The notes under the pieces were generated by a model. The model searched no databases and was not told where the DNA came from. It worked only from the letters and a program-made list of their open reading frames with translations. Positions 1 to 64,000 of a DNA stretch of 64,000 nt are shown here, piece after piece (positions within the stretch are counted from its first letter, which is position 1; the number at the start of each line of letters is the position of its first letter). The DNA is from a virus, in the IMG/VR virus record IMGVR_UViG_3300030398_000007, one strand, 5' to 3'. Both the position numbers and the translations under genes were made by a program.

Positions 1-367
1 GAATGAGGGTTTAGAGGATCCTGGCCCTCAGTTCAAACATGGAACAACGCTCAGAAAGGTTGAGAACACAGAAACAAAAGGGAACAACCACCCGACCGTC
101 AAACCGACCGAACTCATGAAATGGCTCTGCGGACTTGTGACGCCTGTCGGAGGAATTGTCCTGGATCCGTTTATGGGATCCGGATCAACGGGAAAGGCGG
201 CTATTCTTGAGGGGTTCAGATTCATTGGAATAGAACGCGAGATAGAATATGTAGAAATTGCAACCAAAAGGATTCAGGCTGTTTGTGACACAAAAAACAA
301 AGACAGGAGATTGCCAAAACCAGATCAACTTGAGTCTGGAAAAGATTTTGACAGAACCATGTTGTGA
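1..367 (+). CDS. DNA methyltransferase (beta-class N6A/N4C), C-terminal part; 5' end lies outside the window
   Basis: Frame-2 translation from nt 2 reads ...HPTVKPTELMKWLCGLV...VLDPFMGSGSTGKAA. This is the HPTxKP motif followed by the FxGSG SAM-binding motif in the order typical of beta-class MTases. Confidence 0.8.
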   Translation, partial: NEGLEDPGPQFKHGTTLRKVENTETKGNNHPTVKPTELMKWLCGLVTPVGGIVLDPFMGSGSTGKAAILEGFRFIGIEREIEYVEIATKRIQAVCDTKNKDRRLPKPDQLESGKDFDRTML

Positions 368-787
368 CTCATGTTCAAAAAAAATCAGTTGAAAGATAAA
401 GAATGTATAATAATCAAGAAGAATATTCATAGGATAAAACTTGTCCAGCGGAGATATAAGGCGTGTTTTGTGTTATACTAAAAGTACTCCAGAAGTGGAA
501 GAGACTCAGGAGCGTACCAACTCATTGACAACTGACGATATCGGTCGACGACAAGAGGCGTCGTCTCAGGACGCGCCTCGCAGTCGAGACCATAAGACGG
601 GTCTCTCTTGCTCGTCGATCGGTTGCCGAAACCTTAAAATCATTTTTCACGACCATTTTTGGAGAACGGCCATGACGGACACCAAGACGCAACGACAGAT
701 AAAAAGAACCACACGCCAAATTGGCGTATGGACCGCTGCGTCTGACGGCGACGATCCGCTCATTTGATTTTTCTCTTTGAGTGATTG

Positions 788-830
788 AGGGCCTCCGGGA
801 CGCAGCTTCCGGGGGCCTTTTTTATTTTGA
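788..830 (+). terminator. Rho-independent terminator (GC hairpin gggcctccgg...ccgggggcc followed by a T-run)
   Basis: Stem-loop plus TTTTTTATTTT read directly in the sequence. Confidence 0.6.
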
Positions 831-929
831 CGATTTTTTGGAATTGTATTGGTTGTAAGATTCCAGAAGCTAATTCCCTCGAATTCTAGGTAATTGGAAA
901 ATCGTCAAACGAAAAAGAAAGGCGTAAAC

Positions 930-1005
930 GGACCCATAGCTCAATTGGTAGAGCTGCCGGCTCATAACCGGAGGGTTGCAGGATCGAAACCTGCTGGGTC
1001 CACCA
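930..1005 (+). tRNA. tRNA-Met/Ile2 (anticodon CAT)
   Basis: Cloverleaf with acceptor ggaccca/tgggtcc, anticodon loop ctCATaa, T-arm gcagg/cctgc, encoded CCA. Confidence 0.8.
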
Positions 1006-1010
1006 ATAAT

Positions 1011-1088
1011 TCTGGCTTCGTCTAAAGGCAGGACGCCCGTCTTTGAAACGGGAAATCGTATTGGGTTCGAGTCCCCGAGCCAGAACCA
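1011..1088 (+). tRNA. tRNA-Gln (anticodon TTG), 8-nt variable loop
   Basis: Acceptor tctggct/agccaga + A + CCA; anticodon stem cccgt/acggg with loop ctTTGaa; T-loop TTCGAGT. Confidence 0.6.
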
Positions 1089-1116
1089 AATTGACAAATA
1101 AATAAAGGTTTTTATC

Positions 1117-1193
1117 GCCCCTGTAACTCAGCTGGCTAGAGTATCCCCCTTGTAAGGGGAAAGTCGAGAGTTCAAATCTCTCCGGGGGCTCCA
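1117..1193 (+). tRNA. tRNA-Thr (anticodon TGT)
   Basis: Acceptor gcccctg/cgggggc, anticodon stem tcccc/gggga with loop ctTGTaa, T-loop TTCAAAT, CCA. Confidence 0.8.
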
Positions 1194-1202
1194 TTTTTAC
1201 AT

Positions 1203-1276
1203 TCGGGATTGATCTAACGGTAGGATAACCGATTCTGAATCGGTTTGTCGTGGTTCGAATCCATGATCCCGAGCCA
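1203..1276 (+). tRNA. tRNA-Gln (anticodon CTG)
   Basis: Acceptor tcgggat/atcccga, anticodon stem accga/tcggt with loop ttCTGaa, T-loop TTCGAAT, CCA. Confidence 0.75.
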
Positions 1277-1286
1277 ATTTATTCAT

Positions 1287-1360
1287 GGGCTGTTAGCTCC
1301 AAGGCGGAGCAACTGGCTTTTAACCAGTGGGGCAGGGTCCGATTCCCTGGCAGCTCACCA
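1287..1360 (+). tRNA. tRNA-Lys (anticodon TTT)
   Basis: D-stem gctc/gagc, anticodon stem actgg/ccagt with loop ctTTTaa, T-stem caggg/ccctg, CCA. Confidence 0.75.
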
Positions 1361-1371
1361 TTGAAATTCAT

Positions 1372-1448
1372 GCCCCCGTAGTTCAGTCGACAAGAACGCC
1401 TGACTTCGGATCAGGAGGTCGCAGGTTCAAATCCTGCCGGGGGTTCCA
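1372..1448 (+). tRNA. tRNA-Arg (anticodon TCG)
   Basis: Acceptor gcccccg/cgggggt, anticodon stem cctga/tcagg with loop ctTCGga, T-loop TTCAAAT, CCA. Confidence 0.7.
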
Positions 1449-1461
1449 TAATTAAAGATAC

Positions 1462-1538
1462 GCTTCTGTAGCTCAGTGGTAGAGCAACCCTCTCGTAAAG
1501 GGTAGGTCGTCCGGGTTCAAATCCCACCAGAAGCTCCA
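1462..1538 (+). tRNA. tRNA-Thr (anticodon CGT)
   Basis: Acceptor gcttctg/cagaagc, anticodon stem accct/agggt with loop ctCGTaa, T-loop TTCAAAT, CCA. Confidence 0.8.
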
Positions 1539-1544
1539 ACATAT

Positions 1545-1619
1545 CCGTGGGTAGTCTAATGGCTGGGCACTCGCCTGATTAGCGAGACTATGGAGGTTCG
1601 ATTCCTTCCCCACGGACCA
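1545..1619 (+). tRNA. tRNA-Ile (anticodon GAT)
   Basis: Acceptor ccgtggg/cccacgg, anticodon stem ctcgc/gcgag with loop ctGATta, T-stem ggagg/ccttc, CCA. Confidence 0.65.
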
Positions 1620-1626
1620 GTTTAAC

Positions 1627-1702
1627 GGGTCACTAGCTCAGCAGGAAGAGCGCCTGTCTCTTAAACAGGAGGTTCCCGGATCAAGACCGGGGCGACCCAC
1701 CA
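1627..1702 (+). tRNA. tRNA-Lys (anticodon CTT)
   Basis: Anticodon stem cctgt/acagg with loop ctCTTaa, T-stem cccgg/ccggg, CCA. One acceptor mismatch and an atypical T-loop ATCAAGA. Confidence 0.65.
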
Positions 1703-1713
1703 GGTTTTTGTAC

Positions 1714-1788
1714 GCCCTTGTATCTCAACGGTAGAGACCGTGCATGGTAAGCACGAGGCTGTGGGTTCGACTCCCTCCGAGGGCTCCA
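1714..1788 (+). tRNA. tRNA-Thr (anticodon GGT)
   Basis: Acceptor gcccttg/cgagggc, anticodon stem cgtgc/gcacg with loop atGGTaa, T-loop TTCGACT, CCA. Confidence 0.75.
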
Positions 1789-1795
1789 GCATTAT

Positions 1796-1871
1796 GCCTC
1801 CGTGGCCCAACGGAAGGGAGACCGTTTCCTAAACGGTTTTTATGCAGGTTCGAGTCCTGTCGGAGGCGCCA
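1796..1871 (+). tRNA. tRNA-Arg (anticodon CCT)
   Basis: Acceptor gcctccg/cggaggc, anticodon stem accgt/acggt with loop ttCCTaa, T-loop TTCGAGT, CCA. Confidence 0.75.
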
Positions 1872-1920
1872 TTTAGTGAAGGCAAAACTTGATCTCGCAA
1901 TTTGCGATTTCAAACTTTAG

Positions 1921-1999
1921 GTTCCCGTAGCTCAACAGGAAAGAGCACTCGTCTACGAAACGAGAGGCTGACCGGGTTCAAATCCCTCCGGGGACACCA
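1921..1999 (+). tRNA. tRNA-Arg (anticodon ACG), T-stem imperfect
   Basis: Acceptor gttcccg/cggggac, anticodon stem ctcgt/acgag with loop ctACGaa, CCA. The T-arm pairs poorly, so this may be a degenerate copy of the Arg-ACG tRNA at 43129-43205. Confidence 0.6.
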
Positions 2000-2052
2000 A
2001 ACATGGAGTAATCATTATGCTTCCCAAATTTCCGCCGCCTTTGTAAATGCAC

Positions 2053-2224
2053 GCCCCTGTAGCCTAAAGGACCAGGCACCCGTCTTCTAAACGGTTCGAC
2101 AGCCAAACTGCCATATGCGTGTTCGTCCGTGCGCAGGAAGAGGACGCGCACTCCGGTCCTCGATCCGCGTTACGGACAGGAGAAGTCCGTTCCTTGGACT
2201 CGGACGAGTCACGCCAGGGGCGCC
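2053..2224 (+). ncRNA. Aberrant 172-nt tRNA-like gene: Arg(TCT)-like 5' half and a perfect acceptor 3' end + CCA flanking a ~105-nt GC-rich insert
   Basis: 5' gcccctg pairs with 3' caggggc-g-cca, the same acceptor as tRNA-Arg at 43129. D-stem gcct/aggc, anticodon stem ccgt/acgg with loop ctTCTaa, then a GC-rich hairpin-rich insert (gtgcgc...gcgcac) with no canonical T-arm. Confidence 0.45.
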
Positions 2225-2272
2225 ACCTTCTTAACAGAACTCTCTTAAGGAAAACTATTATCGAGTAACAAC

Positions 2273-2308
2273 TATTTATTAATTAACGGTTATTTATTAA
2301 TTAACAAA
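2273..2308. repeat. Tandem direct repeat TATTTATTAATTAAC x2 in an AT-rich intergenic region
   Basis: Read directly in the sequence. Confidence 0.6.
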
Positions 2309-2375
2309 TCGCAACAAAATGGGGTAGAAAAAACGAAAACGCAGTGGTAATATTATATATTATTGGAGGGGGCCA

Positions 2376-2417
2376 TGATTCGCAAACATATTCACATGAC
2401 GGCCGAAATTCCATATT
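2376..2417 (+). pseudogene. 13-codon remnant (MIRKHIHMTAEIP*) duplicating the 5' end and RBS of the gene at 42712-43053
   Basis: About 90% nucleotide identity over ~45 nt to the reverse complement of 43013-43060, with its own GGAGG RBS. Confidence 0.6.
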
Positions 2418-2429
2418 GAGCCAAAAGAC

Positions 2430-2936
2430 GTGTCCTGGGTATACACACACGTCGGGACAGAGAATCAAATAGCCATGGGGATCCTGGCTCCAGTCTTGTC
2501 CAATGCGTTCAAGGCCGTCGTGGCAAAATACACGGCAGAAGAATTGATTACGAAAAGGAATCTTGTCAAAGCCGAAATAGACGTCCGTCTGGCCAAAAGT
2601 TTATTTACTTACAAAACGCTGGTGGACGGCGTCAACATTACGAACTTCTCCTTCTCTCCTGAATTCGAAAAGGCAATCGAACGCAAACAGGTTGCCCAGC
2701 AACGGTCCTTGCAGGCACAGTACGAACTGGACAGATCCCGTGTCAAGGCGAAGCAAAAAGTTGTCACGGCCAAGGCGGACGCAGACGCCTTGAAACTCAA
2801 ACAGGCCGTTTTGACACCCATGCTTCTCCAGCTTGAGGCAATCAAACACTGGAACGGTGTGTTGCCCATGGTGACAGGATCTGGTGGCGTTCCCTTGATC
2901 AACATTGGTGCACTAAATGGTCACATTAAACGTTGA
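2430..2936 (+). CDS. SPFH/band-7 (prohibitin/HflC-like) domain protein, N-terminally truncated (GTG start; missing TM/N-terminal part)
   Basis: ELITKRNLVKAEI...FSPEFEKAIERKQVAQQ...QYELDRSRVKAKQ is the characteristic SPFH C-terminal coiled region. Confidence 0.55.
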   Translation: MSWVYTHVGTENQIAMGILAPVLSNAFKAVVAKYTAEELITKRNLVKAEIDVRLAKSLFTYKTLVDGVNITNFSFSPEFEKAIERKQVAQQRSLQAQYELDRSRVKAKQKVVTAKADADALKLKQAVLTPMLLQLEAIKHWNGVLPMVTGSGGVPLINIGALNGHIKR

Positions 2937-2966
2937 GTTTAAACTATTTATTTTGGAGGACACATT

Positions 2967-3239
2967 ATGAACGCAAAAACATACAAATGGTTAAATTTAG
3001 TATATCTGGCCGGGTTCCTGACGTCTATTGTTGGATTATTCAATAATGAAATATTCGCTGTCGCGCTTTGTATTGTAATGAGTCTAATGTCATTGGCAGA
3101 ATCATGTGTTTCCAAACGCCTTGGTGAAGGGTCAACCGGATTAAGAGTTTTTAGATACGTCATAACTGCTGTTGTCGGTGGTGGGATTTTCCTGGTGCTT
3201 TTTGAAACATGGCCAGACTTGCCTCGGAACATACTGTGA
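2967..3239 (+). CDS. Small membrane protein (2-3 TM), hypothetical
   Basis: ORF with GGAGG RBS and hydrophobic segments. Confidence 0.45.
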   Translation: MNAKTYKWLNLVYLAGFLTSIVGLFNNEIFAVALCIVMSLMSLAESCVSKRLGEGSTGLRVFRYVITAVVGGGIFLVLFETWPDLPRNIL

Positions 3240-3599
3240 TTGCTGAGGACCTTGCGCTTTCAGGATTTTTATTCCCCACCGGTTTATGACGGGATTTTGG
3301 CTGCGGCTTCTCTGTTACACCTTCAACCTGGAGAACTGCGGTCAGCCATTGAAAAACTCGTTGGAGCACTGGTTCCTGGCGGTGTGTTGTGCGCGACGTT
3401 TAAACGCGGAGAGGGGCCTTGTGTTGAAAAAGACGGGAGATTTTTCTATAAGGTCACCACAGCAAAACTGGAACAGGTGTTTGGTCTGGTCCCTCATATC
3501 GGAAATTTGTGTTTCGAGGAGACTCTTGGCTCCAGCTCTTTCGCACAGCCCACGAAATGGCTCGTTGCCTATGCGACAAAGTCAAAATGGAGGATCTGA
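3240..3599 (+). pseudogene. C-terminal fragment of a class I SAM-dependent methyltransferase (no N-terminal SAM-binding part)
   Basis: DGILAAASLLHL...LVPGGVL... pattern of a Methyltransf_11/25 C-terminal half. Starts at TTG immediately after the upstream stop. Confidence 0.4.
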
Positions 3600-4276
3600 C
3601 TGTGAATATTCCTGTATGGCATGCCGGACATGCTGATATAGCTGCCTTGTCAGGCCTTGACAACTTGGTTTGGGGCGACAAATGCCCGGAACCAACGGGG
3701 ATTATTAAGTTCTGGAATAACCAGGAAAGACACCGCCAGAAAACTCCATGGCTGGGTGCCAGCCTCAGTATCACGCCCCCGTTTTGTTCACTTCCTGGGG
3801 GCAGTGCGATTGCTGAGTTTAAAAACCGTAATGAAGCTGCCTGGGGCAAAATCATAAAACATGGGTATGTCCTCACCGTGTGGCAATCTGAAACTCTTGT
3901 TGGATCCGTGGCCGTTGTTCTATTTAGATACGGAGGGTCCGTACACGGCAGGGTTCATAAGGTCAGCGTTCACCCGGAGCATAGGTTGTCTGGAATTGGA
4001 ACGGCTCTTATGCGGGAAACTATTCGAATGGCCGATAAACACTCGCTTTCCCTAAGTGTTTCGGCAAATCAGGATAATCCCGCTGCGGTACAACTATACA
4101 GAAAGGCAGGCTTCAATATTCTGAACGGGAATGACTTGTCAAAACATACAAACTTGCTGTCCAACGCGGGAATTGAGTTTTCTTTTCATGCTCAAAAAAT
4201 TCAGTTGGTCAGACCTGTTGGGCACTCAAGAGTGACAACCAGAAGCAAAGAAACATTAACATTGGCGCGCGAATAA
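3587..4276 (+). CDS. GNAT family N-acetyltransferase (start uncertain; ORF open from 3509)
   Basis: VHKVSVHPEHRLSGIGTALMRETIRMA...LYRKAGF is GNAT motif A/B. Confidence 0.6.
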   Translation: MEDLTVNIPVWHAGHADIAALSGLDNLVWGDKCPEPTGIIKFWNNQERHRQKTPWLGASLSITPPFCSLPGGSAIAEFKNRNEAAWGKIIKHGYVLTVWQSETLVGSVAVVLFRYGGSVHGRVHKVSVHPEHRLSGIGTALMRETIRMADKHSLSLSVSANQDNPAAVQLYRKAGFNILNGNDLSKHTNLLSNAGIEFSFHAQKIQLVRPVGHSRVTTRSKETLTLARE

Positions 4277-4329
4277 ATGTGTTCCGCGAAAGGACGAAGA
4301 ATAGTGTTGTATTTTCTAAAAACAGTATG

Positions 4330-4467
4330 ATATACTCTTTAACAGAATGGCGCCGTAATTCTCCGCCATTTATGGAGGGGATATAAGGCGTGTTATCAAA
4401 AGACTCGGGCTGGAGTCTTTGGCGCGTAGCGCCTAGAAGCCCCTTCCTGAAGGAAGGGGAGCAGTCA
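4330..4467 (+). mobile_element. Miniature IS605-family derivative (LE+RE only, MITE/PATE-like) related to the tnpB element at 45190-46455
   Basis: acagaatggcgccgtaattctccgccat... (LE) joined to aaagactcgggctggagtctttggcgcgtagcgcctagaagc...ggggagcagtcac (RE). The same ends flank tnpB at 45238-46389. Confidence 0.75.
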
Positions 4468-4612
4468 CAGTGATTGGTCCTTGTCATGAGAGAAGATATT
4501 GGCCTTCAGAACTGCCAGTTAAAACATTTGAATCCATTTTATTAACCTGTGGAGATCTTCCGAGAACAATAGAAAAATCCATTGAACTGCGCAATAAAAA
4601 TCTGGAAATGCC

Positions 4613-5011
4613 ATGTCGTTAACGAACAAATCCAAAACGCATACAATATCGTTTTCAGAAGCCAAAAACGTCATTACTAAACTCAATAAGTCTGCCACAA
4701 CTCCACAATCTGTTATTGACTTAAAAATTCCAGGAGTTTATTTCCTGTTTAAGGACGATACTCTCGTTTATATCGGCCAATCGACACACGTTCCAACCAG
4801 AATCGCCGCGCACGTCCGGGAAGGGCGCCTGGAATTCGACAAGGTCTCCTTTATTCGCGTTCCTCCGGAACGGCTGCTGGAAGTCGAGGCTTATTACATT
4901 GATCTGTTGTGGCCGGAAGAAAACCAGACGGGTGAACGTGCCGAAATCAGAAAGCAAATCGAGGAGGCCGAATTGAATCTGGTCGGAGAAACAGAAGGAT
5001 TTGACAATTAG
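4613..5011 (+). CDS. GIY-YIG domain nuclease (stand-alone)
   Basis: GVYFLF...LVYIGQS...R...H...E matches the GIY-YIG catalytic motif pattern. Confidence 0.55.
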   Translation: MSLTNKSKTHTISFSEAKNVITKLNKSATTPQSVIDLKIPGVYFLFKDDTLVYIGQSTHVPTRIAAHVREGRLEFDKVSFIRVPPERLLEVEAYYIDLLWPEENQTGERAEIRKQIEEAELNLVGETEGFDN

Positions 5012-5291
5012 TATGATATAAAATATACTGATTGTCATTAAATGAAAAAACTGCAGGAGGAAACACCATGAAAAAATATATACTTACAGGATTGGTCACC
5101 GTTTCTGCAACGGCAACCGTTTACGCCAAATCTCTGGCTTAGGCTTTAGAGAAAAGCAAGGATTTTGAAAAAATGCTGGACAATGGTTGTCGCTTTCCAG
5201 ACGACGAAGTTTGGTTGGTCTCGGAGGTTGACGGAGAAGTTGTTGATATCACCATTGAAGAAACAAACGATTAATTAACAGGAAAATATTC

Positions 5292-5669
5292 ATGAAAATC
5301 AATCTCGTCTCAGATATACACCTGGAGACTTACGACTGGTTCCCGAAATTTTCCGCCAGAAAAGCCACGCAAATGTTTAATGGACTGTTCTCCTGTGACG
5401 TGCTGGTTCTGGCCGGGGATATCGTTTCGAGCCCGCGCATGCTGACCGAATGGCTGGAAACGTCTCCGGTGCCGGTCGTTTATCTGCTTGGTAACCATGA
5501 ATACTACGGAAAAAGTTTTGACAATACGCCAAACGTTTTCAGAACGGTATTGCAAAAATTGTCTCATGTCCACCTGCTGGATCGGGACACGGTTACCATT
5601 AATGGTGTCAAATTCATTGGAACAACACTGTGGACAGATTTCGTTTCAAACAAATTTTTTCAGTTTTAG
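5292..5669 (+). CDS. Calcineurin-like metallophosphoesterase, C-terminally truncated
   Basis: Motifs SDIHLE, AGDIV and GNHEYY are present; the downstream GH motifs are missing. The ORF ends just before tpsB. Confidence 0.5.
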   Translation: MKINLVSDIHLETYDWFPKFSARKATQMFNGLFSCDVLVLAGDIVSSPRMLTEWLETSPVPVVYLLGNHEYYGKSFDNTPNVFRTVLQKLSHVHLLDRDTVTINGVKFIGTTLWTDFVSNKFFQF

Positions 5670-5691
5670 ACCTAATAACATTGGAATATGT

Positions 5692-7263
5692 ATGAAAAAA
5701 GCAAAACGGGTTATATTTATTTTGGCCACGACAACCAGTTTTTTTATGGTTTGGCCATTTTGTGCCTTTGCGAATATTAAATCTTTGCCACATTTTATCT
5801 TTAAAGGAAATACCGTATATTCTTCAAAAATGTTGAATCATATTTGTTCCATGGGCGAGCAAAGTCGTATCAAAAAATCAAAAAATATTCAGACCCAATC
5901 TTGCGCTCAAAAAGTCACACACTTTTATCGTATTCACGGATATCTTCTGACAAAGGCAAAAGCCAGTCGAACAGATACGAGAACAATTATTGTCGTTGAA
6001 GGAAAATACGCCAAAATTATCGTCAAAAGCACCATACCTGGTTCGACAAATTTTCTGCAGTCCTTTTTTCAGAATGAACAATCTGGATCCGTTGTTCAGG
6101 AAGGTCCACTTGATCGCGATCTCCTCCTTTTAAGCGATTTGCCAGGCGTCCATGTTCTTTCGGCCTTTTTGCCAGGACCTGATTATGGAACGACAAATCT
6201 TGGCGTCAGTGTGATTCAGGCCGAAAAGATTTCAGGAGACGTTTCTGTCGACAACTATGGTAGTTCTTATACTGGCGGATTTCGTGTAAATGGCTCCGTT
6301 TCTGCAAACGATCTGTTTCATGAAGGAGACTCTCTTGGGGCGTTTGGCTCTTCTTCCGGACCCGGTTACAACTCTGGCGGGATAAATTATACGGCCACGC
6401 TCAACGGCAAGGGAACATTGGCTGGGGTTCAATATTCGGCCATGGATTACCGTCTCGGATACGGGTGGTGGTCTCCCAATCCGGGTGCTGTCAATTCGAC
6501 CGTTTTGTCGGTTCTCGGAAGCAGCGGCTATGGACAATCGATCGGCCTCTGGATTTCTCAAAACGTTGAAAGAACCAGGAACACTTCTGTGGTTCTCAAA
6601 CTTGAATATACCCATGACATTTATTCGGACACATTTAATTCAGCTTCTGGTGCTTCAAACAACAGGGAAATAGACGGACTGACATTTTCTGTTGTCGGAA
6701 ATACAGAGACGGCGCTTGGATCTTCTCAATTTAACCTGGCATACATGGAATACGATTTGACAGAAACGGGCGGATCCTTTGGCAACCCATATTTCGCAAC
6801 AACGCCTGGATTTCATGATCTGCTGTCAGGATCTATTGCTCAACAGATTCCGCTTCCAGGATTCGGAAACACCATTGGACTGTCGTTAAATGGACAATAT
6901 GCAGCAGAAGGACCCATTGACCCCAATATGGAATATGCCATTGGTGGCGTTAATTCTGTAGCAGCTTATTCAACGGCTATTTTGTTCGGGGTTGACGGTT
7001 ACAGCACAGATTTTTCTGTTCAGCACCAATTTTTGAAGCAAATTTTTGACGGAAACATGATCTTAGGTGGATTTTACGACATTGGTGGCATAACTTTGGG
7101 CAATCAGCTATTAACAATTATGGGTCCAGGTTTGAGAACCTCATGGACGTCTGGACCATGGGCATTACAGTTGACGGTTGCCACACCTGTAGGGGCAGCT
7201 CCTTCAATCGCCGGATATACAGCTCCTGTTGAAGTTTTTGCCGGTTTGAGGAGAACATTTTAA
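5692..7263 (+). CDS. Two-partner secretion transporter TpsB (ShlB/FhaC/HecB family, POTRA + beta-barrel)
   Basis: Signal peptide MKKAKRVIFILATT...AFA, POTRA-like IIVVEGKYAKIIV, and LLLSDLPGVHVLSAFLPGPDYGTTNLGV typical of ShlB/FhaC. Confidence 0.75.
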   Translation: MKKAKRVIFILATTTSFFMVWPFCAFANIKSLPHFIFKGNTVYSSKMLNHICSMGEQSRIKKSKNIQTQSCAQKVTHFYRIHGYLLTKAKASRTDTRTIIVVEGKYAKIIVKSTIPGSTNFLQSFFQNEQSGSVVQEGPLDRDLLLLSDLPGVHVLSAFLPGPDYGTTNLGVSVIQAEKISGDVSVDNYGSSYTGGFRVNGSVSANDLFHEGDSLGAFGSSSGPGYNSGGINYTATLNGKGTLAGVQYSAMDYRLGYGWWSPNPGAVNSTVLSVLGSSGYGQSIGLWISQNVERTRNTSVVLKLEYTHDIYSDTFNSASGASNNREIDGLTFSVVGNTETALGSSQFNLAYMEYDLTETGGSFGNPYFATTPGFHDLLSGSIAQQIPLPGFGNTIGLSLNGQYAAEGPIDPNMEYAIGGVNSVAAYSTAILFGVDGYSTDFSVQHQFLKQIFDGNMILGGFYDIGGITLGNQLLTIMGPGLRTSWTSGPWALQLTVATPVGAAPSIAGYTAPVEVFAGLRRTF

Positions 7264-7658
7264 TGCGCCACTTTAAATTGCCAGAAATATTGTTGTTCTT
7301 GTTGATTTTTACGGGGTGTTCAACTTCTGCAAATTTTCGAGCCACTCTTGTGACAAAAACAAAATTGTATCTGAATCCGGTCAAATATCGTGCAGTTGAA
7401 CAGAACGGACATGTACGTGGATACCATTGTCTTGAAGAACCTTTGTTTATAGACGGAGACATGGAAGAATTCATTCGGACAAACGTCATGTCTTTGTCCA
7501 CAGACGTTTTACCGGGAACAATTGCTGTTCGTAATGTTTTTATCAAAGTTGAAACAAAACATTCAGGATTATTTGCTAAAAGGTGCGTATATTTTAATGG
7601 GACAGCCGTTAAACCATTAATTCTATTGAATAATCGAATCCAAAAATTATACAAATAA
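7263..7658 (+). CDS. Lipoprotein (lipobox LIFTGC), hypothetical, between tpsB and tpsA
   Basis: MRHFKLPEILLFLLIFTGCSTS signal peptidase II motif. Confidence 0.5.
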   Translation: MRHFKLPEILLFLLIFTGCSTSANFRATLVTKTKLYLNPVKYRAVEQNGHVRGYHCLEEPLFIDGDMEEFIRTNVMSLSTDVLPGTIAVRNVFIKVETKHSGLFAKRCVYFNGTAVKPLILLNNRIQKLYK

Positions 7659-7740
7659 AAAACATTATCAATTATTTGTTGCAATTTATAAAAATGGTGA
7701 TATCTATAAATAAAGATATCTTTGTCTCAAAGGAGCAATT

Positions 7741-10700
7741 ATGCAAAAGAAATTCTACGAAAAAACGAATTTAATGACGAAATTTTTATTGTATCTTTTG
7801 TCTTTTCAGTTAATCTTTTTTCCGCTTGAAGCCGAAGCTTTTCCTCACAGTGGAAAAATCGTCAATGGAGCAGGACAAATTAGCGTCAATAAAAACGCTA
7901 TGACGGTCATTCAAAAAACTGCTTCATTGTCAATTAATTGGTCCAGTTTCAATTTGGCAGCCAATCAGATATTAAAATTCATTCAGCCAAATACAAATTC
8001 TGTTGTTTTTAATAATATTTATGGAAATTCGGCTTCAACGATTTTAGGTATTTTGCAGGCGAACGGCCATGTTTGGCTTATGAACCCGTACGGAATTATT
8101 TTTGGCAGAAACGCTCAAATCAATGTCGGTGGGATTGTTGCTGGTGGGCTCGCGTTAGAAAACGGCACCCTGTATGGAAATGGCAGTGTCGTCAATAATG
8201 GAAACATTACGGTAGGAAAAAATGGCGAACTGGCGCTTCTTGGACGAACGGTCTCCAATGCGGGATCTCTCTATTCTGTAGACGGAACCATTCTGTTGGA
8301 GGGAGGCTCCTCTTTTTCAAAAAACGGAAACACATTTCTTATTCAAAATAACGCCTCCGGAAACAGTGTCACAAATTCCGGCAATATTACGAACAATTCT
8401 GGAACGATATTACTAAAGGCCGGAACAAAAGATTCTTTGTTCGCTTCTTCTGTCAATACAACTGGAACAATTATAGACCATTCTGTCGGTTCCGATATCG
8501 GGAACGTTACACTTATTTCGGGTTTGTCTGCCGGAACAACAACTGTCGGAGGAACAATTGATCTGACGCCGGCCGGAACGGGGAATGGTGGTATGCTCGA
8601 CACCTCCGGGAATCGTGTCAACGTTCTGACCGGAACACGTATTTTGACAGACGGAATGAATGGAACAAACGGTATGTGGATAATGGATCCAGCCAGCTTT
8701 TACATTGGTAAAAATACCGGGTCTCCTAATTCAACAGACGGCAACAAAACTGGATATGAGGATATTTCTGGTTCTCAATTAAGTGCTGATTTGTCCACTT
8801 CTTCCATAACGATCGACAGCACGAATGGATCGGGCGGCACTCTAGGGAATGTTTACGTCAACGCACCAATTTCCTGGTCGTCTGGAAACACATTGACGTT
8901 AAACGCTGTCAACAATATCGAGATCAATGCCCCAATCACCAATACGTCAGCATATTCTCCGACAAAAACATTGACCACAGGCGTAACGATTCCAAATACC
9001 CCATTGTTGACACTCAGGTCTGACGACATGTCTCTCGGAGGAACAGAAAATGCCGGCACGGCATGGAACGGGACGTCGCTGACAGGCGTTCCTTCCGGCG
9101 TTGGAACGGTGGCCTTCAATTCCGGAGGCTCGCTCGATATCAACGGCCCGGTCAGTATTTATTACAACCCGACGAACTACATGACGCCCACGACATTTTC
9201 GAATTCCGGCACCGGAACCGTCACAAGTTACATGCTCGTTTCGTCTCCGGAAGATTTCTATTACCTGGATCAGAATCAGAATGCGACGATTCTTGCCAAT
9301 AGCTACGCCATGAATACCAATATTCAATTGCCTTCACCGACGTCGTCTTCCCTGACTGGTGCAGATTTGGCACAGGTTGAATGGGCAACGGCACAAAATG
9401 GATACACCTATTCGGCCGGTTCCTCTACAAACTCCAACTGGACACGGTTTGGAAGTTCTTCAGCGCAATTCTCGGGCAATTTTGACGGATTGGACAACAC
9501 ATTGTCCGGGCTGAACATGACCGACAATGTTCATACAACAATGGGCTTTTTGGGTGGCGCTTCTGGCTTTATTGAAAATACGATAATTGACGCTCCGGTT
9601 ATCAACATGGATTACAATACGACCAGCAGTAATTTTCTTGTTTATGACGGAATCGTTGGTTTTGGAAACGAACTGTATGGAATAAATGTCAAAAATTTGT
9701 CCATGAACCTTATAGAAAATGACACTGGGTACCTTTCTTATTTTACTTCTTTTACCGGAGGAATTGCTGGTAGCGCTGGGCTGATTGCCAACAGCAAATC
9801 GTCAGGGAACATTAATTCTACAATGACCGGAAACCAGTTAAATTATACACAGGCTGGCATTTATCTTGGTGGGCTTGTTGGATACGGAAAAAACATTATT
9901 TCCAGTTCTTCCAGTCTTTCTATGTCAAATGACGCTCCAAGTACATACGTGAACAATAATTATTTTGGTGGCTTGGGGGGTTATTTATACGGTGGGAACA
10001 TACTGGATTCTTACAGCTCTGGAAGCCTGACACTTGCAACTCCATTGTCGTTTGAAAGCAATATTGGCGGGTTGGCAGGTGGTACTGATAACACCACTGT
10101 CAACAATAGCTACAGCACGTCCGTTTTGGATATGACTCAGACTCAACAAGCTTCCACTTATTTCGGAGGACTTTTAGGGGATATATATGGTTCAACCACT
10201 ATAAATAATAGTTATTACAATGGTCTAATAGAAAACCAAACGAGTCATTCTTCTAGTGGATCCATTTCTAGAATTGGTGGAATAATCGGCTTTTCTTATG
10301 TCGCTCCAGCCAAAATCTCCAACGACTATGCCGTCGCTGTTGTATCTGGATTTAGTGGTACGCCGACAATTGGGGGAATTTTTGGAGAAACGGGTTCTGG
10401 ACAAGTCGATTTTTCGCATTCAACCTTCGATAGTTCTACGTCTGGAACAACAGCTGCCATTGGTTTAAACACAGGGGCAACAATAACCGGAACAATATCG
10501 TCGTTTACAACAACCCAATTGCCTTCCGGATTCGTTTTTCCATTTTCTCTTAACACTTGGCAAAATGGTCAATATCAATCGAATGTTTCGACAAATCCAT
10601 GGGTGGAAGGACAGATTTCCGTTCAGGGTGTAAATTACAATGCGCCCATATTGATTCCTGACACGGCAACGGACACCGTTACATTAAAGAACTCGACATA

Positions 10701-11196
10701 TCCATACACAGGTTCGCCATACACTCCTTCAAGCAGCCAGTTGACCCAAACAGTGACCTTTGAGGGGTGGCCGTCCAGTCTCTCAACGATTCCCGTTTCC
10801 GAATTTTCGGTTTCGCCGCAATCCGTGCAACCAGGAACGTATTTGTTGACGCCATTGCCGAGCGGTTACACCCCACTGTTCCAGACGGATATTGGACAAT
10901 TTGTTGAAATGCCAGGTTCTGTCACGATTCTGCCAAAACCAGTTCAGAATCCTGGCCCGGTTCAGAACCCGGTTCAACAACTGCCACCTGTCAATAACAA
11001 CAAGCTTGTCGACACAGATAACACGATCGAAGCATACATAACGGATTCCATGGCACAATCCGGGCAGGACAACAAAGTGGGGTATTTTGGCCTGGACACG
11101 GTTGTTCAGCCAGTCAATGTTTTTGCTATTGGACTTCCGGCTTTTGTGTATACGGGAGTGAATGACGGAACAGTATCGACAACACAAGAAAAATGA
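7741..11196 (+). CDS. TpsA-type large exoprotein / filamentous hemagglutinin-like adhesin (TPS domain + N/G/S/T-rich repeats)
   Basis: N-terminal signal, then a TPS secretion domain (NPYGIIFG...INVGG). Partner TpsB immediately upstream. 1151 aa. Confidence 0.8.
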   Translation: MQKKFYEKTNLMTKFLLYLLSFQLIFFPLEAEAFPHSGKIVNGAGQISVNKNAMTVIQKTASLSINWSSFNLAANQILKFIQPNTNSVVFNNIYGNSASTILGILQANGHVWLMNPYGIIFGRNAQINVGGIVAGGLALENGTLYGNGSVVNNGNITVGKNGELALLGRTVSNAGSLYSVDGTILLEGGSSFSKNGNTFLIQNNASGNSVTNSGNITNNSGTILLKAGTKDSLFASSVNTTGTIIDHSVGSDIGNVTLISGLSAGTTTVGGTIDLTPAGTGNGGMLDTSGNRVNVLTGTRILTDGMNGTNGMWIMDPASFYIGKNTGSPNSTDGNKTGYEDISGSQLSADLSTSSITIDSTNGSGGTLGNVYVNAPISWSSGNTLTLNAVNNIEINAPITNTSAYSPTKTLTTGVTIPNTPLLTLRSDDMSLGGTENAGTAWNGTSLTGVPSGVGTVAFNSGGSLDINGPVSIYYNPTNYMTPTTFSNSGTGTVTSYMLVSSPEDFYYLDQNQNATILANSYAMNTNIQLPSPTSSSLTGADLAQVEWATAQNGYTYSAGSSTNSNWTRFGSSSAQFSGNFDGLDNTLSGLNMTDNVHTTMGFLGGASGFIENTIIDAPVINMDYNTTSSNFLVYDGIVGFGNELYGINVKNLSMNLIENDTGYLSYFTSFTGGIAGSAGLIANSKSSGNINSTMTGNQLNYTQAGIYLGGLVGYGKNIISSSSSLSMSNDAPSTYVNNNYFGGLGGYLYGGNILDSYSSGSLTLATPLSFESNIGGLAGGTDNTTVNNSYSTSVLDMTQTQQASTYFGGLLGDIYGSTTINNSYYNGLIENQTSHSSSGSISRIGGIIGFSYVAPAKISNDYAVAVVSGFSGTPTIGGIFGETGSGQVDFSHSTFDSSTSGTTAAIGLNTGATITGTISSFTTTQLPSGFVFPFSLNTWQNGQYQSNVSTNPWVEGQISVQGVNYNAPILIPDTATDTVTLKNSTYPYTGSPYTPSSSQLTQTVTFEGWPSSLSTIPVSEFSVSPQSVQPGTYLLTPLPSGYTPLFQTDIGQFVEMPGSVTILPKPVQNPGPVQNPVQQLPPVNNNKLVDTDNTIEAYITDSMAQSGQDNKVGYFGLDTVVQPVNVFAIGLPAFVYTGVNDGTVSTTQEK

Positions 11197-11394
11197 AAGA
11201 CGAAAACATGGACAATCGAGACGATTCAAGAATAAGAGGATCCATGCTTGGCGAATTTATGGGACAAGTGGCATTCCGACAAAGGGGCAATCAGCTGTAA
11301 TAGAGTCGGTTCCAAAAAACAGATCAAAAGAATGGTGGCCGAAAAACGGGCATGCGTTGCTGGAAAAATTGCTGACGATAAATGGCGAATAAAG

Positions 11395-11745
11395 TTATTC
11401 TTTGCACGGAAAAATTGCCGATTTTGTTTTTTTATTTTTCAATTCGTCTGACTTCGGAAATCGTCCAGTTGCAAGACAAAATCCTGAAACGTTCTTAAGT
11501 GTTTGTCCGGTGAGTTCTCTTATTTTTTGTGGAAGAATATTCCCTCCATGGCGTTCAAAATCTTCCTTGAACGTACGAATAATAACCGAAATCCCTCTAA
11601 TGAGATCAAAGTTGTTTTGACCGTCGCATGACCACTTTAATTTTTCTGTCAATCCAATCAATTGCGTTATCTGGTTTTTTGAAACTGCCGGGCAATCTAC
11701 GTACACCGCATACAACGCCTCTAAGGCACATATAGCTACAGGCAA
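11395..11745 (-). CDS. Member of the novel paralog family with conserved C-terminal motif (FCLATGRFPKSDEL)
   Basis: C-terminus matches the tail of the 17210-17989 protein (FCLTTGRFPKRKEL) and the GRLP family. Confidence 0.45.
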   Translation of the reverse strand: MPVAICALEALYAVYVDCPAVSKNQITQLIGLTEKLKWSCDGQNNFDLIRGISVIIRTFKEDFERHGGNILPQKIRELTGQTLKNVSGFCLATGRFPKSDELKNKKTKSAIFPCKE

Positions 11746-11752
11746 TGGCCAA

Positions 11753-12055
11753 TCAGGAAAAAAGAGGAATGTTGAGGGCGTTGTATAAAAAAATAACGCA
11801 ATTCATTTTCTGAAACTGGATACGACAAAAATGTATATCCGGACCCACACAAAAATTGATTTGAGGGGATCGAACGTTGTCACGAATGGCGACGCAAAAA
11901 GGAGCTTCCTGGTCTATCCGCGAAAGATAGATCCGTCCAATTTCGTTTTTAAACCGAGCCGGAAAGCGACTTTCGTGCGATTTTTTGTCCGACAGAAAAA
12001 ACTCTTTTCCGAACATGTAAATTTTTTGCTCGTTCATATTTAGATTTTCTGTCAC
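11753..12055 (-). CDS. Hypothetical protein
   Basis: ORF only. Confidence 0.3.
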   Translation of the reverse strand: MTENLNMNEQKIYMFGKEFFLSDKKSHESRFPARFKNEIGRIYLSRIDQEAPFCVAIRDNVRSPQINFCVGPDIHFCRIQFQKMNCVIFLYNALNIPLFS

Positions 12056-12435
12056 AAATATCCACCATGGCTATTACTTGTTGCCATTTTTTTTTCGTCA
12101 GCAACAGATACTTGTACTAATTGTCTGTTCTTGATTGCCTCAAGTTGTCCGATTTGTTGATCGAGTAATCCCCTGAGCATTTTGGCGCCCTCCAGAGACA
12201 GAACAAATCCGCCGACGATCAATCGCTCGTTGATAGGTACAAATGGCGTTTCAATTGTTCCTTGGGGGGTGCTTGGAGTTATGTTCGCCCGGACTTCCAT
12301 ACCGGCATGTCGTGTGCGTTCAACGAACAGTTCCAGGACAAAGGTGTCTGGTCCTGTCGGACCGCAATAAGCGCCGGTGACGGGTTTGTGGTCAAAAATA
12401 TTTGGATAAATGACTTCTGTTTGGACTTTGTTCAT
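12052..12435 (-). CDS. Hypothetical protein
   Basis: ORF with 4-nt overlap to the downstream gene (operon-like). Confidence 0.35.
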   Translation of the reverse strand: MNKVQTEVIYPNIFDHKPVTGAYCGPTGPDTFVLELFVERTRHAGMEVRANITPSTPQGTIETPFVPINERLIVGGFVLSLEGAKMLRGLLDQQIGQLEAIKNRQLVQVSVADEKKMATSNSHGGYL

Positions 12436-12559
12436 GGCTCCTCCTTTAAAATATATTGTAACATGAAGTTTTATTCAGGACTCCTTGACAATTTGTCTTG
12501 CGTCTCTCATGTCTTCCATTTTTACTCCTTTGAATTCATACAAAACTTAATGAGTGTCC

Positions 12560-12877
12560 TTAAACCGTTATCTCAAAAGGAATCGTTTTAATCGTTTCTT
12601 CATAGGCAAAAACAATATCCTTAATAGATAGACTCGGGCAGGCTTTCTGAAATGATTCCAGGGAATTTTCTTTAATGGGCGTTTCCCAGGCCAAATCAAT
12701 AGCGAGATCTTGGTCATAATTGTAAAAAGCTTCCCGGAGAATATCCACTGTGTCCTGACTTTCCACTGGTAAAATCTTTTTTATCGCTTCCGAGAGCTTG
12801 TTAGCAATAATGGTGGTTAAGTTTGAAGAAAATTCAAAGATCTGGTCTTCATTCAATTTAGATAAGTCCGGAAACAT
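12560..12877 (-). CDS. Hypothetical protein
   Basis: ORF only. Confidence 0.3.
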   Translation of the reverse strand: MFPDLSKLNEDQIFEFSSNLTTIIANKLSEAIKKILPVESQDTVDILREAFYNYDQDLAIDLAWETPIKENSLESFQKACPSLSIKDIVFAYEETIKTIPFEITV

Positions 12878-12926
12878 AGTCTTTTCTCCATAACTAGAAG
12901 GTTTTTTTATTGAGAGTTTTCAATGC

Positions 12927-13601
12927 CTATATTTTATACTCAGCATGAAATTTTTTATGAAATTTTTTATCACCCCCATTCTGACTCAGACCTTCCAGGC
13001 AAACCTCGTCAAGATAGGCTTTTTCAGTATATTTTTTAGACAAATAAGAAGCCAAAAAATATCCCAAAGACCAAATAAAAAGGAACCAAAAAAAGAACGA
13101 ATAGATTTTGGAGTCTATTGGATCCATTTCTCGACCTGGAATGAGAATACCAGCTGATCCGGCGACAAAACTAACGAGTGCCAACATGTTTCTGGCCCCT
13201 TCTGTTTCGTTTTTTTTCTCTGGAAATCCGTATAAAAACAACATGTACTCTTTTCTTGTGGGGATTAAGCTCTTTGGTGCAAAAGAGCAAACGGCTGAGT
13301 AGATTTCAGAGTCCGAGAATCCATTTTTTTTAAGTTCCGAGATCTTTCCCATACATAATTCAAGATAAGAAACTATCTGGGCATGCCTAACTCGGGCAAG
13401 ATCAAGTCTCGTGGATTTGGAATTTTCGGCTTGTCGTTTTTCTTCTATTTTTTGCTCAACAAACGTTTGGAAATTTTCTTCAGTCATTGTTTTCTCCATA
13501 TCTAAATTTTTCTCCGCACCACCTAATTTGCAGAAACTCCAATGCCATACAACTCTTTGCAACTGGATTTCCCTTCCGTTTTTAGTCTGGATCACAATCA
13601 A
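12927..13601 (-). CDS. Hypothetical membrane protein (C-terminal TM segments)
   Basis: Hydrophobic C-terminal stretches in the ORF. Confidence 0.35.
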   Translation of the reverse strand: MIVIQTKNGREIQLQRVVWHWSFCKLGGAEKNLDMEKTMTEENFQTFVEQKIEEKRQAENSKSTRLDLARVRHAQIVSYLELCMGKISELKKNGFSDSEIYSAVCSFAPKSLIPTRKEYMLFLYGFPEKKNETEGARNMLALVSFVAGSAGILIPGREMDPIDSKIYSFFFWFLFIWSLGYFLASYLSKKYTEKAYLDEVCLEGLSQNGGDKKFHKKFHAEYKI

Positions 13602-13865
13602 CTTTGTATATTATATCATTTAAACGGGTCTAAAACAACCCCCGTTACAATTGTTTTTTAATTGTTTTTTAAATGTTTTTTACCCAATAAAACCATGAGA
13701 AATAACGGAAATAATTTCCAAGTTTTTTAAAACATTTTTATGAAAATGTTTTTTTGGATCAAAATAAACCCATTCTTCCAATTTTTCCTCCGATATTGTA
13801 TAGTTTATACATATGCTGGATTTTAACATTTTGGTCTTTTAAAAACAAGAAACAAGAGGTCTTTT

Positions 13866-16255
13866 ATGGGCGGAAAAGCCATTAAGCCATTAGCAGAAAA
13901 ACTCGGACGGCCAATCGTCAGACTTTCAAAACAGGGGATCGATCAAATCCAGGACCATATTTCTTTCAGACTTGGAATTCCTTTGATTCAACCAAAATCA
14001 TTTCCGACAAAATCAGATTTTGGGGATTTGGATCTGCTTGGGCAATTTTCAGGAATGAATCCTCAAGTCATACAGGAAAGAATTGGTTCTGTCGGGTTTG
14101 TCCAAAATGGCCCAGTCACAAGCTTTGCCATGCCTGTCGGAGAAAGTTTGTTCCAGGTTGATCTGATTAACGTGCCAGCAAACAAGATTGAATTCACCTC
14201 ACGATATATGGCTTGGGGCGGAGCTGGAAACTTTTTGGGAAAGATTGCGCGGTTTTACGGAATGAAACTTTCAGACGACGCCTTGTATGCCGCCTACAAG
14301 GTTTCAGGAGACAGACATTATCTTCCAATTACAAAAATTTTTTCAGAAGCTCTTGAAATTTTAGGATATGACTATGAAAAATTCGAAAAGGGCTTTTCTT
14401 CAGAACAGGATTTTTTAAAATATGTCAAGGACGGAAAGCTTTTCAAAGAAGAAGCGTTCCTTATTGAAAATTTTCGACACAAAGACCGGGTAAGAGAACG
14501 AAAACGTCCAGCTTTTAAAGAAATTGTTGTTCAAAAAAACACGGTGCTTGAAGGTGAAAAAGAGGAAAAATATTTGACTGAAGACGAATTTAACAAATTA
14601 TCTTTGCGGTACCCGTTACTCAAAGAATCGTTGGTTTTGTTACATAAAAAATTGCAGGAGGAAAAAGACTTCAGCAAAAAATGGAATGGAACCCTGGTCT
14701 CAAACATTACCGGACTTGAGAAGAAAGAGCTTGGTGATTTTATGAGGGATTTTACTTCAAGATTCCATTCTTCCTCTGATTTTCGCAATTGGGTTAAAAG
14801 GACTCCTGATTCAAGTATTCGTTTGGAAATCCTCTCCGAGTATGCGTTCAAGGGAACAAGAGACGATCTGGAACTCCATGTCGTTGGCGGAGCCGTCAGA
14901 AACGCGATTCTTGGGCTAAAGGTCAAGGACATTGACTACGTCGTTTTAGGAGAAACGCGCGAGTCCATGCTTCAAAAAGGGTTTACACTTGTCGGAAAAG
15001 ACTTTCCGGTATTCCTTGGTCCGGACGGACGAGAATATGCTCTGGCCAGAAGAGAACGCCAAACAGGTCATGGTCATACGGCCTTCGACGTCGACACCCG
15101 AAACGTGACACTGGAAGAAGACCTTTACCGGAGGGATCTGACCATAAATGCCATAGCTCTTTCCAGAACCGGAAGAGTAACGGATCCGTTTGGAGGAAGA
15201 GCCGATTTGGAAACAGGTATTTTGAGTAACGTTTCAGACCATTTTTCCGAAGACCCTCTACGTGTTTTGCGAGTGGCAAGATTTTATGCAATTCTCGGAA
15301 GCCACAAAGAGAATGTCAAAATCGCTCCGGAGCTTGAGCACATGTTGTCCTCGATCGTCAATGCAGGCGGATTGGATTCTTTGTCCAAAGAACGAATTTT
15401 TCAGGAGTTGTCCGGCTGTCTCAATACCGACAAGCCGTCATTGGCGCTGAATGTTCTTCATGAGTGTGGTGCACTGGCCAGAATCCTTCCGGAGGTGGCC
15501 AATCTGGACGGAGTGCCCCAATCCCCGCAATGGCACCCGGAAGGCGACGCCTTTGTCCATACGCTGCTGGTGGTCGACAAGGCTGCCGAAATGCACTCCC
15601 CTGCTCCGGTCCGCTTCGCCGCGCTGGTGCATGACGTCGGCAAGGGATTGACACCGAAAGAATTGCTGCCAAAACACCATGGCCACGAAAACAGAGGGGT
15701 TCCGCTTGTGGAGGAAATCTGTGAACGGCTCGGCGTTCCTTCCTCCTGGAAAAAACTGGCGCTGCAGTAACGGAAAATCACCTCAAGCTTCACAAGATTC
15801 CCGAATTAAAGCCAAAAACGATACACGATCTGCTTGAAATGATTGGCGGGTTAAAAAAGGACACACTGACATTCTTCGAGAACGTTATTGCCGCTTGTCG
15901 GGCGGACGATTATGGAAAAAACAGGTTCCAGGAATATCAGCCAGGCGTTTGGGCGAAAAAAATGTCGACGGCTGCCATGTCGATCACCGGAGAGACGCTG
16001 TTGCAAAAAGTGGCTGAAGCTTCGACCTGTGTCCGCGACGTGGACTCGGACGGTCTCGCGAACTACGGCCATAGTTCGGCCTCCGTTGCTTCGGACGTTG
16101 TCCTCGCGAATTCCGACCATAGAACGGTCTCCATTGAAAACGCAACTTGTCCGGAAGGAGAAGAATTTGGCCGAAGACTGCGGGAACTGAGGATTGGTGC
16201 AATCAGGCAACAGAAACATGAACTGAAAAGAATCCTGGAACGGAAACGTTCCTAG
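13866..16255 (+). CDS. cca: CCA-adding tRNA nucleotidyltransferase with HD domain and a ~300-aa N-terminal extension; frameshifted near 15765 (A6 tract)
   Basis: Pol-beta NTase head GGAVRNAILG...DIDYV, RRDLTINA, and HD motifs HTLLVVDKAAEM...ALVHDVGKG. After the stop at 15770 the -1 frame continues TENHLKLHKIPELKPKTIHDLLEMIGG, homologous to the E. coli Cca C-terminus. Confidence 0.7.
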
Positions 16256-16625
16256 TTTTTTGTTCGCAACATTGTTTTAGAGTACAATACTTTCAAAAAT
16301 GGAACATTCAGAAAATTTGTCTGGTGGAGGAAAACATTGACAGAATCAGAAAAAATACTCTTTAAAATTGCCGAAATCTCCAAAAACGCCAGTTTTTTTT
16401 CACCGTCTTTCATTTCAATCCGGAACTGCAATTTTCCACCTTCGGAAGATTCAACCAGGAATTCGTTTTCAGCCAGTTGTTTGCAGGTTGCGGTGAAATA
16501 TTTTGTCGACATATGATTTCTCCAATATTGAATGCTTGTTATTTAAAACCGACTGGCCTTTTTATTAAAAATATTATATTCTAAAAACAAGCTAAAAACA
16601 AAACAACAAAATCAAAGGAGGTCCA

Positions 16626-16763
16626 ATGGACACAAATGCTATTCACCATATTGGTCCCGGTTTCATATGGCTTGTGATTGCGCTTTTGTTCACGACGACG
16701 AGCTTGTTCGCTCTTGGAATTCTGTGGGCATTTGATTTGTGGACCTGGAAGTCTCAAAAATAA
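16626..16763 (+). CDS. Small membrane peptide (45 aa)
   Basis: Strong RBS AAAGGAGG, one hydrophobic TM, followed by a terminator. Confidence 0.4.
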   Translation: MDTNAIHHIGPGFIWLVIALLFTTTSLFALGILWAFDLWTWKSQK

Positions 16764-16781
16764 TATATTATAAATGTTTAA

Positions 16782-16811
16782 AAGGATCCCGTTATAGGGA
16801 TCCTTTTTTTG
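16782..16811 (+). terminator. Rho-independent terminator (aaaaggatccc-gttata-gggatccttttttt)
   Basis: Perfect hairpin plus T-run. Confidence 0.7.
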
Positions 16812-16852
16812 TTTACAGTTTTGTTTTACGAACAAATTAAGTGGAGTACGTT

Positions 16853-17134
16853 ATGGGATACAGTCATTACTGGACACAACGTCGATATTTTACAACGGAA
16901 GAATGGTCGAGCCTGACAAAAGACGTCAAGGTCCTCTTCGATTGTTTGCCACACGAGAAAGTTAAGGCTCCTGGTCATGGTTTTTTGGGCGGAATGAAAA
17001 TTGTTCAACCTGAAATTTGTGGTCCGTTTTCCAAAAAGAACCCGCCTGTCGTCAACGACGAAGAAATCGTGTTTGCCGACAAGAAAGATTACTGGAGAAC
17101 ACAAGTCTTTCGTTTAAACAGGACAACAGAATGA
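16853..17134 (+). CDS. Hypothetical protein
   Basis: ORF with GGAG RBS. Confidence 0.3.
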   Translation: MGYSHYWTQRRYFTTEEWSSLTKDVKVLFDCLPHEKVKAPGHGFLGGMKIVQPEICGPFSKKNPPVVNDEEIVFADKKDYWRTQVFRLNRTTE

Positions 17135-17209
17135 ACGAAGCCGATACATTAAAACAAAATGGCGGCTTGAGGACCAGGACAAAAATAAAAACGAAGAACG
17201 CGAGGAACG

Positions 17210-17989
17210 TTAACGTTCAGGTCCTTCAATAACAAGTTTTTTCTTTTCCAGACCAAGTTCTTTTCGCTTGGGGAATCGACCGGTCGTCAGGCAAAAAGAC
17301 GCGAGCGTTTTGACCGGAACGTCTGTCGGGATTGCCGAATCGTTCATGTTCCAAACGTTTTTGACGAAATCGGAAAAGAAAGGAATCTTTTTTCTTGTCG
17401 TCTCAAAAACTGTCAGCATGGAATAAAAAGTTCGGTCCAGCTCGCCTGGTTTAAATGAAGAAGAATCTATCAAACCGTTCGGTCGAATCGGCCAATCCAG
17501 CGTCTCAAGAATCTCGACGAATGCTGTGTTTATTGTTATTCTGGACAAGTCGATTTTGTCCGAGCCTTGAAACAGTTCCTGTTTCCATAAAGAAAAAACC
17601 ATATTCTCAGGCCAATTCCTGAAACTCGTTCCTGGCACTTGCTCCAGATCCAGGTTGTCTTTTGAATATTCCAGTTCAAGAATATAACGAGCTGGTTGGG
17701 TCCGAGGCTTTGCTGGCATTTTGTTGAGGTACAGATTCATTTTTGAGAACAAGGTCGAAGGAGTACTCTTCTTTTCGTGAATGAATGTCTTTTCAAATTC
17801 AGTCAAACGGCCGGACAAGAGAACAGTCCCATTTAGGCCAAGTCCGTCAAGAACAAAATCGGCTCTGTATCTTTGTTCTGAATTTGTAGAGCCATTGAAC
17901 GTCAGTTGTCGGCTTTTCTGGAACAACGGGATTGTTGTTTTGAATTCAGTAAAATGGCTCTCTCTTTGTGTGTCTTTGTTTGTTGCCAT
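17210..17989 (-). CDS. Member of the novel paralog family (C-terminal FCLTTGRFPKRKEL motif)
   Basis: Conserved C-terminal motif shared with 11395-11745 and related to the GRLP tails. Confidence 0.45.
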   Translation of the reverse strand: MATNKDTQRESHFTEFKTTIPLFQKSRQLTFNGSTNSEQRYRADFVLDGLGLNGTVLLSGRLTEFEKTFIHEKKSTPSTLFSKMNLYLNKMPAKPRTQPARYILELEYSKDNLDLEQVPGTSFRNWPENMVFSLWKQELFQGSDKIDLSRITINTAFVEILETLDWPIRPNGLIDSSSFKPGELDRTFYSMLTVFETTRKKIPFFSDFVKNVWNMNDSAIPTDVPVKTLASFCLTTGRFPKRKELGLEKKKLVIEGPER

Positions 17990-18089
17990 TGTGCTCTTTC
18001 TTTATTCCTGGATTGTCAAAACAGATTGTTTCGGCTAAGATAAAGCAATCTTACAACATAATCTAAAAAATCCAAAAGAAGGAGAAAAT

Positions 18090-18267
18090 AATGCTGCCAA
18101 TCCAGTATTATGTTGCCGCCAAAAGAACAGAACGACATTCTGTTTCAATAGCACTCGATCGTAAAGAAACAGACGATCTTCCTGGCGCTCCAATGGTTGT
18201 TATAATGGTTGCGTCTTTTCTCGTCTTCGCATTTCTGGTAGGTGTTCTGGCTTATAATCTGAGGTAA
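18090..18267 (+). CDS. Small membrane protein (58 aa)
   Basis: AAGGAG RBS, C-terminal TM, terminator immediately after. Confidence 0.4.
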
Positions 18268-18296
18268 AAAAAAGGGGCCAAAAGGCCCCTTTTTTG
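18268..18296 (+). terminator. Rho-independent terminator (aaaaaaaggggcc-aaaa-ggccccttttttt)
   Basis: Perfect hairpin plus T-run; may be bidirectional. Confidence 0.7.
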
Positions 18297-18343
18297 TATT
18301 TTGCGTTGTTTGTGTTCTCTTACACCTTTAAATATTGACCTTT

Positions 18344-18745
18344 TTAACGCATTTCCTCAAGAATATTTTCGGCACAAGTCGAAATAAGCGAAACAACAGG
18401 TATTAATGGCGCTGTTACAAGAAGAATTGCAAAAAACGATTGACCTATCGAGATAGCCAATAAAACGTAAGGAATACAACAGATTATTGCAATTGGTGTT
18501 ACGACATAGGCAATAATTGTTTGTTCCAGCATTTTCCCTGTAATAGAAGTTTTCGTGCAGGCAGATAATGCGGCCGCCGTATCGCTCAAACTTGCCCTAT
18601 GAATAAGCAGTTTAAAGATATTAAACAAGTTTCGTCCGACTACCTTGAACACCGGAATCGTATCAATAATTCCATGCTGCTTTGGCGAATAACGTTTTTT
18701 GTTTTTAATATGGGCAAGAGCATTTGACCAGCAATCTTTATCCAT
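18344..18745 (-). CDS. HTH-like N-domain + C-terminal TM protein (paralog of 18836-19249)
   Basis: Paralogous pair; N-terminal ...ASLSDTAAALSACTKTSITGKML resembles a small HTH, followed by 2 TM helices. Confidence 0.35.
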   Translation of the reverse strand: MDKDCWSNALAHIKNKKRYSPKQHGIIDTIPVFKVVGRNLFNIFKLLIHRASLSDTAAALSACTKTSITGKMLEQTIIAYVVTPIAIICCIPYVLLAISIGQSFFAILLVTAPLIPVVSLISTCAENILEEMR

Positions 18746-18835
18746 TTTTCTCTCCTTTTGTTGTTTTTTGGATTAGATTAAAAGACTCAACAACAATATA
18801 CAAAAATCAGATTCGTGATAACTGCAAGCATTTTC

Positions 18836-19249
18836 TTATCTGGAAACTTTTTTCATTTCTTTGACAACTTCCGACAAAACTTCCGCTATTGAAACGGCTC
18901 CAATGATTATGGGAATGGCAGGAAACAGGAAATAAAATGGAATAATTCCCGTCAAGGAGCCAAAATACGCATAAAGTCCAGCAACCAATAGTACGATCGC
19001 GCTTAAAACATATCCCCCAAAAACGTTTTCCAACATAGACCGCGTGACCGATTGTTCGGTGCACGTGGACAATGCCTCCGCAATCTCCCTCCAGCTGGCA
19101 CCGTTGAGCCGAAATCTTGAAATGGTGAAAAAACGTCGGCCTATGAGCCTGGAAAGGAGAATGGCGTCGCGCATTCCGGCTTGTTTGAATGAAGACCGGT
19201 TTTTGTCTTGAATGTTTTTTAGTGTTTTGACCAAACAATCATTCGTCAT
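18836..19249 (-). CDS. HTH-like N-domain + C-terminal TM protein (paralog)
   Basis: NGASWREIAEALSTCTEQSVTRSML HTH-like, then TM helices. Confidence 0.35.
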   Translation of the reverse strand: MTNDCLVKTLKNIQDKNRSSFKQAGMRDAILLSRLIGRRFFTISRFRLNGASWREIAEALSTCTEQSVTRSMLENVFGGYVLSAIVLLVAGLYAYFGSLTGIIPFYFLFPAIPIIIGAVSIAEVLSEVVKEMKKVSR

Positions 19250-19598
19250 TGTTTTTCACCTTCCTTCGGATTTTCGATAAGGTGTGCTGTGTGGCCAAGG
19301 CCATAACCGCAAACACCTGGTCAATCTCTTCTTCTAACAATGCCGGGTGAAACAGATCGGACATACTGTTGACGAAAATCTTTCGCGGTCTTTTCCACCG
19401 CAGCGGAATGGAGAGTCGTTCCTTATGCAACTGGACGTCCGAAAAATCCCTGCCGAAATAGACAGTCTTGTCGTTTGAAGAGAGTCTTGGCCAGCCTCTC
19501 TCCGCATAACAGTTCCGGCAGCCTTCAGACACTCTCGAGCACCCGGTGACCGGGTTCCAGGTGGCGTCCGTCCATGAGATTCCTGTTTTGTCTGACAT
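19239..19598 (-). CDS. Phage Gp37/Gp68-family protein (DUF5131-like), C-terminally short; probable start MSDKTG at 19598
   Basis: MSDKTGISWTDATWNPVTGCSRVSEGCRNCYAE is the family signature. RBS AGGTGGAG upstream of 19598; the annotated ORF extends in-frame to 19895. Confidence 0.5.
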   Translation of the reverse strand: MSDKTGISWTDATWNPVTGCSRVSEGCRNCYAERGWPRLSSNDKTVYFGRDFSDVQLHKERLSIPLRWKRPRKIFVNSMSDLFHPALLEEEIDQVFAVMALATQHTLSKIRRKVKNNDE

Positions 19599-19833
19599 GG
19601 CCGTTATTTCTCCACCTTCGTTTTTAGTGACCACCAGAAGCCCGCTGGCACAATCGGTGCCTTTCAGCGCCTTGATTGACTTAAATTGACGGACATAATG
19701 GGCTCGAACCGAAACGCATAGATCGTGAGGAACGATTTTGCGTGCCTTGTGTTGTGAAACCAATTCGGAGTCAATGGCTTTAATCGTATTGTGAATTATG
19801 TGTTTGTCTTCTGAATGGTTGTTGTAAATTCTT

Positions 19834-20064
19834 TCAAAACAACGAAAGTTTTTTCCCAACAAAATAACCAAACGACAGCACAAAGGCTGTAACAATTATT
19901 GCCTCAACGAAGAAGATAACAGCATAACTACAAACAGCAGAATCTCCTTTGCTAATATAGGCTATAGCTATAGCCAATATTAGCCAAATTAACGTCGCGA
20001 CAAAGGTAACGTACTCCATTTCGTTTCTCCTTATTGTTTTGATTGTTTCCGGTAAAACTGGCAA
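19834..20064 (-). CDS. Small membrane protein
   Basis: Two TM helices. Confidence 0.3.
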   Translation of the reverse strand: MPVLPETIKTIRRNEMEYVTFVATLIWLILAIAIAYISKGDSAVCSYAVIFFVEAIIVTAFVLSFGYFVGKKLSLF

Positions 20065-20276
20065 ACAAGAAAAAAATTCTGGATCACCACTCCTAAAGAA
20101 ACTGAAAACAGAATCATAATGACGTTTGACAAATCACTAGTCTTCGAACATGTGTTTGAGACGGTCATGAACAGCGTTCCGACAAGCGAAACTATTGAAT
20201 AATAGGCCAACAACGTATTGTCATAGAATCCTTCCTGATCTAACCTTCTTAAAAATCTTTTCGTGTTTTTCTCCAT
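20031..20276 (-). CDS. Small membrane protein
   Basis: Two TM helices. Confidence 0.3.
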   Translation of the reverse strand: MEKNTKRFLRRLDQEGFYDNTLLAYYSIVSLVGTLFMTVSNTCSKTSDLSNVIMILFSVSLGVVIQNFFLVCQFYRKQSKQ

Positions 20277-20279
20277 TTT

Positions 20280-21359
20280 TTAATTAAATTCAGTTCCGCC
20301 TTTTCGTAGCAAATACTCTTCCGAAACAGACTTCAGAATTTTTCTTTCGCCAATCGCCCGAACAACAACCCCTTCCCTCATATGGACTCCGGATCCGGAA
20401 ACGGACTCTTTTCCGCTGGTTAGTTTTTCGATAACAGCCTTTGAAAATGGCCCGACATAAAGAACCGGCGTTTTTTCGGCAATTTTGATCATTTTGGATA
20501 CCAACGATTCTTGATTCCAGACGAATTGACCGTGTTCCTTGGTGGCAACGTCAAACCACCTGAACGAAAGAGTGCCTCCATATGACAAGTCCTGGACGCC
20601 TTTGCCGAACACCTCTCCAAGGACATAAACGGGATTTTCTGAGCGTCCAAACGCTACAAGTAATTGTTCAGATATTTTTTCGACCGCACGAAGGTAAATG
20701 TTATTCTTATTGCGATCGTTGTTTTTAATTGCAAGACCTTTGGCTCCAAGACCCTTGCTAAAAACGGCAATACGTTCGGAGACCAGATTTTCTGAAAAAT
20801 TCGCAGCTGTATCCGGCGGCAAAATAACCAGGCCACAGAAACTGCCATGAATTTTTTCGGTTATTTCGACGCACTCTCCTTCATTGAAAAAATCCGGAAA
20901 CTTCTTGATATTTTCCACGTCGAATGCCAATGTGTTTTCGGTCCCGAGATTGAATACTTCTCCGGCCATTGCCACCGGTATTTCCGGTTCATACTTTTTG
21001 ATACCAAGTTCTGCAGAAACGTCGTCTCCGACTTTTACCTGAATCGTTTTTCCGTCCGGAAGTTCAAGGAGATTGTTTTTTATTGGATAAACAAGTCCCT
21101 GGCTTAACACCCCTCTTAATTTGATTGCCTTGACGCGATTTTTGTTGCTGCCGGCCAGTCGTCCGACAAGACCAAGCTTTTCTATGACCGGCCCCGGCAA
21201 TACGGACGCTTCCGGAATATAAACGGCCATGTCTCCTGATTTGAACATTCCTTTGGCTACAACCGCCCTGTAATCGCCGATCCTGGCCAGATCCAATGCG
21301 TCTGCGTCCGGGTGCGGTTCGATATCAAGTTTGACGACGTCACAAGAAAAGCTGGACAT
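20280..21359 (-). CDS. ATP-dependent RNA ligase (Rnl2/Rnl5-like nucleotidyltransferase) with N-terminal tRNA-binding OB (EMAP/Trbp111-like) domain
   Basis: N-terminal VVKLDIEPHPDADALDLARIGDYRAVVAKG fits the tRNA-binding OB fold; motif I EKIHGSF (KxHG) as in T4 Rnl2 and the DraRnl/NgrRnl ligases. Confidence 0.65.
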   Translation of the reverse strand: MSSFSCDVVKLDIEPHPDADALDLARIGDYRAVVAKGMFKSGDMAVYIPEASVLPGPVIEKLGLVGRLAGSNKNRVKAIKLRGVLSQGLVYPIKNNLLELPDGKTIQVKVGDDVSAELGIKKYEPEIPVAMAGEVFNLGTENTLAFDVENIKKFPDFFNEGECVEITEKIHGSFCGLVILPPDTAANFSENLVSERIAVFSKGLGAKGLAIKNNDRNKNNIYLRAVEKISEQLLVAFGRSENPVYVLGEVFGKGVQDLSYGGTLSFRWFDVATKEHGQFVWNQESLVSKMIKIAEKTPVLYVGPFSKAVIEKLTSGKESVSGSGVHMREGVVVRAIGERKILKSVSEEYLLRKGGTEFN

Positions 21360-21442
21360 TTTTTGTTACCTCCGTTATAATATTAATAATAAAGAACAAC
21401 TTATTAAAAATGTCTTTCAATGAATATATTATATCATAAAAA

Positions 21443-21790
21443 ATGAAAACGCAAGACGAAAAGGAGTTTGCCGTGATTGAAGTTACGGATACAGCCAAAA
21501 AACATATCAAAGAGCTTCTCGACAAAAAACCTGGCTATGGAATTCGTGTTTATGTGTCCGGAGGCGGGTGCCATGGGTTCCAGTACGGAATCAACCTGGA
21601 AGACGTTTCTTCGGAAACAGATACGGTGATTGAAGAAGACGGGTTCAAGATCTTTATGGACGAGGTCACGATCGGATACATGGAAGGAGCAAAGATCGAT
21701 TATCTGGAGAACCTGTACAAGTCAGGATTCACGATTAAAAATCCGAACGCCAAGTCTTCGTGCGGGTGTGGAAGTTCGTTCTCTGTTTAG
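21443..21790 (+). CDS. HesB/IscA/ErpA-family iron-sulfur cluster insertion protein
   Basis: C-terminal SSCGCGSSF motif and family-like length and pattern. Confidence 0.8.
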   Translation: MKTQDEKEFAVIEVTDTAKKHIKELLDKKPGYGIRVYVSGGGCHGFQYGINLEDVSSETDTVIEEDGFKIFMDEVTIGYMEGAKIDYLENLYKSGFTIKNPNAKSSCGCGSSFSV

Positions 21791-21889
21791 TTTTAGTTTT
21801 GAGATCACAAATTGTGATTTCAAGTTTTTGCCACTAGAATGAAAACAATGAAATTTTGTCAAGACAAACTCTTTTGCAGAGGATTCGAT

Positions 21890-22252
21890 ATGTCTAAAAC
21901 TCAATTCTCCGGGTTTACTGAACCAAAATTTATTACGGACCGGCGTGAAAAACTGCGTCTTGAAGCACTGGCCGAAGGCAAAAGGGCATTGGAAGCGATT
22001 CGTGAAAACGGTGGCAACGCCGTCATTTTCGGATCTGTTTTGCGGCCTGGAGAGTTCACGGAAGATTCAGACATTGATCTTTGCTTTTTGACACCAGAAA
22101 AATATCAGAACGAAGACTCGTTCAGGTTCTTTAGGCTTGCCGAATCTGCCGTTCATAATTTCCCGATTGATATTAGCTGGTTTGAAGACTTGAAGGATAC
22201 AGTAAAGGAAAAAGTAATAAAGGAGATCCAAAGTGCTTCCAATATTCGCTGA
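21890..22252 (+). CDS. Minimal nucleotidyltransferase (MNT/MntA-like antitoxin)
   Basis: GSVLRPGEFTEDSDIDL is the GSxxRGxxxxxSDxDL motif. Confidence 0.65.
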   Translation: MSKTQFSGFTEPKFITDRREKLRLEALAEGKRALEAIRENGGNAVIFGSVLRPGEFTEDSDIDLCFLTPEKYQNEDSFRFFRLAESAVHNFPIDISWFEDLKDTVKEKVIKEIQSASNIR

Positions 22253-22284
22253 AAGTTATCACGATTTGAAAAAAAACAAATAAG

Positions 22285-22578
22285 GTGTTAGAAGATCTTT
22301 TAAAGGCAGCTCCATTTTTCGACAAAGAAATTGCTCCAAAAGGAATCCTCGAACATATTCGTGCTGCATGCAACAGGGTTTTTGTTTCAGGTTTTGCCGC
22401 AAAGGTTGAAAAAGTTTATACTGGCATGGAAGCCGTTATAACAAAAATACTGAAGTACACGGACAAAACGGTTCCAGAATGGCAATTTAGATCATGGAAG
22501 AGAACATTAGAGAAAAAAGTGGTTGTTTTTCTTCCGTACGTGTTTTATTGTCATAAAATGCCTTGTTGTCATAAATAA
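22285..22578 (+). CDS. Possible HEPN-like partner of the MNT (weak)
   Basis: Position directly downstream of the MNT; no clean Rx4-6H motif. Confidence 0.3.
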   Translation: MLEDLLKAAPFFDKEIAPKGILEHIRAACNRVFVSGFAAKVEKVYTGMEAVITKILKYTDKTVPEWQFRSWKRTLEKKVVVFLPYVFYCHKMPCCHK

Positions 22579-22780
22579 CGAATCTTTCTTTTTTTGAGAA
22601 ATTCGGCGATTCGGCCAAAATTTTCTTGATAATATGAGGCATTCCAACAGTCCTTCCTGACGGAGAGACTACCATTTTGTCTCCGAATTCATTTTTTATC
22701 TTTGAAGACAGTAACGATTCTTTGTCAATCTTCCTGGTTAGCCTCAAACACATAATATGTCTCCTTTTTGTTTTGACCTG

Positions 22781-23476
22781 TCAAGAACCTCTCCCCCACC
22801 CTTTTTCTGCCGAAATGGACGCTCCGGACATTTCTTCCTGAATGGCTCTACGGTCTCTCATGCTAACGGCCATACCGTCTCCAATGATTACATGATCCTT
22901 GACGGCAACACCGAGCAATGTTCCACATTCAACGAGCCTTTTTGTTAACAGGTAATCGTCACGTGAAGGTTCCGGGTCGCCGGAAGGGTGATTGTGGACG
23001 AAAATGACGGATTTAGCAGAATCCCGAATCACCGGAAGAAAGGCTTCTCGAGGGTGTACGAGCGTCATGGACAACGACCCTTCTGAAATTTTATGTATGT
23101 CCAGAACCCGGTGTTTTGAGTCCAGAGTCATGGCGTAAAAAGCCTCTTTTCTGGCGTCCCGAACTCTTCCGTCAAAAACTTTCAAAACGTCAGACGCCTT
23201 ATAAATCTGCTCGCCGCGAACGATCGGATCGTACGCCAGTCTTTCGCCTAACGTCAGGGCGGCTTTCAGCTTTTTTGATTGTTCCGGAGATAGTCTCAAC
23301 ACGTCTCCAAGTTCCGTTTCTGTCATTCTGGACAGGCTTCTGAGGTTGACGTCTTCCGGGCACAATTTTCCAGTAATCCTGGTAACAAGAGACCAGTCAG
23401 GCTCGTCTTTTATGGACTCGGGTGTAACCGGAGTGTTGTCGAACAGACCAAAGATTGGAGCGGCCTTTCTGGTCAC
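22781..23476 (-). CDS. radC: RadC-like JAB/MPN domain protein
   Basis: VHNHPSGDPEPSRDD JAMM motif and helix-hairpin-helix N-terminus. Confidence 0.8.
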   Translation of the reverse strand: MTRKAAPIFGLFDNTPVTPESIKDEPDWSLVTRITGKLCPEDVNLRSLSRMTETELGDVLRLSPEQSKKLKAALTLGERLAYDPIVRGEQIYKASDVLKVFDGRVRDARKEAFYAMTLDSKHRVLDIHKISEGSLSMTLVHPREAFLPVIRDSAKSVIFVHNHPSGDPEPSRDDYLLTKRLVECGTLLGVAVKDHVIIGDGMAVSMRDRRAIQEEMSGASISAEKGWGRGS

Positions 23477-23876
23477 GATTTTCCCTGTGCGGCCATACGC
23501 CGGCCGATCTCATTGACAATGACGAACGTTTCAAAAGCTTCCGGATCGGTTTCTTTCATGGTGGACAAATTCGACAGGTCGGCGTTGAGCTTTCGGCCGA
23601 GCATTATTTCTAGCGTATTAATGGCGAATTTCTTGGTCAAAAAAGCACTCCTGTTGATTGTGTTTTTGTGCTGGTGATATTAGAATAAAAGAAATAATAC
23701 ACTTTTTGAGACCAGATCACAAATGCCGGAATTTTTTATTATCAAAAGACAACCATTTCGGATACGTAATACCTCACAAGTATTGGCGTTTTTGAGACAA
23801 TGCGAACACGAATAAAGTTTTTTTAATTGTTCTTTAGTCACAAATTTGTTACATTAATGGTTCGCTAGTTTGATTT

Positions 23877-24140
23877 TTGCTTAACGAAACAATCGCCATT
23901 TTCATTTTTGAAACACAGAGGCTCACCATAAACAGGACAAGGATCTTTGGATACGACAACGCTCATGGCGTCAAGACACCTGGAAAGTTCAAATATGCGG
24001 GTCGAATCATGACTCATGACCATACACACCGACACAAAGAGGATAAAGGGGTTCCTTACGAATTTCAGGACGCACAACAATTACTGATCGACTTCTTCGA
24101 GAATGTCGATCGTGTTTTGCGGGAGGCTAGAGAGAAATGA
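23877..24140 (+). CDS. Small toxin-like protein (putative TA partner)
   Basis: 87-aa ORF overlapping the downstream HTH gene by 4 nt. Confidence 0.35.
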   Translation: MLNETIAIFIFETQRLTINRTRIFGYDNAHGVKTPGKFKYAGRIMTHDHTHRHKEDKGVPYEFQDAQQLLIDFFENVDRVLREAREK

Positions 24141-24487
24141 AAGCTATCGTGATCGGGATCATGCCCCAGGAGAAGATTCGGGAGCGCATGCTGGCGATTG
24201 CTCGGGGAGAATACCACCCTTCCCCTGAAGATCCCAAAATTTGGTTCACTTCCATGAAGTCTCTCGCCGAGGTGTTAAGTGACGAGAATCGGGGGCTACT
24301 GAAGGTTATCGCCGAGATTGAACCCCAATCGATTGCCCAGTTGGCTTCCGTGACGGGCCGCAAGCCCAGCAACCTCTCCCGAACTTTGAAGACCATGGCG
24401 AACTACGGCATTGTGGATCTTAAGCGTGTACACAAAAAGGTCCTCCCAGTCGCTCGATCGACCACGTTTCGAATCGTTACCGTCTAA
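24137..24487 (+). CDS. wHTH transcriptional regulator / putative antitoxin
   Basis: IAQLASVTGRKPSNLSRTLKTMANYGIV HTH. Confidence 0.45.
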   Translation: MKAIVIGIMPQEKIRERMLAIARGEYHPSPEDPKIWFTSMKSLAEVLSDENRGLLKVIAEIEPQSIAQLASVTGRKPSNLSRTLKTMANYGIVDLKRVHKKVLPVARSTTFRIVTV

Positions 24488-24570
24488 CACTAAAGGAGAA
24501 TCCCGTTAGCCAATGTGCTCTCAACTCAATTATTGGGTCACCCGAAGCGGCAACATGGTAAATCGAAATA

Positions 24571-25344
24571 ATGACAGCAAATGGCGGAAAAACAATATTG
24601 GCTATTACAGATATTAATAGAGTATTTGGCATTGATATTAAGCCGGAAATACTTAAGCCCATTAACACAAACGTTTCTGTCTCAGATCTATCGGCAAGAG
24701 AAGACTTTTTGGAAATCTTGCCGCTTACGAGGAACATACGCGTGCCGGATCCTGATATTGGCGGAGGACGTATTTCATTTACCGCCAAATTGTCTGTCGG
24801 ATTTCCGATTCTGAAGAGAAATGAAACGGTACAAAGACTAGCTTTTCGGTGTGACATAATTCATGGAAACGTCTCACATGTATTTGAACGAAAATTTTCA
24901 GATTCGTTCTGGCAACGAGAAAACATGGATTTTATGCCGATCGTTGAAAAAATCCTTTTCAAAACAAACAACTCTGCCTTGTTAAAAAGAAGAGCATTGG
25001 GATTTAAATCAACGCTTTCAGTTGCTTCCGTGCTGTCTCCTCTCCAAAGACAACAGAGATTGACAGACAAAGAGGTTTCTGTTCTAAGCGATTTTTTAAA
25101 TACACACAGTGTAACTTATTCAAATTCAGGAAATGAGACAGCTAAAATAAAAGGACTAAAAGTCAGTCCTCCAGTTAAGATTTGTTCAGGATATCTTCCG
25201 AATATATGGACACTGAAAGATCTGGCCGCATGGGTGCTTGTTACGGATAGGTGGCCAACGCTTTCCGAAGCGAGAAAGTTGCAGCGCGAGAATCAGATTA
25301 AAATGAACAGACTAATGGCCGATTTGGAGACCGAAAGGACATAG
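24571..25344 (+). CDS. Novel paralog family member A (C-terminal NIWTLKDLAAWVLVTDRWPTLSEARKL)
   Basis: Conserved C-terminal module shared with six other ORFs in the window. Confidence 0.5.
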   Translation: MTANGGKTILAITDINRVFGIDIKPEILKPINTNVSVSDLSAREDFLEILPLTRNIRVPDPDIGGGRISFTAKLSVGFPILKRNETVQRLAFRCDIIHGNVSHVFERKFSDSFWQRENMDFMPIVEKILFKTNNSALLKRRALGFKSTLSVASVLSPLQRQQRLTDKEVSVLSDFLNTHSVTYSNSGNETAKIKGLKVSPPVKICSGYLPNIWTLKDLAAWVLVTDRWPTLSEARKLQRENQIKMNRLMADLETERT

Positions 25345-25443
25345 AAGGTTTAGAATTTTGTTTTTCACACAACGATTATTGATATTTGTTTTTTAAAACG
25401 ATATAATATATAAAACAAAAAACACAAACAAGAAGGGAACGTC

Positions 25444-26643
25444 ATGGAAAAACTTTATACGGAACTGAAAAACGGAAAACTCAGGCTGTGGGCTGACGTC
25501 AACATGGTCGAATCAGACGCTCTGGCTCAATCTGAAAACGTATCGAGTCTGCCGATACTGGCCGGACCTGTAGCCCTTATGCCAGACGTTCACCTTGGAA
25601 AGGGTGCTACTGTCGGAAGTGTCATTCCGACAAGAAAAGCCATAATCCCTGCTTCTGTCGGGGTCGACATTGGTTGCGGCATGCTTGCTGTAAAATTTAA
25701 CATGCGTGCCAATGATTTGCCTCAAAATTTGTCGTCTGTCAGAAGGGCTATTGAATCTGTCGTTCCAGTCGGGTTTAGCGAAAATACGGAAGAAAAAACA
25801 GATCGTGACGCAAGCCAATTGCTGGCTGGTGGGTTTCGCCGAATAGTCGAAAAAGCACCGGGGTTGTTGGACAACCGAAAAACAAAAGATTCATGGACCA
25901 GACAAATCGGTTCTCTTGGTGGAGGAAACCATTTTGTCGAATTGTCATTAGACGAAGAAGGCTCGGTGTGGCTCATGCTGCATTCTGGCTCACGAGGAAT
26001 TGGAAACGCGATTGGCACCTACTATGTTGAACGGGCAAAGGAGTATTCTTTGTCTATGGGATATAATCTCCCGGACAAGGATCTGGCCTGGCTTGACGAA
26101 GGAACTCCTTTTTTCGACGAATACTGGTTTGCATTGGAATGGGCACAACAATATGCAAGGGAAAACAGGCGTGTCATGTATTCCAGGATCCGTACCGTCT
26201 TAAAAGAGTTTTTTCCGCACATTCAAGTAGAAGGAACAATCGTCAATTGTCACCACAACTATTGCAGTATTGAAAAACTGCCTTCCGGAGAAGAGATTTA
26301 TCTGACGCGAAAAGGCGCAATATCTGCAAAGAAGGACGAATGGGGCATTATTCCCGGGAGCATGGGAACCCGTTCGTTTATCGTCAAGGGACTCGGCAAT
26401 GACGCCTCATATCAGTCCTGCTCGCATGGTGCCGGTAGACGTATGAGCAGAGGAAAGGCCAAGAAAGTTTTTACCCAGGAAGATCTGGCCGAACAAACCA
26501 AGGGAGTAGAATGCCGGAAGGACGCAGGTGTAATCGACGAGATTCCTGGTGCCTACAAAGATATTGACGACGTTATGCGCAGGCAGTCAGACCTGGTGAC
26601 GCCGGTACATGTGCTGAAACAGGTTTTGTGTGTAAAAGGTTAA
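25444..26643 (+). CDS. rtcB: RtcB RNA 3'-phosphate ligase
   Basis: GGGNHFVEL, HSGSRGIGN and C-terminal SCSHGAGRRMSRGKAKK (catalytic His); length 399 aa. Confidence 0.85.
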   Translation: MEKLYTELKNGKLRLWADVNMVESDALAQSENVSSLPILAGPVALMPDVHLGKGATVGSVIPTRKAIIPASVGVDIGCGMLAVKFNMRANDLPQNLSSVRRAIESVVPVGFSENTEEKTDRDASQLLAGGFRRIVEKAPGLLDNRKTKDSWTRQIGSLGGGNHFVELSLDEEGSVWLMLHSGSRGIGNAIGTYYVERAKEYSLSMGYNLPDKDLAWLDEGTPFFDEYWFALEWAQQYARENRRVMYSRIRTVLKEFFPHIQVEGTIVNCHHNYCSIEKLPSGEEIYLTRKGAISAKKDEWGIIPGSMGTRSFIVKGLGNDASYQSCSHGAGRRMSRGKAKKVFTQEDLAEQTKGVECRKDAGVIDEIPGAYKDIDDVMRRQSDLVTPVHVLKQVLCVKG

Positions 26644-26714
26644 GGAAGGAGAAAAGATTAAATACTTCGTTCTTTTTACAAAGAATCAAAAGAGAAGTCA
26701 CTTAAGGGGGAACG

Positions 26715-27160
26715 GTGACGCAGAAAGATTTTTTTGTTTTTGGAACAAGTGTCAAAATGTCACAATTCAGAGTGGACAATGGCGTTTTTGACGACAAAAA
26801 CCTTATTCCTGGACTTGATTCCCCTTTCATGGACGCAGACGGACACATGTGGCGTCTCAAACTTGTTCGTTCAACACTTGGGCAATTTTTATTTATGGTT
26901 TGCCACAAAGAGAAATTTTTTGAGCTGGCCGTTTTCACGTCAAAACGAAACGTTCTGAGACAACCGTTCCAGTTTGCCTTCCCGGTATTACGGGCCTATG
27001 CGGTTGGGCCAGACGGAACAGCCACTCCGACAGCTTTTATGTATGGACTTGCAAAAGACTTCCGACTATGAGAGAAGCAAGGAAACTCCAGACCGAATTT
27101 GGTTTTAGAGGGAGAAATGTTGAAAGAACTTGAGTGGGAATCCTCAATCAAAAATATCTG
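26715..27160 (+). CDS. Novel paralog family member C, frameshifted near 27040-27070 (conserved tail CKRLPTMREARKL lies in the +2 frame)
   Basis: Frame 0 ends AKDFRL*; the +2 frame continues SFYVWTCKRLPTMREARKLQTEF, matching the family C-terminus. Confidence 0.4.
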
Positions 27161-27808
27161 CCCTTCGACAAAAAAGACCCAATTTTTTGGTGTCGATTCT
27201 TATTTCTTGCCACCCAAACCGGATTCACAATTTCAGGAGCTGAAAGTTCCTGGATTTGACGATCCATTTGTGTATGCGCAAGAAACCTCGACAAGGCTTT
27301 TGGCCAGATTTTATACCGGAACCTTGAAAGATCTTCCAAACGTTCTGCAATTCGGAATAATATGTATTAGGGAAGACACGGGAAAATTTCAATTTTCAAC
27401 CATATTTGGAAATATTTCTTGCGAAAATCCTTTTTTGTCGAAAGATCAAAAAAATTCAAACCGTTTTTGGAGGCTCTTGTAAAAAACGACAAACTTCCAG
27501 GAAAAAGTTTTCTGTTTGCTGCAGCCATTATTGGTCACACAAAAGAGGTTTCTTCAACAAAGCCATTATCCGAAAGAGAGATTTCCATTCTCGTTGGCTT
27601 TATCTCCAGTCGTTATTACAATCATTTTATCCCACTAAAGTCTGACGGTATTACACATTTCAGTCTGACTAAAATAGCCGATTCGTTTGGAAGTGCGGGA
27701 GAAGACATACTAGGATATTTGCCAATGGCTTGGTCATTAAAAGATTTGGCCTCATGGCTATTGATTTGCGGAAGGTTGCCGACTATGGAGGAAGCCAAGA
27801 AGTTTTAG
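27117..27808 (+). CDS. Novel paralog family member B, two ORFs (27099-27482 and 27419-27808) joined by a frameshift at T6/A7 tracts around 27425-27455
   Basis: The combined length ~230 aa matches intact members; C-terminus MAWSLKDLASWLLICGRLPTMEEAKKF. Confidence 0.4.
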
Positions 27809-27878
27809 AAGGAATCTATTTTGAGCGCAAGAACTGTCGAACGAGAGTTGTCATAAAGAAAGAATCTAGCCCCCCTTA

Positions 27879-28124
27879 TTAAACAATTTCTGTCACTTTT
27901 GACAAATCTAAAATTTTTTTGACAAACATTTCAGAAATAATTCCAGTCTTGATTTTGTTGACTCTTTCAGCTACAGCCTTTTCTTTGTTGTATACCGAGA
28001 ATTCTTTTTGCCTGTCATACATTTTTTCTGCCATAACTTGTGCAAGATCGTTTACGGCTTCCAGTTCGGCTTTTGTCAATCCATAAGGGTATTCTTTGAC
28101 AATAATATGTTCAGCTTGCAACAT
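27879..28124 (-). CDS. Hypothetical small protein downstream of MTase (14-nt overlap)
   Basis: ORF only. Confidence 0.3.
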   Translation of the reverse strand: MLQAEHIIVKEYPYGLTKAELEAVNDLAQVMAEKMYDRQKEFSVYNKEKAVAERVNKIKTGIISEMFVKKILDLSKVTEIV

Positions 28125-29151
28125 GGCTCTGTTCTTCTAAACGTGGCAGGTATTCAGACAATCTTTGTTTGGCGAAATCACCTGGCTCTTTTTCGTCGCT
28201 TAATCCTAACTCACAAGACACAAAATGAAGACCAGCTTTTGCTGCAGCAATGGAGGCATTTCCGCTTCCGCAAAACATATCCAATAATGTATCTCCAGGA
28301 TTTGAAAATGCGGTGAATACACGTTTTAGAAGTTCAACTGGCTTCGCCGTTTGGAACCCTGGTATCCCTGCCTGATAAAAACCAAGGAAGGACGGAATTT
28401 TTTGGGAATAGGTGTCTCCAATGCTTTGGAAGTAAGAGTTTCCAGAAATGAACTTGCCGTTCAAGCCGCTTTTATCTTTTACTCCTTTAATGAAATACAA
28501 ATTCGATTCGCTATATCCAGGTAACTGTTTGACAAACGAAACATAGCGTTCACTCCCATGACCTTTTTGTGCTGTTCGTTTTTGATACCGTTGGCCGCCG
28601 AACCCGACCGTATTTCGTTCAAGAGACCAGCCAGTTTTTGGAATGCAAACAACTTTTTTCTGGCCAAAGACAATTTCTGTATAATTTTCCATTCTATCTT
28701 CAAGCTTTATACCATAAGGATACCGAGACACTTTTTCTTCTGTTACCGTTATGTGTTCCGGTCTGGAAACAATCTTTTCGTCTGAGGCAACCAGAATGTA
28801 TTCGTGGCAAACGGTCATAATGGAGTTGACATTGTTATTATTGCCTTCCGACTTTGTCTGCCACACGAACGGAGGAGCCACCACATTGAAATTGTCTCGG
28901 AGAAGGTCGGCAAGATCGAATAAAGAATCTTCGGCTATTGAGAAGATAAACGGAGCTGTTGAACTTGAGCGTTTTTTTGCAGCCTTGATACGAATATCCA
29001 TGAAGTCGATCCAATGGCTTCTCTTCCCTTTGTCTGAATACCGAAACTGATTGCCGGTATTGTACGGAGGATCCATATAGACAAGGTCAAAGACTTGTTG
29101 CGTCTTGTTAAGAAAATCCAGATTGTCTCCAATAAAAAGCTGTCCGCTCAT
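28111..29151 (-). CDS. DNA methyltransferase (beta-class; DPPY then FCGSG)
   Basis: LVYMDPPYNTG near the N-terminus and LLDMFCGSGNASIAAAKAG near the C-terminus. Confidence 0.8.
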   Translation of the reverse strand: MSGQLFIGDNLDFLNKTQQVFDLVYMDPPYNTGNQFRYSDKGKRSHWIDFMDIRIKAAKKRSSSTAPFIFSIAEDSLFDLADLLRDNFNVVAPPFVWQTKSEGNNNNVNSIMTVCHEYILVASDEKIVSRPEHITVTEEKVSRYPYGIKLEDRMENYTEIVFGQKKVVCIPKTGWSLERNTVGFGGQRYQKRTAQKGHGSERYVSFVKQLPGYSESNLYFIKGVKDKSGLNGKFISGNSYFQSIGDTYSQKIPSFLGFYQAGIPGFQTAKPVELLKRVFTAFSNPGDTLLDMFCGSGNASIAAAKAGLHFVSCELGLSDEKEPGDFAKQRLSEYLPRLEEQSHVAS

Positions 29152-29381
29152 GAATGTTCCCCTCCTTTTGTTTTTATATTATATATAATATGTTTTAGGA
29201 AAACAACGTTCAGGAGATTTGTTTAGTTGTTTGTTTTGCGAATGGGAATAAAGGAGAAAATAATCGACAATTTCTTTGGTGGAAAATACCCGTTGTTTTT
29301 TATGACATTGTTGGCTTTTCAGAAGGTTACCTTTCTTCGTGAGTCATTTCCCTTCTCCCTGATCCACCAAGAATGAGTTTT

Positions 29382-29879
29382 TCAACAGTATCCAGAACGC
29401 CGTGTTTTTTCGGCGGCAGACAAAACTGCTGCACGAATTTCTGGCCTGACACGAACAAGATTGGCAACGTCCAGAAGATCTTGTGGTCCGCCAGCATAAC
29501 ATTTCAGTGATACGAGGTCTTCCAGGCTGCAAATAGATAGTCCAAAATCTTCAATCGAAATGCCTTTTTCTACACTGCTGTGCGCGACTTGTGGAATAAT
29601 GTCGAATTTTACACCGTCAATATAACCGCGAACAACCCACGGCAAAGGATCACCTGGTTCTCCGAAACTCAATTTTCCGAGTATTCCGTTTTCAGACAGG
29701 ACTTTGACAATTTCTCTTGGAGATCCACTGGCAATAAAATCCACGTCTATTGTTCCACGAACATAACCAAAAGCGGCCAGGGCTAGTCCACCAATTAAGG
29801 CACAGGAATCTTGGCCAATTGCCGTAGCGATTTTTCTGGCACAATCAAGGAGATTCTTTGGCGATTCACGTTCTTTCAT
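29382..29879 (-). CDS. Nucleotidyltransferase (AbiEii/DUF-NTase-like, putative toxin)
   Basis: ALIGGLALAAFGYVRGTIDVDFI is the GG...R.T.DIDF NTase motif. Confidence 0.5.
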   Translation of the reverse strand: MKERESPKNLLDCARKIATAIGQDSCALIGGLALAAFGYVRGTIDVDFIASGSPREIVKVLSENGILGKLSFGEPGDPLPWVVRGYIDGVKFDIIPQVAHSSVEKGISIEDFGLSICSLEDLVSLKCYAGGPQDLLDVANLVRVRPEIRAAVLSAAEKTRRSGYC

Positions 29880-30031
29880 GAACGTCCTTGATTTTTGTCT
29901 TGAATGTCAATGCGAGATCAATTTGCTCTGCTGAAATGCTAGAGCACAATAATAATCTTTCTATGACAGACTCCTTGTCCATAAGGACAGGCTGTTTCGA
30001 TTTGCGAAAATTTAAATTTTCAACGTTCATG
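29869..30031 (-). CDS. Small ORF (53 aa) overlapping the NTase start by 11 nt; putative partner/antitoxin
   Basis: GGAG RBS, translationally coupled overlap ATGAAAGAACGTGA. Confidence 0.3.
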
Positions 30032-30573
30032 AATTTCTCCAAAAATAAGCTACAGCGGGTAGCGAATTTTATTCTCCTGTTGTTTCAATATGGTAATGTA
30101 CAAGACAACTTTAACACAAACTACAAAATTGTAGAACTTGTCCGAAACGGTTTGTGTTGAGAAATGATATTATGATTTAAAATGGAAATTGTTCCATTTT
30201 TACATTTCCTTTTAACAAGGAGGTCTTTATACCCAAAAAAATTTTTCAGGCGGCCATGATTGGTATTATGGCTATTGGATTGTCTTCTTGTAGCACCGAT
30301 TTCCATTATGCTTCTTTATCAGGCAGCTTTTGATTACGAAGCTCAAGAGAAAATTGCAAAATTGCACCTCATTTCCGTAGAAGCCGTAAATGAATTCCTT
30401 GAGCAAATCAATTCAAGAGGAGGCTTGCCGGTTGAATCTACAATTGAAGCGATAAAGTCCATTTGGAGAGATTCAAAAACTCCATGGTCGGTTTTTTATG
30501 TTGAGGGAGAAGCAGATCAAAAACTATCTGTAGAGAGACTTCTTTTCGCAATAAGAAATATATAAACATTCGT

Positions 30574-31362
30574 TTGCCAACAATCTCAATAAAAAACGAG
30601 ACGAAAAATCAAATGTTGTTTATTTTCTATTTTGTTTTATTAAGCTTTTCTGCTTTATGGCCAGGACATTTTTTTCCATTAGGCGTGTTGTTTGTATTAA
30701 CGACAAATTTTGCTGCGTCGATAGAAAAAGCCATTTTAAAAGCCACAACTCTTTTGACCTTGTTGCCACCATTTCTTTTTTATGGACTTTTGTCCCTAAA
30801 TCATTGGCCGTTGATATTCAGATATTCCATTCCATACACAAATGGGGAAACAAAGCTTCCAAGTACAAGTACATGGTTTTATTACTATTTCGACTTTTGG
30901 AATAAGCAAGGGCTCTCTTTTAGAAAGCATTTGGAAATTTTGCACCCCAATCTGGCTGCAGAATACAGCTTGACAATCTTTGTTTTAACAATCGTTTGCC
31001 AATTGTTGTTTTCATTTATTAATCAGAGCATTGAGAAAAAACGATTGGAAAAAATGGAGGTTCTCAAAAAATCAGTTGAATCGCAAAAAAATGACGCTTG
31101 CGTTGTCGCCAAAGAATCCGATTCGGATTTTGAATTAATTGATTATTCTGAAATAAAAAAACCAATTTATTGCGATCTTAGAAAAAAGAACCAAAAATTT
31201 CCGGATTGGGCTATTGGTATACCAAAATGGCTTGACGTAGAAATTGGAAAAAATATTCCTGTGACAAAGAAAAATGGAGCAATCGAATCTGCGATCATTG
31301 GCAAATTTAGAGGGAAAAATAAAAACGGAGATAGATTTTATTATAGATACTACATGGATTAA
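30574..31362 (+). CDS. Hypothetical polytopic membrane protein
   Basis: Four hydrophobic helices followed by a soluble C-terminal domain. Confidence 0.4.
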   Translation: MPTISIKNETKNQMLFIFYFVLLSFSALWPGHFFPLGVLFVLTTNFAASIEKAILKATTLLTLLPPFLFYGLLSLNHWPLIFRYSIPYTNGETKLPSTSTWFYYYFDFWNKQGLSFRKHLEILHPNLAAEYSLTIFVLTIVCQLLFSFINQSIEKKRLEKMEVLKKSVESQKNDACVVAKESDSDFELIDYSEIKKPIYCDLRKKNQKFPDWAIGIPKWLDVEIGKNIPVTKKNGAIESAIIGKFRGKNKNGDRFYYRYYMD

Positions 31363-31385
31363 TAATATTATTTTGGAGCCAAAAA

Positions 31386-31892
31386 ATGCCAGATACCACC
31401 ACAAAACCTCGGCTTCGTGATAAAAACGGAAAAAATTATTCCGACCTGAACGAAGTCGATCCACCATTGAAAATCAATAATCCAGACGATTACCTTTCTC
31501 CTGCTGGCCTTCTTGAAGACTTTTATTATATCACAGACACATTGTTGTGGGACGAAAAGGCCCTCAGCAAATCAGACAAAATATTGAGGCTTTTATATCC
31601 GATCTTTCAGGAAGGAGATTATACCGGATATGACCAGATTGGTGGCTGGCGTATGTATTTTGACTCTGACGCATGGGTTTCATACAATTGGGGCGCTCTT
31701 AAAAGAGACCCGACTTGGGAATCTGAAGATCTTGATTCCTTCCTTGAGGACGATCCTCTTTGCATTCCTACATGTATACCTGTGAGCTTTCTCGCTTCGT
31801 TTATTGTTGTTTACGGTCGTCTTCCAAGTCTCAGGGAAGCCTGGTTACTGGCGTGGAAACACAGGAATCCGGAATTTGTTAATACCCTTTAA
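31386..31892 (+). CDS. Novel paralog family member E (short N-terminus; C-terminal FLASFIVVYGRLPSLREAWLL)
   Basis: Conserved GRLP tail. Confidence 0.45.
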   Translation: MPDTTTKPRLRDKNGKNYSDLNEVDPPLKINNPDDYLSPAGLLEDFYYITDTLLWDEKALSKSDKILRLLYPIFQEGDYTGYDQIGGWRMYFDSDAWVSYNWGALKRDPTWESEDLDSFLEDDPLCIPTCIPVSFLASFIVVYGRLPSLREAWLLAWKHRNPEFVNTL

Positions 31893-32008
31893 CAAACCGC
31901 TCGTTTTTCAAGACTCGTTTATGGGTTTGTTTTGCGAACATGAATAATAGAGCAATTGACAAATCTATAACAATAGTATATATTCTTTGCAGAATATGGA
32001 GGAGATTT

Positions 32009-32548
32009 ATGACGTCTTTTCAACAAAACTTCAACTTTCCACACGAAGATCGTCAATTTGGCGGAAACAGTCTCTTTGTCGACCTCATTCCGGCCACCTC
32101 CTGGTTCAAAAATGTCCGATCGGAAATTCCCAAAAAAGTATGGGATTCCATACGAAAATCTGTTTATGCCAGGGCCAATGATACCTGCGAGATCTGCGGA
32201 AGAACCCCTGCGAAAAAAAACGGAGACAGAATTGAATGTCACGAACGGTGGGAATACCTGCCGGGTCCAAAACCGGGAACGGGCATTCAACGACTCAAAA
32301 GATTCATTGCATTGTGTTCCGCCTGTCATGAGTCCACTCATATGGGTCTGGCAGAAGTCAGAGGCCGGGGAGAAATTGCCAAGGCTCATTTTAAAAAAGT
32401 GACCGGAATGTCGGACCAGGAAGTTCGAAAACACATTAGACAAGCGTTCGAGATTTGGGAAAGAAGATCGGAAATGGAGTGGATACTGGAAATGCCTTTG
32501 CTGGAAGATCTTATCCCGACTATTTCCGGCAACAAAAAGGAATGTTGA
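32009..32548 (+). CDS. Zn-ribbon/HNH-like protein (CxxC...HxxW...CxxCH)
   Basis: CEICGRTPAKKNGDRIECHERWEY...CSACHESTH; RBS TGGAGGAG. Confidence 0.4.
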   Translation: MTSFQQNFNFPHEDRQFGGNSLFVDLIPATSWFKNVRSEIPKKVWDSIRKSVYARANDTCEICGRTPAKKNGDRIECHERWEYLPGPKPGTGIQRLKRFIALCSACHESTHMGLAEVRGRGEIAKAHFKKVTGMSDQEVRKHIRQAFEIWERRSEMEWILEMPLLEDLIPTISGNKKEC

Positions 32549-33276
32549 GCGTGGCTAAAAATGAAGTTACTGACGGTCTTGTGAAACTGTTTGGTCGGCG
32601 ATATAGCTACAGACAACAGAATAGACGCTTTTCGATTGCCGGATTGTCGGAACCTTTTTATTACAAAAAGCCGGATTCGAGAACAAGAACCACTTCTTAC
32701 GTTGAAGACCTTTTTGGTGATTCTCAGTCGGCACTTGCAAAAGCAAAACTGGAGTTTTCAATTGGTGCCGAAGCAGGTGATCTTAAATTAAATTTTTACC
32801 TTTTATCTGCCCCAAAAGACGCAGATTATTATCATTCTTTTACATGGCTTGGACGGTTGCCAGTAGACAATCCCGTTCTTTCCGGAAAAACAACTCACGT
32901 CCGTCAGATTTTCGAATCCAGTATCAATATGTATGGCTCCACTGGCAAGAGCCCTTTTGTCCCTTGTCTGGAAGTTTTGGGGGCGACCGAACTCGGACTG
33001 AATCACTCAGATCTCTCTAAACATTTGCCGAGGCTTTTAACCTGGTGCTTTAGACGTACTCCTATGAGCATGAGAACACATTCAGAATCGTTGCCGGACA
33101 CCACTTCGTTTGCCCTTTATCCTGAAGGTTTTGGCTATATCCCAAAAGAAGCCACATTGAAAGACATTATGATTTTTTTAACAGCTTTGGACAGACTGCC
33201 AAACGAAAGTGAAACACTTGAGTTGAGAAAACGGATTGCGTCAAGGGCAAAAAATGATTTGGATTTTGGCAGATAG
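32455..33276 (+). CDS. Novel paralog family member D (C-terminal GYIPKEATLKDIMIFLTALDRLPNESETLELRK)
   Basis: Conserved tail; the start is possibly at 32542. Confidence 0.45.
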   Translation: MGKKIGNGVDTGNAFAGRSYPDYFRQQKGMLSVAKNEVTDGLVKLFGRRYSYRQQNRRFSIAGLSEPFYYKKPDSRTRTTSYVEDLFGDSQSALAKAKLEFSIGAEAGDLKLNFYLLSAPKDADYYHSFTWLGRLPVDNPVLSGKTTHVRQIFESSINMYGSTGKSPFVPCLEVLGATELGLNHSDLSKHLPRLLTWCFRRTPMSMRTHSESLPDTTSFALYPEGFGYIPKEATLKDIMIFLTALDRLPNESETLELRKRIASRAKNDLDFGR

Positions 33277-33378
33277 AAACTGTCAAACAGATATTGAAAA
33301 TATTTTTATTGGATCTGAGACTTCACTGGGAAAAATTGGACAAGAAATACATTTTTAGAATCAAACTGGAGGAATTTT

Positions 33379-33906
33379 ATGGGTGATTTTTTGCAGGAAC
33401 TTCTTCAATCTCACCTGGCTGCACTGAATGAATCGGAAGCCTTATCCAAAAAACAGGAAAACGATCTGTCCATTAAGAAAATGGAACTCGAATATCATGC
33501 GACTCGAACCATTCAAGAGTCAGAACGGTTTTGGGCAAAGGCTCAGGTGCTGGCAAGCGTTCTTGTCAAAACGGAAGAGGCACCTGAAAGGAAAGAACAA
33601 CAACATGACGATTCAAGAGATAGGGTCACTTTAAGAATGTGTTTGAACGAAATGGCGAACAATATCCATTCTTGTCAGGCAAAAGCCCTGGACTTTCTCC
33701 AGGAGGAAAATCGATCGGCTTCTTTGCGTCAGTCAGTTTCTGCCATTAAGGAACAAATCGAAAAAGAGGAACAAATCACTCGAGAATATCTGAAGACGTT
33801 ACAGGAAAACGAAATTGAACGACTAAGAAACGAACAGCAGCAGCAACAGCAAGCAGAAATGGAGGCACGTCGACAAAGAGAAGCAGAATTGTTAAATACC
33901 CGATAA
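33379..33906 (+). CDS. Coiled-coil protein with poly-Q stretch
   Basis: Heptad-rich sequence ending NEQQQQQQAEMEARRQREAE. Confidence 0.35.
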   Translation: MGDFLQELLQSHLAALNESEALSKKQENDLSIKKMELEYHATRTIQESERFWAKAQVLASVLVKTEEAPERKEQQHDDSRDRVTLRMCLNEMANNIHSCQAKALDFLQEENRSASLRQSVSAIKEQIEKEEQITREYLKTLQENEIERLRNEQQQQQQAEMEARRQREAELLNTR

Positions 33907-33942
33907 TTAGTTCTACGGAAGAATAAACGAAAAAGGAGACTT

Positions 33943-35058
33943 ATGCCAGCAGATTACATGTATGATATCAGGATTTTTGGAACAGACGAACAATTGAAAG
34001 AGGTTGAAGAATGTTTGAACAATGCCAAAATATGGAATTCAGATAGTCTTTTGGTTTACAGATCTGAGGACAGAAGCAATATTCTTTTACATTCAATGAT
34101 TACGACTTCCATTGGAGGCAAATTTCCTATTAGCCCATTGGAATTTGCCTGTTCAATTTCTGAAAAGTATAAAGGTATTCTTGTTGAATATACCGACTGG
34201 TTGGACGATATGTCTGGACATTTTTGGTGTGAAGAATACGCATACATAAGTGAAAAATATGGATATATTCCAGAACATTTTGATTGCACGAAACTTGGAC
34301 CAAAAAAATATATGATTTATCTGAATAACGGTGGTAGTGCTAGATTAATATGGCCAGACGAAGAAATATATGAACTTGCTGATAGCCTGAAAGATCTGGA
34401 CGAAAAAACGTGGAATGAAACAGATAGCAATGAAGAAAAAATGAAAAAACTCAGCATTATGGAATCTGGAGTCGAAAAAGTGACCTCTGGATATTTGGCC
34501 TTATTGGAACTTGCTGGCGCTCGTTATAATATGCGCAACGGAAAGAATAGTCTTTTTGAAGAAAGAAAAATTGTGGCTTTGACAAAAAGGGCCGATTTTT
34601 TAAATTCCTTATCGTATTCAGAAATCCAAAGACTCCGACTAAAAAGACTTCTGGAAATTCAAGATTCGTATCTGAAGGATAAAATATCCAAAGAAGAACA
34701 GGTTCATGCCTTATATTCTTTGGTTGTTTATTTGTTTTATGCAACTCCAAACTGGCGTTATATCCGCCAGGAGGTTCCGGCAGAAGTCGGAGAATACGCG
34801 CTAGCGACTCTTGAAAAAGCGATAGACCTAAATGAGCAAGTTGTTTCGACAGACGACAACAGAAGCCAAATAATTGGCTTACACTTTTCAATATTGTGGG
34901 GTCTGGCCATGATCTCCAAACTAACGCCAGGAAAAGGAAAGGAGGCGAGGCAATATAAGGAACAATTTTTTGAATTCTGGAAGAACAATTTTGCAAACGA
35001 TACATTTCCAGACATTTTATTCACGTTTGAGAAAAAAAGGAGCTTAAATGACATATAA
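33943..35058 (+). CDS. Hypothetical protein (371 aa)
   Basis: ORF with GGAG RBS. Confidence 0.35.
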   Translation: MPADYMYDIRIFGTDEQLKEVEECLNNAKIWNSDSLLVYRSEDRSNILLHSMITTSIGGKFPISPLEFACSISEKYKGILVEYTDWLDDMSGHFWCEEYAYISEKYGYIPEHFDCTKLGPKKYMIYLNNGGSARLIWPDEEIYELADSLKDLDEKTWNETDSNEEKMKKLSIMESGVEKVTSGYLALLELAGARYNMRNGKNSLFEERKIVALTKRADFLNSLSYSEIQRLRLKRLLEIQDSYLKDKISKEEQVHALYSLVVYLFYATPNWRYIRQEVPAEVGEYALATLEKAIDLNEQVVSTDDNRSQIIGLHFSILWGLAMISKLTPGKGKEARQYKEQFFEFWKNNFANDTFPDILFTFEKKRSLNDI

Positions 35059-35437
35059 ATTCGATCTCGCTCTTTATGTAAAAGGCGCCAAAGACAAATT
35101 GTCCGGCAAATATGCCGAAGGCAAAACAAAAGATTCATTCAATGTGGCTTGTGTGTTGAACACGACCACAGACACAGATCAGAAGCTCTTGGCCGTTAAA
35201 GACGGCAAATGGTCAGAAGTCGGAGTTCTCACACCCGTCACGCCATTTTCCGAAGCGGCCGAAGAAAAGATCAATGCCGGTCAGTCTCCTGGTTACAGAG
35301 GAACTATTGATATGACATTGGTCGGCGGAACCTATAAGGGAGAAGTCATTGGTTTCTTGAGAACCGTCAAAGGAAATGGATTCGGAGAACCATTAAAGTT
35401 CTGGTCGTTTCTGGAACCATACAGAAAAGATACTTAG
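35048..35437 (+). CDS. Hypothetical protein (129 aa)
   Basis: ORF overlapping the upstream gene by 11 nt. Confidence 0.35.
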   Translation: MTYKFDLALYVKGAKDKLSGKYAEGKTKDSFNVACVLNTTTDTDQKLLAVKDGKWSEVGVLTPVTPFSEAAEEKINAGQSPGYRGTIDMTLVGGTYKGEVIGFLRTVKGNGFGEPLKFWSFLEPYRKDT

Positions 35438-35491
35438 AATATAACTTTGTTCGTCTTTTGACCTCCGGAAGCTCTTTATTGTTTCTGGAGG

Positions 35492-36811
35492 TCACCTTGA
35501 CGATCGTTCGGAATCGGTCCTTGATTTTTGTGGCCCATGTACATTCTGGAAATTTTTGGATATTTTCTCGGCCAATCCTTTTGGCACCCCACTTTGTTTG
35601 GCTATCTCTGGCCATTGCTGAACGGACTCTTCCACCTCTTGAACGATTCCGGTTATTTCTGTTCTGGAAAAATTAAACTCTTCGCCAAGATTCATAATGT
35701 TTTGCCATACCGGTTTTTTGTATTCTCCCATAACGGAAGTTGAATGCTCTCCGCCTGGACCATACGAGAACAACAAATCATATGCCGGAGAAGCCTTCCA
35801 CTTCCCATTTTTGTCCATAATGAAAGAGAAGTTTCTGGCATGATCGTCACGATTATGTGTGACAATATTGAAGACCATTTGGCGAAACAAAGAAATCGCG
35901 TTTCTTTTGTCTCCGGTTAATTTTGCGGATATTGACAGCAAGTGTTTGTAGTCGCAAACTGACTGCCCTGGTTCCATTCCCAATAGTCCGCCAAGGGTAT
36001 GCTGGTGGACCCGATTACCAAACACATTGTCGGTTCCATTTGAAGAATCTTGAACACGATCAAATCTTTGTATGCAAAATGCCTTTTGCTTCCCCACCTG
36101 AATCAGTCTTGTTTCAGGTATTGTTATACCGGCACGCCTGGCCAAAATAGAATAGGCATATTCCGTTTCGCACTCGTAATGGCCAAGGGCTTCTGATTTT
36201 ACGGGAAATTTGACAATGTGCGGCACATATCCGGCCGGTATGTCTTCCGTTCCCGAAATGACATTGTCATTTGGATCAATTCCGGCCAGTATTTTTGGCC
36301 TTGCACCTCCCGGCGAACCACCAAGTCTGGCGAGTTTTGGCAAAACGTCGCTTGCCGTTCCTTCGTGAACATGTTCTACGCCAGCCAGTAGGTCGGAAAG
36401 GTCAAGCAAGGAAGAAGATTTGTCCGATTCTGACCTGTCCGGATAATAGACGAGAGCGCCCATGCCTCTGCTGCCAATAAGCGCCAGGCGATCCAATGGC
36501 CCGACCTCGGAAGGGGAGAGACCATTTGCTGCAAGAAAACGATCGACGACAAGCCGGCCCCACCCGTCAGAAAGAGATTCCGCAAAGGCAAATGGCAGGC
36601 CCTGAGAATATCGTCCTGTTGGACCAAATACGGGTTGTTCGGAAAGCGGCAACTTAAACGGAGAAATCTGTAAGCCACTTTTGACAAACTCTTTTGAATA
36701 TTGGAAGGCCACTTTCCCGTCCACCAGCGCCAGGATCCCGACAACAATCTCCTTTTCAGGCAAAAACCTTAAACAAACAGACACTTTTTCGAGTTTTTTA
36801 AATGCAGCCAT
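35492..36811 (-). CDS. hipA: HipA-family serine/threonine kinase toxin
   Basis: GSRGMGALVYYP...LARLGGSPGGARPKIL and THNRDDHARNFSF kinase motifs; 439 aa. Confidence 0.8.
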   Translation of the reverse strand: MAAFKKLEKVSVCLRFLPEKEIVVGILALVDGKVAFQYSKEFVKSGLQISPFKLPLSEQPVFGPTGRYSQGLPFAFAESLSDGWGRLVVDRFLAANGLSPSEVGPLDRLALIGSRGMGALVYYPDRSESDKSSSLLDLSDLLAGVEHVHEGTASDVLPKLARLGGSPGGARPKILAGIDPNDNVISGTEDIPAGYVPHIVKFPVKSEALGHYECETEYAYSILARRAGITIPETRLIQVGKQKAFCIQRFDRVQDSSNGTDNVFGNRVHQHTLGGLLGMEPGQSVCDYKHLLSISAKLTGDKRNAISLFRQMVFNIVTHNRDDHARNFSFIMDKNGKWKASPAYDLLFSYGPGGEHSTSVMGEYKKPVWQNIMNLGEEFNFSRTEITGIVQEVEESVQQWPEIAKQSGVPKGLAEKISKNFQNVHGPQKSRTDSERSSR

Positions 36812-37123
36812 TCAATCTCCTTTATGCCTGGCGCGTTTTCTTTCCGACTTGTTTTCTAGAGCAAAAAGATCTGGAATAACCTTTGACTCAAACATTGAAG
36901 ACAGATCGTCCGTTTTATGAATGACAAATGCCAGTTTGACAAGACTTTTCAGAGATATCTGTCCTGATTGCTCAAATTTTTTGAGCGTCCCATGCGAAAC
37001 GCCAGAACGGTTTGCCAAATCCATTTGAGTAAGGTTCATTTTAATTCTGCAAGTTTTGAGGTCTTTGGCTATTTTTAACATGATTTCTTTTTCTGTGAGC
37101 AAAACCGGAAATTCCGTATCCAT
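36812..37123 (-). CDS. hipB: HipB-like XRE-family HTH antitoxin
   Basis: MNLTQMDLANRSGVSHGTLKKFEQ HTH; adjacent and upstream of hipA. Confidence 0.7.
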   Translation of the reverse strand: MDTEFPVLLTEKEIMLKIAKDLKTCRIKMNLTQMDLANRSGVSHGTLKKFEQSGQISLKSLVKLAFVIHKTDDLSSMFESKVIPDLFALENKSERKRARHKGD

Positions 37124-37285
37124 AAAATACTCCGTTTAAAATAACAAAAGACAAAATAATATCTATTAAATTGACGCCTTCACTATTTCGGATATTATTT
37201 TATCAGTAACATAAAGCAAAGTCAATGAGCACGAGCTGTGTACTAAATGAATGAATTGGCTCCTTGTTGGACATTACAAACTCCA

Positions 37286-38404
37286 TTATCTGACCAAATC
37301 AATCTCCCCTTCCAAAACCCTCTCCACCAGCGTCGTGCTTTTTCCACTTCGATAATCCTTCACTAAAGCCGCCGGCGCAAAAACATACGACCGGACCCTA
37401 TGACCAAAGTCTGCTGGACCACCAGCCCGGAGATTGGCCTCCTTTTCTTTTCGCCTGGCAGCTCGTTCTTTCTCCGACAAAAGAGATTTCAGCTTTTCTA
37501 TGGCAATGGCCCTGTTCCGTTCCTGTGTTCGTTCCTCCTGGCAGGTTACGACAATTCCGGTCGGTTTGTGTGTTAGTCGAACGGCCGTTTCGACCTTGTT
37601 GACGTTTTGTCCGCCCTTTCCGGAAGACCGAAAGAATCCGATCTCGATATCCTCCTGCAAGATTTCTGTCCGGCTTTCTTCCAGCGGTTCTGTCCATACG
37701 GAGACTCCGGCAAAGGAGGTTTGCCGCCTCCCTCCCCTGCCGTATGGAGAAAATCGGGACAATCGGTGGGAGATCCGGTTTCAGAAGTAAGATCCGACAA
37801 GAGAATGGTCTCTGATTTCAACAGAACGCGCCTGAATCCTGTCTCCGTTTCTTCTGCGTCAATGATTTGCAGGTCGCGTCTTTTTAACAGAATGGCGCCT
37901 TGTATCTCCGCCATAAATGGCGGAGATACAAGGCGTGTTTCACTATTTTTATTGTAACGCACAACATGATATAATGCTTATCATGAAGAATAAAAAGACT
38001 CGGGCTGGAGTCTTTGGCGCGTAGCGCCTAGAAGCTCCTTCCTTTCAGGGAGGGGAGCAGTCACCCTGGCATAACCAAGATACATGGCGGCCAGCATTTG
38101 CTTCAATCCCTCCCGTTCCGGCCAGAATGGACATAAAGAGATTCTCTTCCTGGAGGGATTGTTTGGCGAAACAAGAATCGAGACTGTTTGATTTCTGATA
38201 TTGGATTAACAGAGGAATTGTTTCGGCAAGAATATTTATGGCCTGGTTCGATTCTCTTTCAAAAAAAAGAATGTTGTCAGAATCCAGATACTGGCATTGA
38301 AGAGCTTCTTTTGCCGTTTCCAGGTCGTCAATTGCGGACGACATACGTTTATGTGCCGAAAGCATAATCGAGGCCTGACGAAGCGTTTTGAGCGGTCTGG
38401 ACAA
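37286..38404 (-). pseudogene. Class I peptide chain release factor gene interrupted by the MITE at 37889-38066 and carrying a frameshift at a T-tract near 37775
   Basis: N-part (38404-38070) contains ILAGTGGIEA (RF2 AGSGGTEA). After the MITE: AEETETGFRRVLL (RF ETGVHRLVRKSPFDS), then in the -1 frame [13 protein letters not shown]...[21 protein letters not shown] (GGQ domain). The first ~20 codons of the 37962 ORF are encoded by the MITE inverted repeat. Confidence 0.65.
37889..38066 (+). mobile_element. Miniature IS605-family derivative (LE+RE), second copy, inserted in the release-factor gene
   Basis: acagaatggcgccttgtatctccgccat... (LE) to ...ggaggggagcagtcac (RE); ~90% identical to 4330-4467. 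Confidence 0.75.
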
Positions 38405-38626
38405 TAGCGGTGTGTTAAATGAGACTGACTTCTTAAGACAAGAGCCTCTAGCTGGGAAAGGTCAAAGACTCCTCCGGAGTTCTCCTCCGAGGGCTAAGAG
38501 TTGAGCGCCTGAAAAATTATTGAGCACTGGTTTCTTGATAGACATGTTCGTACTCCTTTTGATCTTTGAAATGTTGTTCGTAAAAGAAACGACTTTTGTA
38601 TTGTATTCCATTCTAGGCTTTAATGT

Positions 38627-39263
38627 CTATCTGGTAACGGAAAAGTCCTCTGCCTTATCAAGACCGCTCAAAAAATCCTCAATCTGTTTGAAAGATTTAA
38701 CGGCAATGTGAATCCCATATTTCTTTTGACAATTCTCCAAAAATTCTTGAGAGAATGGCTGATATTTTTTCCAGGCCGCTTCAACCGCCTCTTTCGGGAC
38801 ATTGTGCACGTTTGGATATTTTCCGTGCATGTCCAGAATGTCCACGTCATGTCCCAATTTTAAATAGGGAATGAGACTTTCTTCGCCAAGAAAGGTATTG
38901 GCGACAACAACGTTTTCACCTTTTGAAAGGGCTTCAGAAAACCGATTTCAGACACCACTTGTGGGCCTTTCAGGATTTTTCTGGTGTCCAGTTGTATTTG
39001 CCCTTTGTCAAAAAGAAATATTGGTCGGCCTCAAAATGGCGGACCTGAAATTTTTTGGAAAGCCGTTCGGCGGCAGTCGTTTTTCCGGATCCTTGTGGCC
39101 CACGAATGATTATCAAATGTCCTTTTTTGTCCGTTTCTGCTTCTGCTGGTTCCGCTTCTTTTAACGACCTTCTGGAAAATTCTTCATTCAAAATTTTTAA
39201 AACATAAAAATCCGGCACGAGATCCTTTTTTGACGTTAATGAAATCCCAAATCGTTTGGACAA
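38627..39263 (-). pseudogene. P-loop NTPase/kinase-like gene broken by >=2 frameshifts (fragments 38970-39263 and 38627-38935)
   Basis: Walker A IIIRGPQGSGKTT in the upstream fragment; another frame continues GENVVVANTFLGEESLIPYLKLGHDVDILDMHGKYPNVHNV into ORF 38627-38857. Confidence 0.45.
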
Positions 39264-39340
39264 AAATTCACCGATCGCACCCCCGCTTTTGAGGCGGGTA
39301 CGTCTTCCAGTTGCGTCACAAGGGCGATAAAAAAACTGGC

Positions 39341-39679
39341 CTATCGTTCGATCTCGGTGTCTTTCCCGGCATTTTCAAAAGCCAATACAAAATCTTTTGG
39401 AGGAACACGCCGGAAACGCTCAAAATCCTTAATTGTTGCTGGTCTTAAGTCTTTCTTGAGGGCGCTTGTTGGTTCGGCCGGTCCATGGAAGGCTCCTGGT
39501 GCGGCCAAAATACAAAGTCTCACGGAGAAGTAGTCGTTCGGTCCCCTGACTTCTCCGAGATATTTCCCAGTTTCGGTATTTTTAAAAATATATCCAAGGC
39601 ACTCGCCTTTCAAGGCCAAAGGATAAGGAGCAACCACGTATTCGATAGAGTATTTCCCGTCTACGTACGGCAATTCCAT
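39341..39679 (-). CDS. Hypothetical protein, paralog of the C-terminal domain of 39967-40575
   Basis: Shared motifs GECLGYI...AAPG...DLRPATIKDFERF...PKDFV...IER. Confidence 0.4.
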   Translation of the reverse strand: MELPYVDGKYSIEYVVAPYPLALKGECLGYIFKNTETGKYLGEVRGPNDYFSVRLCILAAPGAFHGPAEPTSALKKDLRPATIKDFERFRRVPPKDFVLAFENAGKDTEIER

Positions 39680-39966
39680 TTGTTTACCTCCACCAAGATT
39701 TAGTGACGAACACAACTTCTGTACTCAGTCAAAACAAAAAAGCCGGAAACCCTTTCGGATCCTCGGCTTTTAAAGCCAAAAATGTTTCCGCAAAAGGTTA
39801 AACCATGCTCTCTCCCTCTAGGCTATAGAAATAGCTCGACGGGCTGGATAGACACAATAATGAGAGCAATGATAAATCTTTCACGAAAATCTCCTTTTTG
39901 AAAGACGTTTTAATGAACAAAAACATTATAGCATACTAAAAATGTTGTTTGCAAGCAGACAAACAA

Positions 39967-40575
39967 TTAACGTTCTATTCCGTTTTTCTCTTTTTCTTCC
40001 ACAAAATCCTTCGGACACATGACCTTGAATCGATCGAAGTCTTTTCGTGTTGCCGGTCTCAAATCACTGATATGAACAGAAACAGGAGTATTTTTTGGGT
40101 CAGAGCCAGGTGCCGATAAAACACCAATGGCCACCCATGGACCCTGGTTGTTTTTTCTTTCCTTGTCAATGTATCCGAGACATTCACCGCCCATGGCCAG
40201 AGAATGTTTGGCCACGACATATTTTGTCTTTTCTGGCATTTTATCAAAAACAAGAATCTCCGAATCCGTTAATTGACAAATTTTTTCTGAAAGCTCTTCG
40301 ACGATTCTATTTATTTTTCTGAAAACCTCTTTTGGCACGGCTTTTAACGGAATCTCAACCTCATTGTTAAAAGAGGTGTCTATATTGGACCGATAATCGT
40401 TCATGTCGCATTTGATTGGCCTGGACATTTGGCAGACGCCTTGCGGAGAATCGGCGTTTTCCGAAAGTGTGAATTCAAAAACGGTATGTGGATAGGGCTC
40501 GACGGCAAATGTGTATCTGTCAAAAGTTTTTCCACCATTGTCAAGAATGATAAATGGAACTGATTTTTGTGCCAT
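39967..40575 (-). CDS. Hypothetical two-domain protein (C-terminal domain paralogous to 39341-39679)
   Basis: Shared motifs as above. Confidence 0.4.
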   Translation of the reverse strand: MAQKSVPFIILDNGGKTFDRYTFAVEPYPHTVFEFTLSENADSPQGVCQMSRPIKCDMNDYRSNIDTSFNNEVEIPLKAVPKEVFRKINRIVEELSEKICQLTDSEILVFDKMPEKTKYVVAKHSLAMGGECLGYIDKERKNNQGPWVAIGVLSAPGSDPKNTPVSVHISDLRPATRKDFDRFKVMCPKDFVEEKEKNGIER

Positions 40576-40598
40576 GTGTTTTCTCCAGAAAATAGTTG

Positions 40599-40844
40599 TT
40601 AACGGTTGCCTCTATTGGCACGCTCCAGCAATTCTGGTCGTTCCAGCAAGTATTGACGATATTTTTCGATCACCTCTTCTCGTGTTCCGTCTTTGCCAAT
40701 GGCGAAAGGATTACCCCATTTTGAGGGTCGGCCAATATAGACGCAATCGGAACGGGTTTTGGCGTCCGGATTTTTGTAGAGATTCAATACTTGAGGTTGC
40801 TGAATTTGTTGAGCGGCTAAGTGCCGAGGTAGACTTATCTTCAT
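40599..40844 (-). CDS. DUF4326-like small protein
   Basis: CVYIGRPSKWGNPF...REEVIEKYRQYL signature. Confidence 0.5.
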   Translation of the reverse strand: MKISLPRHLAAQQIQQPQVLNLYKNPDAKTRSDCVYIGRPSKWGNPFAIGKDGTREEVIEKYRQYLLERPELLERANRGNR

Positions 40845-41272
40845 GGAGAGAGAATAACATTATATTCTAAAAAATACAACAATTTTAAGTGTTGGCGACC
40901 TTCGTTTTCTTTATTCTTGTCAAGCTCTGTCAATGTTCTTGATACTATTTGTGTTACAACTTCAGAAACAATAGCGTTTCCGCTAACGTTTCCATTTTTG
41001 AAATAATCTGTTGAAACAACGTAATCCATGATTCCAGGACATTCTTTGACAATTTTTCCGATTGACTTTTTTCGTAAAATAAAATTCGCGACGTCCCTAT
41101 GAACAAAGTCGTTCCATTTTTTAGAATCATTTGTCAGTTGTGCGTATGTGTCTCGTTTTTTATTCGCAAGTCTCTTGATTGTCTCAACTGTCAGATTTTT
41201 GCGGCTCATGCCTTTTACCTTGTTAAAAAACTTGACCTTGCAATTTGCAAGACCAAGTTTAAATTTTGGCAA
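40841..41272 (-). CDS. Hypothetical protein downstream of tnpB (start uncertain, may lie within the IS right end)
   Basis: ORF only. Confidence 0.3.
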   Translation of the reverse strand: MPKFKLGLANCKVKFFNKVKGMSRKNLTVETIKRLANKKRDTYAQLTNDSKKWNDFVHRDVANFILRKKSIGKIVKECPGIMDYVVSTDYFKNGNVSGNAIVSEVVTQIVSRTLTELDKNKENEGRQHLKLLYFLEYNVILSP

Positions 41273-41314
41273 ACTTGACTTCCTCCCCTCCCTGAATGGA
41301 GAGGATTCCTGGTT

Positions 41315-42523
41315 TTAAGCAAATACCAGGTCGGTTCCTGCCAATGCGTAAGACTCTACGTTTGATCCCATGCTTTGGGACTCTCCTTCTGACGAAGGAG
41401 AACAGGCTAACTGGGCGTGTCCCGCCCTTACGGCATTCAATGCGCCGACATAGTCGGCGTTCGCGGTAAAACCGCATTTGACACAGGCAAAGGTCTCTTG
41501 AGTCTTCCGATTGTCCGGAGAGACGTATCTACACGTCTCGACCGGACAGGTCTGACTTGTATACGCCGGAGGAACTCGCAAGAGCTGTCCGCCGTTCCAT
41601 GACAGCTTGTACTCGAGTTGTCTCCGGAACTCTCCCCACCCAAGAGAAAGAATCGCTTTGTTCAGTCCCTTCTTGCCCTTCCCTGATTTCGTCATTTTCT
41701 GAACCTTCAGATCCTCGACGACCACCACCGCGTGGTTTTTGCTGATCGCGGTCGTCGCTTTATGCAGAAAGTCCTTTCTGACGTTTGTAATCTTTTCATA
41801 GAGACGACCAAGCTTTAGCCTGGCTTTTGATCGGTTCTTCGAACCTTTCTTTTTTCTTGAAAGGCTTTGGTGCAGTTGCGTCAGTCGTTTCTCAAACCGC
41901 TCCACGAGGTTAGGGGCGGTGATTCCTTCGTTCTCTCCGGTGGAGAACGCCGCGAAGCGAGCGACGCCGAGATCAATTCCGAGAACTTCGCCTTTTGGAG
42001 TGACAGGATCGATCTCTTGTGCTGTGAGAATGGAAACGTACCACTTCCCGCAGGAGTATCGTATCGTGGCCTGGCGGACGGTGCCTTTCAGGGCACGACT
42101 CTTCCGGTACCGGATCTCACCGAGTTTGGGGAGCGCGATCCGGGAACGCTCTTCGTCGACACGGACGGTTTTCTTGTCCGGAAAGGTAATCGTATCGTTT
42201 TTTCCCTTTTTGTGGAAAACTGGGTGGTCCGCTTCTTTTTTGAAGAAGCGGATATAAGCCGTGGTTAGGTTCTCCACAGCGCATTGCAGGCCCTGAGACT
42301 GGGTTTTTCTGAGCCATTCCGTTTCTGGATCCTTTTTCCAGGAGGTGAGTGTTTTTGCCAAGTAAACATACCCTGGAAAGGGTTTGTTATCCTTGTGAAG
42401 ATCTTCGACCAAACTCAAGGCTTTATTGTAGACAAACCGACAGGAACCGGCATACTGCCGGAGAAGCAAGTCCTGTTGTTTTGTCGGTTCCAGTCTAAAG
42501 GAATAGGCTTTTAATATTTTCAT
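41315..42523 (-). CDS. tnpB: TnpB (IS605 OrfB-family RNA-guided nuclease)
   Basis: 402 aa; N-terminal KILKAYSFRLEPTKQQ, RuvC-like core, C-terminal Zn-finger CPVETCRYVSPDNRKTQETFACVKCGF and RuvC-III NADYVGALN. Confidence 0.85.
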   Translation of the reverse strand: MKILKAYSFRLEPTKQQDLLLRQYAGSCRFVYNKALSLVEDLHKDNKPFPGYVYLAKTLTSWKKDPETEWLRKTQSQGLQCAVENLTTAYIRFFKKEADHPVFHKKGKNDTITFPDKKTVRVDEERSRIALPKLGEIRYRKSRALKGTVRQATIRYSCGKWYVSILTAQEIDPVTPKGEVLGIDLGVARFAAFSTGENEGITAPNLVERFEKRLTQLHQSLSRKKKGSKNRSKARLKLGRLYEKITNVRKDFLHKATTAISKNHAVVVVEDLKVQKMTKSGKGKKGLNKAILSLGWGEFRRQLEYKLSWNGGQLLRVPPAYTSQTCPVETCRYVSPDNRKTQETFACVKCGFTANADYVGALNAVRAGHAQLACSPSSEGESQSMGSNVESYALAGTDLVFA

Positions 42524-42711
42524 ACAAATATTATACTAGAAATTGAGACTTATATCTCCGAGCTGAAGCCAGAAGTTTTTTCGTCTCAGAACGATAAATG
42601 ATCTGTCAATACAGAAAAAGCGATCGCCGATTTCAAGTGCGTTTGGATCCAGTTCAAAACGATTGGGCAATTCTTTCAGCATAGGAGTTCTCCAAAACTT
42701 TAAATGAAAAA

Positions 42712-43053
42712 TTATCTCTCAATGACACTTTCCGGAAACACATTGTCTTTTCGTGTTTGAGTGTTGTCCATAACGGTTGTCAACTCAAATTTTGTTTTTG
42801 CGTGACGTGCGCCAAATGATCGGATTGTGTCGATCGTGGCAGCCAAGTCCATACCCGTGCATTCTCCGGAAATGTCAATAACAAAACTTTCGGCAAAATC
42901 CCAAACTTCGGCCGCAGAAATATTCATTTCGGCAATTGAATTTGTCAATTTTGGCAGAACAGTTTTTGCCCAATCTTCTGCCATAACGTCAATGGCCTTG
43001 TCATTAATAGCAACTGGAATTTCAGCTGTCATGTGAATGTGTTTGCGAATCAT
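42712..43053 (-). CDS. Hypothetical protein (its 5' end is duplicated at 2376-2417)
   Basis: ORF with GGAGG RBS; lies directly downstream of the minus-strand tRNA pair. Confidence 0.4.
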   Translation of the reverse strand: MIRKHIHMTAEIPVAINDKAIDVMAEDWAKTVLPKLTNSIAEMNISAAEVWDFAESFVIDISGECTGMDLAATIDTIRSFGARHAKTKFELTTVMDNTQTRKDNVFPESVIER

Positions 43054-43128
43054 AATACCTCCAAAATAGATTAGATTACCAGAATGTTTTTATTTAAGCA
43101 TTTGTTTTTTTGTTTTTTGTCAAAAACA

Positions 43129-43205
43129 TGGCGCCCCTGGCAGGATTTGAACCCGCGACCCTCTCGTTCGTAGCGAGACGCTCTTATCCTCTGAGCTACA
43201 GGGGC
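43129..43205 (-). tRNA. tRNA-Arg (anticodon ACG)
   Basis: Reverse complement gives acceptor gcccctg/caggggc-g-CCA, anticodon stem tctcg/cgaga with loop ctACGaa, T-stem gcggg/cctgc. Confidence 0.8.
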
Positions 43206-43244
43206 ATTAAAGTTTGGATCGTCCTTCGGACTCCAGAATCTTAT

Positions 43245-43320
43245 TGGTGGGTTGCCTCGGAGTCGAACCGAGAGTCTCGCAGCTTAAAAGGCCGGGGTTT
43301 TGCCATTAAACTAGCAACCC
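43245..43320 (-). tRNA. tRNA-Lys (anticodon TTT)
   Basis: Reverse complement gives acceptor gggttgc/gcaaccc-a-CCA, anticodon loop ctTTTaa, T-stem ctcgg/ccgag with loop TTCGACT. Confidence 0.7.
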
Positions 43321-43572
43321 TTGTTTCTTATGACGTTGCATTCAGACAACAAAAAAGCCACCCAGGTGACATACCCAGGTGGCCTAAGAAACACGAAATT
43401 GTTCGCGATCCGTCATGAGTCCATGGGCATGCCGCACCTTAGGCGTCTTATCTGCCAGGTTGTCGTTTGCTGTTTTTTGCGCTGAATTCTTGTAATCACG
43501 AAAACGTCTCCCGTGCCAAAACTTAAAATTTATTGCGCTAACTGAGCCGATTTGTTGATCTTTTCCGAGGTT

Positions 43573-43863
43573 TTATAGGCGTCGACCATGCCCCCATACC
43601 CAAAGAACAGGTGTGGCAACAAGCCCGATCATTCCTAGAATTCCTTCTTCCTGCTTTACCCAAATATCAGGCGTGGTAAGAAAATCAATTAAAATCCAAA
43701 TGAGACCCCATGAAATGAAATACAAAACAGTAAAGGCAATATCTTTCCCGATCTGGCCAAGTCCATACCAGAAAAACGAAAGAATGGCAGCAAGACAAGA
43801 ATTTTTTGCTGGCTTTTGTACCACAAAAACCTGCCGTGTTGCAGTTTCTTCATTGGAGTCCAT
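43573..43863 (-). CDS. Small membrane protein (3 TM)
   Basis: Hydrophobic ORF. Confidence 0.35.
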   Translation of the reverse strand: MDSNEETATRQVFVVQKPAKNSCLAAILSFFWYGLGQIGKDIAFTVLYFISWGLIWILIDFLTTPDIWVKQEEGILGMIGLVATPVLWVWGHGRRL

Positions 43864-43904
43864 TTTAGTCCTTTTTTTGAATATTTAAACTATACCCGTT
43901 TGGA

Positions 43905-44125
43905 AAAAGCAGGGAGGAAGATCCCATTGGGTGTCTCCCTCCCGCGCCGTCGGTCGAAACCGTACGGGGGATACCGTGCCAGCACAACGGAAGCTCGTCA
44001 ACCGCCCAGAGAGACTCCCCAACTCCTTGTGCCATTGGCACACGAGATATGTGTAAAAGGCAAAAAGCTGGATTCCCTCAATGCTTCTACCGAAGGGCTC
44101 CGCAACTCCTTCCACACATGGTGGG
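43905..44125. ncRNA. Candidate structured non-coding RNA (GC-rich island without credible ORF)
   Basis: Local GC is far above the surroundings, with hairpins such as gggagg...cctccc; both strands show only short overlapping ORFs. Confidence 0.25.
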
Positions 44126-44349
44126 CGAGCTAATTAATATTATAGCACAACATTTCTGAAAGTCAAACCTTACATTTTTTTAATCACGACAATGTTCTTT
44201 ATGTTTTTGTTTTACGAACAAACTTTTGCTCATTCCTCACTCAAACAGTCTATTACAACATAAATATTTCTGCAACCATATTTTCAACAATGTGGAAGTC
44301 CTTGTCGTTTTTGTCAATGATCGTTATAATACAAAAAAAGGGAGAATTC

Positions 44350-44712
44350 ATGGACGAACGAAAAAAGGTCGAACAAAATATTCTGGCCGAAGAAAAAGCA
44401 TTAAAAGAGTGTATGGTTCTTTTCAAAACAGGCCTGGACCCTGCCAACTGGCCAAGATTGCAGCGACGATATATGGCACAGGCTTTTGTTCCGAAAGACG
44501 GTCCTGTCAATCCGGAGCATGCCAAAGGATTGAGACTTATGGGGCTTTTTTATCCTGGCCGTACCACATTTGCTCGTGTGCCGGAATGGGCCAAGGAATT
44601 TCTGGTCGACCGGGATCCGGATATTGAACACATTGCCGAACGAATCCGGGCAGATATGGGAAAACTGATTGAGCATTACAGAGAGGACAGAACCAAATGT
44701 CGGACGAAATGA
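44350..44712 (+). CDS. Hypothetical protein, putative partner of the downstream NTase (16-nt overlap)
   Basis: Translational coupling to the 44697 gene. Confidence 0.35.
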   Translation: MDERKKVEQNILAEEKALKECMVLFKTGLDPANWPRLQRRYMAQAFVPKDGPVNPEHAKGLRLMGLFYPGRTTFARVPEWAKEFLVDRDPDIEHIAERIRADMGKLIEHYREDRTKCRTK

Positions 44713-45224
44713 TCGACAAAGAAATGGCCAAAAAGCTTATGCTGAATGTTGTTAAACAATACAACTCGGCAACAGGAAAAATTCCGCAAGTTTTGTTTGT
44801 TGTCGGCGGAACCGCTATGGCCTTTCATAACATGCGAGAACAGTCTGAAGACGTTGATCTGTTTTTTAAAGATCTGGATTTTGAATATGCTGTAAAACAG
44901 GTAGAGAAAGAAACAGGATATCGTATTGACGTAACTTCAGAAAAGAACTTATGGGGGGATCTCGTTATTCCGGATATCGAAAAAGACGCAAAAGTGACAG
45001 ATTTTTTTGTTTTTGAAGGACACGACGTCCAGATTGCGGCTATTAGTCCAGAAACGCTTGCTGTGATAAAGGCCTCGTCAATGAGAGAAAAAGATCGTCT
45101 CGACATTCCTCTAATTCTCAAAAAAACAACACCGGAAGAAATACTGGCCAGATTTGCTTGTTTGTGGACCAGTCAGAGACCAAGTGTCGCCAAAGAAGCC
45201 CTCAGTGACTGCTCCCCTCCCTGA
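44697..45224 (+). CDS. AbiEii-like nucleotidyltransferase; 3' end fused to the IS right end
   Basis: VLFVVGGTAMAFHNMREQSEDVDLFF (GGTA...R.S.DVDL). The last ~13 codons (SVAKEALSDCSPP) are encoded by the IS RE sequence. Confidence 0.5.
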   Translation: MSDEMIDKEMAKKLMLNVVKQYNSATGKIPQVLFVVGGTAMAFHNMREQSEDVDLFFKDLDFEYAVKQVEKETGYRIDVTSEKNLWGDLVIPDIEKDAKVTDFFVFEGHDVQIAAISPETLAVIKASSMREKDRLDIPLILKKTTPEEILARFACLWTSQRPSVAKEALSDCSPP

Positions 45225-46455
45225 AAGGAAGGAGCTTCTAGGCGCTACGCGCCAAAGACTCCAGCCCGAGTCTTTTTATATTTGTAGCGGCATTTCTGTT
45301 TCTGTCCTGTTTCTTGCCGCATTTTGGACACTTATACACACGGACATTCAAAGGCATTTTCTGCCTATGTCCACAACCAGGTGTAGAACAGTCCTGAGAC
45401 GTGTACGCAGGATCGACTTTCACAAACTCTCGACCAGCTTCTGCCGCTTTGTTCGAGAGTATGGAGAGAAAGGTTCCCCACGCAGTGTCGTATTGCGCAT
45501 TGTTGATCGAAGCATATTCCGAAACCATTTCTGAAGGGGTCAGATCTTCGACCACGATAATTCCGTACTTGCCGACAAGAGATTTTGCTGTTTTATGGAA
45601 AAAATCCTGTCTTTGGTTAAAAACTTTCTCGTGAATCTTTGCAACAATTTTTTTCTTCTTCTCTTTATCTTTGCCGGGATTATTTTTTTGCAGGTCTAGC
45701 CTTCGTTGTTCCTGAGCCAAACGCTTGGCACTTTTTTTGAGAAATTTCGGATTCTGGACGATCGGATCCTCGTCTTCGGAAGTGGTCAGAAATTCTTTGA
45801 TTCCCATGTCGATCCCGACCGATAGAGGACTATTTGACAGACGTTTAGGCTCTACGTTGTCACAAGAAAAACAAACGAACCATTTGCCAGTACTTGTTCT
45901 TTTAATCGTGCAGGTTTTTATTTTTCCTTCAAGACTTCTGTGTGTGAGAACTGAAACCTTCCCAACACCAAAAAGTTTCAAAACATTTCCTTGCAATGAA
46001 AATCCCACGTTGTTTTGTGGGAACGTTAAGGAATCGTACCGGTCTTTACCTTTGAATCTTGGATACCCAGGGTCTTTGGCTCCTTCTTTAAGTCTTCTGA
46101 AAAAAGACTGAAAGGCCAGATCGACTCTTTTGACAACGTCTTGAAGAACCTGTGAATGAACGAACCTCAGAGAAGGTCGAATCTTTTTTAGACAAGGAAG
46201 CATGTTCTGCTGTTCGTGATAAAATAACGAAACGCCATACCATTTCCATGCGTTTTTTCGGTGTTCTAGCATGTAGTTGTAGAGCCACCGGCACTCTTCA
46301 AGCCGCTGAGAGAGAAGTGTCTTTTGATTTTTTGTCGGATACAGCCGATATTTGAAAGTTTTTTTCATAATGAGTATTATATCATACATACACTACAAAT
46401 AGAAGGGGTCGCCTTATATCCCCGCTATGAATGGCGGAGAATTACGGCGCCATTC
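45190..46455 (-). mobile_element. IS605-family (IS1341-like, tnpB-only) element with defined LE (46390-46455) and RE/omega-RNA scaffold (45190-45240)
   Basis: LE gcattttaacagaatggcgccgtaattctccgccat (rc) and RE ...aaagactcgggctggagtctttggcgcgtagcgcctagaagctccttcc...ggggagcagtcac; the same ends form the miniature copies at 4330 and 37889. Confidence 0.8.
45238..46389 (-). CDS. tnpB: TnpB (IS605 OrfB-family RNA-guided nuclease)
   Basis: 383 aa; FKYRLYPTKNQ N-terminus, C-terminal Zn-finger CSTPGCGHRQKMPLNVRVYKCPKCGKKQDRNRNAATNI. Confidence 0.85.
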   Translation of the reverse strand: MYDIILIMKKTFKYRLYPTKNQKTLLSQRLEECRWLYNYMLEHRKNAWKWYGVSLFYHEQQNMLPCLKKIRPSLRFVHSQVLQDVVKRVDLAFQSFFRRLKEGAKDPGYPRFKGKDRYDSLTFPQNNVGFSLQGNVLKLFGVGKVSVLTHRSLEGKIKTCTIKRTSTGKWFVCFSCDNVEPKRLSNSPLSVGIDMGIKEFLTTSEDEDPIVQNPKFLKKSAKRLAQEQRRLDLQKNNPGKDKEKKKKIVAKIHEKVFNQRQDFFHKTAKSLVGKYGIIVVEDLTPSEMVSEYASINNAQYDTAWGTFLSILSNKAAEAGREFVKVDPAYTSQDCSTPGCGHRQKMPLNVRVYKCPKCGKKQDRNRNAATNIKRLGLESLARSA

Positions 46456-46530
46456 TGTTAAAATGCTGTTGAATTTTGTCCATATCTCCTTTTGCTGCAT
46501 AAAGTTCTTCCGAAACGCATTTCTTTTTTC

Positions 46531-47067
46531 TCACGAGTTTTCCCTTTTTACACACACCCCAAGTTCCGAGAACACGTGAACAAATCTGTTCCTTTTTTCT
46601 CCATAATACAAAACAATCTGTCCCTGAAGCGGAGTCCCGGAGGCCGTTCCTTCCGGCGTAAAGAATTTGGTTCTACCCCGCAAGAAACACATGGCCGAAG
46701 CGATTTCTGAAAAAATCGAAAACCAGGACGTCTCCGTGGCGTTGTTTACCAGGACGCAGGCTTCATAGAATTCTTTCCGGACATACTTTTCCGCGAACGT
46801 TTCGGCGAATTGCTTCAGCCATGGCTGACCATATGGCGGATTGAGCCAAACACGACCGAACCAGGGCATAGCGAGGCCATTCTCGGCCAATGTGTAAAAC
46901 CGTTTGGCAGCCACGACCTTGTTGGCAATGTCGGAACTGGCCGGATCCAGGTCGATATCGCCCATGGCCAGCCTGGCCGCCTCGATCAATTTTGGCGGCG
47001 TGTACCATTCGTTGTTGCCGCTGTTATTTGCAACGTGTGGCTTCTTCTTCAGGATAATGTCTGTCAC
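46531..47067 (-). CDS. DNA N6-adenine methyltransferase (phage Dam-type, PF05869-like)
   Basis: GRVWLNPPYGQ (NPPY) motif, ~178 aa. Confidence 0.75.
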   Translation of the reverse strand: MTDIILKKKPHVANNSGNNEWYTPPKLIEAARLAMGDIDLDPASSDIANKVVAAKRFYTLAENGLAMPWFGRVWLNPPYGQPWLKQFAETFAEKYVRKEFYEACVLVNNATETSWFSIFSEIASAMCFLRGRTKFFTPEGTASGTPLQGQIVLYYGEKRNRFVHVFSELGVCVKRENS

Positions 47068-47152
47068 GATTGGATCCTTTTTGTTCGCAAAACATTGGTA
47101 TAAGACGGCTTTTGATTATGTTGTATTTTATCATTTTTTGTGACGCAATGGG

Positions 47153-47181
47153 AGTTGACAAAAAATATCGTATGGTATAAT
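47153..47181 (+). promoter_or_regulatory. Sigma70-like promoter TTGACA-N17-TAATAT upstream of the 47229 gene
   Basis: Consensus hexamers read directly from the sequence; RBS AAAGGAGG follows. Confidence 0.5.
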
Positions 47182-47228
47182 ATATGTTATCAGTTTAGTT
47201 GAACGTCACATTCAAAAGGAGGTCCACA

Positions 47229-47465
47229 ATGTTCCTGTTCCTGTTCCTGTTTCCTGTAGCCTTGGTTCTTATATTGGTTTACGCTCCGATATGGGCCAAA
47301 CGATTCGACAGCCGCGTAGCGCAATTGATTTTCTTGACGTGTGTATTGACATTTGTGGGATCTTTGGCGGCCGGCATGTTAACAGGACAATCGCCGCTGC
47401 AGGCATATATGTCTGGACTGAATGCTTTTACACAGGCTATATCTGACGCAGCTAAAGAAAAATAG
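47229..47465 (+). CDS. Small membrane protein
   Basis: RBS AAAGGAGG; 2 TM. Confidence 0.45.
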   Translation: MFLFLFLFPVALVLILVYAPIWAKRFDSRVAQLIFLTCVLTFVGSLAAGMLTGQSPLQAYMSGLNAFTQAISDAAKEK

Positions 47466-47521
47466 AGAACTATTTATTGACAAAAAAAGACTTAATCCCG
47501 TAACGAAAAAAGGAGAAAAAA

Positions 47522-47803
47522 ATGAACAAAGCCTTTGCAGTAAAGGTTTATAAAAATTTCATTGAAATTATGAGATTCCCATTTTCAGCTTTGTGTTTTG
47601 CAGTAGGAACTACAGCTGTTCTATTGACTTCCGTATTTTTGGTTGGGAAATTGGTCTGGCTTGCAGGTGATTTTTGGTGGTCTCCTGGCCGTGAAAACGG
47701 AGAATTTATCATTTTTTCCGTTGGTCTATTTATTGTTTCTGCACTCCTTGAATCTGTCGTTAGAGCCGTTAATCAAAAGGCAGAAGACATTGTTTTTTTA
47801 TAG
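47522..47803 (+). CDS. Small membrane protein
   Basis: RBS AAAGGAGAAAAAA; 2 TM. Confidence 0.45.
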   Translation: MNKAFAVKVYKNFIEIMRFPFSALCFAVGTTAVLLTSVFLVGKLVWLAGDFWWSPGRENGEFIIFSVGLFIVSALLESVVRAVNQKAEDIVFL

Positions 47804-48013
47804 CCTCATTTTTCTATTCGACGAATATTGTTGGGTTGTCTTTTGGGGTTTCTCCAAAAGGTCCTGTAGAATATATTCAAGCTTTTCTATTTACTCTCTT
47901 AATCTTTGGATTCATGACTTTTGCAATATGTTTGATAAGTGAAAAAACGGAATGAAATAAAGTCTTCATAAAATGGCAACGTTTAAAAAACACTCTTGAA
48001 AGGAGAAACAATC

Positions 48014-48334
48014 ATGAACAGTTGCATGGAAAAAAGTATCGAACAAATTCGTGAAACAAATTTCAGAAACGAAAAAAGAAGAAAGGAGCGTTTGGATTTT
48101 GTACGAAACATTCTCAAGAAAAATGACTGGGCTATTTCTGAACTTGAAAGAGAGGGGGTGGACATGTCCGAAATTGTCAGAATCATAAACAGGTGTGAAG
48201 GTTCTGACATTACGGTTCATGAGGTTGAATGTGTCAAAGACGAACGAGACAGGCTTTGCGAACAAGTATTTCTATTTGTTGTAATTATAGTTTATGGGGG
48301 GGTTGTTGTGTGGTTATACTCAAAATTAATATAA
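48014..48334 (+). CDS. Hypothetical protein with C-terminal TM
   Basis: RBS AAAGGAGAAACAATC preceding ATG at 48014; preceded by the duplicated 80-bp leader. Confidence 0.4.
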   Translation: MNSCMEKSIEQIRETNFRNEKRRKERLDFVRNILKKNDWAISELEREGVDMSEIVRIINRCEGSDITVHEVECVKDERDRLCEQVFLFVVIIVYGGVVVWLYSKLI

Positions 48335-48468
48335 GTGAAAAAACGGAATGAAATAAAGTCTTCATAAAATGGCAACGTTAAAAAAACACTCTTGAAAGGA
48401 GGAACAATCATGAACGGTTGCGCAGTTTTCGTAGTTCTTTTATTTGTGTTTACTGTAGTTTTTGAGGT

Positions 48469-48831
48469 ATGGACTCTTTTACACTTTCACCTCCTTTAGG
48501 TTTTGTAACTGGGGCGTTAATTATGGTGCCGATAACGTATCGCAACCAGTCCTTTACTGAATTTTTAGTGATTTATTCATTTCTTTCCCTACTTTTGGGA
48601 TATATAGAATATGCTAAAGCTCCTCTCTCAATTTCCCAAAAAGCATTTGTTATTTCAGGAGCAGGAAGCGATATAAAAGCAAAAAATGACGCTGTAAAAT
48701 GGATAAGAACTCGCAGAACGGCTTCTGAAGATCAAGTCGTCCTGGAAGAACAGAAACTGGAACAAGAAAGTCAGAGTGATTACGAGAAATCTTTAGTCTC
48801 TCATTATGTCAATAAAAAAGGGAGATCCTAA
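48469..48831 (+). CDS. Hypothetical membrane protein
   Basis: ORF with TM helices. Confidence 0.35.
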   Translation: MDSFTLSPPLGFVTGALIMVPITYRNQSFTEFLVIYSFLSLLLGYIEYAKAPLSISQKAFVISGAGSDIKAKNDAVKWIRTRRTASEDQVVLEEQKLEQESQSDYEKSLVSHYVNKKGRS

Positions 48832-49181
48832 TGCCGTATTGGAAAATGAACATTTTTGATATTCTTGCGCTGCTATGGGTTGGTTCAGGTTTGGGCCTTT
48901 TTTGGGAATCCGGGAATAGTCTGTTGCTGCTTCCTGGACCCTTTTGGTTTTTGATTGGGGGAGTATTCTTGGGGCTTGCAATTCAGAGGACAAACATACA
49001 TGGTGTTTTTTAAGAAAAAATCAAAACTGTTTTTAGGCTTGGGAATTCTTTTTGTCTTTGCCTCCATACTTCTCAAGTCGGCAACGGGTTTATCAGACAT
49101 TATTGGGTGGCTAGGCTTGGCTTTTTCTGGACTGGCTTTTATTGGATTGTGGAACACAAACAACACAGAAGGAAACGACCA

Positions 49182-49372
49182 TGAACATTAAAATTATGGC
49201 TTTAGGTGGGATTTGTGTTTTGGCTCTGGCCGGGTGTGGCAAATTAGACAGAACCGTGGCCCATTACAGAGGGTGGTCCGAGATTTGTATCCACGGAGTG
49301 CAGTATCTCCAGTTTTCGAGTGGCGCCTCGGTAGAATATACGCCGGACGGACATGTAAAAAATTGTCAATAA
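49182..49372 (+). CDS. Small lipoprotein (lipobox LAGC)
   Basis: MNIKIMALGGICVLALAGCGK; RBS GGAAACGACC weak; terminator follows. Confidence 0.45.
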
Positions 49373-49405
49373 ATGGGGCCACTTTTCGTGGCCCTTCTTT
49401 TTTCA
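49373..49405. terminator. Bidirectional rho-independent terminator (ggggccacttttcgtggccc + T-run)
   Basis: Hairpin flanked by A- and T-runs between convergent genes. Confidence 0.6.
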
Positions 49406-49440
49406 ATAAAATTCTACATGTTTTTTATATTCTACTGGCT

Positions 49441-51291
49441 TTATTCGTTGTTCCGATCCTTTATAAACCCAAACGCCATTTTTTCCGCACTTGGAAGTGT
49501 CGAGTCAACACCTGTCAATTCCTTCAAATAAAACGCCTTTACGTCGACCCAGACACTCCTCAAATCCTTTTTCGCCCGCAGCCCTTTCTCGACTGTCTCC
49601 AGCCCGGCATTTAAAAAGGGGACTTTGTCTGGCGTTGTTCCCATTTCTTTGGCAAAACGCTTGTGCATTCTGGCAAAGATCGGATTGGCATGTTCCGGTT
49701 TCGGTCTTGGCGTTTCGATCACTTCAAAACGCGACTGCAATGGTTCGTCTATTTTCAGAATGTTATTGGCCGTCGCAATCAGGTTCAAGCTTGTCACGTC
49801 AATATGCCCTTCAAGAAAGTCGTCGTACAGGTTGCTTGCATTTCGGTCGAGATACGCAAGAAGTGCCTGTTGTGCCGTTCCGTATCTTTCTTCCGTGTTC
49901 TGTTTGTCGATTTCGTCCAGGAGAAACAACGGATTGGCCACGCCGCATGAGGCCACAAAAGACAGTATCCGGCTTGGTTTCGGCTTCTTCCACCACCGGC
50001 TCAATGAGCTGATATATTCGACTGAAGAAGACGCTCCGGCAAAACTAAAGGTATCAAACGGCAGTCCGATAAGCCCCGCAAAGTCGGCCGCCCATTCTGT
50101 CTTCCCAATACCTGGAGGTCCGACCAGCAAAATCGGAGGAATGGTGATAACGGCTTGAGTTTTTGACTGTTCGGCAAAATAGATCCGGCCACGAAGACAC
50201 TGCAGCACCCATGCCGTGATTTTGGACAGCCATGGAAATTCGGTGTCCATGGCTTTTTGAATGTCGGCCAGTTTCTCCGTTCCTCCGGAAAAGGTGGCCA
50301 GTGGAATCCCCTTGCCTAACGGCAAGCTTTCCAGAATCCTGTCGAATTCTCCCTTGCCTGATTCTCCCTCATAAGCGTTTGCGTGTCTGATAAAAATATG
50401 TGTTGATTCAGGCAATGTTTTATTCACGCTTGAGCTTGTTGAGGCTATTTCTGGAGAACTTGACATTGTCATTTTTCCAGAGCTTTTTTGTGTATTATTG
50501 GTTTCCAAAGTGTTGTCGTCTAGAATTTCTTCTAGCCATAGATCATTGTCAGAGCCAGAGCATGGGAATTTGTCTTCCACATATTCTTCTGCCAACCACA
50601 TATTTCCATTTTCTATGACGATTTCTTTTGTTTGTTTCTTGTTGTCAGTATAGGTCGAAAATGAGAACTGATTTTCACTTGCGTTTTGGTTTTTCGTTTT
50701 ATCAATACTGGAGCGCCAGGAAACGGTCTTTTTCGTCAATAGGTTTTTTTCTGTATGCTCCTTTAAGACAAGAACGGCCGCCTTTGTATCATAACCCAAA
50801 GCCAATAAGGCCGTCGTAAACGGTACTGGAAACTCGTAAAGCTCAATACGGCTGTTTATGTAAGTTGCCGCGTTCATGACAATGAGCTTGGGACGGAATT
50901 CGTTGCTCAATGAATCCTGTATTTGTTGTTTAAGTTCTTGTGGAGACAATCCCGGAGATAAGATTTGCACACGAAGATTCTTGCTCGCCAATTTCTTTTC
51001 TTTGACTGAAGCATTCTCTAGAAGGGACTGAAGCGCCTTCGAAATAATCGCTTCTGTTGCTCCGATAGAGATATAAAGGACTTGTGCCGGAGGCTTCTCT
51101 TCCGAATCAAAAATTTCATACAATTGGTTGTTCGCGCCGGCAACGCATGTGGCAATAGCCAGACCGACCAGATTGTTGTCCGAATCGTCCGGAAGAAGAA
51201 CAGTACCAAGAGTTCCCTTTTGGAAACCTGAAAAAATTTCGTCGTCAACATTAGACGAATTGTCGAGGAGTTCTTTAACGTCAATGTTCAT
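49441..51291 (-). CDS. Lon-like AAA+ ATPase without protease domain, N-terminal RecA/KaiC-like degenerate domain (paralog 1)
   Basis: ILLVGPPGIGKTE Walker A, NPLFLLDEIDK Walker B identical to Lon, LIATANN sensor-1, LQSRFEVIETPRP arginine-finger/sensor-2 region; ends ~80 aa after the AAA+ module with no S16 protease domain. Confidence 0.7.
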   Translation of the reverse strand: MNIDVKELLDNSSNVDDEIFSGFQKGTLGTVLLPDDSDNNLVGLAIATCVAGANNQLYEIFDSEEKPPAQVLYISIGATEAIISKALQSLLENASVKEKKLASKNLRVQILSPGLSPQELKQQIQDSLSNEFRPKLIVMNAATYINSRIELYEFPVPFTTALLALGYDTKAAVLVLKEHTEKNLLTKKTVSWRSSIDKTKNQNASENQFSFSTYTDNKKQTKEIVIENGNMWLAEEYVEDKFPCSGSDNDLWLEEILDDNTLETNNTQKSSGKMTMSSSPEIASTSSSVNKTLPESTHIFIRHANAYEGESGKGEFDRILESLPLGKGIPLATFSGGTEKLADIQKAMDTEFPWLSKITAWVLQCLRGRIYFAEQSKTQAVITIPPILLVGPPGIGKTEWAADFAGLIGLPFDTFSFAGASSSVEYISSLSRWWKKPKPSRILSFVASCGVANPLFLLDEIDKQNTEERYGTAQQALLAYLDRNASNLYDDFLEGHIDVTSLNLIATANNILKIDEPLQSRFEVIETPRPKPEHANPIFARMHKRFAKEMGTTPDKVPFLNAGLETVEKGLRAKKDLRSVWVDVKAFYLKELTGVDSTLPSAEKMAFGFIKDRNNE

Positions 51292-51494
51292 GTGGCGCCT
51301 CCAAAATATTACCATAGTAGTTGTTATACGATATAATGATCGTACCACAAACTATTCTGGTTGAATCAAAAAGTGGAGACGTTACAGACTGTTTTAAAAT
51401 AGCGAGCGAATGGAATTTTGAGACAACACCATTGGGGCGGCAAAAAACAAAAGACACTTTCGCCGCCACATGGATTTAACCGGCATGGAGAAGA

Positions 51495-53396
51495 CTAAAA
51501 ACCGATCGTCTTTTTTGTTCCATTTGGCATACGGACACTCGTTCCGGTAATTTCTTCAAGAAACGCGGCTCTCATGTTTTGCCAGATTTTTCGTAGGTCC
51601 TCTTCTTTTGTCAAACCTTGTTCGATTGTTTTGACAACCTTATCTGAAATGTGAATATCTTCTGTATCGACGTTCATTTCTTTAGCCAAACGTTTACGCA
51701 TGTTTTTTAGTATTGGTGGAACATGCTCCGGTCGAGGTCTTGGTGTTTCAATGATCTCAAGTCTGGACAACAATGGTTCGTCAATCTTTGACATGTCGTT
51801 GGCTGTCATAATCATATTCAATTTAGACACGTCGATATAACCTTCCAGAAAATCGTCAAATAAATGAGTGGCGTTTCTGTCGAAATAGGCCAAAAGGGCT
51901 TGTTGTGCCGTACCGGCATATCTGTTTTGGCTTTGTTTGTCGATTTCGTCCAATAAAAGTAAGGGATTGGCGACCTTGCAATCTGCAACAAATGACAAAA
52001 TCCGGCTTGGTGTTGGCGTTTCCCACCACCTGCCAAAAGAAGAAACGTTTGCATATCCAATTGACGTACCGGCAAATCCGAACGTGTCAAAAGGAACATT
52101 CAAATATTTTGCAAATGTTGCGGCCCATTCTGTTTTTCCAATTCCTGGAGGTCCAACCAGCAAAATGGGAGGAACTGAAATAACAACTGGTCGATTGGAT
52201 TTTTCGGCAAAATAAAGTTTCCCCTGCAATGATTGAACAATCCACGTTGTTATTTTTTCAAACCATGGAAATTTTGTGTCCAGTTTGTTTCTTATTTCCT
52301 GGAGCTTTTTTTGACCTCCTGAAAATGTAATAAGAGGAAGTTTTTTTCCGGCAGGAAGATTCATTGTGATTCTTTTAAAATCATGAAATCCATTTCTGCC
52401 AGATTCATACGGTTTAAAGCTTTTGACAAAAATATGTGTCGGCATAGATTGTTCGACTTCTTGCATAGTTGTAGAATCTACATAGACAATCTTGTTTGTT
52501 TGTTCCTCTTCTTTTCTCTCTTCGTTTTTCTTTCCCGATCCTCCTTCGTCGGCACTTCTCTTTGCGGACAATTGGTCTTTCAACTTTTCCATTAAATCAA
52601 GTTTTTGCTTCAATAAGTCGATTTGTTCTTTTGAATAATTTTCTTTCTTGATTGATCTATTAAATTGTTTTGTAACGCGTTTAATCTTTTCATTTTCAAA
52701 CACAAAACTCTCTTCATATTTTTTGTCTCCCTCCCAAAAAAAACATGTGTATTTCATTGGGCTTGCCAGAGCCATGGTGTTGTCCACATACAGTCTCCAC
52801 TCGAATGGAGGCTTGACGGGTCCGGTTTTTTCATTCAACTCCCTCAAAAGAAGAATGGAAGAACCGGTTCTTATCGAAAAAGACAAGAGACCATTAGCCA
52901 ATTTGTTATTGAACCCTTCTTTTTCGACATTGATATTTATATAATCGCTGGCGTTTATGACGACAAGATCGGGAGTGCCTCTTTCTTCGCTTATTGAAAA
53001 AAGTGTTTTGGTTATCTCTTCAGTCGAAATGGTCGGAGACATTGTTTCAACGAAAAACAATTCTTGCAGAATCTCTTTTTGAGATTCCGTAAGGTCATTT
53101 AAAAATCGACGCGTTGCGCTTTTAACTGTGGTTTCTCTGTCTCCAATCGAAATATAAAAAACCTTTCTGGTTCTTGGAGCACTTTTATGTAATGAAAAAG
53201 GTTTTTTGGACGAAAGCATTCCGGCCAATTCCGGGTGGCCTCCCGACGCAGTCAGAGCAATCGCTAATCCAATCATATTTTTGTCCGGACTGTCCCCGTG
53301 GAGAATAACTCCAAGCTCCCCTTTGTAAAACCCAAGAAAAATCTCGTCTTTGACGGGATCCGGTATTTGCAGCAATTTATTGATATCCAGGCTCAT
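51495..53396 (-). CDS. Lon-like AAA+ ATPase without protease domain (paralog 2)
   Basis: ILLVGPPGIGKTE, NPLLLLDEIDK, IMTANDMSKIDEPLLSRLEIIETPRP; same architecture as paralog 1. Confidence 0.7.
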   Translation of the reverse strand: MSLDINKLLQIPDPVKDEIFLGFYKGELGVILHGDSPDKNMIGLAIALTASGGHPELAGMLSSKKPFSLHKSAPRTRKVFYISIGDRETTVKSATRRFLNDLTESQKEILQELFFVETMSPTISTEEITKTLFSISEERGTPDLVVINASDYININVEKEGFNNKLANGLLSFSIRTGSSILLLRELNEKTGPVKPPFEWRLYVDNTMALASPMKYTCFFWEGDKKYEESFVFENEKIKRVTKQFNRSIKKENYSKEQIDLLKQKLDLMEKLKDQLSAKRSADEGGSGKKNEERKEEEQTNKIVYVDSTTMQEVEQSMPTHIFVKSFKPYESGRNGFHDFKRITMNLPAGKKLPLITFSGGQKKLQEIRNKLDTKFPWFEKITTWIVQSLQGKLYFAEKSNRPVVISVPPILLVGPPGIGKTEWAATFAKYLNVPFDTFGFAGTSIGYANVSSFGRWWETPTPSRILSFVADCKVANPLLLLDEIDKQSQNRYAGTAQQALLAYFDRNATHLFDDFLEGYIDVSKLNMIMTANDMSKIDEPLLSRLEIIETPRPRPEHVPPILKNMRKRLAKEMNVDTEDIHISDKVVKTIEQGLTKEEDLRKIWQNMRAAFLEEITGTSVRMPNGTKKTIGF

Positions 53397-53482
53397 ACAA
53401 CCTCCAAAATTCTTAAAATGTTTGTCTTTAATTTTGGTGTAAATATATCATAAACAAATATATTTTTCAAGGATATAAACAT

Positions 53483-54133
53483 TCAGTCCAGAACTAAAAT
53501 CCTCCGGCGCTCCAATTGCCTTTTGCATTCTTCTGTATACACGGGATAGGCTTGTGCAATTGCCGCATAAACCTTTCTTCGGATTTCAGCCAATGCCAAA
53601 GACGCTCCGACCTTTCCGGCAATGATCTCCAGGGAATGGTCATATGACGTCAACTCGTGACGGATAAAATTAACCACAATCCTGTCGAGAAAATTTTTGT
53701 CGTTGTTTTTCTTACTGGCAAATTCGCAATCATGGCCGTATTCCATGCTGATATATGCTTTGTGATCGTTGTATGCGTCAATGGCCAGGCTTTTGACTTT
53801 TTCGAACGGCAAGATTTTGACCTGGATTTTCAGTTTCTTAATTTCGGCCATAAGTGCGTCCTTTTTTGTCGTAACGGCTTTTCGCGCAGACGTTTTTCGA
53901 ACGTCCGCCTTGGCTTTTTCTTCCAGAAATTCTGGTGTCTGGCTGACGAATTGGACTCTTGTTCGAAGAAACAATTTTATTGGAGCGGCTGAGGCGAATA
54001 TTGGGTTTGTGGCGGTTTTATCAGGGGCTTGGAGAAATTTCTGGATCAATTTGTCCGTCCACCCCTCGGCCTTGAGACCTTTCAGGCTGACGTACTGTTC
54101 TTTTTCTTCTTGAGATCTTTTTGGTCGCGCCAT
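53483..54133 (-). CDS. Hypothetical basic protein, first gene of the Lon-like operon
   Basis: ORF upstream of and co-oriented with the two AAA+ genes. Confidence 0.35.
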   Translation of the reverse strand: MARPKRSQEEKEQYVSLKGLKAEGWTDKLIQKFLQAPDKTATNPIFASAAPIKLFLRTRVQFVSQTPEFLEEKAKADVRKTSARKAVTTKKDALMAEIKKLKIQVKILPFEKVKSLAIDAYNDHKAYISMEYGHDCEFASKKNNDKNFLDRIVVNFIRHELTSYDHSLEIIAGKVGASLALAEIRRKVYAAIAQAYPVYTEECKRQLERRRILVLD

Positions 54134-54227
54134 GAGTCTTTCCTTTCAAAACGTTTGTCACAATAAATAGCTTGCTATGATAGTATATAATAAATGAGCT
54201 GTTATCGCATTTCGGAACTCTTAAAAA

Positions 54228-54482
54228 ATGGAAAACTCCATGAAAGGTTGTTGCAAAAAACTGTTGAGAAATTCAGGAGATAATCAAGAAGAATCCAGAA
54301 TTGGTTTCGAAAAACTTGAATCAGGTTGTGTCAAGGTCTTTATTGATTTGCCAGACGGATCCCGACATTGGGTTGAAGGACGTTTGGGTGTGATTGAGTA
54401 TCCCTCCAAAAGAAACGCGACCAGGGTGGTGAAAAGAGTCTTGGCTAAAAAGATTGAAAAGGGTTGTGAGGTTCTGAATTAA
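54228..54482 (+). CDS. Hypothetical small protein upstream of the cas operon
   Basis: ORF only. Confidence 0.3.
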   Translation: MENSMKGCCKKLLRNSGDNQEESRIGFEKLESGCVKVFIDLPDGSRHWVEGRLGVIEYPSKRNATRVVKRVLAKKIEKGCEVLN

Positions 54483-54583
54483 ATGTTGAGTCTGGCATAA
54501 GCAGTTTTATGGGTTTTGTTTTGAATTATGCCAAAAATATAAACGATTTAAATATATATTTGTAAAGCACTTTGTCGTTTCTA

Positions 54584-54612
54584 TTGACTTTTGTTGTCAA
54601 TTATGTTATAAC
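54584..54612 (+). promoter_or_regulatory. Sigma70-like promoter TTGACT-N17-TATAAC with overlapping palindrome TTGAC-N7-GTCAA, ~200 bp upstream of cas8f
   Basis: Hexamers and inverted repeat read directly from the sequence. Confidence 0.4.
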
Positions 54613-54812
54613 CATTGCAACAAATGAGTTTTTGTATGGTTTTTGTGGGTCGTTCCTTGAAGGTTTTTTAGAAACGAAACGGTAGCAAATTTTGTATGAT
54701 ATAATATTTAAAAGATAAGGAATGTTCGCAAAACAAAGGTGTAAGATTTAATTTTTTTGTCTAATCTTTTCTTTTTTTAAAAGTATTTTTAAAAAGTCAC
54801 AAGGAAAAATTT

Positions 54813-55946
54813 ATGGCAAAACCAAAAAATTTTAAAAAATTTGTCGCAAGCAAAGAAGATTGTTTTTCCGTATACAACGCTTCGTTTCACCTTTCCGGAA
54901 GGCTAAATCATTCGGAATCTTCTATTGGTATTCGCTACGGTAAAAACGAGGGAATCCTTTTGCCGTATGTTTGTGCTAGAACAATAATTGGGTCTGGTGA
55001 ACTTGTTCCAACGGATTATTTAAACGGTGTGCACGGAGAATCTTTTGGGCAAAAGGTTAGAGATACATTGCATGTTAGAAATCTTCTACTCGATCCCAAA
55101 CTATCGGACGAGCAAAAGAAGCTCCTTCCAACAGAAGAAACCCAACGGACAATACGTGACGCATGGCTTTCCTGGAACCCAAGCCATAAATCCAATGACA
55201 TAGACCTGTTTGATCCAAATTGTAAACAAATTCTTTTACCAGAGAAACTTTCTGACTTTACGAATTACAAGTCTTACACCCCACTTCCTGCTCCAGGCAT
55301 TTCAAAAATGCTACACATAAAATGCAACGATTTTTCAAATACATTAACAGAGTCTAAGGAAGAGAACAAAGAATCTACAACGAATTGCTTCAAATTCTGT
55401 TCAATAGCTTATGGTGGGACTAAACCGCAAAATGTTACGACAATGAGTATAGTCAGAAGCGCGATTGTTGGATTAGCTCCAAAACATAACAAGACTTATG
55501 CAAAATTGTTACGAGCTTTGTATTCTAAAGAAGTTTTTTCGTTATATAACTTCAAAGAAGTTATGGAATCATATTATTCGTGGTTTTTATCAAGAAATAA
55601 CAAGAACAAACATATTGAAAAAATAGAAAATGTTTTGATTGAAAAAATAGTTAAATCAGTAAGTGAACAAATCGAAACTTTTTATAACTCACTATCACAA
55701 AATTTTGATACAGAAGAGATCAAATATGTCACAAATAAAATAAATGACAGATTGCTGTCTGGGATTTGTGATCCTGCTTCCAGAGATTTTGAATGGTTCA
55801 ATATATTATCTTCTGCAATAGTAGAAGAAATGGCTTCTTTCAAATTCGGAAAAAACGGAGAGACAATCTCGTATTCTATTGTTGATAGGAATCGGGTAAG
55901 AACAATCGTTTATAAAACAATTTTAAAACAATATAGAGAAGAATAA
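54813..55946 (+). CDS. cas8f: Cas8f/Csy1-like large subunit (short, 377 aa)
   Basis: First gene of the operon, 1-nt overlap with cas5f. Assignment rests on synteny with csy2-csy3-cas6f; no strong motif recognised. Confidence 0.5.
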   Translation: MAKPKNFKKFVASKEDCFSVYNASFHLSGRLNHSESSIGIRYGKNEGILLPYVCARTIIGSGELVPTDYLNGVHGESFGQKVRDTLHVRNLLLDPKLSDEQKKLLPTEETQRTIRDAWLSWNPSHKSNDIDLFDPNCKQILLPEKLSDFTNYKSYTPLPAPGISKMLHIKCNDFSNTLTESKEENKESTTNCFKFCSIAYGGTKPQNVTTMSIVRSAIVGLAPKHNKTYAKLLRALYSKEVFSLYNFKEVMESYYSWFLSRNNKNKHIEKIENVLIEKIVKSVSEQIETFYNSLSQNFDTEEIKYVTNKINDRLLSGICDPASRDFEWFNILSSAIVEEMASFKFGKNGETISYSIVDRNRVRTIVYKTILKQYREE

Positions 55947-56815
55947 TGACACAATTTTTGCATGTTTCTCACCTTAAAGTAACAGGAGCAAATGTTTTGT
56001 CTGCCTCCTGGCTTGTAAGTCCAGCGCAGGTAATTCCGGCGCTTATGTTTTCCCACAATATGGGACGCAGAACTGGATTCTCACCAACAGGAGTGGCAAT
56101 TGTTCACCATGACTATAATCTGGTAGGCGAATGGTTTTGTGGTGGATTTGGAGCTTATCAACGAACAGAAATTGGGGCTGGCGTTTCTGGAAACAAGGTT
56201 CGTGGACCAAGCCAACCAACGATACTAGCAGACATGGAGTTGTCTCTTTACATAGAATTTGAAGGGGATCCCCCTTCAGAATCGGCACTAAAAAAATTTT
56301 TCGAAGGTGGCATAAGGTTTTCTGGCGGTACTGCACAGATCAGAAAACCAAATTCTGGATATCGCCAAATTGTTGAGGGGGTTAAAAAAGAGTCTGGATT
56401 TTGGATTGTTGACAGAACGGATCTAGTCGACCCCAAACAACCATTAAATTCTATTGTAAACAATATTGGGTTCAAAAACTTCAATAAAGGAAAAGATTCT
56501 TGGCTGTGTCCAGCAGTTTTGGCGCATGTAATGGCTGAAGGCCCTATTGGTACTGGAAGAGAAGATTATCCGCAATATTACGGAGAACCTTGTGTTGGTC
56601 TTGTCCAATATATTTCCGTACACGAGTATAAGGATTTTTGTTCGTCTCAAACAGAACTGTCAAACAGAACAACGCCAATTTTATGGTGGGGAACAATTCC
56701 TGTTTGGAGAATGAACTGGAATGAAGTTCCGGATCTTGACGAGAATCCAGTCAAGATTTTTTTTGTAACACAATCTTTAACACCCATTAAACGAAATGGA
56801 GATCTAAATGTCTAA
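55946..56815 (+). CDS. cas5f: Cas5f/Csy2-like
   Basis: Position between cas8f and cas7f with overlapping stops/starts; length ~289 aa. Confidence 0.5.
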   Translation: MTQFLHVSHLKVTGANVLSASWLVSPAQVIPALMFSHNMGRRTGFSPTGVAIVHHDYNLVGEWFCGGFGAYQRTEIGAGVSGNKVRGPSQPTILADMELSLYIEFEGDPPSESALKKFFEGGIRFSGGTAQIRKPNSGYRQIVEGVKKESGFWIVDRTDLVDPKQPLNSIVNNIGFKNFNKGKDSWLCPAVLAHVMAEGPIGTGREDYPQYYGEPCVGLVQYISVHEYKDFCSSQTELSNRTTPILWWGTIPVWRMNWNEVPDLDENPVKIFFVTQSLTPIKRNGDLNV

Positions 56816-57953
56816 AAAAATCAAAGATTTGCCAGGGGTTTTTGCTCTCACAAAAAGACTTGTTGTAAGCGACGGCGTTTTCACGGCAACAACAGATAAC
56901 GGTTCAAGACAGCCCGTATTCGTTTTTAAAACAGGGCTTCGGGGAACACAGAATCTAAATCCAATGGCTTCAGACAAGGACGAAGTTGGAAATGTGCAGG
57001 AAACACATGTCGCAAAGCTTCCAAATGATACCAAAAACTATACTGTCACATTTTCATTGGGAGCACTCCCGTTGACAGACGTAATTTCGGCATGCGCACA
57101 AAAGCCTGACGAAAAACATATCGACGGAAACGATATGAGACATGCTATTAATACATTTATGACAAGTAATGATTTCGAGCAACTTGTGCTTGAGATTGGT
57201 TGTCGTTTCGCAAGAAATATAGCAAATGGTAGGTGGCTTTGGAGAAATCGGGCAGAAGCCAACTCTGTTAAAATTTCAGTTGCGGTTTTTGGAAGCGGTC
57301 AATCAAAAGGATCCGAAAACTCAATTGAGGTTGAGTTCTATGCACTGTCTATGCCTTTTTCTGATTTCGAAAATTACTCAGAAGACGAAATAAAAATTGG
57401 AAAAGCTTTAGCCAATGGTTTTTTGGGCATTGAAAGGTTCAAGATACTAGTTTCTGCGACTATTGTTCCGTCTGTCAATGGTCGTATTGGAGTATATCCG
57501 TCCGAGAACTATCTCGCCCACAAACCAAAGGGATTTGCCAGATCTCTATATTATATTCCAGGCATAATTCCGGAAGGAGCTGGTTCCGAGATTTGTCTTG
57601 GACAGGCCGCTCTCAGATCTGAAAAAATAGCAAATGCGCTCAGAACATTTGACACTTGGTATCCTGAGTTTTCAAGTATTGGAAAACCACTGGCTATTGA
57701 AGCGAATGGTGCAAGCCTCGATCACGACAGATTCTTTAGAAAAACCTCTGGTAAAAACAAAGATCTTAGCAATAGCAAAGCTTCGGCCTTTACTCTTTTT
57801 TCTCGTTTGGTTTCCGAACCAGAAACATTGACAAAAGAAGAAAAGCTTTTTCTTGTCAGTATCCTTATTCGTGGGGGAGTCTTTCCTGGTGTAAAAAAAG
57901 AAAAGAGAAATAAAAAAACTGAGGAAGACGAAGAAAATGAATCTTCCACCTAA
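56808..57953 (+). CDS. cas7f: Cas7f/Csy3 backbone subunit
   Basis: ANGRWLWRNR motif characteristic of Csy3; 381 aa. Confidence 0.75.
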   Translation: MSKKIKDLPGVFALTKRLVVSDGVFTATTDNGSRQPVFVFKTGLRGTQNLNPMASDKDEVGNVQETHVAKLPNDTKNYTVTFSLGALPLTDVISACAQKPDEKHIDGNDMRHAINTFMTSNDFEQLVLEIGCRFARNIANGRWLWRNRAEANSVKISVAVFGSGQSKGSENSIEVEFYALSMPFSDFENYSEDEIKIGKALANGFLGIERFKILVSATIVPSVNGRIGVYPSENYLAHKPKGFARSLYYIPGIIPEGAGSEICLGQAALRSEKIANALRTFDTWYPEFSSIGKPLAIEANGASLDHDRFFRKTSGKNKDLSNSKASAFTLFSRLVSEPETLTKEEKLFLVSILIRGGVFPGVKKEKRNKKTEEDEENESST

Positions 57954-57983
57954 AATAAACCGTCTAAGAAAAAGGAGGAGACA

Positions 57984-58541
57984 GTGAAGCCTTTAGCCTA
58001 CGTTGATTTTATTTTATCGGAAGCTGGAGACATGGCGATCCCTGTCCTTGCAGGGAAAGTTCTTGGAATATTTCACAGGGTGTGTTCTTTAGGTCATATA
58101 ACTTATGCAATGTCCTTTCCTCGCATGCTAAAGACGGACGATCCTGCGGAAATATTTGGCACGTTTAGGTTTTTTGGCGAGACCAAAGAGGACTTGGCAG
58201 ATCTTGTTAAAAAAATGAAAAATGATTTTTTGATTAGAGATTATACAATTGTTGGGCGGCCAAGAAGCGCACCTGAAAGTTCAGATACATGGGTTAGCTT
58301 TACTCGTTTTCGTATACCAAAAGAAATTAGATCTGGACGATTAAACAATAGATCTCGTGAATACAGATACAATTTGGCGGCAAGTATGCCGTTTATTCCT
58401 TGTTTTAGTTCGTCCACTCAACAAAATTTCAGGATCTATATCGAGACGTTAACCGAAAAAGACCCAAAAAAAGGTGGCGGCACTTTAGACACCTATGGTT
58501 TGTCACACAAAAGAGATCCAATTTTTTTGCCATTGTTTTAA
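57984..58541 (+). CDS. cas6f: Cas6f/Csy4 crRNA endoribonuclease
   Basis: 185 aa; C-terminus GGGTLDTYGLSHKRDPIFLPLF matches Csy4 ...GGFTCYGLSKGGFVPWF; GTG start with AAAGGAGG RBS. Confidence 0.8.
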   Translation: MKPLAYVDFILSEAGDMAIPVLAGKVLGIFHRVCSLGHITYAMSFPRMLKTDDPAEIFGTFRFFGETKEDLADLVKKMKNDFLIRDYTIVGRPRSAPESSDTWVSFTRFRIPKEIRSGRLNNRSREYRYNLAASMPFIPCFSSSTQQNFRIYIETLTEKDPKKGGGTLDTYGLSHKRDPIFLPLF

Positions 58542-58565
58542 CAAGCATACAAAGGACTTAAATGT

Positions 58566-59585
58566 ATGGGAGACACAAAAACAACAAAGAGAGCCGTACT
58601 CTTATCAAAACGTGCCAATATTTTTCTCCTGGAACGAGTAAAAGTTCAGGTCAACGACAATCGCGTTGTGTATCTGACGGATACAATGGAACCAATCGAA
58701 AAACTTTTTAACATTCCGGAAAAGAACACGATTGTCGTTTTACTTGGGCAAGGAACGTCTATTACGTCAAGAGCTGCCAGAATGCTTGCAGAATCTGGTG
58801 TGCTTGTCGGCTTCTGTGGAACGGGCGGATCTCCATTTCTTTCGGAAGAAGATATGACATTTCTTCCTTACTTCAGCGAATACCGTCCTGTTGAATATAT
58901 GCAGCAGTGGGCAAGTCTTTGGTTCGACGAAACAAGAAGGTTGTCTGCCGCCAAAAAACTTCTTAGTTTGAGATTGGAGTATGCCGAAAACATATGGGCC
59001 AAACTTGGGATCTCTGGAATTGTAGTCCCAGGATCATTATTGGATAAAGTGGAATCAGGTATCGCTGCAGCAAAAACAACAACAGAGCTTTTGTCCATAG
59101 AAGGCAATTACATAAAACAGTTGTATCAATATTTGGCAGAAAAATTTGGCGCCAAAGATTTTGCCCGTGTCCATACACGTACTACTGACAGAGACAAAAT
59201 GCTTGCCTCAATGCCTGTATCTTCACAAAAGGTCAATAAATTGTTAACGATTGGCAATTACTTTGCATATGGAGCCGCCGGGTCTGTATTAACGGCTATG
59301 GGAATCAGTTATGCGTTCCCGTTGTTACACGGAAAAACCAGAAGAGGTGGACTAGTATTTGATTTGGCCGATCCAATAAAAGACGCATTTGTACTACCAC
59401 TTGCGTTTTTCATGCAAAAACAATCTCCTAAAGAGTTCAGAGACGAATTGTCGAGCCGATTTGTGGATCACTTGGTTATGGACGACATGTTTGACTTTAT
59501 TGAAAAGATTTTGGCCAATGACAAAAATAAGAGGGGTTGCGAAACGTTAGTTTCTGGTTTAACCGAAAAAGAAGCGCACACATGA
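58566..59585 (+). CDS. cas1: Cas1 integrase (I-F type)
   Basis: SKRANIFLL...NIPEKNTIVVLLGQGTSITSRAARMLAESGV closely parallels I-F Cas1 SKRANLYYL...NIP.ANTTSLLLGTGTSIT. Confidence 0.85.
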   Translation: MGDTKTTKRAVLLSKRANIFLLERVKVQVNDNRVVYLTDTMEPIEKLFNIPEKNTIVVLLGQGTSITSRAARMLAESGVLVGFCGTGGSPFLSEEDMTFLPYFSEYRPVEYMQQWASLWFDETRRLSAAKKLLSLRLEYAENIWAKLGISGIVVPGSLLDKVESGIAAAKTTTELLSIEGNYIKQLYQYLAEKFGAKDFARVHTRTTDRDKMLASMPVSSQKVNKLLTIGNYFAYGAAGSVLTAMGISYAFPLLHGKTRRGGLVFDLADPIKDAFVLPLAFFMQKQSPKEFRDELSSRFVDHLVMDDMFDFIEKILANDKNKRGCETLVSGLTEKEAHT

Positions 59586-62500
59586 AGATTACATTTGTAT
59601 CCGAATGTCAAAATAAAGCCTTAAAACGCACCAGAAGGGTATTGGACGGTTTTGCCACACGGATAGGGGCAAAAACATGGATCGCACACATAACGTTAGA
59701 CGGGTTGACTTCTGTTAGACAAGAACTTTCAAAAACTGCGACAAAAAATACGGCTGTAGCCGCTTTCGATTTTGGCAAAAAACACGTTGAACTATTATGG
59801 GTTGTTGGAAATGCAGAGGCTTTTTCAGACAAAGGTGTTTATCCAGTGGCTACAATTAGCCGGAAAAGCTCCGGTAGAATTATCTCGCCAGTGTCACGAA
59901 TTATTGGACTTTTAGGTGCCATATGTGGACTCAGTCACGATTTAGGAAAAGCGTCAAATGGATTCCAGAATATGATCCGAAATTCTGTTCCTGACAATGC
60001 CAGGCATGAATGGCTTTCGCTTTGCATGCTGGACTCAATATTTGGATCAGAAAACCGGATTACGCTAGCGCAACAAAAAACTTGGGTCGAACATTGGAAC
60101 AATTTGACTGTCAGGAAGAATGCGCCGGACATGGTAGACAGCGTATTTAAATCCGTACAGGTTATTGTGTCTACACACCATGCACCATATGCTCCAGAAA
60201 AAGACCTTGGTCCACCAGACTCTACGCACCACTTGCGGGAACGTACCATTGATTTAGACAACGAACAGAAAAAGCTTTTTTCAGAAAGCCACCAGGAGGA
60301 CTTCAACAAAATTCTTTCAAAAATAGTAAAAACATTTTTTAGGGCGAACAGACTTTCCAACAACTATCTCGAATCAATAACAAAATGGTCTGTTGCCGGA
60401 TATTACGAAGGAATTACCTTGCTCGCCCGCGCCGGTCTTATTTTAGCAGACCATACAATATCTTCCGGAAAAAGCCCTTTAAAAAAAGAATGCCAGGTTT
60501 GCAAAACGACGACAAAATGGCAATTGTGCAAAACGTGTATCTACGCAAATACCAAACGTAATGGCAATTCCGAAGTAAGGACTCCGGATCAACCTCTTTT
60601 CTGGCACCTTGGCGCTGTAGGAAAGACTGCTGGTGAATACGCGTTTAGATATGGTGAGCTTTTAAACTCAAAAAATGCGTTTCAGGGGTTTTCGGAAAAA
60701 AGTCTTGAAGTCTTGCGTTCAGAGACTGAGGTTCCTGTATTTTTATGGCAAAATGAAGCGGTTAATGCCGTTAGGAAATTTAAAAACGAGAAAAACACAA
60801 AAGGCCCGGTTTTAGTATTTAACCTTGCAGGAACCGGAAGCGGAAAAACTCTTACGAACATGAAATTGGTTGCAGCATTAACGCCTGAAAAAAGTCCAGT
60901 TAGAGCTACAATTGCATTGAATTTAATAACCCTAACGACACAAACAAAGGAATCTCTTGTTGAAAATAGCGGAATTGAAGTTGGAGACGTTGAGAGAATC
61001 GGAGGTTCGTACACAAGGATCCAGCTTTTAAAATACTTAGGCAAAAATGGTGAAGTCAAAGAATCTGAGGACGGAGAACTGTTTTTAGAAAATGAAAAAT
61101 TGTTATCAGGAGAGGTTGAAGAAAACAAAGTTTACCGTCTGCCAGATTGGTTGAAAGATTCGTTGAACCTTGGTCCATATCGTGCATATTATGGACTTCT
61201 CGGAGCCCCATTACTTGTAACAACGACAGATCATATTATTTCTGCCGGAGATTTGTGTGAGCAGGGCCACCACGCACTGTCGCTGATTCGTGTTGCCACT
61301 AGTGATCTTATTTTAGACGAAATTGACGAGTATGATCCAGACGCCTTAATCGCCATTTTGCGTATTGTTAGACTTTCCGCTTTTTTTGGAAGGTCTGTCA
61401 TTTGTTCTTCTGCAACAATTCTTGACTCTGTTGCTAAAGCTGTTTATTCGGCTTTTGAATCCGGACTAAACCTTAGACGGTGTGTTCTTGGAGGCGATTA
61501 TTCCGTCAATGTATCCATTGTAGACGATTTGTGCGAACCTCAAACTTTTTCGTTTCAGTCAGGAAATGAGTCTCTGTTTATAAAAGAATATGCAGTCAGA
61601 CTTCTTAAAATTCGTAAAAAACTTTCAGAAAAATCAGTCACCAGAATTATGGAACTTGTAAATTTCAAGCCTACAAGAGAAGATTTTATCGAATCTATTG
61701 TCGAAACAACAAAACGAATGCACGAGAGACATAAATGGAATGGTACTATTGACGGAGAGATAACGCCCCCTGTATCTTTTGGCGTTATACGTATTGCAAA
61801 TGTCAATACATGTCAAGTTGTTGCTAGTGAAATTGCAAAAAGAATGCAAGAAAAAGCCGTAGTTGCCACATACCATGCTAGAGAAATTTTGCTTCAAAGA
61901 ACACTTAAAGAGGTTGAACTCGACACATTGTTGATTAGAAAAAATCCAGAGGTTTGGAAAAATCTTGGAAGATCTCGTCAAGTTAGAAAAATTTTGGAAT
62001 CAGGAAAATATCCAGAAGGCGTTATTTTTATTGTTGTCGCAACACCTGTTGAAGAAGTTGGTCGTGATCATGATTTTGATTGGGGAATTATTGAGCCCTC
62101 TTCGGCCAGATCTATTATCCAGTTAGGAGGCAGGGTAAACAGACACAGACGCCACGAAATTCTAGAACCAAATATAGGCTTGTTGAAATTCAATATGCGT
62201 CATATAAAAAATCTCGAAAATGGCAAATCTGACGATCGTTGTTTTGTTCGTCCGGGGTTTGAAAATAAAAATGTGTTATATCCACATGACGTCGAGAAGC
62301 TATTTAAATGGTCGAGGGAACAAGTTCTTCCTGTCGATTCCAGATTGGCTGACACCACTATTGAAAATACATTTGCCCATTTGGATAATGAAAGCATTAA
62401 TAAAAAACTTGTAATGGCTGAAAAAGCTAGAAACAAATTCAATACGGTTTCTTTATGGAGCGTTCAAGCTTTTTATAAAGATAATTTGTTGAGGAATATA

Positions 62501-62788
62501 CAAAAACAAGAATCATGGAGATTATCAAGAAATGAAATAGGTGCACCGATTTTACAAAAATTGAAAAAAACCACCAGGGGGTGGGAATATGTAGACGAAT
62601 ACAACTCCAATGTTTATACAGAACCATTGCCAAATATGTGGCTTTATAACGAGGCCGAAAACCTTATTGAGATTGGAGAACAGTATAACAAAAGCGAATC
62701 TTTGGGAGCAAAAATTCAAATATATAATCCTGACTTTAAATATTCGTACAAAATCGGATTTGGGTTTTGCGAAGAAAAAAATTTTTAA
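59582..62788 (+). CDS. cas2-3: Cas2-Cas3 fusion (Cas2 domain + HD nuclease + SF2 helicase), I-F type
   Basis: ATGA overlap with the cas1 stop; N-terminal Cas2-like KITFVSECQNKALKRTRRVLDGFATRIG, HD motif LSHDLGKASNGF, Walker A NLAGTGSGKT, DExD LILDEIDEYD. Confidence 0.85.
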   Translation: MKITFVSECQNKALKRTRRVLDGFATRIGAKTWIAHITLDGLTSVRQELSKTATKNTAVAAFDFGKKHVELLWVVGNAEAFSDKGVYPVATISRKSSGRIISPVSRIIGLLGAICGLSHDLGKASNGFQNMIRNSVPDNARHEWLSLCMLDSIFGSENRITLAQQKTWVEHWNNLTVRKNAPDMVDSVFKSVQVIVSTHHAPYAPEKDLGPPDSTHHLRERTIDLDNEQKKLFSESHQEDFNKILSKIVKTFFRANRLSNNYLESITKWSVAGYYEGITLLARAGLILADHTISSGKSPLKKECQVCKTTTKWQLCKTCIYANTKRNGNSEVRTPDQPLFWHLGAVGKTAGEYAFRYGELLNSKNAFQGFSEKSLEVLRSETEVPVFLWQNEAVNAVRKFKNEKNTKGPVLVFNLAGTGSGKTLTNMKLVAALTPEKSPVRATIALNLITLTTQTKESLVENSGIEVGDVERIGGSYTRIQLLKYLGKNGEVKESEDGELFLENEKLLSGEVEENKVYRLPDWLKDSLNLGPYRAYYGLLGAPLLVTTTDHIISAGDLCEQGHHALSLIRVATSDLILDEIDEYDPDALIAILRIVRLSAFFGRSVICSSATILDSVAKAVYSAFESGLNLRRCVLGGDYSVNVSIVDDLCEPQTFSFQSGNESLFIKEYAVRLLKIRKKLSEKSVTRIMELVNFKPTREDFIESIVETTKRMHERHKWNGTIDGEITPPVSFGVIRIANVNTCQVVASEIAKRMQEKAVVATYHAREILLQRTLKEVELDTLLIRKNPEVWKNLGRSRQVRKILESGKYPEGVIFIVVATPVEEVGRDHDFDWGIIEPSSARSIIQLGGRVNRHRRHEILEPNIGLLKFNMRHIKNLENGKSDDRCFVRPGFENKNVLYPHDVEKLFKWSREQVLPVDSRLADTTIENTFAHLDNESINKKLVMAEKARNKFNTVSLWSVQAFYKDNLLRNIQKQESWRLSRNEIGAPILQKLKKTTRGWEYVDEYNSNVYTEPLPNMWLYNEAENLIEIGEQYNKSESLGAKIQIYNPDFKYSYKIGFGFCEEKNF

Positions 62789-62845
62789 AATGGGTAACTC
62801 TTAAAAAAGTGGCTTTTTCTCATGCCAGTATTGAAACATTCTCCT

Positions 62846-63233
62846 GTTATCCACGACATATGTGGCTTAGAAATATGGTTATGGCGGCATGTATGTGCAC
62901 AATATGTTATCCACGACATATGTGGCTTAGAAATTATGGACTCCAGGTAAAGTTCCCCTGGTTCAGTTATCCACGACATATGTGGCTTAGAAATCGCTGG
63001 TGCGAATAAATAAAGTTTGTTGCACGTTATCCACGACATATGTGGCTTAGAAACTGTTCTGTCCCGAAGACCCGCACGCAAGCCAGTTATCCACGACATA
63101 TGTGGCTTAGAAAGGAACCACAGAAAATGGCATTTGAGAGAATGCGTTATCCACGACATATGTGGCTTAGAAATCTCGGCCTGTTCAGAGTGGAATCCGT
63201 CGGGTGTTATCCACGACATATGTGGCTTAGAAA
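62846..63233 (+). CRISPR. CRISPR array 1: 7 identical 28-nt repeats GTTATCCACGACATATGTGGCTTAGAAA, six 32-nt spacers
   Basis: Repeats at 62846, 62906, 62966, 63026, 63086, 63146 and 63206; I-F-like hairpin and CTTAGAAA 3' handle. Confidence 0.9.
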
Positions 63234-63776
63234 AGAAAAATCACGGACGTCTTCCGGGCGAGACACTTGATATCTGGTCTTTTCTTCTATGTATGGTTCG
63301 GCCCCAAACGAATAAATCCGGTCAAGTGACACAAGTCGATCTCCGAGCCACTGGTTCGAGTGCCTTTTGATTTCGGCAGAATCTTTAAACTCGGGATTGA
63401 TTCTCGTCAGAAATTCTATAATGGCATTTTCTGCGTCGCACTCTTCAAGCCAGAGTCGGATCGATTCGACAGCCTTGTTTTTGTCTGATTCTTTTGTGTA
63501 AATCGTAAATTTTGTATTGGTCGGGTAAAAAGAAACGAATGTTACTTTTTCAGAAATGCGAAAAATACTGATACCGAAACTTTTTGGCACAGAGTCATTG
63601 TCTTTCTCAATTGCTCCGTCAAACAATTCAATTATGTCCGTCTTTTTTTCTGGCGGCGTATTTTTAGCTGTTTTCCCAAAAAGAATTTTCAATGTTTCTG
63701 TTTTTGACGTACCAGGATTCAACTCATGAATTTTTTCTGAAATATCAATTGTATTGACAACCATTTTTTTCGCCAA
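63207..63776 (-). CDS. Hypothetical protein convergent on the CRISPR array (annotated C-terminus overlaps the last repeat; the true stop may be upstream)
   Basis: ORF only. Confidence 0.3.
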   Translation of the reverse strand: MAKKMVVNTIDISEKIHELNPGTSKTETLKILFGKTAKNTPPEKKTDIIELFDGAIEKDNDSVPKSFGISIFRISEKVTFVSFYPTNTKFTIYTKESDKNKAVESIRLWLEECDAENAIIEFLTRINPEFKDSAEIKRHSNQWLGDRLVSLDRIYSFGAEPYIEEKTRYQVSRPEDVRDFSFLSHICRG

Positions 63777-63916
63777 GAAACAACATAAACGTCTGTGTCT
63801 CCCACGGCACCAATGGCCGGATCAATGACTCGGAAGGGAAAAACGGGTATTTAGTGCCGTGTCTGAAAAAAATATGATTTAAGTTAATCCTGGCTCTCAA
63901 ATACGACTCCTTGAAA

Positions 63917-64000
63917 ATTTCTAAGCCGCCTTACGGCGGTAAACGTAGACATGCAGACAAAAAGACTGGTCATTTCTTTCTAAGCCGCCTTGCGGCGGTA
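63917..64000 (-). CRISPR. CRISPR array 2 (partial, runs off window end): I-F-like repeat (rc) CGTTTACCGCCG[T/C]AAGGCGGCTTAGAAA, 31-32-nt spacer
   Basis: Two repeat copies (63917-63944 and 63976-64000) separated by a 31-32-nt spacer; opposite orientation to array 1; one-nucleotide loop polymorphism between copies. Confidence 0.6.

Follow-up and report, generated by a model that had tools for sequence, protein, structure and literature searches.

Background

Proteins that join a conserved C-terminus to divergent N-terminal parts are known among secreted effectors. Those of the T4SS, for instance, carry a common VirD4-binding C-terminal domain on diverse proteins. Clusters of small accessory genes are a feature of plasmid/ICE leading regions, in which anti-restriction, anti-SOS and anti-CRISPR genes are gathered and of which radC and orphan methyltransferases are typical. 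Among short helical DNA-binding elements, the AlpA/excisionase-type HTH has a 'G.FP.P' motif after its recognition helix, and DNA binding is reported for helicase-associated (HA) domains (PF03457; Mills 2013, cited in PMC12191111). We compared with these systems a multigene family found in a 64,000-nucleotide stretch of viral DNA (IMG/VR record IMGVR_UViG_3300030398_000007; the window, hereafter). The set in the window resembles the paralogues of a mobile-element operon, duplicated long ago and since diverged, more than secretion-tagged cargo tied to rtcB.

The shared C-terminal tail

A sequence-only reading of this DNA had described seven open reading frames (ORFs) with a common C-terminal motif as a previously unrecognised multigene family, and both statements were borne out. 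A six-frame regular-expression scan for [G/D/K]R[L/W/F]PxxxE returned exactly seven places in the window, namely the seven already named. The same seven copies occupied ranks 1 to 7 of 1,324 six-frame ORFs (17.6 to 56.3 bits, E 1.4e-16 to 1.8e-4; rank 8, E 0.013) when searched with an external-only tail HMM, built from tails of L001, L004 and database homologues with no window sequences in it, and an HMM of the same kind had no match in 861 kb of unrelated DNA from 80 genomes (maximum 9.4 bits). The similarity also survives statistical alignment: B-type and C-type profiles align significantly, over the C-terminal 51 columns only (88% probability, E 2.8e-6). At ~35 aa the tail is the most conserved part of the family (34% identity between subfamilies, versus 14% for the body), is common to bodies of at least 10 types with no link between them in BLAST, and follows a predicted hairpin pattern of helix (..P..h.LKDLA.F.L..), turn (G/D-R-F/L/W-P) and helix (..E....). 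Codons for the conserved tail residues are unlike between copies, so the conservation is at the protein level and a chance-translated DNA repeat is ruled out as its source. The palindrome GAACGTTAACGTTC at the stop codon of member B was likewise rejected as the origin of the common '..ER' protein ends, being a single exact copy, with different codons in the other genes.

The family is rare. It had no match in Pfam, NCBIfam, PHROGs or PADLOC (best E 0.026 for PADLOC and 0.07 for PHROGs, both on unrelated models), nothing relevant was found among PDB sequences in profile searches with either the family or the tail, and 185,579 reference species genomes, IMG/VR, PLSDB and phage records held no relatives. 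A search of 1.84 billion representatives gave 20 matches at E<1e-3, all but two of them (18/20) members or member fragments, and JGI metagenomes contributed one locus, L086; a word-seeded search with the tail alone returned 0 matches, among just 44 candidates. Its known range is limited to a few metagenome contigs that are related to one another, and an acid-mine-drainage biofilm is the source of one of these. A match of the tail to a well-known domain of mundane function would have spoken against a new family, and isolated tails had none in Pfam; in particular, Phage_AlpA and HTH_17 models (Pfam, NCBIfam) matched no member or tail.

That the tail is related to the HA DNA-binding repeat in diverged and truncated form, making the family one of DNA-binding proteins, is quite unlikely. 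The two have a helix, a G-(R/H)-x-P turn and a second helix in common; the family profile matched P0022, a protein with five HA repeats (E 1.5e-4), hhalign aligned the tail with the P0022 repeats over 28 columns (62.6% probability, E 7e-5; 'LAAW.EANGRWPK' versus 'LA.F.LATGRFPK'), and the basic character of family members would suit the DNA binding cited for HA. However, P0022 owes its score to five near-identical repeats added together, at ~7 bits each, and the alignment spans the first helix and turn only, ~28 of the ~60 positions of a three-helix unit. The Pfam HA model (gathering threshold 28.4 bits), which scored the P0022 positive control at 78 bits, gave 0 matches in 8 window ORFs, 7 further members and 17 isolated tails, the tails being searched up to E 10, and the tail profile retrieved no HA chain from the PDB sequences. 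Helicases and nucleases moreover carry HA domains in tandem, whereas the family tail is single (rarely two) and ends an otherwise novel 200-aa body.

Members in the window and their decay

Four members in the window have open frames. Member B (17210-17989, - strand; 259 aa) is intact, with its tail at ~17234-17344 (IPTDVPVKTLASFCLTTGRFPKRKEL; 50.4 bits with the external HMM), and defines the B-type, with homologues P0003-P0009, P0011 and P0012. Member C (24571-25344, + strand; 257 aa) is also intact; its tail (~25183-25293, GYLPNIWTLKDLAAWVLVTDRWPTLSEARKL) is the best match to the external HMM at 56.3 bits, and its orthologues P0001 and P0002 are 98% and 68% identical. Member F (31386-31892, + strand; 168 aa, orthologue P0015) is a short acidic form whose tail (~31752-31862, CIPVSFLASFIVVYGRLPSLREAWLL) scores 19.5 bits with the external HMM and 54.6 bits with a broader one. 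Member G (32542-33276, + strand; ~244 aa, orthologue P0010) probably starts at ATG 32542, though its ORF opens at 32455; its tail lies at ~33127-33237 (GYIPKEATLKDIMIFLTALDRLPNESETLEL; 23.7 bits with the external HMM) and its body groups with L087_2 and L090_3. A degenerate stretch without a start codon, 3' of a GNAT gene (4437-4619, + strand; YWPSELPVKTFESILLTCGDLPRTIEKSIEL), is possibly an eighth family remnant, a low-confidence assignment from scores of E 0.013 with the external HMM and 5.3 bits with the broader one.

The other three members, A, D and E, are pseudogenes, so that half of the window copies have decayed. In member A (11395-12016, - strand), whose broken state the first reading had overlooked, the tail lies in ORF 11395-11745 and the N-terminal part in two other frames; relative to its intact orthologue P0013 (207 aa) it has two frameshifts, at an A6 tract (+ strand, 11758-11763) and near 11827-11831, located from a three-frame view and a tblastn frame change. 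Member D (26715-27133, + strand) is a truncated, frameshifted remnant (tail HMM 17.6 bits) with its body from 26715 to ~27030 in one frame and its tail, FYVWTCKRLPTMREARKL...VERT, in another that ends at 27133; most of its length (26786-27127) is missing in the 99.6%-identical contig L005. Member E (27117-27808, + strand), of the C/E-type, is frameshifted and ends at a TAG (27806-27808) where its orthologues have Gln, the older frame running on to ~27856 (..TVERELS). Its intact orthologue, L001:2074-2769 (P0014, 231 aa), was aligned by tblastn of E in two frames.

Two members had been said to be split at T6/A7 tracts (27425-27455). This applies to E alone, at the A7 tract (27448-27454, + strand), where one more A (A8) would restore the frame and DQKKFKPF, but the T6 tract plays no part. 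The further suggestion that the frameshifted members are contingency genes, switched by slippage at A/T homopolymers, is extremely unlikely to be right. Each of the three frameshifts placed in A and E does lie in an A/T run, and strain L086 departs from the window in the length of two tracts in A (T6/T7 and A7/A6). A phase-variable locus would be an otherwise intact gene with a repeat tract, variable in length within or between populations, as its sole lesion, however, and E, A and D each have other or multiple lesions: E carries the premature TAG, and its A7 'off' state is identical in L005, an independent assembly; A has two frameshifts, and D is subject to a large deletion polymorphism. Homopolymers are no denser in the family genes (4.8/kb) than in the window on average (4.4/kb), and unrelated neighbours in the window (CCA enzyme, DUF5131 and prfH) are also broken, one of them by a frameshift outside any homopolymer.

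Bodies and predicted fold

The N-terminal parts had been described as unrelated to one another, which stands for B, A and F, without detectable kinship to C/E/G, but not for C and E, whose bodies remain homologous when the tails are removed (94% probability, E 8.6e-8, 147 columns); E versus G is marginal (E 1.5e-3). No recognisable domain was found in the bodies of ~40 members, nearly all of which measure 207-273 aa, and weak collinear motifs recur in them (N-terminal hFG/hFQ, then 'SF..(W)PE' in the middle, and 'FV.I.E.L.W'). Because of this uniform size, the collinear motifs and a PriCT-1 fusion that includes a whole body (see below), old diverged paralogues fit better than the module on unrelated cargo that had been proposed. 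We infer full-length common descent of all paralogues, the bodies of B, A and F being statistically unlinked to those of C/E/G. If so, a conserved tail on variable heads need not mean that domains were shuffled, and can result when old paralogues diverge unevenly along their length. The proteins are for the most part basic (pI 8.4-10.2), which may be a trait of the host proteome as a whole.

An AlphaFold model of C, computed from a 22-sequence family-wide alignment, reached pLDDT 79.9 and pTM 0.72, whereas a model of B on 5 sequences was unusable (pLDDT 36). In the predicted architecture the N-terminal half is rich in beta structure and the C-terminal half is helical, ending in the hairpin. 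The model of C had no analogue among PDB or viral structures (BFVD), so the novelty of the fold holds relative to PDB and BFVD only. A HEPN-like reading of C, prompted by the MNT gene that precedes C in L001, was rejected, the R-x4-H of C not being conserved in P0002.

Another reading makes the tail a portable peptide, carried by unrelated cargo, for targeting, secretion or docking, the family forming an effector or immunity repertoire exported via FhaC/FhaB or a system encoded elsewhere; this we consider very unlikely. It draws on the fact that one tail is shared by ten or more body types left unlinked by sequence comparison, on an FhaC/FhaB-like pair that adjoins member A, and on a general resemblance to effectors with conserved C-terminal recognition domains: T4SS-type effectors likewise have a conserved C-terminus on divergent N-terminal parts, in several copies per genome. 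The tail is however an ordered helical hairpin and the most confident part of the predicted fold (helices at pLDDT 91-96), and in proteins of 353 and 359 aa in L004 it is internal as well as terminal, neither of which suits the secretion or targeting signal first suggested. The neighbouring FhaC would require a TPS domain (PF05860), which is present in the adjacent 1151-aa FhaB-like protein and absent from all family members, and no toxin or enzyme domain is recognisable in any of them. Nor does the arrangement resemble CDI or polymorphic-toxin immunity, as A is convergent to the fhaB-like gene, whose product has the TPS domain only and no recognisable toxin domain, and members had no match to Imm families in Pfam. 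T4SS and T6SS genes are absent from the window, and none of the sequences covered has a secretion system alongside the family; unlike T4SS-type effectors, the family also forms an ordered operon with one fusion to a replication protein, which holds body plus tail.

Gene arrays in relatives

Relatives that are better preserved have five to seven distinct paralogue types in a co-directional array of conserved order, with many overlaps between neighbours; in the window the set is scattered. The family lies among genes of mobile-element and defence types, namely radC, orphan methyltransferases, toxin-antitoxin pairs, TnpB and RNA-repair genes. In L087 a PriCT-1+HTH protein with a B-like family domain as its C-terminus is followed by five consecutive members and an AAA_28 gene, with overlaps of 1-14 nt among the first four array genes. 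This fusion to a primase/replicase protein, the sole one seen and in a gene whose 5' end is lost at the contig edge, comprises a whole B-like body and tail rather than the tail alone; a search of the window for a PriCT-1 replicase gave none. In L090, radC is followed by six members, a seventh that is cut short next to a TnpB gene, and an N6_N4 methyltransferase; at the junctions, genes lie up to 2 nt apart or overlap by up to 29 nt. The order of body types (type3, G, type5, C, type4) is the same in L087 and L090, the only two contigs concerned, and this conserved order together with the many overlaps argues for a joint function.

We tentatively prefer, at somewhat short of an even chance, to see the family as subunits of a mobile-element complex acting on DNA, with the hairpin as common interface. 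The paralogues would be old duplicates that have diverged everywhere but in the hairpin, which would be both an integral structural element and the interface that holds them in a hetero-oligomer or docks each on one partner (DNA or the replication proteins of the element). Such a complex would help the element to replicate, become established or be maintained, and the rtcB neighbourhood in the window would have arisen by later insertions and rearrangements. The stronger proposal of a multi-protein mobile-element machine, in which at least five ancient new-fold paralogues are joined by hairpins and work with a primase/replicase (in replication-establishment, partition or anti-defence), is unlikely. 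If the operon reading is true, the family represents a new fold and a new multi-paralogue mobile-element module from little-sampled communities including acid-mine drainage, tied to DNA replication by gene fusion and absent from current family and structure libraries.

It is rather unlikely, by comparison, that each paralogue acts alone against a host defence or stress system, as part of an anti-defence or establishment repertoire in which the hairpin binds a common target class or stabilises the protein. The surroundings favour this: family genes adjoin radC, orphan methyltransferases (N6/N4 and Dam-type), toxin-antitoxin pairs, a tRNA array and RNA-repair genes. The radC and N6/N4 methyltransferase flanks and the toxin-antitoxin pairs are shared with plasmid/ICE leading-region clusters, as are co-directional small genes of unknown function with turnover between strains. 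Bodies diverge very fast, homologues are confined to a narrow lineage, and genes are lost between strains; B-type tandem copies vary from 1 to 4 between strains (2-4 in relatives), a better fit to a dispensable, diversifying repertoire than to a complex of fixed stoichiometry. Against it, the absence of any PADLOC or PHROG family match, the prevalence of basic members rather than acidic DNA mimics, and the lack of conjugation genes or an origin of transfer in the window or loci have to be weighed along with the gene order and overlaps that point to joint function.

The rtcB neighbourhood

Five of the seven members had been placed beside rtcB, which is correct for C and D/E, but F and G lie ~5-6 kb off. 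The proposed link with rtcB fails in relatives: in L001 a GNAT gene separates the C orthologue from the E orthologue, and other members directly follow the C-type gene of L090, so that rtcB adjacency is not conserved. The annotation of the window should accordingly give A, D and E pseudogene status and make no functional tie between the family and rtcB. The best matches of the window RtcB itself are 53-59% identical (66% for one 137-residue fragment) and are spread over several phyla.

Distribution of the tail motif and the family

All seven reading frames of the sequence-only reading are present in the ORF list of the window; they belong to members A (11395-12016) and B (17210-17989) on the minus strand, and C (24571-25344), D (26715-27133), E (27117-27808), F (31386-31892) and G (32542-33276, from its likely start) on the plus strand. 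A six-frame regular-expression search for [G/D/K..]R[L/W/F]PxxxE finds exactly these seven places and none other in 64 kb. The tail HMM was trained solely on tails from outside the window, which avoids circularity, and it ranks the seven copies as its best 7 among 1,324 six-frame ORFs (56 to 18 bits, E 1e-16 to 2e-4), the eighth-ranked match having an E-value of 0.013. When a model of this kind was run as a negative control on 861 kb from 80 unrelated genomes, the top score was 9.4 bits. The shared tail noticed from the sequence alone is real. Codons at the conserved residues vary among the copies (Gly GGA/GGT; Arg CGA/AGG/AGA/CGT; Pro CCG/CCA/CCC/CCT), indicating that conservation is at the protein level and ruling out a DNA repeat.

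The family is real and rare. It has zero matches in Pfam, NCBIfam, PHROGs and PADLOC, nothing among PDB sequences, and no relatives among 185,579 species genomes, IMG/VR, PLSDB and phage genomes. Among 5.8 billion clustered proteins, the matches are two C-type and five B-type proteins. An exhaustive family-profile search of 1.84 billion representatives returned 20 matches at E<1e-3, 18 of them family members or member fragments; the other two are a protein with five repeats of the helicase-associated (HA) domain PF03457 and a long protein that is taken to be repeat noise, as nine of its short stretches match one N-terminal profile segment. One related contig, L086, is ACXJ01012496.1, an unassigned contig from the Richmond Mine acid-mine-drainage biofilm metagenome (PMC2745766). 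The RtcB of the window has near-full-length matches that are at most 53-59% identical and scattered over phyla.

Relationship of the N-terminal bodies

The N-terminal bodies had been described as unrelated to one another. With tails removed, BLAST and profile-profile comparison overturn this for C and E (94% probability, E 9e-8 over 147 columns) and link E and G marginally (E 1.5e-3); B shows no detectable relation to C, E and G (E 0.3 to 0.5), and A against B gives E 0.02. Clustering of about 35 bodies yields at least 10 types, and identity between subfamilies is 34% in the tail versus 14% in the body. Nearly all members are 207-273 aa long, the family-wide alignment contains weak collinear motifs (N-terminal hFG/hFQ; central 'SF..WPE / SFWQRE'; 'FV.I.E.L.W'; 'L...F'), permissive hhalign extends the alignment collinearly, and no recognisable foreign domain occurs in any member. 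Together with the success of AlphaFold on the family alignment, these features suggest that the members are old paralogues which have diverged unevenly. A secretion or targeting tag borne by assorted cargo is very unlikely.

AlphaFold modelling of C with the 22-sequence family alignment gave a pLDDT of 79.9 and a pTM of 0.72; for B with its 5 close homologues the pLDDT was 36. The C model has beta strands within residues 28-108, helices at 122-177 and a three-stranded segment at 179-210, followed by the tail as a helix (215-225, LKDLAAWVLVT), a DRWPT turn and a second helix (231-255), with pLDDT 91-96 across residues 201-240. We tentatively favour a reading in which the hairpin would be an integral part of the fold serving as a shared interface, the paralogues either cooperating or all engaging one partner, e.g. 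DNA or replication proteins; any assignment of function is held with less assurance still.

Genomic context in relatives

In relatives the family forms a multi-paralogue array with conserved order, and in one case a family domain has become part of a replication protein by fusion. In the 5.7-kb contig L087, a PriCT-1 and HTH protein, whose last ~230 aa are a B-like family domain including the tail, is followed by an AAA_28 gene and five consecutive family genes. In the 24-kb contig L090, radC on the opposite strand precedes six co-directional family genes, a seventh is truncated beside a TnpB gene, and two small membrane proteins and an N6_N4 methyltransferase lie downstream. Body types follow the identical order type3, G, type5, C, type4 in both contigs. 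B-type genes are located elsewhere, after DUF5131, in 4, 3, 2 or 1 copies depending on the strain. Two tandem proteins of 353-359 aa with the motif twice (internal 'YGRLPYPNE', C-terminal 'TGRFP.LKE') occur in L004 (9163-11303) and L100 (7755-9901) and are absent from the window. This genomic setting is typical of mobile elements. The proposed association with rtcB (25444-26643, between C and D/E) is not conserved: in L001 the C and E orthologues have a GNAT gene in the slot separating them, and C itself is preceded by an MNT gene. The two L090 membrane proteins (12325-13154) end in 'YLFLLRxSGR(K/P)..(L/V)EY.QLK', loosely like the family hairpin. In L090 and L001, TnpB genes occur inside the family arrays or next to them; the window has two TnpB (IS605 OrfB) genes (41315-42523 and 45238-46389). 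A 75-nt repeat resembling an element end is present three times in the window (4394-4468, 37990-38064 and 45205-45279), with one copy adjoining a possible family remnant (4437-4619).

With pI values of 8.4-10.2, most members are basic, as nucleic-acid binding would allow. The HA domain is the sole sequence lead, and an HA-like DNA-binding motif, which overlaps our favoured reading and has weak evidence behind it, is unlikely. The family fails the Pfam HA model and its alignment to HA is confined to the first helix and the turn, which excludes it from that domain family. A set of anti-defence or establishment proteins that act independently of one another is a somewhat unlikely alternative. Two-partner secretion (TPS) substrates and known defence or phage families were rejected, and no immunity protein is recognisable in the family. 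It is rated as outside all families tested. Orphan families are common in metagenomes.

Frameshifts and regional decay

The family is decaying in this window. Two members had been reported as split at T6/A7 tracts; this holds for E, which requires a single frameshift at the A7 tract 27448-27454 (A8 would yield DQKKFKPF, the frame of the intact 231-aa orthologue at L001:2074-2769), whereas D is a short remnant split over two frames, and A is also broken, needing two frame changes, both within A/T runs, relative to its intact 207-aa orthologue P0013. Slipped-strand phase variation, for which these tracts were proposed, is highly improbable. Tract lengths in gene A do differ between the window and L086 (T6/T7 and A7/A6), which is 99% identical across the gene and has its first frameshift in common. 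Against switching, the A7 tract of E is unchanged in L005, an independent JGI assembly 99.6% identical to the window, and E additionally stops at a TAG where relatives carry Gln, the old frame extending to ..TVERELS. A carries two lesions, and runs of at least 6 identical bases are not enriched (4.8/kb in family genes versus 4.4/kb window-wide). L005 also lacks window bases 26786-27127 (342 bp), most of pseudogene D, a presence/absence polymorphism between strains. Unrelated neighbours are damaged as well: the frameshift near 15765 in the CCA-adding enzyme gene lies in no homopolymer, comparison with L004 and L086 shows DUF5131 and two hypothetical genes to be cut short, and an RF-1-domain (PrfH-like) ORF (37286-37762) looks truncated. 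The whole region is in decay, and the lesions are no family-specific switch.

RNA-repair genes and other features of the window

An RNA-repair-type gene cluster (13866-16255, 20280-21359, 25444-26643 and 37286-37762) comprises the CCA-adding enzyme, which has a unique N-terminal extension of ~330 aa and whose L086 and L004 counterparts are intact at 758-759 aa, an RNA ligase (PF09414), RtcB and the RF-1-domain ORF resembling a fragment of a PrfH-like protein. RtcB2 usually has PrfH as its partner. Twelve tRNA genes occupy ~1.1 kb (930-1999; Met, Gln x2, Thr x3, Lys x2, Arg x3, Ile), and further genes for tRNA-Arg(acg) and tRNA-Lys(ttt), one of each, are found 41 kb from this array on the opposite strand (43129-43320) with only about 77-80% identity to the array copies. 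The cluster and tRNA array could together make up an RNA-repair island that counters toxins or defence systems.

Toxin-antitoxin and nucleotidyltransferase modules (23877-24487, 35492-37123, 21839-22252, 29382-29879 and 44697-45224) include a TumE-like protein with an HVO_A0114-type wHTH, MNT, two DUF6036 nucleotidyltransferases and, assigned from sequence, a putative HipA-like ORF beside a putative XRE/HipB-like one. Positions 5488-11196 encode an FhaC/ShlB-like transporter and a TPS-domain protein of 1151 aa; the C-terminal region of the latter has neither a recognisable toxin domain nor a VENN motif. After a type I-F CRISPR-Cas locus (54813-62788; Csy1-like, Csy3, Cas1, Cas2-Cas3 fusion) comes an array in which a 30-nt repeat occurs seven times at 60-nt spacing (62845-63234), and another array, built on a different repeat, begins at the window end (63918-64000). 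ORFs 39341-39715 and 39967-40575 form an apparent second small paralogous set with common 'GECLGYI', 'LRPATxKDFxRF' and '..IER' ends, whose codons differ, placing the similarity at the protein level; a third ORF (42712-43053) likewise ends '..IER', and these ends echo the '..ER' ends of many main-family members. The perfect 14-nt palindrome GAACGTTAACGTTC lies across the stop codon of B (17205-17218), has a 2-mismatch copy just 3' of the CCA-enzyme gene (16238-16251), and spans the stop codon of the third B-type gene of L004 (6712-7533). Finally, a 91-nt direct repeat (47935-48025 and 48331-48421; 96.7% identical) sits on either side of a small ORF (47996-48334).

Follow-up and report, generated by a model that had tools for sequence, protein, structure and literature searches.

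The gene for release factor 2 (RF2), prfB, is known for an autoregulatory +1 frameshift architecture, in which a Shine-Dalgarno (SD)-like GGAGG is followed by a 3-nt spacer and CUU UGA C. Insertion 3' of a fixed target without duplication, together with subterminal palindromes, is a hallmark of the IS200/IS605 elements and of their miniature palindrome-associated derivatives. PrfH (RFH) has been described as acting together with RtcB2 to rescue and repair ribosomes (PMC1586002, PMC9304027). TTTAA has been documented as an IS605 insertion site and as the TAM of TnpB, for which the guide scaffold ends in UUCAC (PMC11043419).

The locus described here shares features with all of these systems. 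It lies on the minus strand of a 64,000-nt stretch of DNA, called the window below, which belongs to a JGI metagenome contig of 67 kb, and it is very probably a pseudogene, disrupted at several points, of a rare accessory class-I release factor (RF) paralog derived from RF2, situated on an accessory, probably mobile, segment. A preliminary description of the window had reported an RF gene interrupted by a miniature copy of an IS and had taken it for an inactivated accessory RF gene; both statements held. A full-length IS at 45205-46457 has the same ends as the miniature copy, and four lesions were found in comparison with intact relatives.

Relationship to RF2, PrfH, and phage release factors

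Like canonical RF2 (prfB, TIGR00020), the window protein combines PCRF and RF-1 domains with the GGxEAQxW helix-tip motif, a tripeptide at the SPF position, and GGQ. Once its lesions are repaired, the protein matches Pfam PCRF at 5.7e-16 and RF-1 at 8e-34, so that the match to RF models named earlier as a check was obtained, and both domains are also precomputed for all relatives. Against the NCBIfam models, the repaired protein scored 221.8 bits with prfB, about 150-158 bits with RF1, and 85 bits with PrfH. The intact members scored 224-251 bits with prfB and 80-93 bits with PrfH, and the canonical RF2 controls P0012 and P0067 reached 442 and 487 bits with prfB. The curated cutoff of TIGR00020 (370 bits) was not reached by the window protein or by the intact members, and that of TIGR03072 (PrfH; 166.65 bits) was not reached by any family member. 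Since the prfB score is the best one yet lies far under its cutoff, and the PrfH score is also under its own, these profile scores indicate that the window protein is an RF2-derived paralog, neither an orthodox RF2 nor a PrfH.

Several features separate the window gene from canonical RF2. The identity is about 45% over domains 2-4, and the N-terminal domain is far more divergent; the window clade has SPY in place of SPF and a shorter C-terminus, and its neighbors are accessory or mobile genes and hipBA rather than a housekeeping context. The full-length members (the window gene, the gene of contig L004, P0001, and P0010) have about 115 residues ahead of GGxE and cover positions 12-345 of the prfB profile. 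The short members, of about 240 aa, have no such N-terminal domain. A relic frameshift site lies upstream of them, and the frames are broken between this site and the called start, which suggests that they are N-terminally degenerated (truncated) derivatives.

It had also been proposed that the gene is prfH/prfB-like and that it might be linked to the rtcB gene of the window, which is located as follows.

25444-26643, plus strand: rtcB, 10.6 kb from the RF gene, on the opposite strand, with unrelated genes between

The prfB part of this assignment agrees with the scores given above, but the PrfH part and the link to rtcB are not supported, and we consider it very unlikely that the gene encodes, or once encoded, a ribosome-rescue factor of the PrfH type that acts with the RtcB specified 11 kb away. 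The window does encode RtcB (1.2e-120), an RNA ligase, a CCA-adding-like enzyme, and a tRNA array, and the short relatives of the window clade have no domain 1, as is the case in PrfH, which is likewise an accessory class-I RF paralog found sporadically among conflict-related genes (PMC1586002, PMC9304027). However, the RF2 model fits the family much better than the PrfH model, and, unlike PrfH, the full-length members keep domain 1, the RF2 frameshift site, and an SPF-like tripeptide, while the relic site with broken frames points to the short forms as truncated derivatives. The RF genes of L001-L004 are intact, but adjacency to rtcB, which had been named as a point to check, was found neither in the window nor in any of the relatives' contigs (L001-L014).

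The locus also resembles the RFs of huge phages, including the Lak megaphages (PMC7162821), in that a probable mobile element carries the RF gene along with a tRNA array and a gene for a CCA-adding-like enzyme. However, the identity to the Lak phage RFs is at most about 33%, and the window gives no sign of stop-codon recoding.

Gene architecture and frameshift site

The gene had been placed at 37286-38404. This is correct for the 3' end, but the true start, ATG 38545, and the frameshift site had been missed. The main features are listed below.

37286-38545, minus strand: whole RF2-like gene (very probable pseudogene), from ATG 38545 to TAA 37288-37286
38553-38558, minus strand: Shine-Dalgarno AAGGAG, 7 nt 5' of ATG 38545
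38462-38545, minus strand: ORF0 of 27 codons (MSIKKPVLNNFSGAQLLALGGELRRSL), with an in-frame TGA (38464-38462) at its end
38461-38475, minus strand: putative RF2-type +1 frameshift site GGAGGAGT CTT TGA C (= GGAGGAGTCTTTGAC)
37742-37750, minus strand: SPY codons at the position of the RF2 SPF stop-codon-recognition tripeptide
37607-37615, minus strand: GGQ peptidyl-tRNA hydrolysis motif, invariant in the alignments

The Shine-Dalgarno sequence of the RF gene is kept as AAGGAG in L001, L002, and L003 and reads AAGGGG in L004. As in canonical RF2, the gene of the window clade opens with a short ORF0, which terminates at CTT TGA C after an internal SD-like GGAGG and a 3-nt spacer; in the window, the layout consists of GGAGGAG, the 3-nt spacer from GGAGG to CTT, and then CTT TGA C. 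The motif GGAGGNNNCTTTGA matches once in the window, compared with 0.02 matches expected by chance. The site is conserved in L001-L004, is present in L005, L010, L011, and L013, and was seen in every family member examined, and the post-shift frame that follows it is the one matching the homologs of the window gene. The CUU UGA site is predicted from these features to be a programmed +1 frameshift of the RF2 type.

In the intact alleles, the 27-codon ORF0 and the shift are followed by a 337-codon frame that contains PCRF and RF-1, GGxEAQxW, SP(Y/F), and GGQ. In the window, three-frame reading of the minus strand (37000-38700) showed that the coding signal changes frame four times between the TGA and TAA 37288-37286. 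The downstream part with the GGQ domain was found as SPY...GGRRQTSF...GGQ, in agreement with what had been reported. In the alignment, SPY is present in the window, L004, and P0001-P0003, and SPF in P0004-P0010, which is a conservative change. Annotation pipelines would give three unrelated small ORFs at this locus and miss the recoding site.

Lesions in the window gene

The lesions were defined at base level against L001-L003, whose proteins share 80-87% identity with that of the window, and against L004, which has an intact RF gene and shares 94-98% DNA identity with the window in the flanking genes. With all four lesions repaired, the post-shift coding sequence of the window is 1014 nt long, equal to that of L001-L004.

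38386-38389, minus strand: lesion a, a 1-nt deletion in an A-run (A5 to A4), with A5 in the near-identical contig L021
38099-38100, minus strand: lesion b, junction of a 14-nt deletion (CCAAGCCTGGACCA in the relatives)
37888-38064, plus strand (tnpB-sense strand): lesion c, a 177-bp element between the codons for ...YLGYAR and LKRRDL...
37770-37773, minus strand: lesion d, a 2-nt TC insertion (GGATCTCCCACC versus GGATCCCACC) between ETG and SHRLSRF
37746-37755, minus strand: T-tract GATTTTCTCC, with no difference from L002 and L004, whose genes are intact

Lesion a shifts the RF frame after THRYCPDRS. It is private to the window contig and absent from L021, and is either a recent mutation, the youngest of the four, or a homopolymer miscall. 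Lesion b takes out the QAWT of the conserved GGxEAQxW, a region that is invariant or nearly so across the alignments of the family, and shifts the frame. Three-frame reading confirmed that the upstream fragment ends in ...ILAGTGGIEA, and since the deletion lies just past GGIEA, this fragment is out of frame ahead of the element. Neither lesion a nor lesion b appeared in the earlier list of disruptions.

Lesion c had been described as a 178-bp element with an inverted repeat. The element is real, but it measures 177 bp, and its palindromes are subterminal, with no terminal inverted repeats. Its length is a multiple of three and its flanks share one frame, and two stop codons interrupt the RF frame within it. 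The RF frame picks up again past the element at LKRRDLQIIDAEETETG and not at AEETETG, as had been stated. The ORF starting at 37962 does begin within the element, from which its first 25 codons derive, not about 20. Further downstream, a frameshift had been located in the T-tract. A frameshift is present, but SHRLSRF, which lies 5' of the T-tract, is already in the downstream frame, and this places the shift at the TC insertion, which is the real downstream lesion. The T-tract, whose sequence is the same in the intact L002 and L004 genes, is not a lesion. The interval that had been singled out for inspection, 37770-37780, nevertheless contains the lesion.

The miniature element and its parent

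The element in the RF gene and the copies related to it are arranged as follows.

45205-46457, minus strand: full-length parent-type IS of 1253 bp, with the same termini as the miniature element, 7 kb from the RF gene
45238-46389, minus strand: TnpB of 383 aa in the parent-type IS (Pfam HTH_OrfB_IS605, OrfB_IS605, Cas12f1-like_TNB)
4343-4468, plus strand: second miniature copy of 126 bp, 3' of TTTAA
37883-37887, plus strand: TTTAA target, directly 5' of the left end of the element in the RF gene

The left end of the element, from 37888, forms a palindrome with a perfect stem of about 17 bp. The right end (37990-38064; 75 nt) is 100% identical to the full-length IS, compared with 83% for the left end, and contains hairpins of its own; neither end is an inverted copy of the other. 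Four copies (37888-38064, 4343-4468, 45205-46457, and one in L004) have the form 5'-TTTAA/CAGAATGGCGCC...GGGGAGCAGTCAC/-3', where the slashes mark the element boundaries, and their flanks are unrelated. At the target position in the RF gene, the intact relatives have TTCAA, TTTAG, or similar variants and no insertion; TTTAA is found there only in the window lineage, which explains why only this lineage was hit. The empty site of L004, TATGCCAGG/TTGAAAGGAC, shows no target duplication. The shared termini, the palindromes, and the use of TTTAA without duplication mark the element as a non-autonomous miniature derivative of the IS200/IS605 (TnpB-associated) family.

Like the IS605-type TnpB elements and their miniature derivatives, the window element has subterminal palindromes and no terminal inverted repeats, and its parent copy encodes a TnpB. 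As with the Sulfolobus islandicus TnpB7 (PMC11043419), insertion takes place 3' of TTTAA without target duplication, and the right end of the window element, ...GTCAC, can be compared with the UUCAC just ahead of the guide in TnpB7. Unlike TnpB7, the window element is in a bacterial context. It also differs from the IS605-type TnpB elements in that the miniature retains no more than about 75 nt at the right end, which makes a guide RNA capacity hypothetical, and in that no TnpA was seen: no TnpA (Y1 HUH) transposase was noticed among the window ORFs scanned, a scan that did not systematically cover small ORFs. At gathering thresholds, Rfam returned only tRNAs for the window, with no frameshift element and no TnpB guide RNA family.

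Genetic context

The immediate neighbors of the RF gene in the window are listed here.

38630-39281, minus strand: remnant of an AAA_33 P-loop kinase-like gene, upstream of the RF gene (325 aa in L002 and L003)
36812-37123, minus strand: hipB-like HTH gene, directly downstream of the RF gene
35492-36811, minus strand: hipA, downstream of the hipB-like HTH gene

The AAA_33 remnant has lost its first 105 or so codons and carries a 1-nt indel near 38939 and a nonsense substitution (GGG to TGA) within the alignment block 38941-39030; to judge from these changes, this gene is also dead. AAA_33 is paired with the RF gene in L002, L003, and the window, whereas L004 has a nucleotidyltransferase gene upstream instead, and we do not claim an obligate AAA_33/RF pair. 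The phosphatase-like N-terminus of the 325-aa AAA_33 protein is below the Pfam thresholds, and a PDB sequence search with this protein gave uninformative matches. The adjacency of hipBA downstream of the RF gene is kept in L002, L004, and L015-L021; hipBA and, in some contigs, the upstream AAA_33 gene are the only recurrent neighbors.

Besides a 12-tRNA array and two more tRNAs, the window carries genes for two-partner secretion, a CCA/poly(A)-polymerase-like enzyme, RNA ligase, RadC, RtcB, DNA methylases, hipBA, two TnpB elements, and a type I-F CRISPR-Cas system. It contains no housekeeping genes. The CCA-adding-like gene is frameshifted near 15757. A search of PHROGs with ten neighbors of unknown function matched an HNH endonuclease and two families whose function is unknown.

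L004 belongs to the 'unassigned contigs' in the Richmond Mine data set on acid-mine-drainage biofilm (PMC2745766), and the same study describes a putative Leptospirillum plasmid of about 250 kb (PMC2745766). To assign the window to this plasmid would be speculative; the RF locus is on an accessory, probably mobile, segment from an acid-mine-drainage community.

Recurrence of the lesions in independent assemblies

L021, an independent JGI contig of 3081 bp that is 99.87% identical to the window, spans the whole gene and has lesions b, c, and d together with A5 at the site of lesion a. Six Logan assemblies, each from a different sequencing run, encode the 158-aa downstream product exactly, and all six have the TC insertion and the junction between the element and the RF gene; all six contigs stop inside the element palindrome, as is expected at a repeat. 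Exact-product look-ups gave matches for the 158-aa product and for the ATG-start 106-aa product and none for the 119-aa and 129-aa ORFs, probably because other start codons were called. Because lesions b, c, and d recur in independent assemblies, they are genuine alleles of the population. It is thus highly improbable that the disruptions are assembly or sequencing errors of the metagenome contig and that the true gene is intact, although lesion a does sit in an A-run that is unaltered in L021 and two other genes of the window contig are also frameshifted: none of lesions b, c, and d is a homopolymer change, and the AAA_33 remnant carries a nonsense substitution.

Relatives, rarity, and selection

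A search of 5.8 billion proteins returned three close intact relatives, P0001-P0003 (80-87% identity; contigs L001-L003), a group of proteins of about 240 aa at about 55%, the full-length P0010 at 49%, and ordinary RF2s at about 45%. L004 (ACXJ01012491.1) was the single metagenome contig found with a family-specific degenerate motif. This motif had no match in 185,579 species-representative genomes (GTDB) or in IMG/VR, and a protein query of the GTDB species genomes returned no relatives of the family. Protein searches of PLSDB and INPHARED gave only distant canonical RFs, with identities of at most about 37%. When 1.84 billion representatives were searched exhaustively with a profile, only three 50%-identity clusters were found, at 389-428 bits, followed by a sharp fall to scores of 254 bits and below.

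Among the intact alleles, dN/dS is 0.12-0.17, which indicates purifying selection and suggests that the paralog is functional where it is intact. The private changes, given as nonsynonymous to synonymous, are 16:13 in the window, 9:16 in L004, 5:12 in L002, 10:9 in L003, and 25:45 in L001. On these raw counts, the small excess of private nonsynonymous changes in the window is consistent with a recent relaxation of selection.

Fate of the gene and the genetic code

The RF2-like gene was destroyed in several steps. A 177-bp element of the IS200/IS605 family inserted 3' of TTTAA in the gene, with its TnpB parent 7 kb off; it would have been mobilized in trans by a TnpA-type transposase, none of which was seen in the window. 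A 14-nt deletion stripped the conserved QAWT from the gene, and the TC insertion shifted the frame ahead of SHRLSRF; only the window contig has the fourth lesion, A5 to A4. The event itself is an ordinary one, the killing of a dispensable accessory gene by a transposon and two to three small indels.

Rescue by transcript processing had been mentioned as a less likely possibility. In its fuller form, in which the element is removed from the RNA or bypassed, the frameshifts are programmed, and a full-length factor is made, we regard it as exceedingly unlikely. Such a reading could draw on the length of the element, which leaves its flanks in the same frame, and on the one programmed +1 frameshift predicted for the family. 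However, the element brings two stops into the RF frame, the 14-nt deletion costs the gene its conserved QAWT, neither the TC insertion nor the A-run deletion is matched in the intact relatives, whose frame runs uninterrupted for 1014 nt, and the neighboring AAA_33 gene has decayed too; transcript processing was therefore set aside.

TGA terminates 10 of the 25 Pfam-supported ORFs of the window, and no suppressor tRNA is present among its 14 tRNAs, both of which point to the standard code; UGA reassignment was rejected on these two observations. The window shows no canonical prfB, as would be expected of a segment that holds no housekeeping genes, and from the stop-codon usage we infer that a canonical RF2 must be encoded elsewhere. 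With the standard code and a working RF2 elsewhere, the RF2 paralog is dispensable, and it differs from canonical RF2 in being dead while UGA is still a stop. That the gene was the only RF2 of the organism and that its loss accompanies UGA reassignment has almost no probability, since neither the lack of another prfB in the window nor the lack of any further stop in frame 1 between TGA 38462-38464 and 38404 weighs against the stop usage and the tRNAs, the match of the intact relatives to the post-shift rather than the read-through frame, and the RF2 equivalog cutoff, which is missed by this family and passed by the canonical controls.

Implications

The role of the paralog where it is intact can be addressed only tentatively. 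One idea, which we hold to be rather unlikely in its entirety, is that the intact members of the clade are backup termination or rescue factors borne by mobile elements, with a speculative guide-RNA layer added for the miniature element. If this were true, passage through CUU UGA would mean that the backup factor is made mainly when cellular RF2 activity falls, which could come about under an attack on the translation apparatus. In this reading, the 12-tRNA array, RtcB, RNA ligase, CCA-adding-like enzyme, and hipBA, with a kinase that has a possible phosphatase domain, would form a translation-repair toolkit with which the factors travel. Speculatively, the right end of the miniature could yield a guide RNA reading into CCTGGCATAACC..., with which TnpB acting in trans would cut uninterrupted TTTAA alleles; if so, such cutting would help to fix the disrupted RF allele.

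The interest of the locus is modest and lies in an uncommon subfamily and in a pair of filled and empty sites. The pair provides a clean natural case of a TnpB-family miniature, in which the filled site can be set against a near-isogenic empty site at a TTTAA target. The locus also documents a rare RF2-derived subfamily that appears to keep the RF2 autoregulatory frameshift site among accessory and mobile genes.

Release-factor alleles and short relatives

Between the intact release-factor alleles of contigs L004 and L002, dS is 0.12 in the 5' part and 0.47 in the 3' part, and the pseudogene in the window is 83% identical to the L004 allele in its 5' part (38065-38463) versus 94% downstream (37286-37887). 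The alleles are thus mosaic between their 5' and 3' halves, and the unequal divergence suggests that they have recombined. The short RF2-like relatives (~240 aa) carry a GGAGG...CTT TGA site 160-240 nt upstream of the called start, at the following positions:

L005, 9759
L011, 103
L013, 441

The frames between this site and the called start are broken, and ORF0, the short frame ending at CTT TGA, is just 6 codons long in L011 and L013 (MIWRFL*). Either the N-termini of these relatives have decayed, or the upstream stretch is a regulatory leader that they retain.

Upstream of the release-factor gene lies another damaged gene:

38630-39281, minus strand, remnant of an AAA_33 P-loop gene

The remnant has lost its 5' end and carries a 1-nt indel as well as a nonsense mutation (GGG to TGA). 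In L002 and L003, where the protein is intact and 325 aa long, an HCxxGxxRS motif and weak Pfam matches to Cys-phosphatases, below the Pfam threshold, lie N-terminal to the kinase domain; together they hint at a polynucleotide kinase-phosphatase.

Insertion elements and duplications

The miniature element that splits the release-factor gene (37888-38064) matches the full-length IS (45205-46457) at 100% over 75 nt of the right end and at 83% at the left end. By this comparison, the miniature element is a mosaic relative to the full-length IS, which could have arisen by gene conversion, by selection on a guide-RNA scaffold or from a separate left-end parent. Two further genes were noted, one bordering the full-length IS and one encoding another TnpB:

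44697-45224, plus strand, DUF6036-like nucleotidyltransferase ORF, 175 aa
41315-42523, minus strand, second TnpB gene, differing from the first, 402 aa

The full-length IS probably cut off the 3' end of the nucleotidyltransferase gene; the last codons of this ORF (...SDCSPP*) lie within the right end of the IS (45205), and the release-factor fragment has a similar terminus (...GDCSPP*).

A 585-bp segment (33222-33806), which covers most of an extra 175-aa ORF (33379-33906), is missing from the otherwise collinear L004. A direct repeat and a pair of paralogous genes were also found:

47935-48025 and 48331-48421, 91-nt direct repeat, 97% identical
49441-51348 and 51495-53396, minus strand, two tandem paralogous AAA-ATPase genes, ~634 aa

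Both a start codon and a ribosome-binding site fall within the 91-nt repeat, suggesting that small genes were duplicated there.

CRISPR-Cas locus

54813-62788, CRISPR-Cas locus of type I-F, with genes ordered csy1-like, unassigned 289-aa ORF, csy3, cas6f/csy4, cas1, cas2-3
62826-63233 and beyond, CRISPR array after the cas genes, 7 or more 28-nt repeats with 32-nt spacers

The repeat unit is GTTATCCACGACATATGTGGCTTAGAAA (28 nt).

tRNA genes and a possible RNA-repair set

930-1999, plus strand, array of 12 tRNA genes (Met, Gln x2, Thr x3, Lys x2, Arg x3, Ile)
43129-43320, minus strand, separate Arg-ACG/Lys-TTT tRNA pair, duplicating array members
13866-16252, plus strand, frameshifted CCA-adding/poly(A)-polymerase-like gene with an HD domain
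19239-19895, minus strand, DUF5131
20280-21359, minus strand, RNA ligase (Rnl-type)
22781-23476, minus strand, RadC
25444-26643, plus strand, RtcB

No suppressor tRNA was found among the array and the pair in the window. The region has no housekeeping genes, and a tRNA array in such a setting is indicative of a mobile element. Residues 1-633 of the CCA-adding-like gene are read in one frame and residues 629-780 in a second one, the shift stemming from the loss of one G in CTGGCAG near 15757; its cluster mates are 757-780 aa long. The RNA ligase, RtcB, DUF5131 and RadC genes are grouped inside 7 kb. Taken with the CCA-like enzyme and the tRNA array, this group looks like an RNA-repair and anti-ribotoxin gene set.

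What the first reader, a model, noticed from the sequence alone, without database searches (positions are those of the whole stretch)
49441..54133. Three-gene operon with two tandem Lon-like AAA+ ATPases lacking the protease domain
Both 633-635-aa proteins have a Lon-type AAA+ module (GPPGIGKT, an NPLFLLDEIDK Walker B box shared with Lon, sensor/Arg-finger LQSRFEVIETPRP) but stop ~80 aa later with no S16 peptidase domain. Each has a ~170-aa N-terminal domain resembling a RecA/KaiC-like fold whose P-loop is degenerate (GLAIATCVAGANN / GLAIALTASGGHP, then VLYISIGATEA / VFYISIGDRETT), plus a low-complexity linker. They are paralogs (~45% identity by eye) preceded by a basic 216-aa protein. Protease-less Lon-like ATPases in tandem, embedded between small membrane proteins, a Dam MTase, TnpB and a CRISPR-Cas locus, fit the architecture of an uncharacterised defence or conflict system. 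The Lon-like BrxL of BREX is a precedent for Lon-type ATPases in defence.
Basis: partly seen in the sequence, partly recalled or inferred. Interest (0 to 1): 0.75.

Follow-up and report, generated by a model that had tools for sequence, protein, structure and literature searches.

The report
Protease-less Lon ATPases with dead helicase domain
Two neighbouring genes encode a very rare type of ring-shaped ATP motor, with the unfolding engine of the Lon protease but no protease, joined to an inactivated plasmid-helicase domain; it looks like mobile-element cargo of unknown role, not a conserved three-gene defence system.

Summary
The sequence observation holds. Three same-strand genes encode a basic 216-aa protein (C) and two 41%-identical ATPases: B (633 aa) and A (616 aa, not 635).

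Both ATPases carry a complete LonA-type AAA+ module: Walker A/B, an aromatic pore loop, sensor 1, Arg finger and sensor 2. They stop exactly where the Lon peptidase domain would begin and keep only a conserved "(I/F)GF" stub.

The architecture is extremely rare: about five lineages among 1.84 billion representative proteins, and none in 185,579 reference genomes or in the phage and plasmid collections.

The three-gene unit is not conserved. Every relative found so far has a single copy. Homologs of C occur without the ATPase in phage-like elements. The recurrent neighbour is instead a small GIY-YIG-like gene. No known defence model matches.

Shorter protease-less relatives with the same tail occur in phage contigs and on a plasmid.

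Best reading: a mobile-element-borne unfoldase or remodeller that works without a built-in peptidase. Its biological role (defence, counter-defence or element maintenance) is unresolved. It is a new variant of a known kind, of moderate interest.

The parts
53483..54133 (-). Gene C: basic 216-aa protein (pI 9.6), with an N-terminal alpha/beta domain plus long helix, then a helical C-terminal domain carrying the conserved FLDRI(V/T)VNFIRHxLTSYD motif
51495..53396 (-). Gene B: 633-aa ATPase made of a dead RepA-like domain and a Lon-type AAA+ module
52662..53354 (-). B residues about 15-245: inactivated AAA_25 / RSF1010-RepA-like RecA-fold domain
52443..52661 (-). B residues about 246-318: a helix (256-283) followed by a disordered K/E-rich linker, variable in length between family members
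   Evidence: pLDDT is below 50 at 285-314. This region is the least conserved in alignments A1 and A7.
52185..52442 (-). B residues about 319-404: conserved pre-AAA domain with the invariant THxF and FPW motifs, corresponding to the helical region N-terminal to the Lon AAA+ core
51537..52184 (-). B residues 405-620: Lon-type AAA+ alpha/beta domain plus lid. Walker A G415-T422 (nt 52131-52154), pore loop W457-W458 (nt 52023-52028), Walker B D483-E484, sensor-1 N533, Arg finger R545, sensor-2 R602
   Evidence: Alignment to the Lon chain 7p6u. Invariant residues across the family and its short relatives.
51498..51536 (-). B C-terminal tail ending in KKTIGF. It is the retained stub of the first beta-strand of the Lon peptidase domain (Lon has ..K(I/V)G(V/I)VxGLAWT)
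   Evidence: 17 of 34 protease-less relatives have [IVLMFC]G[FY] in their last 12 residues. The background in other 12-aa windows is 1.5%, and 2 of 166 full-length Lons have it there.
49441..51291 (-). Gene A: 616-aa paralog, 41% identical to B, with the same architecture. Walker A lies at nt 50098-50121 and the tail reads ..MAFGFIKDRNNE
   Evidence: dN/dS against the 92.6%-identical L001 ortholog is 0.12 overall, 0.14 in the N-domain and 0.07 in the AAA+ part.
49375..49395 (.). GC-rich hairpin directly downstream of A, terminator-like on both strands
53442..53470 (-). Promoter-like site (TTGAAA-17-TATATT with an extended -10 TG) in the C-B gap
   Evidence: This is a consensus match only.
4613..5011 (+). 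GIY-YIG-like 132-aa gene, followed by a truncated metallophosphoesterase at 5292-5669. Its homologs lie within 2 kb downstream of the ATPase gene in L001, L002 and L191; here it is displaced by about 44 kb

Best explanation
A and B are subunits of ring-forming, ATP-driven protein unfoldases or remodellers. They derive from LonA by clean loss of the peptidase domain and by replacement of the Lon N-domain with a catalytically dead RepA/DnaB-type (AAA_25) domain.

**Shown:**
- The Lon-type AAA+ module keeps every residue needed to bind and hydrolyse ATP and to grip a polypeptide. An aromatic residue sits at the position of Lon's pore-loop tyrosine.
- The N-domain keeps the RepA fold but has lost the Walker A, Walker B and catalytic Glu residues, and it is under purifying selection.
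- The proteins end in a conserved (I/F)GF stub.
- The genes sit in mobile-element-like DNA, and the trio is not conserved.

**Inferred:**
- The protein forms a two-tier hexamer. The dead helicase tier acts as a collar or recognition platform for DNA or for a replication-type protein.
- The Lon tier threads and unfolds the target. The target is then released or passed to a separate peptidase.
- The genes are accessory cargo of a phage- or plasmid-like element and act in element-host conflict or element maintenance.
- Because this genome carries two deeply diverged paralogs side by side, they may form mixed rings or serve different targets.
- Gene C is a neighbouring, probably DNA-binding, mobile-element gene rather than an obligate partner.
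For: - **Lon AAA+ homology and motifs:**
- **No peptidase domain or Lon N-domain:**
- **The proteins end at the AAA/peptidase boundary and keep a conserved stub:**
- **N-domain is a dead AAA_25/RepA:**
- **Purifying selection:** dN/dS 0.12 overall and 0.14 for the dead domain.
- **Rarity and single-copy relatives:**
- **Mobile-element setting:** a phage-type Dam, TnpB, a GIY-YIG-like gene and metallophosphoesterase neighbours. C homologs sit beside a resolvase and a primase. Short relatives occur in a 355-kb phage-like contig, a 38-kb viral contig and a megaplasmid.
- **A and B are deep branches of the family:**
Against: - There is no experimental data, no oligomer model and no identified substrate or partner.
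- The relative arrangement of the domains in the model is uncertain (pTM 0.53).
- Most relatives lie on short metagenomic contigs, so their neighbourhoods are only partly known.
- Lon-type AAA+ modules also bind DNA, so a nucleic-acid substrate cannot be excluded.
- Mobile-element origin is inferred from gene content, not from element boundaries.
- The tree is neighbour-joining without support values.
Confidence: 0.5

Rival explanations
1. The three genes form a self-contained anti-phage defence system. C senses invader DNA, and the A/B hetero-hexamer executes the response.
For: The genes lie beside a complete type I-F cas operon in a region rich in TnpB, HipA, methyltransferase and nucleotidyltransferase genes. 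C shows a weak fold resemblance to the XPA DNA-binding domain. The ATPase is variably present downstream of C-like genes, as expected for hot-spot cargo.
Against: The trio, and even the A+B pair, is absent from every relative outside this lineage. C homologs occur without the ATPase. No PADLOC family matches beyond generic AAA+ similarity. The closest shorter relatives are encoded by phages.
Confidence: 0.15
2. The protein is a stand-alone unfoldase that docks onto a separately encoded peptidase, such as host ClpP, through its C-terminal (I/V/F)GF stub. It would work as ClpX and ClpA do with their IGF/IGL loops, redirecting proteolysis to targets chosen by the dead-helicase domain.
For: The motif is strongly enriched at the extreme C-terminus of protease-less Lon relatives: 17 of 34 against a 1.5% background. 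The tail is disordered in the model, as expected for a docking peptide. Clp ATPases bind ClpP pockets through conserved tripeptide loops (abstract of PMC8745299). The resemblance to the ClpA and ClpX loop sequences is from memory and was not tested.
Against: The stub is equally well explained as an inherited remnant of the first strand of the Lon peptidase domain. No peptidase gene lies in the window. About half of the protease-less relatives lack the motif. No complex prediction could be run.
Confidence: 0.15
3. It is part of the mobile element's own replication or maintenance machinery, for example a remodeller or loader that engages a RepA/DnaB-type helicase ring through its helicase-like domain.
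For: The closest relatives of the N-domain are plasmid and phage replicative helicases, some fused to primases. A short relative lies near replication initiator and ParA genes on a megaplasmid. C homologs lie beside a primase-helicase and a resolvase.
Against: Presence is variable among related elements (L103 lacks it), which suits accessory genes better than core genes. No helicase gene is adjacent in any locus. The Lon-type aromatic pore loop points to polypeptide threading.
Confidence: 0.15
4. These are truncated or decaying Lon genes, or an assembly artefact.
For: One relative (L110) is split by an in-frame stop.
Against: Identical gene ends occur on independent assemblies. Five or six lineages share the same architecture and tail. 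dN/dS is 0.07-0.14 in the structured domains. All catalytic AAA+ residues are intact.
Confidence: 0.02

Closest known systems
LonA protease (endopeptidase La; TIGR00763; e.g. PDB 7p6u, 7sxo, 3m6a, 4ypn)
   Different: It has no S16 Ser-Lys peptidase domain; only 2-3 residues of that domain's first strand remain. It has no Lon N-terminal (PF02190) domain. The pore loop reads R-W-W-E/K rather than R-T-Y-I.
RSF1010 RepA and other AAA_25 (PF13481) hexameric helicases of plasmids and phages (PDB 1g8y)
   Different: Walker A, the catalytic Glu, the Walker B Asp and the HH..K motif are all replaced, so it cannot be an active helicase. It is fused to a second, AAA+ ATPase.
Protease-less Lon-like 'AAA family ATPases' of 330-550 aa in phage contigs and plasmids (e.g. 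P0043, the L020 547-aa protein, P0006, P0038, WP_077932027)
   Same: The same Lon-derived AAA+ module, an FPxF motif upstream of Walker A, and (in roughly half) the same +x(I/V)GF C-terminal stub.
   Different: They lack the RepA-like N-domain. They are only annotated generically, and I found no described function.
ClpX / ClpA / HslU (stand-alone unfoldases of two-component proteases)
   Same: An unfoldase module without its own peptidase, carrying a short hydrophobic-Gly-aromatic motif of the kind that docks Clp ATPases to ClpP.
   Different: The motif is at the extreme C-terminus, not in an internal loop. Docking is untested, and the sequence relationship is only at AAA+ superfamily level (E about 1e-3 to 1e-5).
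   Same: A Lon-related protein found in a defence context.
   Different: BrxL's Lon-related part is its C-terminal peptidase-like domain (from memory), which is exactly what is missing here. No BrxL model hit was obtained, and no BREX-type domain (PglX, PglZ, BrxC) turned up among the 60 window ORFs that were profile-scanned.
RadA/Sms
   Same: It also combines a DnaB/RecA-type domain with a piece of Lon.
   Different: The arrangement is reciprocal (from memory): RadA has an active RecA-like ATPase plus an inactive Lon peptidase-like domain, whereas here there is a dead RecA-like domain plus an active Lon ATPase domain.

Membership tests
LonA protease | Lon-type AAA+ module | tested here: met
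LonA protease | C-terminal S16 Ser-Lys peptidase domain (PF05362) | tested here: not met
   No Pfam or NCBIfam match. The proteins end 31 (B) or 38 (A) residues after sensor 2, at the domain boundary.
LonA protease | Lon N-terminal substrate-binding domain (PF02190) | tested here: not met
   No match; the N-terminus is an AAA_25-like domain instead.
AAA_25 / RepA-type hexameric helicase | RecA-fold domain homologous to AAA_25 | tested here: met
AAA_25 / RepA-type hexameric helicase | Intact Walker A (GxxGxGK[ST]), catalytic Glu and Walker B Asp | tested here: not met
   All six family sequences have xxxSxDKN-type segments, Gly in place of Glu, and Asn in place of Asp.
BREX BrxL | Match to BrxL profiles and co-location with PglX/PglZ/BrxC | tested here: not met
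   No BrxL hit in PADLOC at E<=1. No BREX domains among the 60 window ORFs scanned against Pfam or NCBIfam.
Any PADLOC 2.0 defence family (IetA, DolB, TRIP13, PDC-M37B were the weak hits) | Full-length profile match | tested here: not met
   The best hit is E 1.9e-6, centred on the Walker A region. The short relatives behave the same way.
Two-component AAA+ protease unfoldases (ClpX/ClpA-like) | Peptidase-docking [ILV]G[FL] element that binds a separate peptidase | not testable with these tools
   The motif is present and enriched at the C-terminus.
Conserved multi-gene system (C + B + A) | The genes travel together in other genomes | tested here: not met
   L001, L002, L109 and L191 have a single ATPase gene and no intact C. 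L103 and L097-L102 have C homologs without the ATPase.

The most novel reading that the evidence does not exclude
Protease-less Lon-derived ATPases carried by phages, plasmids and islands form an unrecognised class of 'plug-in' unfoldases. They would dock onto a host peptidase ring such as ClpP through their C-terminal IGF stub. In this sub-family, a dead RepA-helicase ring would serve as bait that captures a rival element's replicative helicase or its loader for destruction. That would be a replication-targeted conflict weapon.
Probability: 0.08. Interest if true: 0.85.

Novelty: new variant of a known kind. Interest (0 to 1): 0.55.

Why it matters
Lon is the textbook case of an unfoldase and a peptidase fused in one chain. 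This family has cleanly shed the peptidase, kept a conserved stub at the break point, and recruited an inactivated replicative-helicase domain. That stacks a RecA-type tier on an AAA+ tier, an arrangement I found described nowhere. It did not appear in 185,579 reference genomes, 50,697 phage records or 72,556 plasmid records.

If the tail proves to be a docking element, Lon-type motors could work in two-component proteases as ClpX does. Mobile elements would then have a way to redirect host proteolysis.

The finding also gives a concrete set of about 35 protease-less Lon relatives, several of them phage-encoded, for experiments.

Practical weight is limited. The family is tiny, comes from uncultivated organisms, and has no phenotype attached.

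Tried and rejected
- **Known defence families.** PADLOC scans of A, B, C and ten short relatives gave only generic AAA+ hits.
- **A conserved trio.** Context look-ups for every relative found showed none.
- **A peptidase partner in the window.** No Lon_C or ClpP-like domain turned up among the 47 other window ORFs scanned at E<=1e-4, nor among the 10 nearest neighbours.
- **Function of C.** There is no Pfam, PHROG, PADLOC or NCBIfam family. The only fold hits are weak matches to the XPA/Rad14 DNA-binding domain. The afdb50 fold library was unavailable.
- **Annotating neighbours of relatives.** They are almost all orphans.
- **Literature.** Searches for protease-less Lon-like ATPases in defence returned only BREX/BrxL reviews.
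- **Truncated-Lon or assembly-artefact idea.** Rejected.
- **Recent tandem duplication.** Rejected on the basis of the family tree.
Full report
**Observation.** Three ORFs lie on the minus strand:
- C: 53483-54133, 216 aa, pI 9.6.
- B: 51495-53396, 633 aa.
- A: a 635-aa ORF at 49441-51348.

A most likely starts at ATG 51291 and is 616 aa long. That codon has a GGAGG 7 nt upstream, in nearly the same context as the start of B. The alignment with B begins there, and JGI gene calls for identical contigs give 616 aa.

A and B are 41% identical over their full length. The gaps are 86 nt (C-B) and 203 nt (B-A). A promoter-like site with an extended -10 lies in the C-B gap, and a GC-rich hairpin follows A. 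So the genes are co-oriented, but a single operon is not shown.

The same genes with the same ends occur on independent JGI and Logan contigs. They also occur on a 31-kb contig of the 2009 Sanger acid-mine-drainage assembly ACXJ01, which carries the Csy3 gene too. The truncation is therefore not an assembly artefact.

**The C-terminal half is a Lon motor without its peptidase.**
- *Profile matches.* Both proteins match the LonA equivalog TIGR00763 only across model positions about 207-554 of 795 (E 3e-32 and 1e-23). They also match Pfam AAA. No S16 peptidase or Lon N-terminal domain is found.
- *Conserved residues.* Across all family members the following are invariant: Walker A (G415-T422 in B), Walker B D483/E484, sensor-1 N533, Arg finger R545, sensor-2 R602, and W458. 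W458 aligns with the pore-loop tyrosine of Lon; the identity of that Lon residue is from my own knowledge.
- *Inference.* Both paralogs therefore look catalytically competent, and they keep the feature used to grip a polypeptide.

**The break point.**
- B ends 31 residues after sensor 2 with ..KKTIGF. A ends with ..MAFGFIKDRNNE.
- In canonical Lons the peptidase domain begins ..K(I/V)G(V/I)VxGLAWT. The family has thus kept just the first two or three residues of that strand.
- The stub is conserved well beyond the family. 17 of 34 protease-less Lon relatives have [IVLMFC]G[FY] in their last 12 residues. The background is 1.5% of other 12-residue windows, and 2 of 166 full-length Lons have it there.
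- The tail is disordered in the model.

**The N-terminal domain is a dead RepA-type helicase domain.**
- *Search result.* Pfam alone gave only a marginal AAA_25 hit (E 0.009). An exhaustive profile search with the N-terminal halves against 1.84 billion representative proteins found only five proteins at E<=1e-10, all family members or fragments. It then found about 30 proteins at E 2e-8 to 1e-3 aligned to residues 3-185.
- *Identity of the hits.* All 29 of those scanned are AAA_25 proteins, some fused to DnaB, Prim-Pol or PriCT domains.
- *Lost catalytic residues.* In all six family sequences the Walker A GxxGxGK[ST] has become HGDSPDKN, LPDDSDNN or similar. The catalytic Glu is Gly ('ISIGD'), the Walker B Asp is Asn ('VVINA'), and the HH..K motif is gone.
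The segment it called the P-loop is actually the following helix.
- *Selection.* The dead domain is still constrained. dN/dS between A and its 92.6%-identical ortholog in L001 is 0.14 for the N-domain, 0.07 for the AAA+ part, 0.20 for the linker and 0.12 overall.

**Rarity.**
- A word-indexed search of 5.8 billion clusters, the exhaustive search and a profile search together yield these full-length members: A/P0002, B, P0003 (L002), P0212 (L109), and P0244 (L191). P0244 has a copy split by an in-frame stop in L110.
- No member is present in one genome each of 185,579 species; the window's own genome is not there either.

**Is the trio a unit? No.**
- *ATPase copy number.* L002, L109 and L191 each hold a single ATPase gene with unrelated upstream genes. 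In L001 the A ortholog is preceded, within 375 nt, by a degraded remnant of the 3' end of a C-like gene and no B. That remnant is a weak match (50% over 30 aa, with stops).
- *C homologs.* C has only 12 homolog clusters. The 74%-identical one (L103) is not next to an ATPase. The 43%-identical ones sit in phage-like elements directly upstream of a resolvase and near a primase-helicase.
- *Family tree.* An NJ tree of the AAA+ halves (no support values) makes the family monophyletic, with B and P0003 branching deep. A groups with P0244 and P0212. A and B are therefore old paralogs brought or kept together in this lineage, not a recent tandem duplicate.
- *Recurrent neighbour.* The neighbour that does recur is a GIY-YIG-like gene of about 130 aa, found within 2 kb downstream of the ATPase gene in L001, L002 and L191. 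In L001 and L002 it comes with a 187-214-aa orphan. In the window its homolog (83% identical to the L001 protein) lies 44 kb away at 4613-5011, next to a truncated metallophosphoesterase. This suggests rearrangement.

**Setting.**
- The window is a mosaic of accessory genes: a phage-type Dam, two TnpB genes, a DUF6036 nucleotidyltransferase, HipA, RadC, DUF5131, methyltransferases, and a two-partner secretion pair. It also holds a 12-gene tRNA array with CCA-adding enzyme, RNA ligase and RtcB genes, and a complete type I-F cas operon.
- No peptidase gene was found.
- Shorter protease-less Lon relatives, many with the same IGF stub, occur in a 355-kb phage-like contig (P0043). They also occur in a 38-kb viral contig with thymidylate synthase and lysin genes (L020, ending RKRIGF). 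One lies near the replication and partition genes of an Acetobacter megaplasmid.
- PADLOC gives only generic AAA+ similarity to IetA, DolB, TRIP13 and PDC-M37B, and no BrxL hit.

**Interpretation.**
- *Shown:* the architecture is dead RepA-like domain, variable linker, Lon pre-AAA domain, intact Lon AAA+ module, conserved stub. It is under purifying selection, very rare, found in mobile-element-like contexts, and not part of a conserved trio.
- *Inferred:* it forms a two-tier ring in which the dead helicase tier recognises DNA or a replication-type protein. The Lon tier unfolds a target, which is then released or handed to a separate peptidase.
- *Open:* whether this serves defence, counter-defence or element maintenance. 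I rate the remodeller-as-mobile-cargo reading at about 0.5. A dedicated three-gene defence system, ClpP-type docking and a replication role each get about 0.15.

**Verdict.** This is a new variant of a known kind: a Lon-derived AAA+ motor with a novel domain partnership and no peptidase. Interest is moderate (0.55). The conserved C-terminal stub and the phage-borne short relatives are the most testable leads.

Noticed in passing
window 930-1999 (+) and 43129-43320 (-): A tight array of 12 tRNA genes (Met, Gln x2, Thr x3, Lys x2, Arg x3, Ile) with 5-49 nt spacers, plus a separate tRNA-Arg/tRNA-Lys pair. Such arrays are typical of large phages and mobile islands.
   Followed up: no
window 13866-15770, 20280-21359, 25444-26643: A cluster with a tRNA/RNA-repair theme: a CCA-adding enzyme with an N-terminal extension of about 335 aa of unknown nature, a DRB0094-type ATP-dependent RNA ligase, and RtcB. 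An RF-1-domain protein lies elsewhere among the scanned ORFs. A HipA-like kinase is at 35492-36811.
   Followed up: no
window 54813-62788 (+): A complete type I-F cas set in the order csy1-csy2-csy3-cas6f-cas1-cas2/3. Tandem Repeats Finder detected no CRISPR array anywhere in the window.
   Followed up: partly
window 53483-54133; L097-L102 about 2990-3568; L103 1662-2306: The 216-aa protein defines a small orphan family with an invariant FLDRIxVNFIRHxLTxYD...GKxG...YP..EC.RQ signature and a weakly XPA-like N-terminal domain. Distant members sit immediately upstream of a resolvase in phage-like elements.
   Followed up: partly
L020 9131-10774; L104 8001-9056; L192 5599-7050: Protease-less Lon-like ATPases without the RepA-like domain are encoded in viral contigs and on a megaplasmid. 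The two viral-contig proteins (L020 547 aa, P0043 in L104) end in +x(I/V)GF. In L104 the next gene overlaps the ATPase stop by 8 nt.
   Followed up: partly
window 4470-5669: Remnants of the gene set that flanks the ATPase in relatives lie 44 kb from A and B, directly before a ShlB/FHA two-partner secretion pair. They comprise the last 50 codons of a 214-aa orphan, an intact GIY-YIG-like gene and a truncated metallophosphoesterase. This suggests a rearranged or interrupted element.
   Followed up: partly
L110 2-1696: The family gene is split by one in-frame stop between the RepA-like domain and the rest, whereas its close relative P0244 (L191) is intact. This could be a pseudogene, a sequencing error or recoding; I did not look at which stop codon it is.
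   Followed up: no
window 47199-49372: A run of six or seven small ORFs (60-120 aa) with hydrophobic stretches. One has a lipoprotein-like signal (MNIKIMALGGICVLALAGC, 49142-49372). They lie between Dam and gene A and have no family match; in L001 only two of them are present.
   Followed up: no
L193 3864-6326 (Moraxella phage Mcat3): An 820-aa hypothetical protein with a Lon-type AAA+ region lies between the tail genes and attL, a typical moron position.
   Followed up: no
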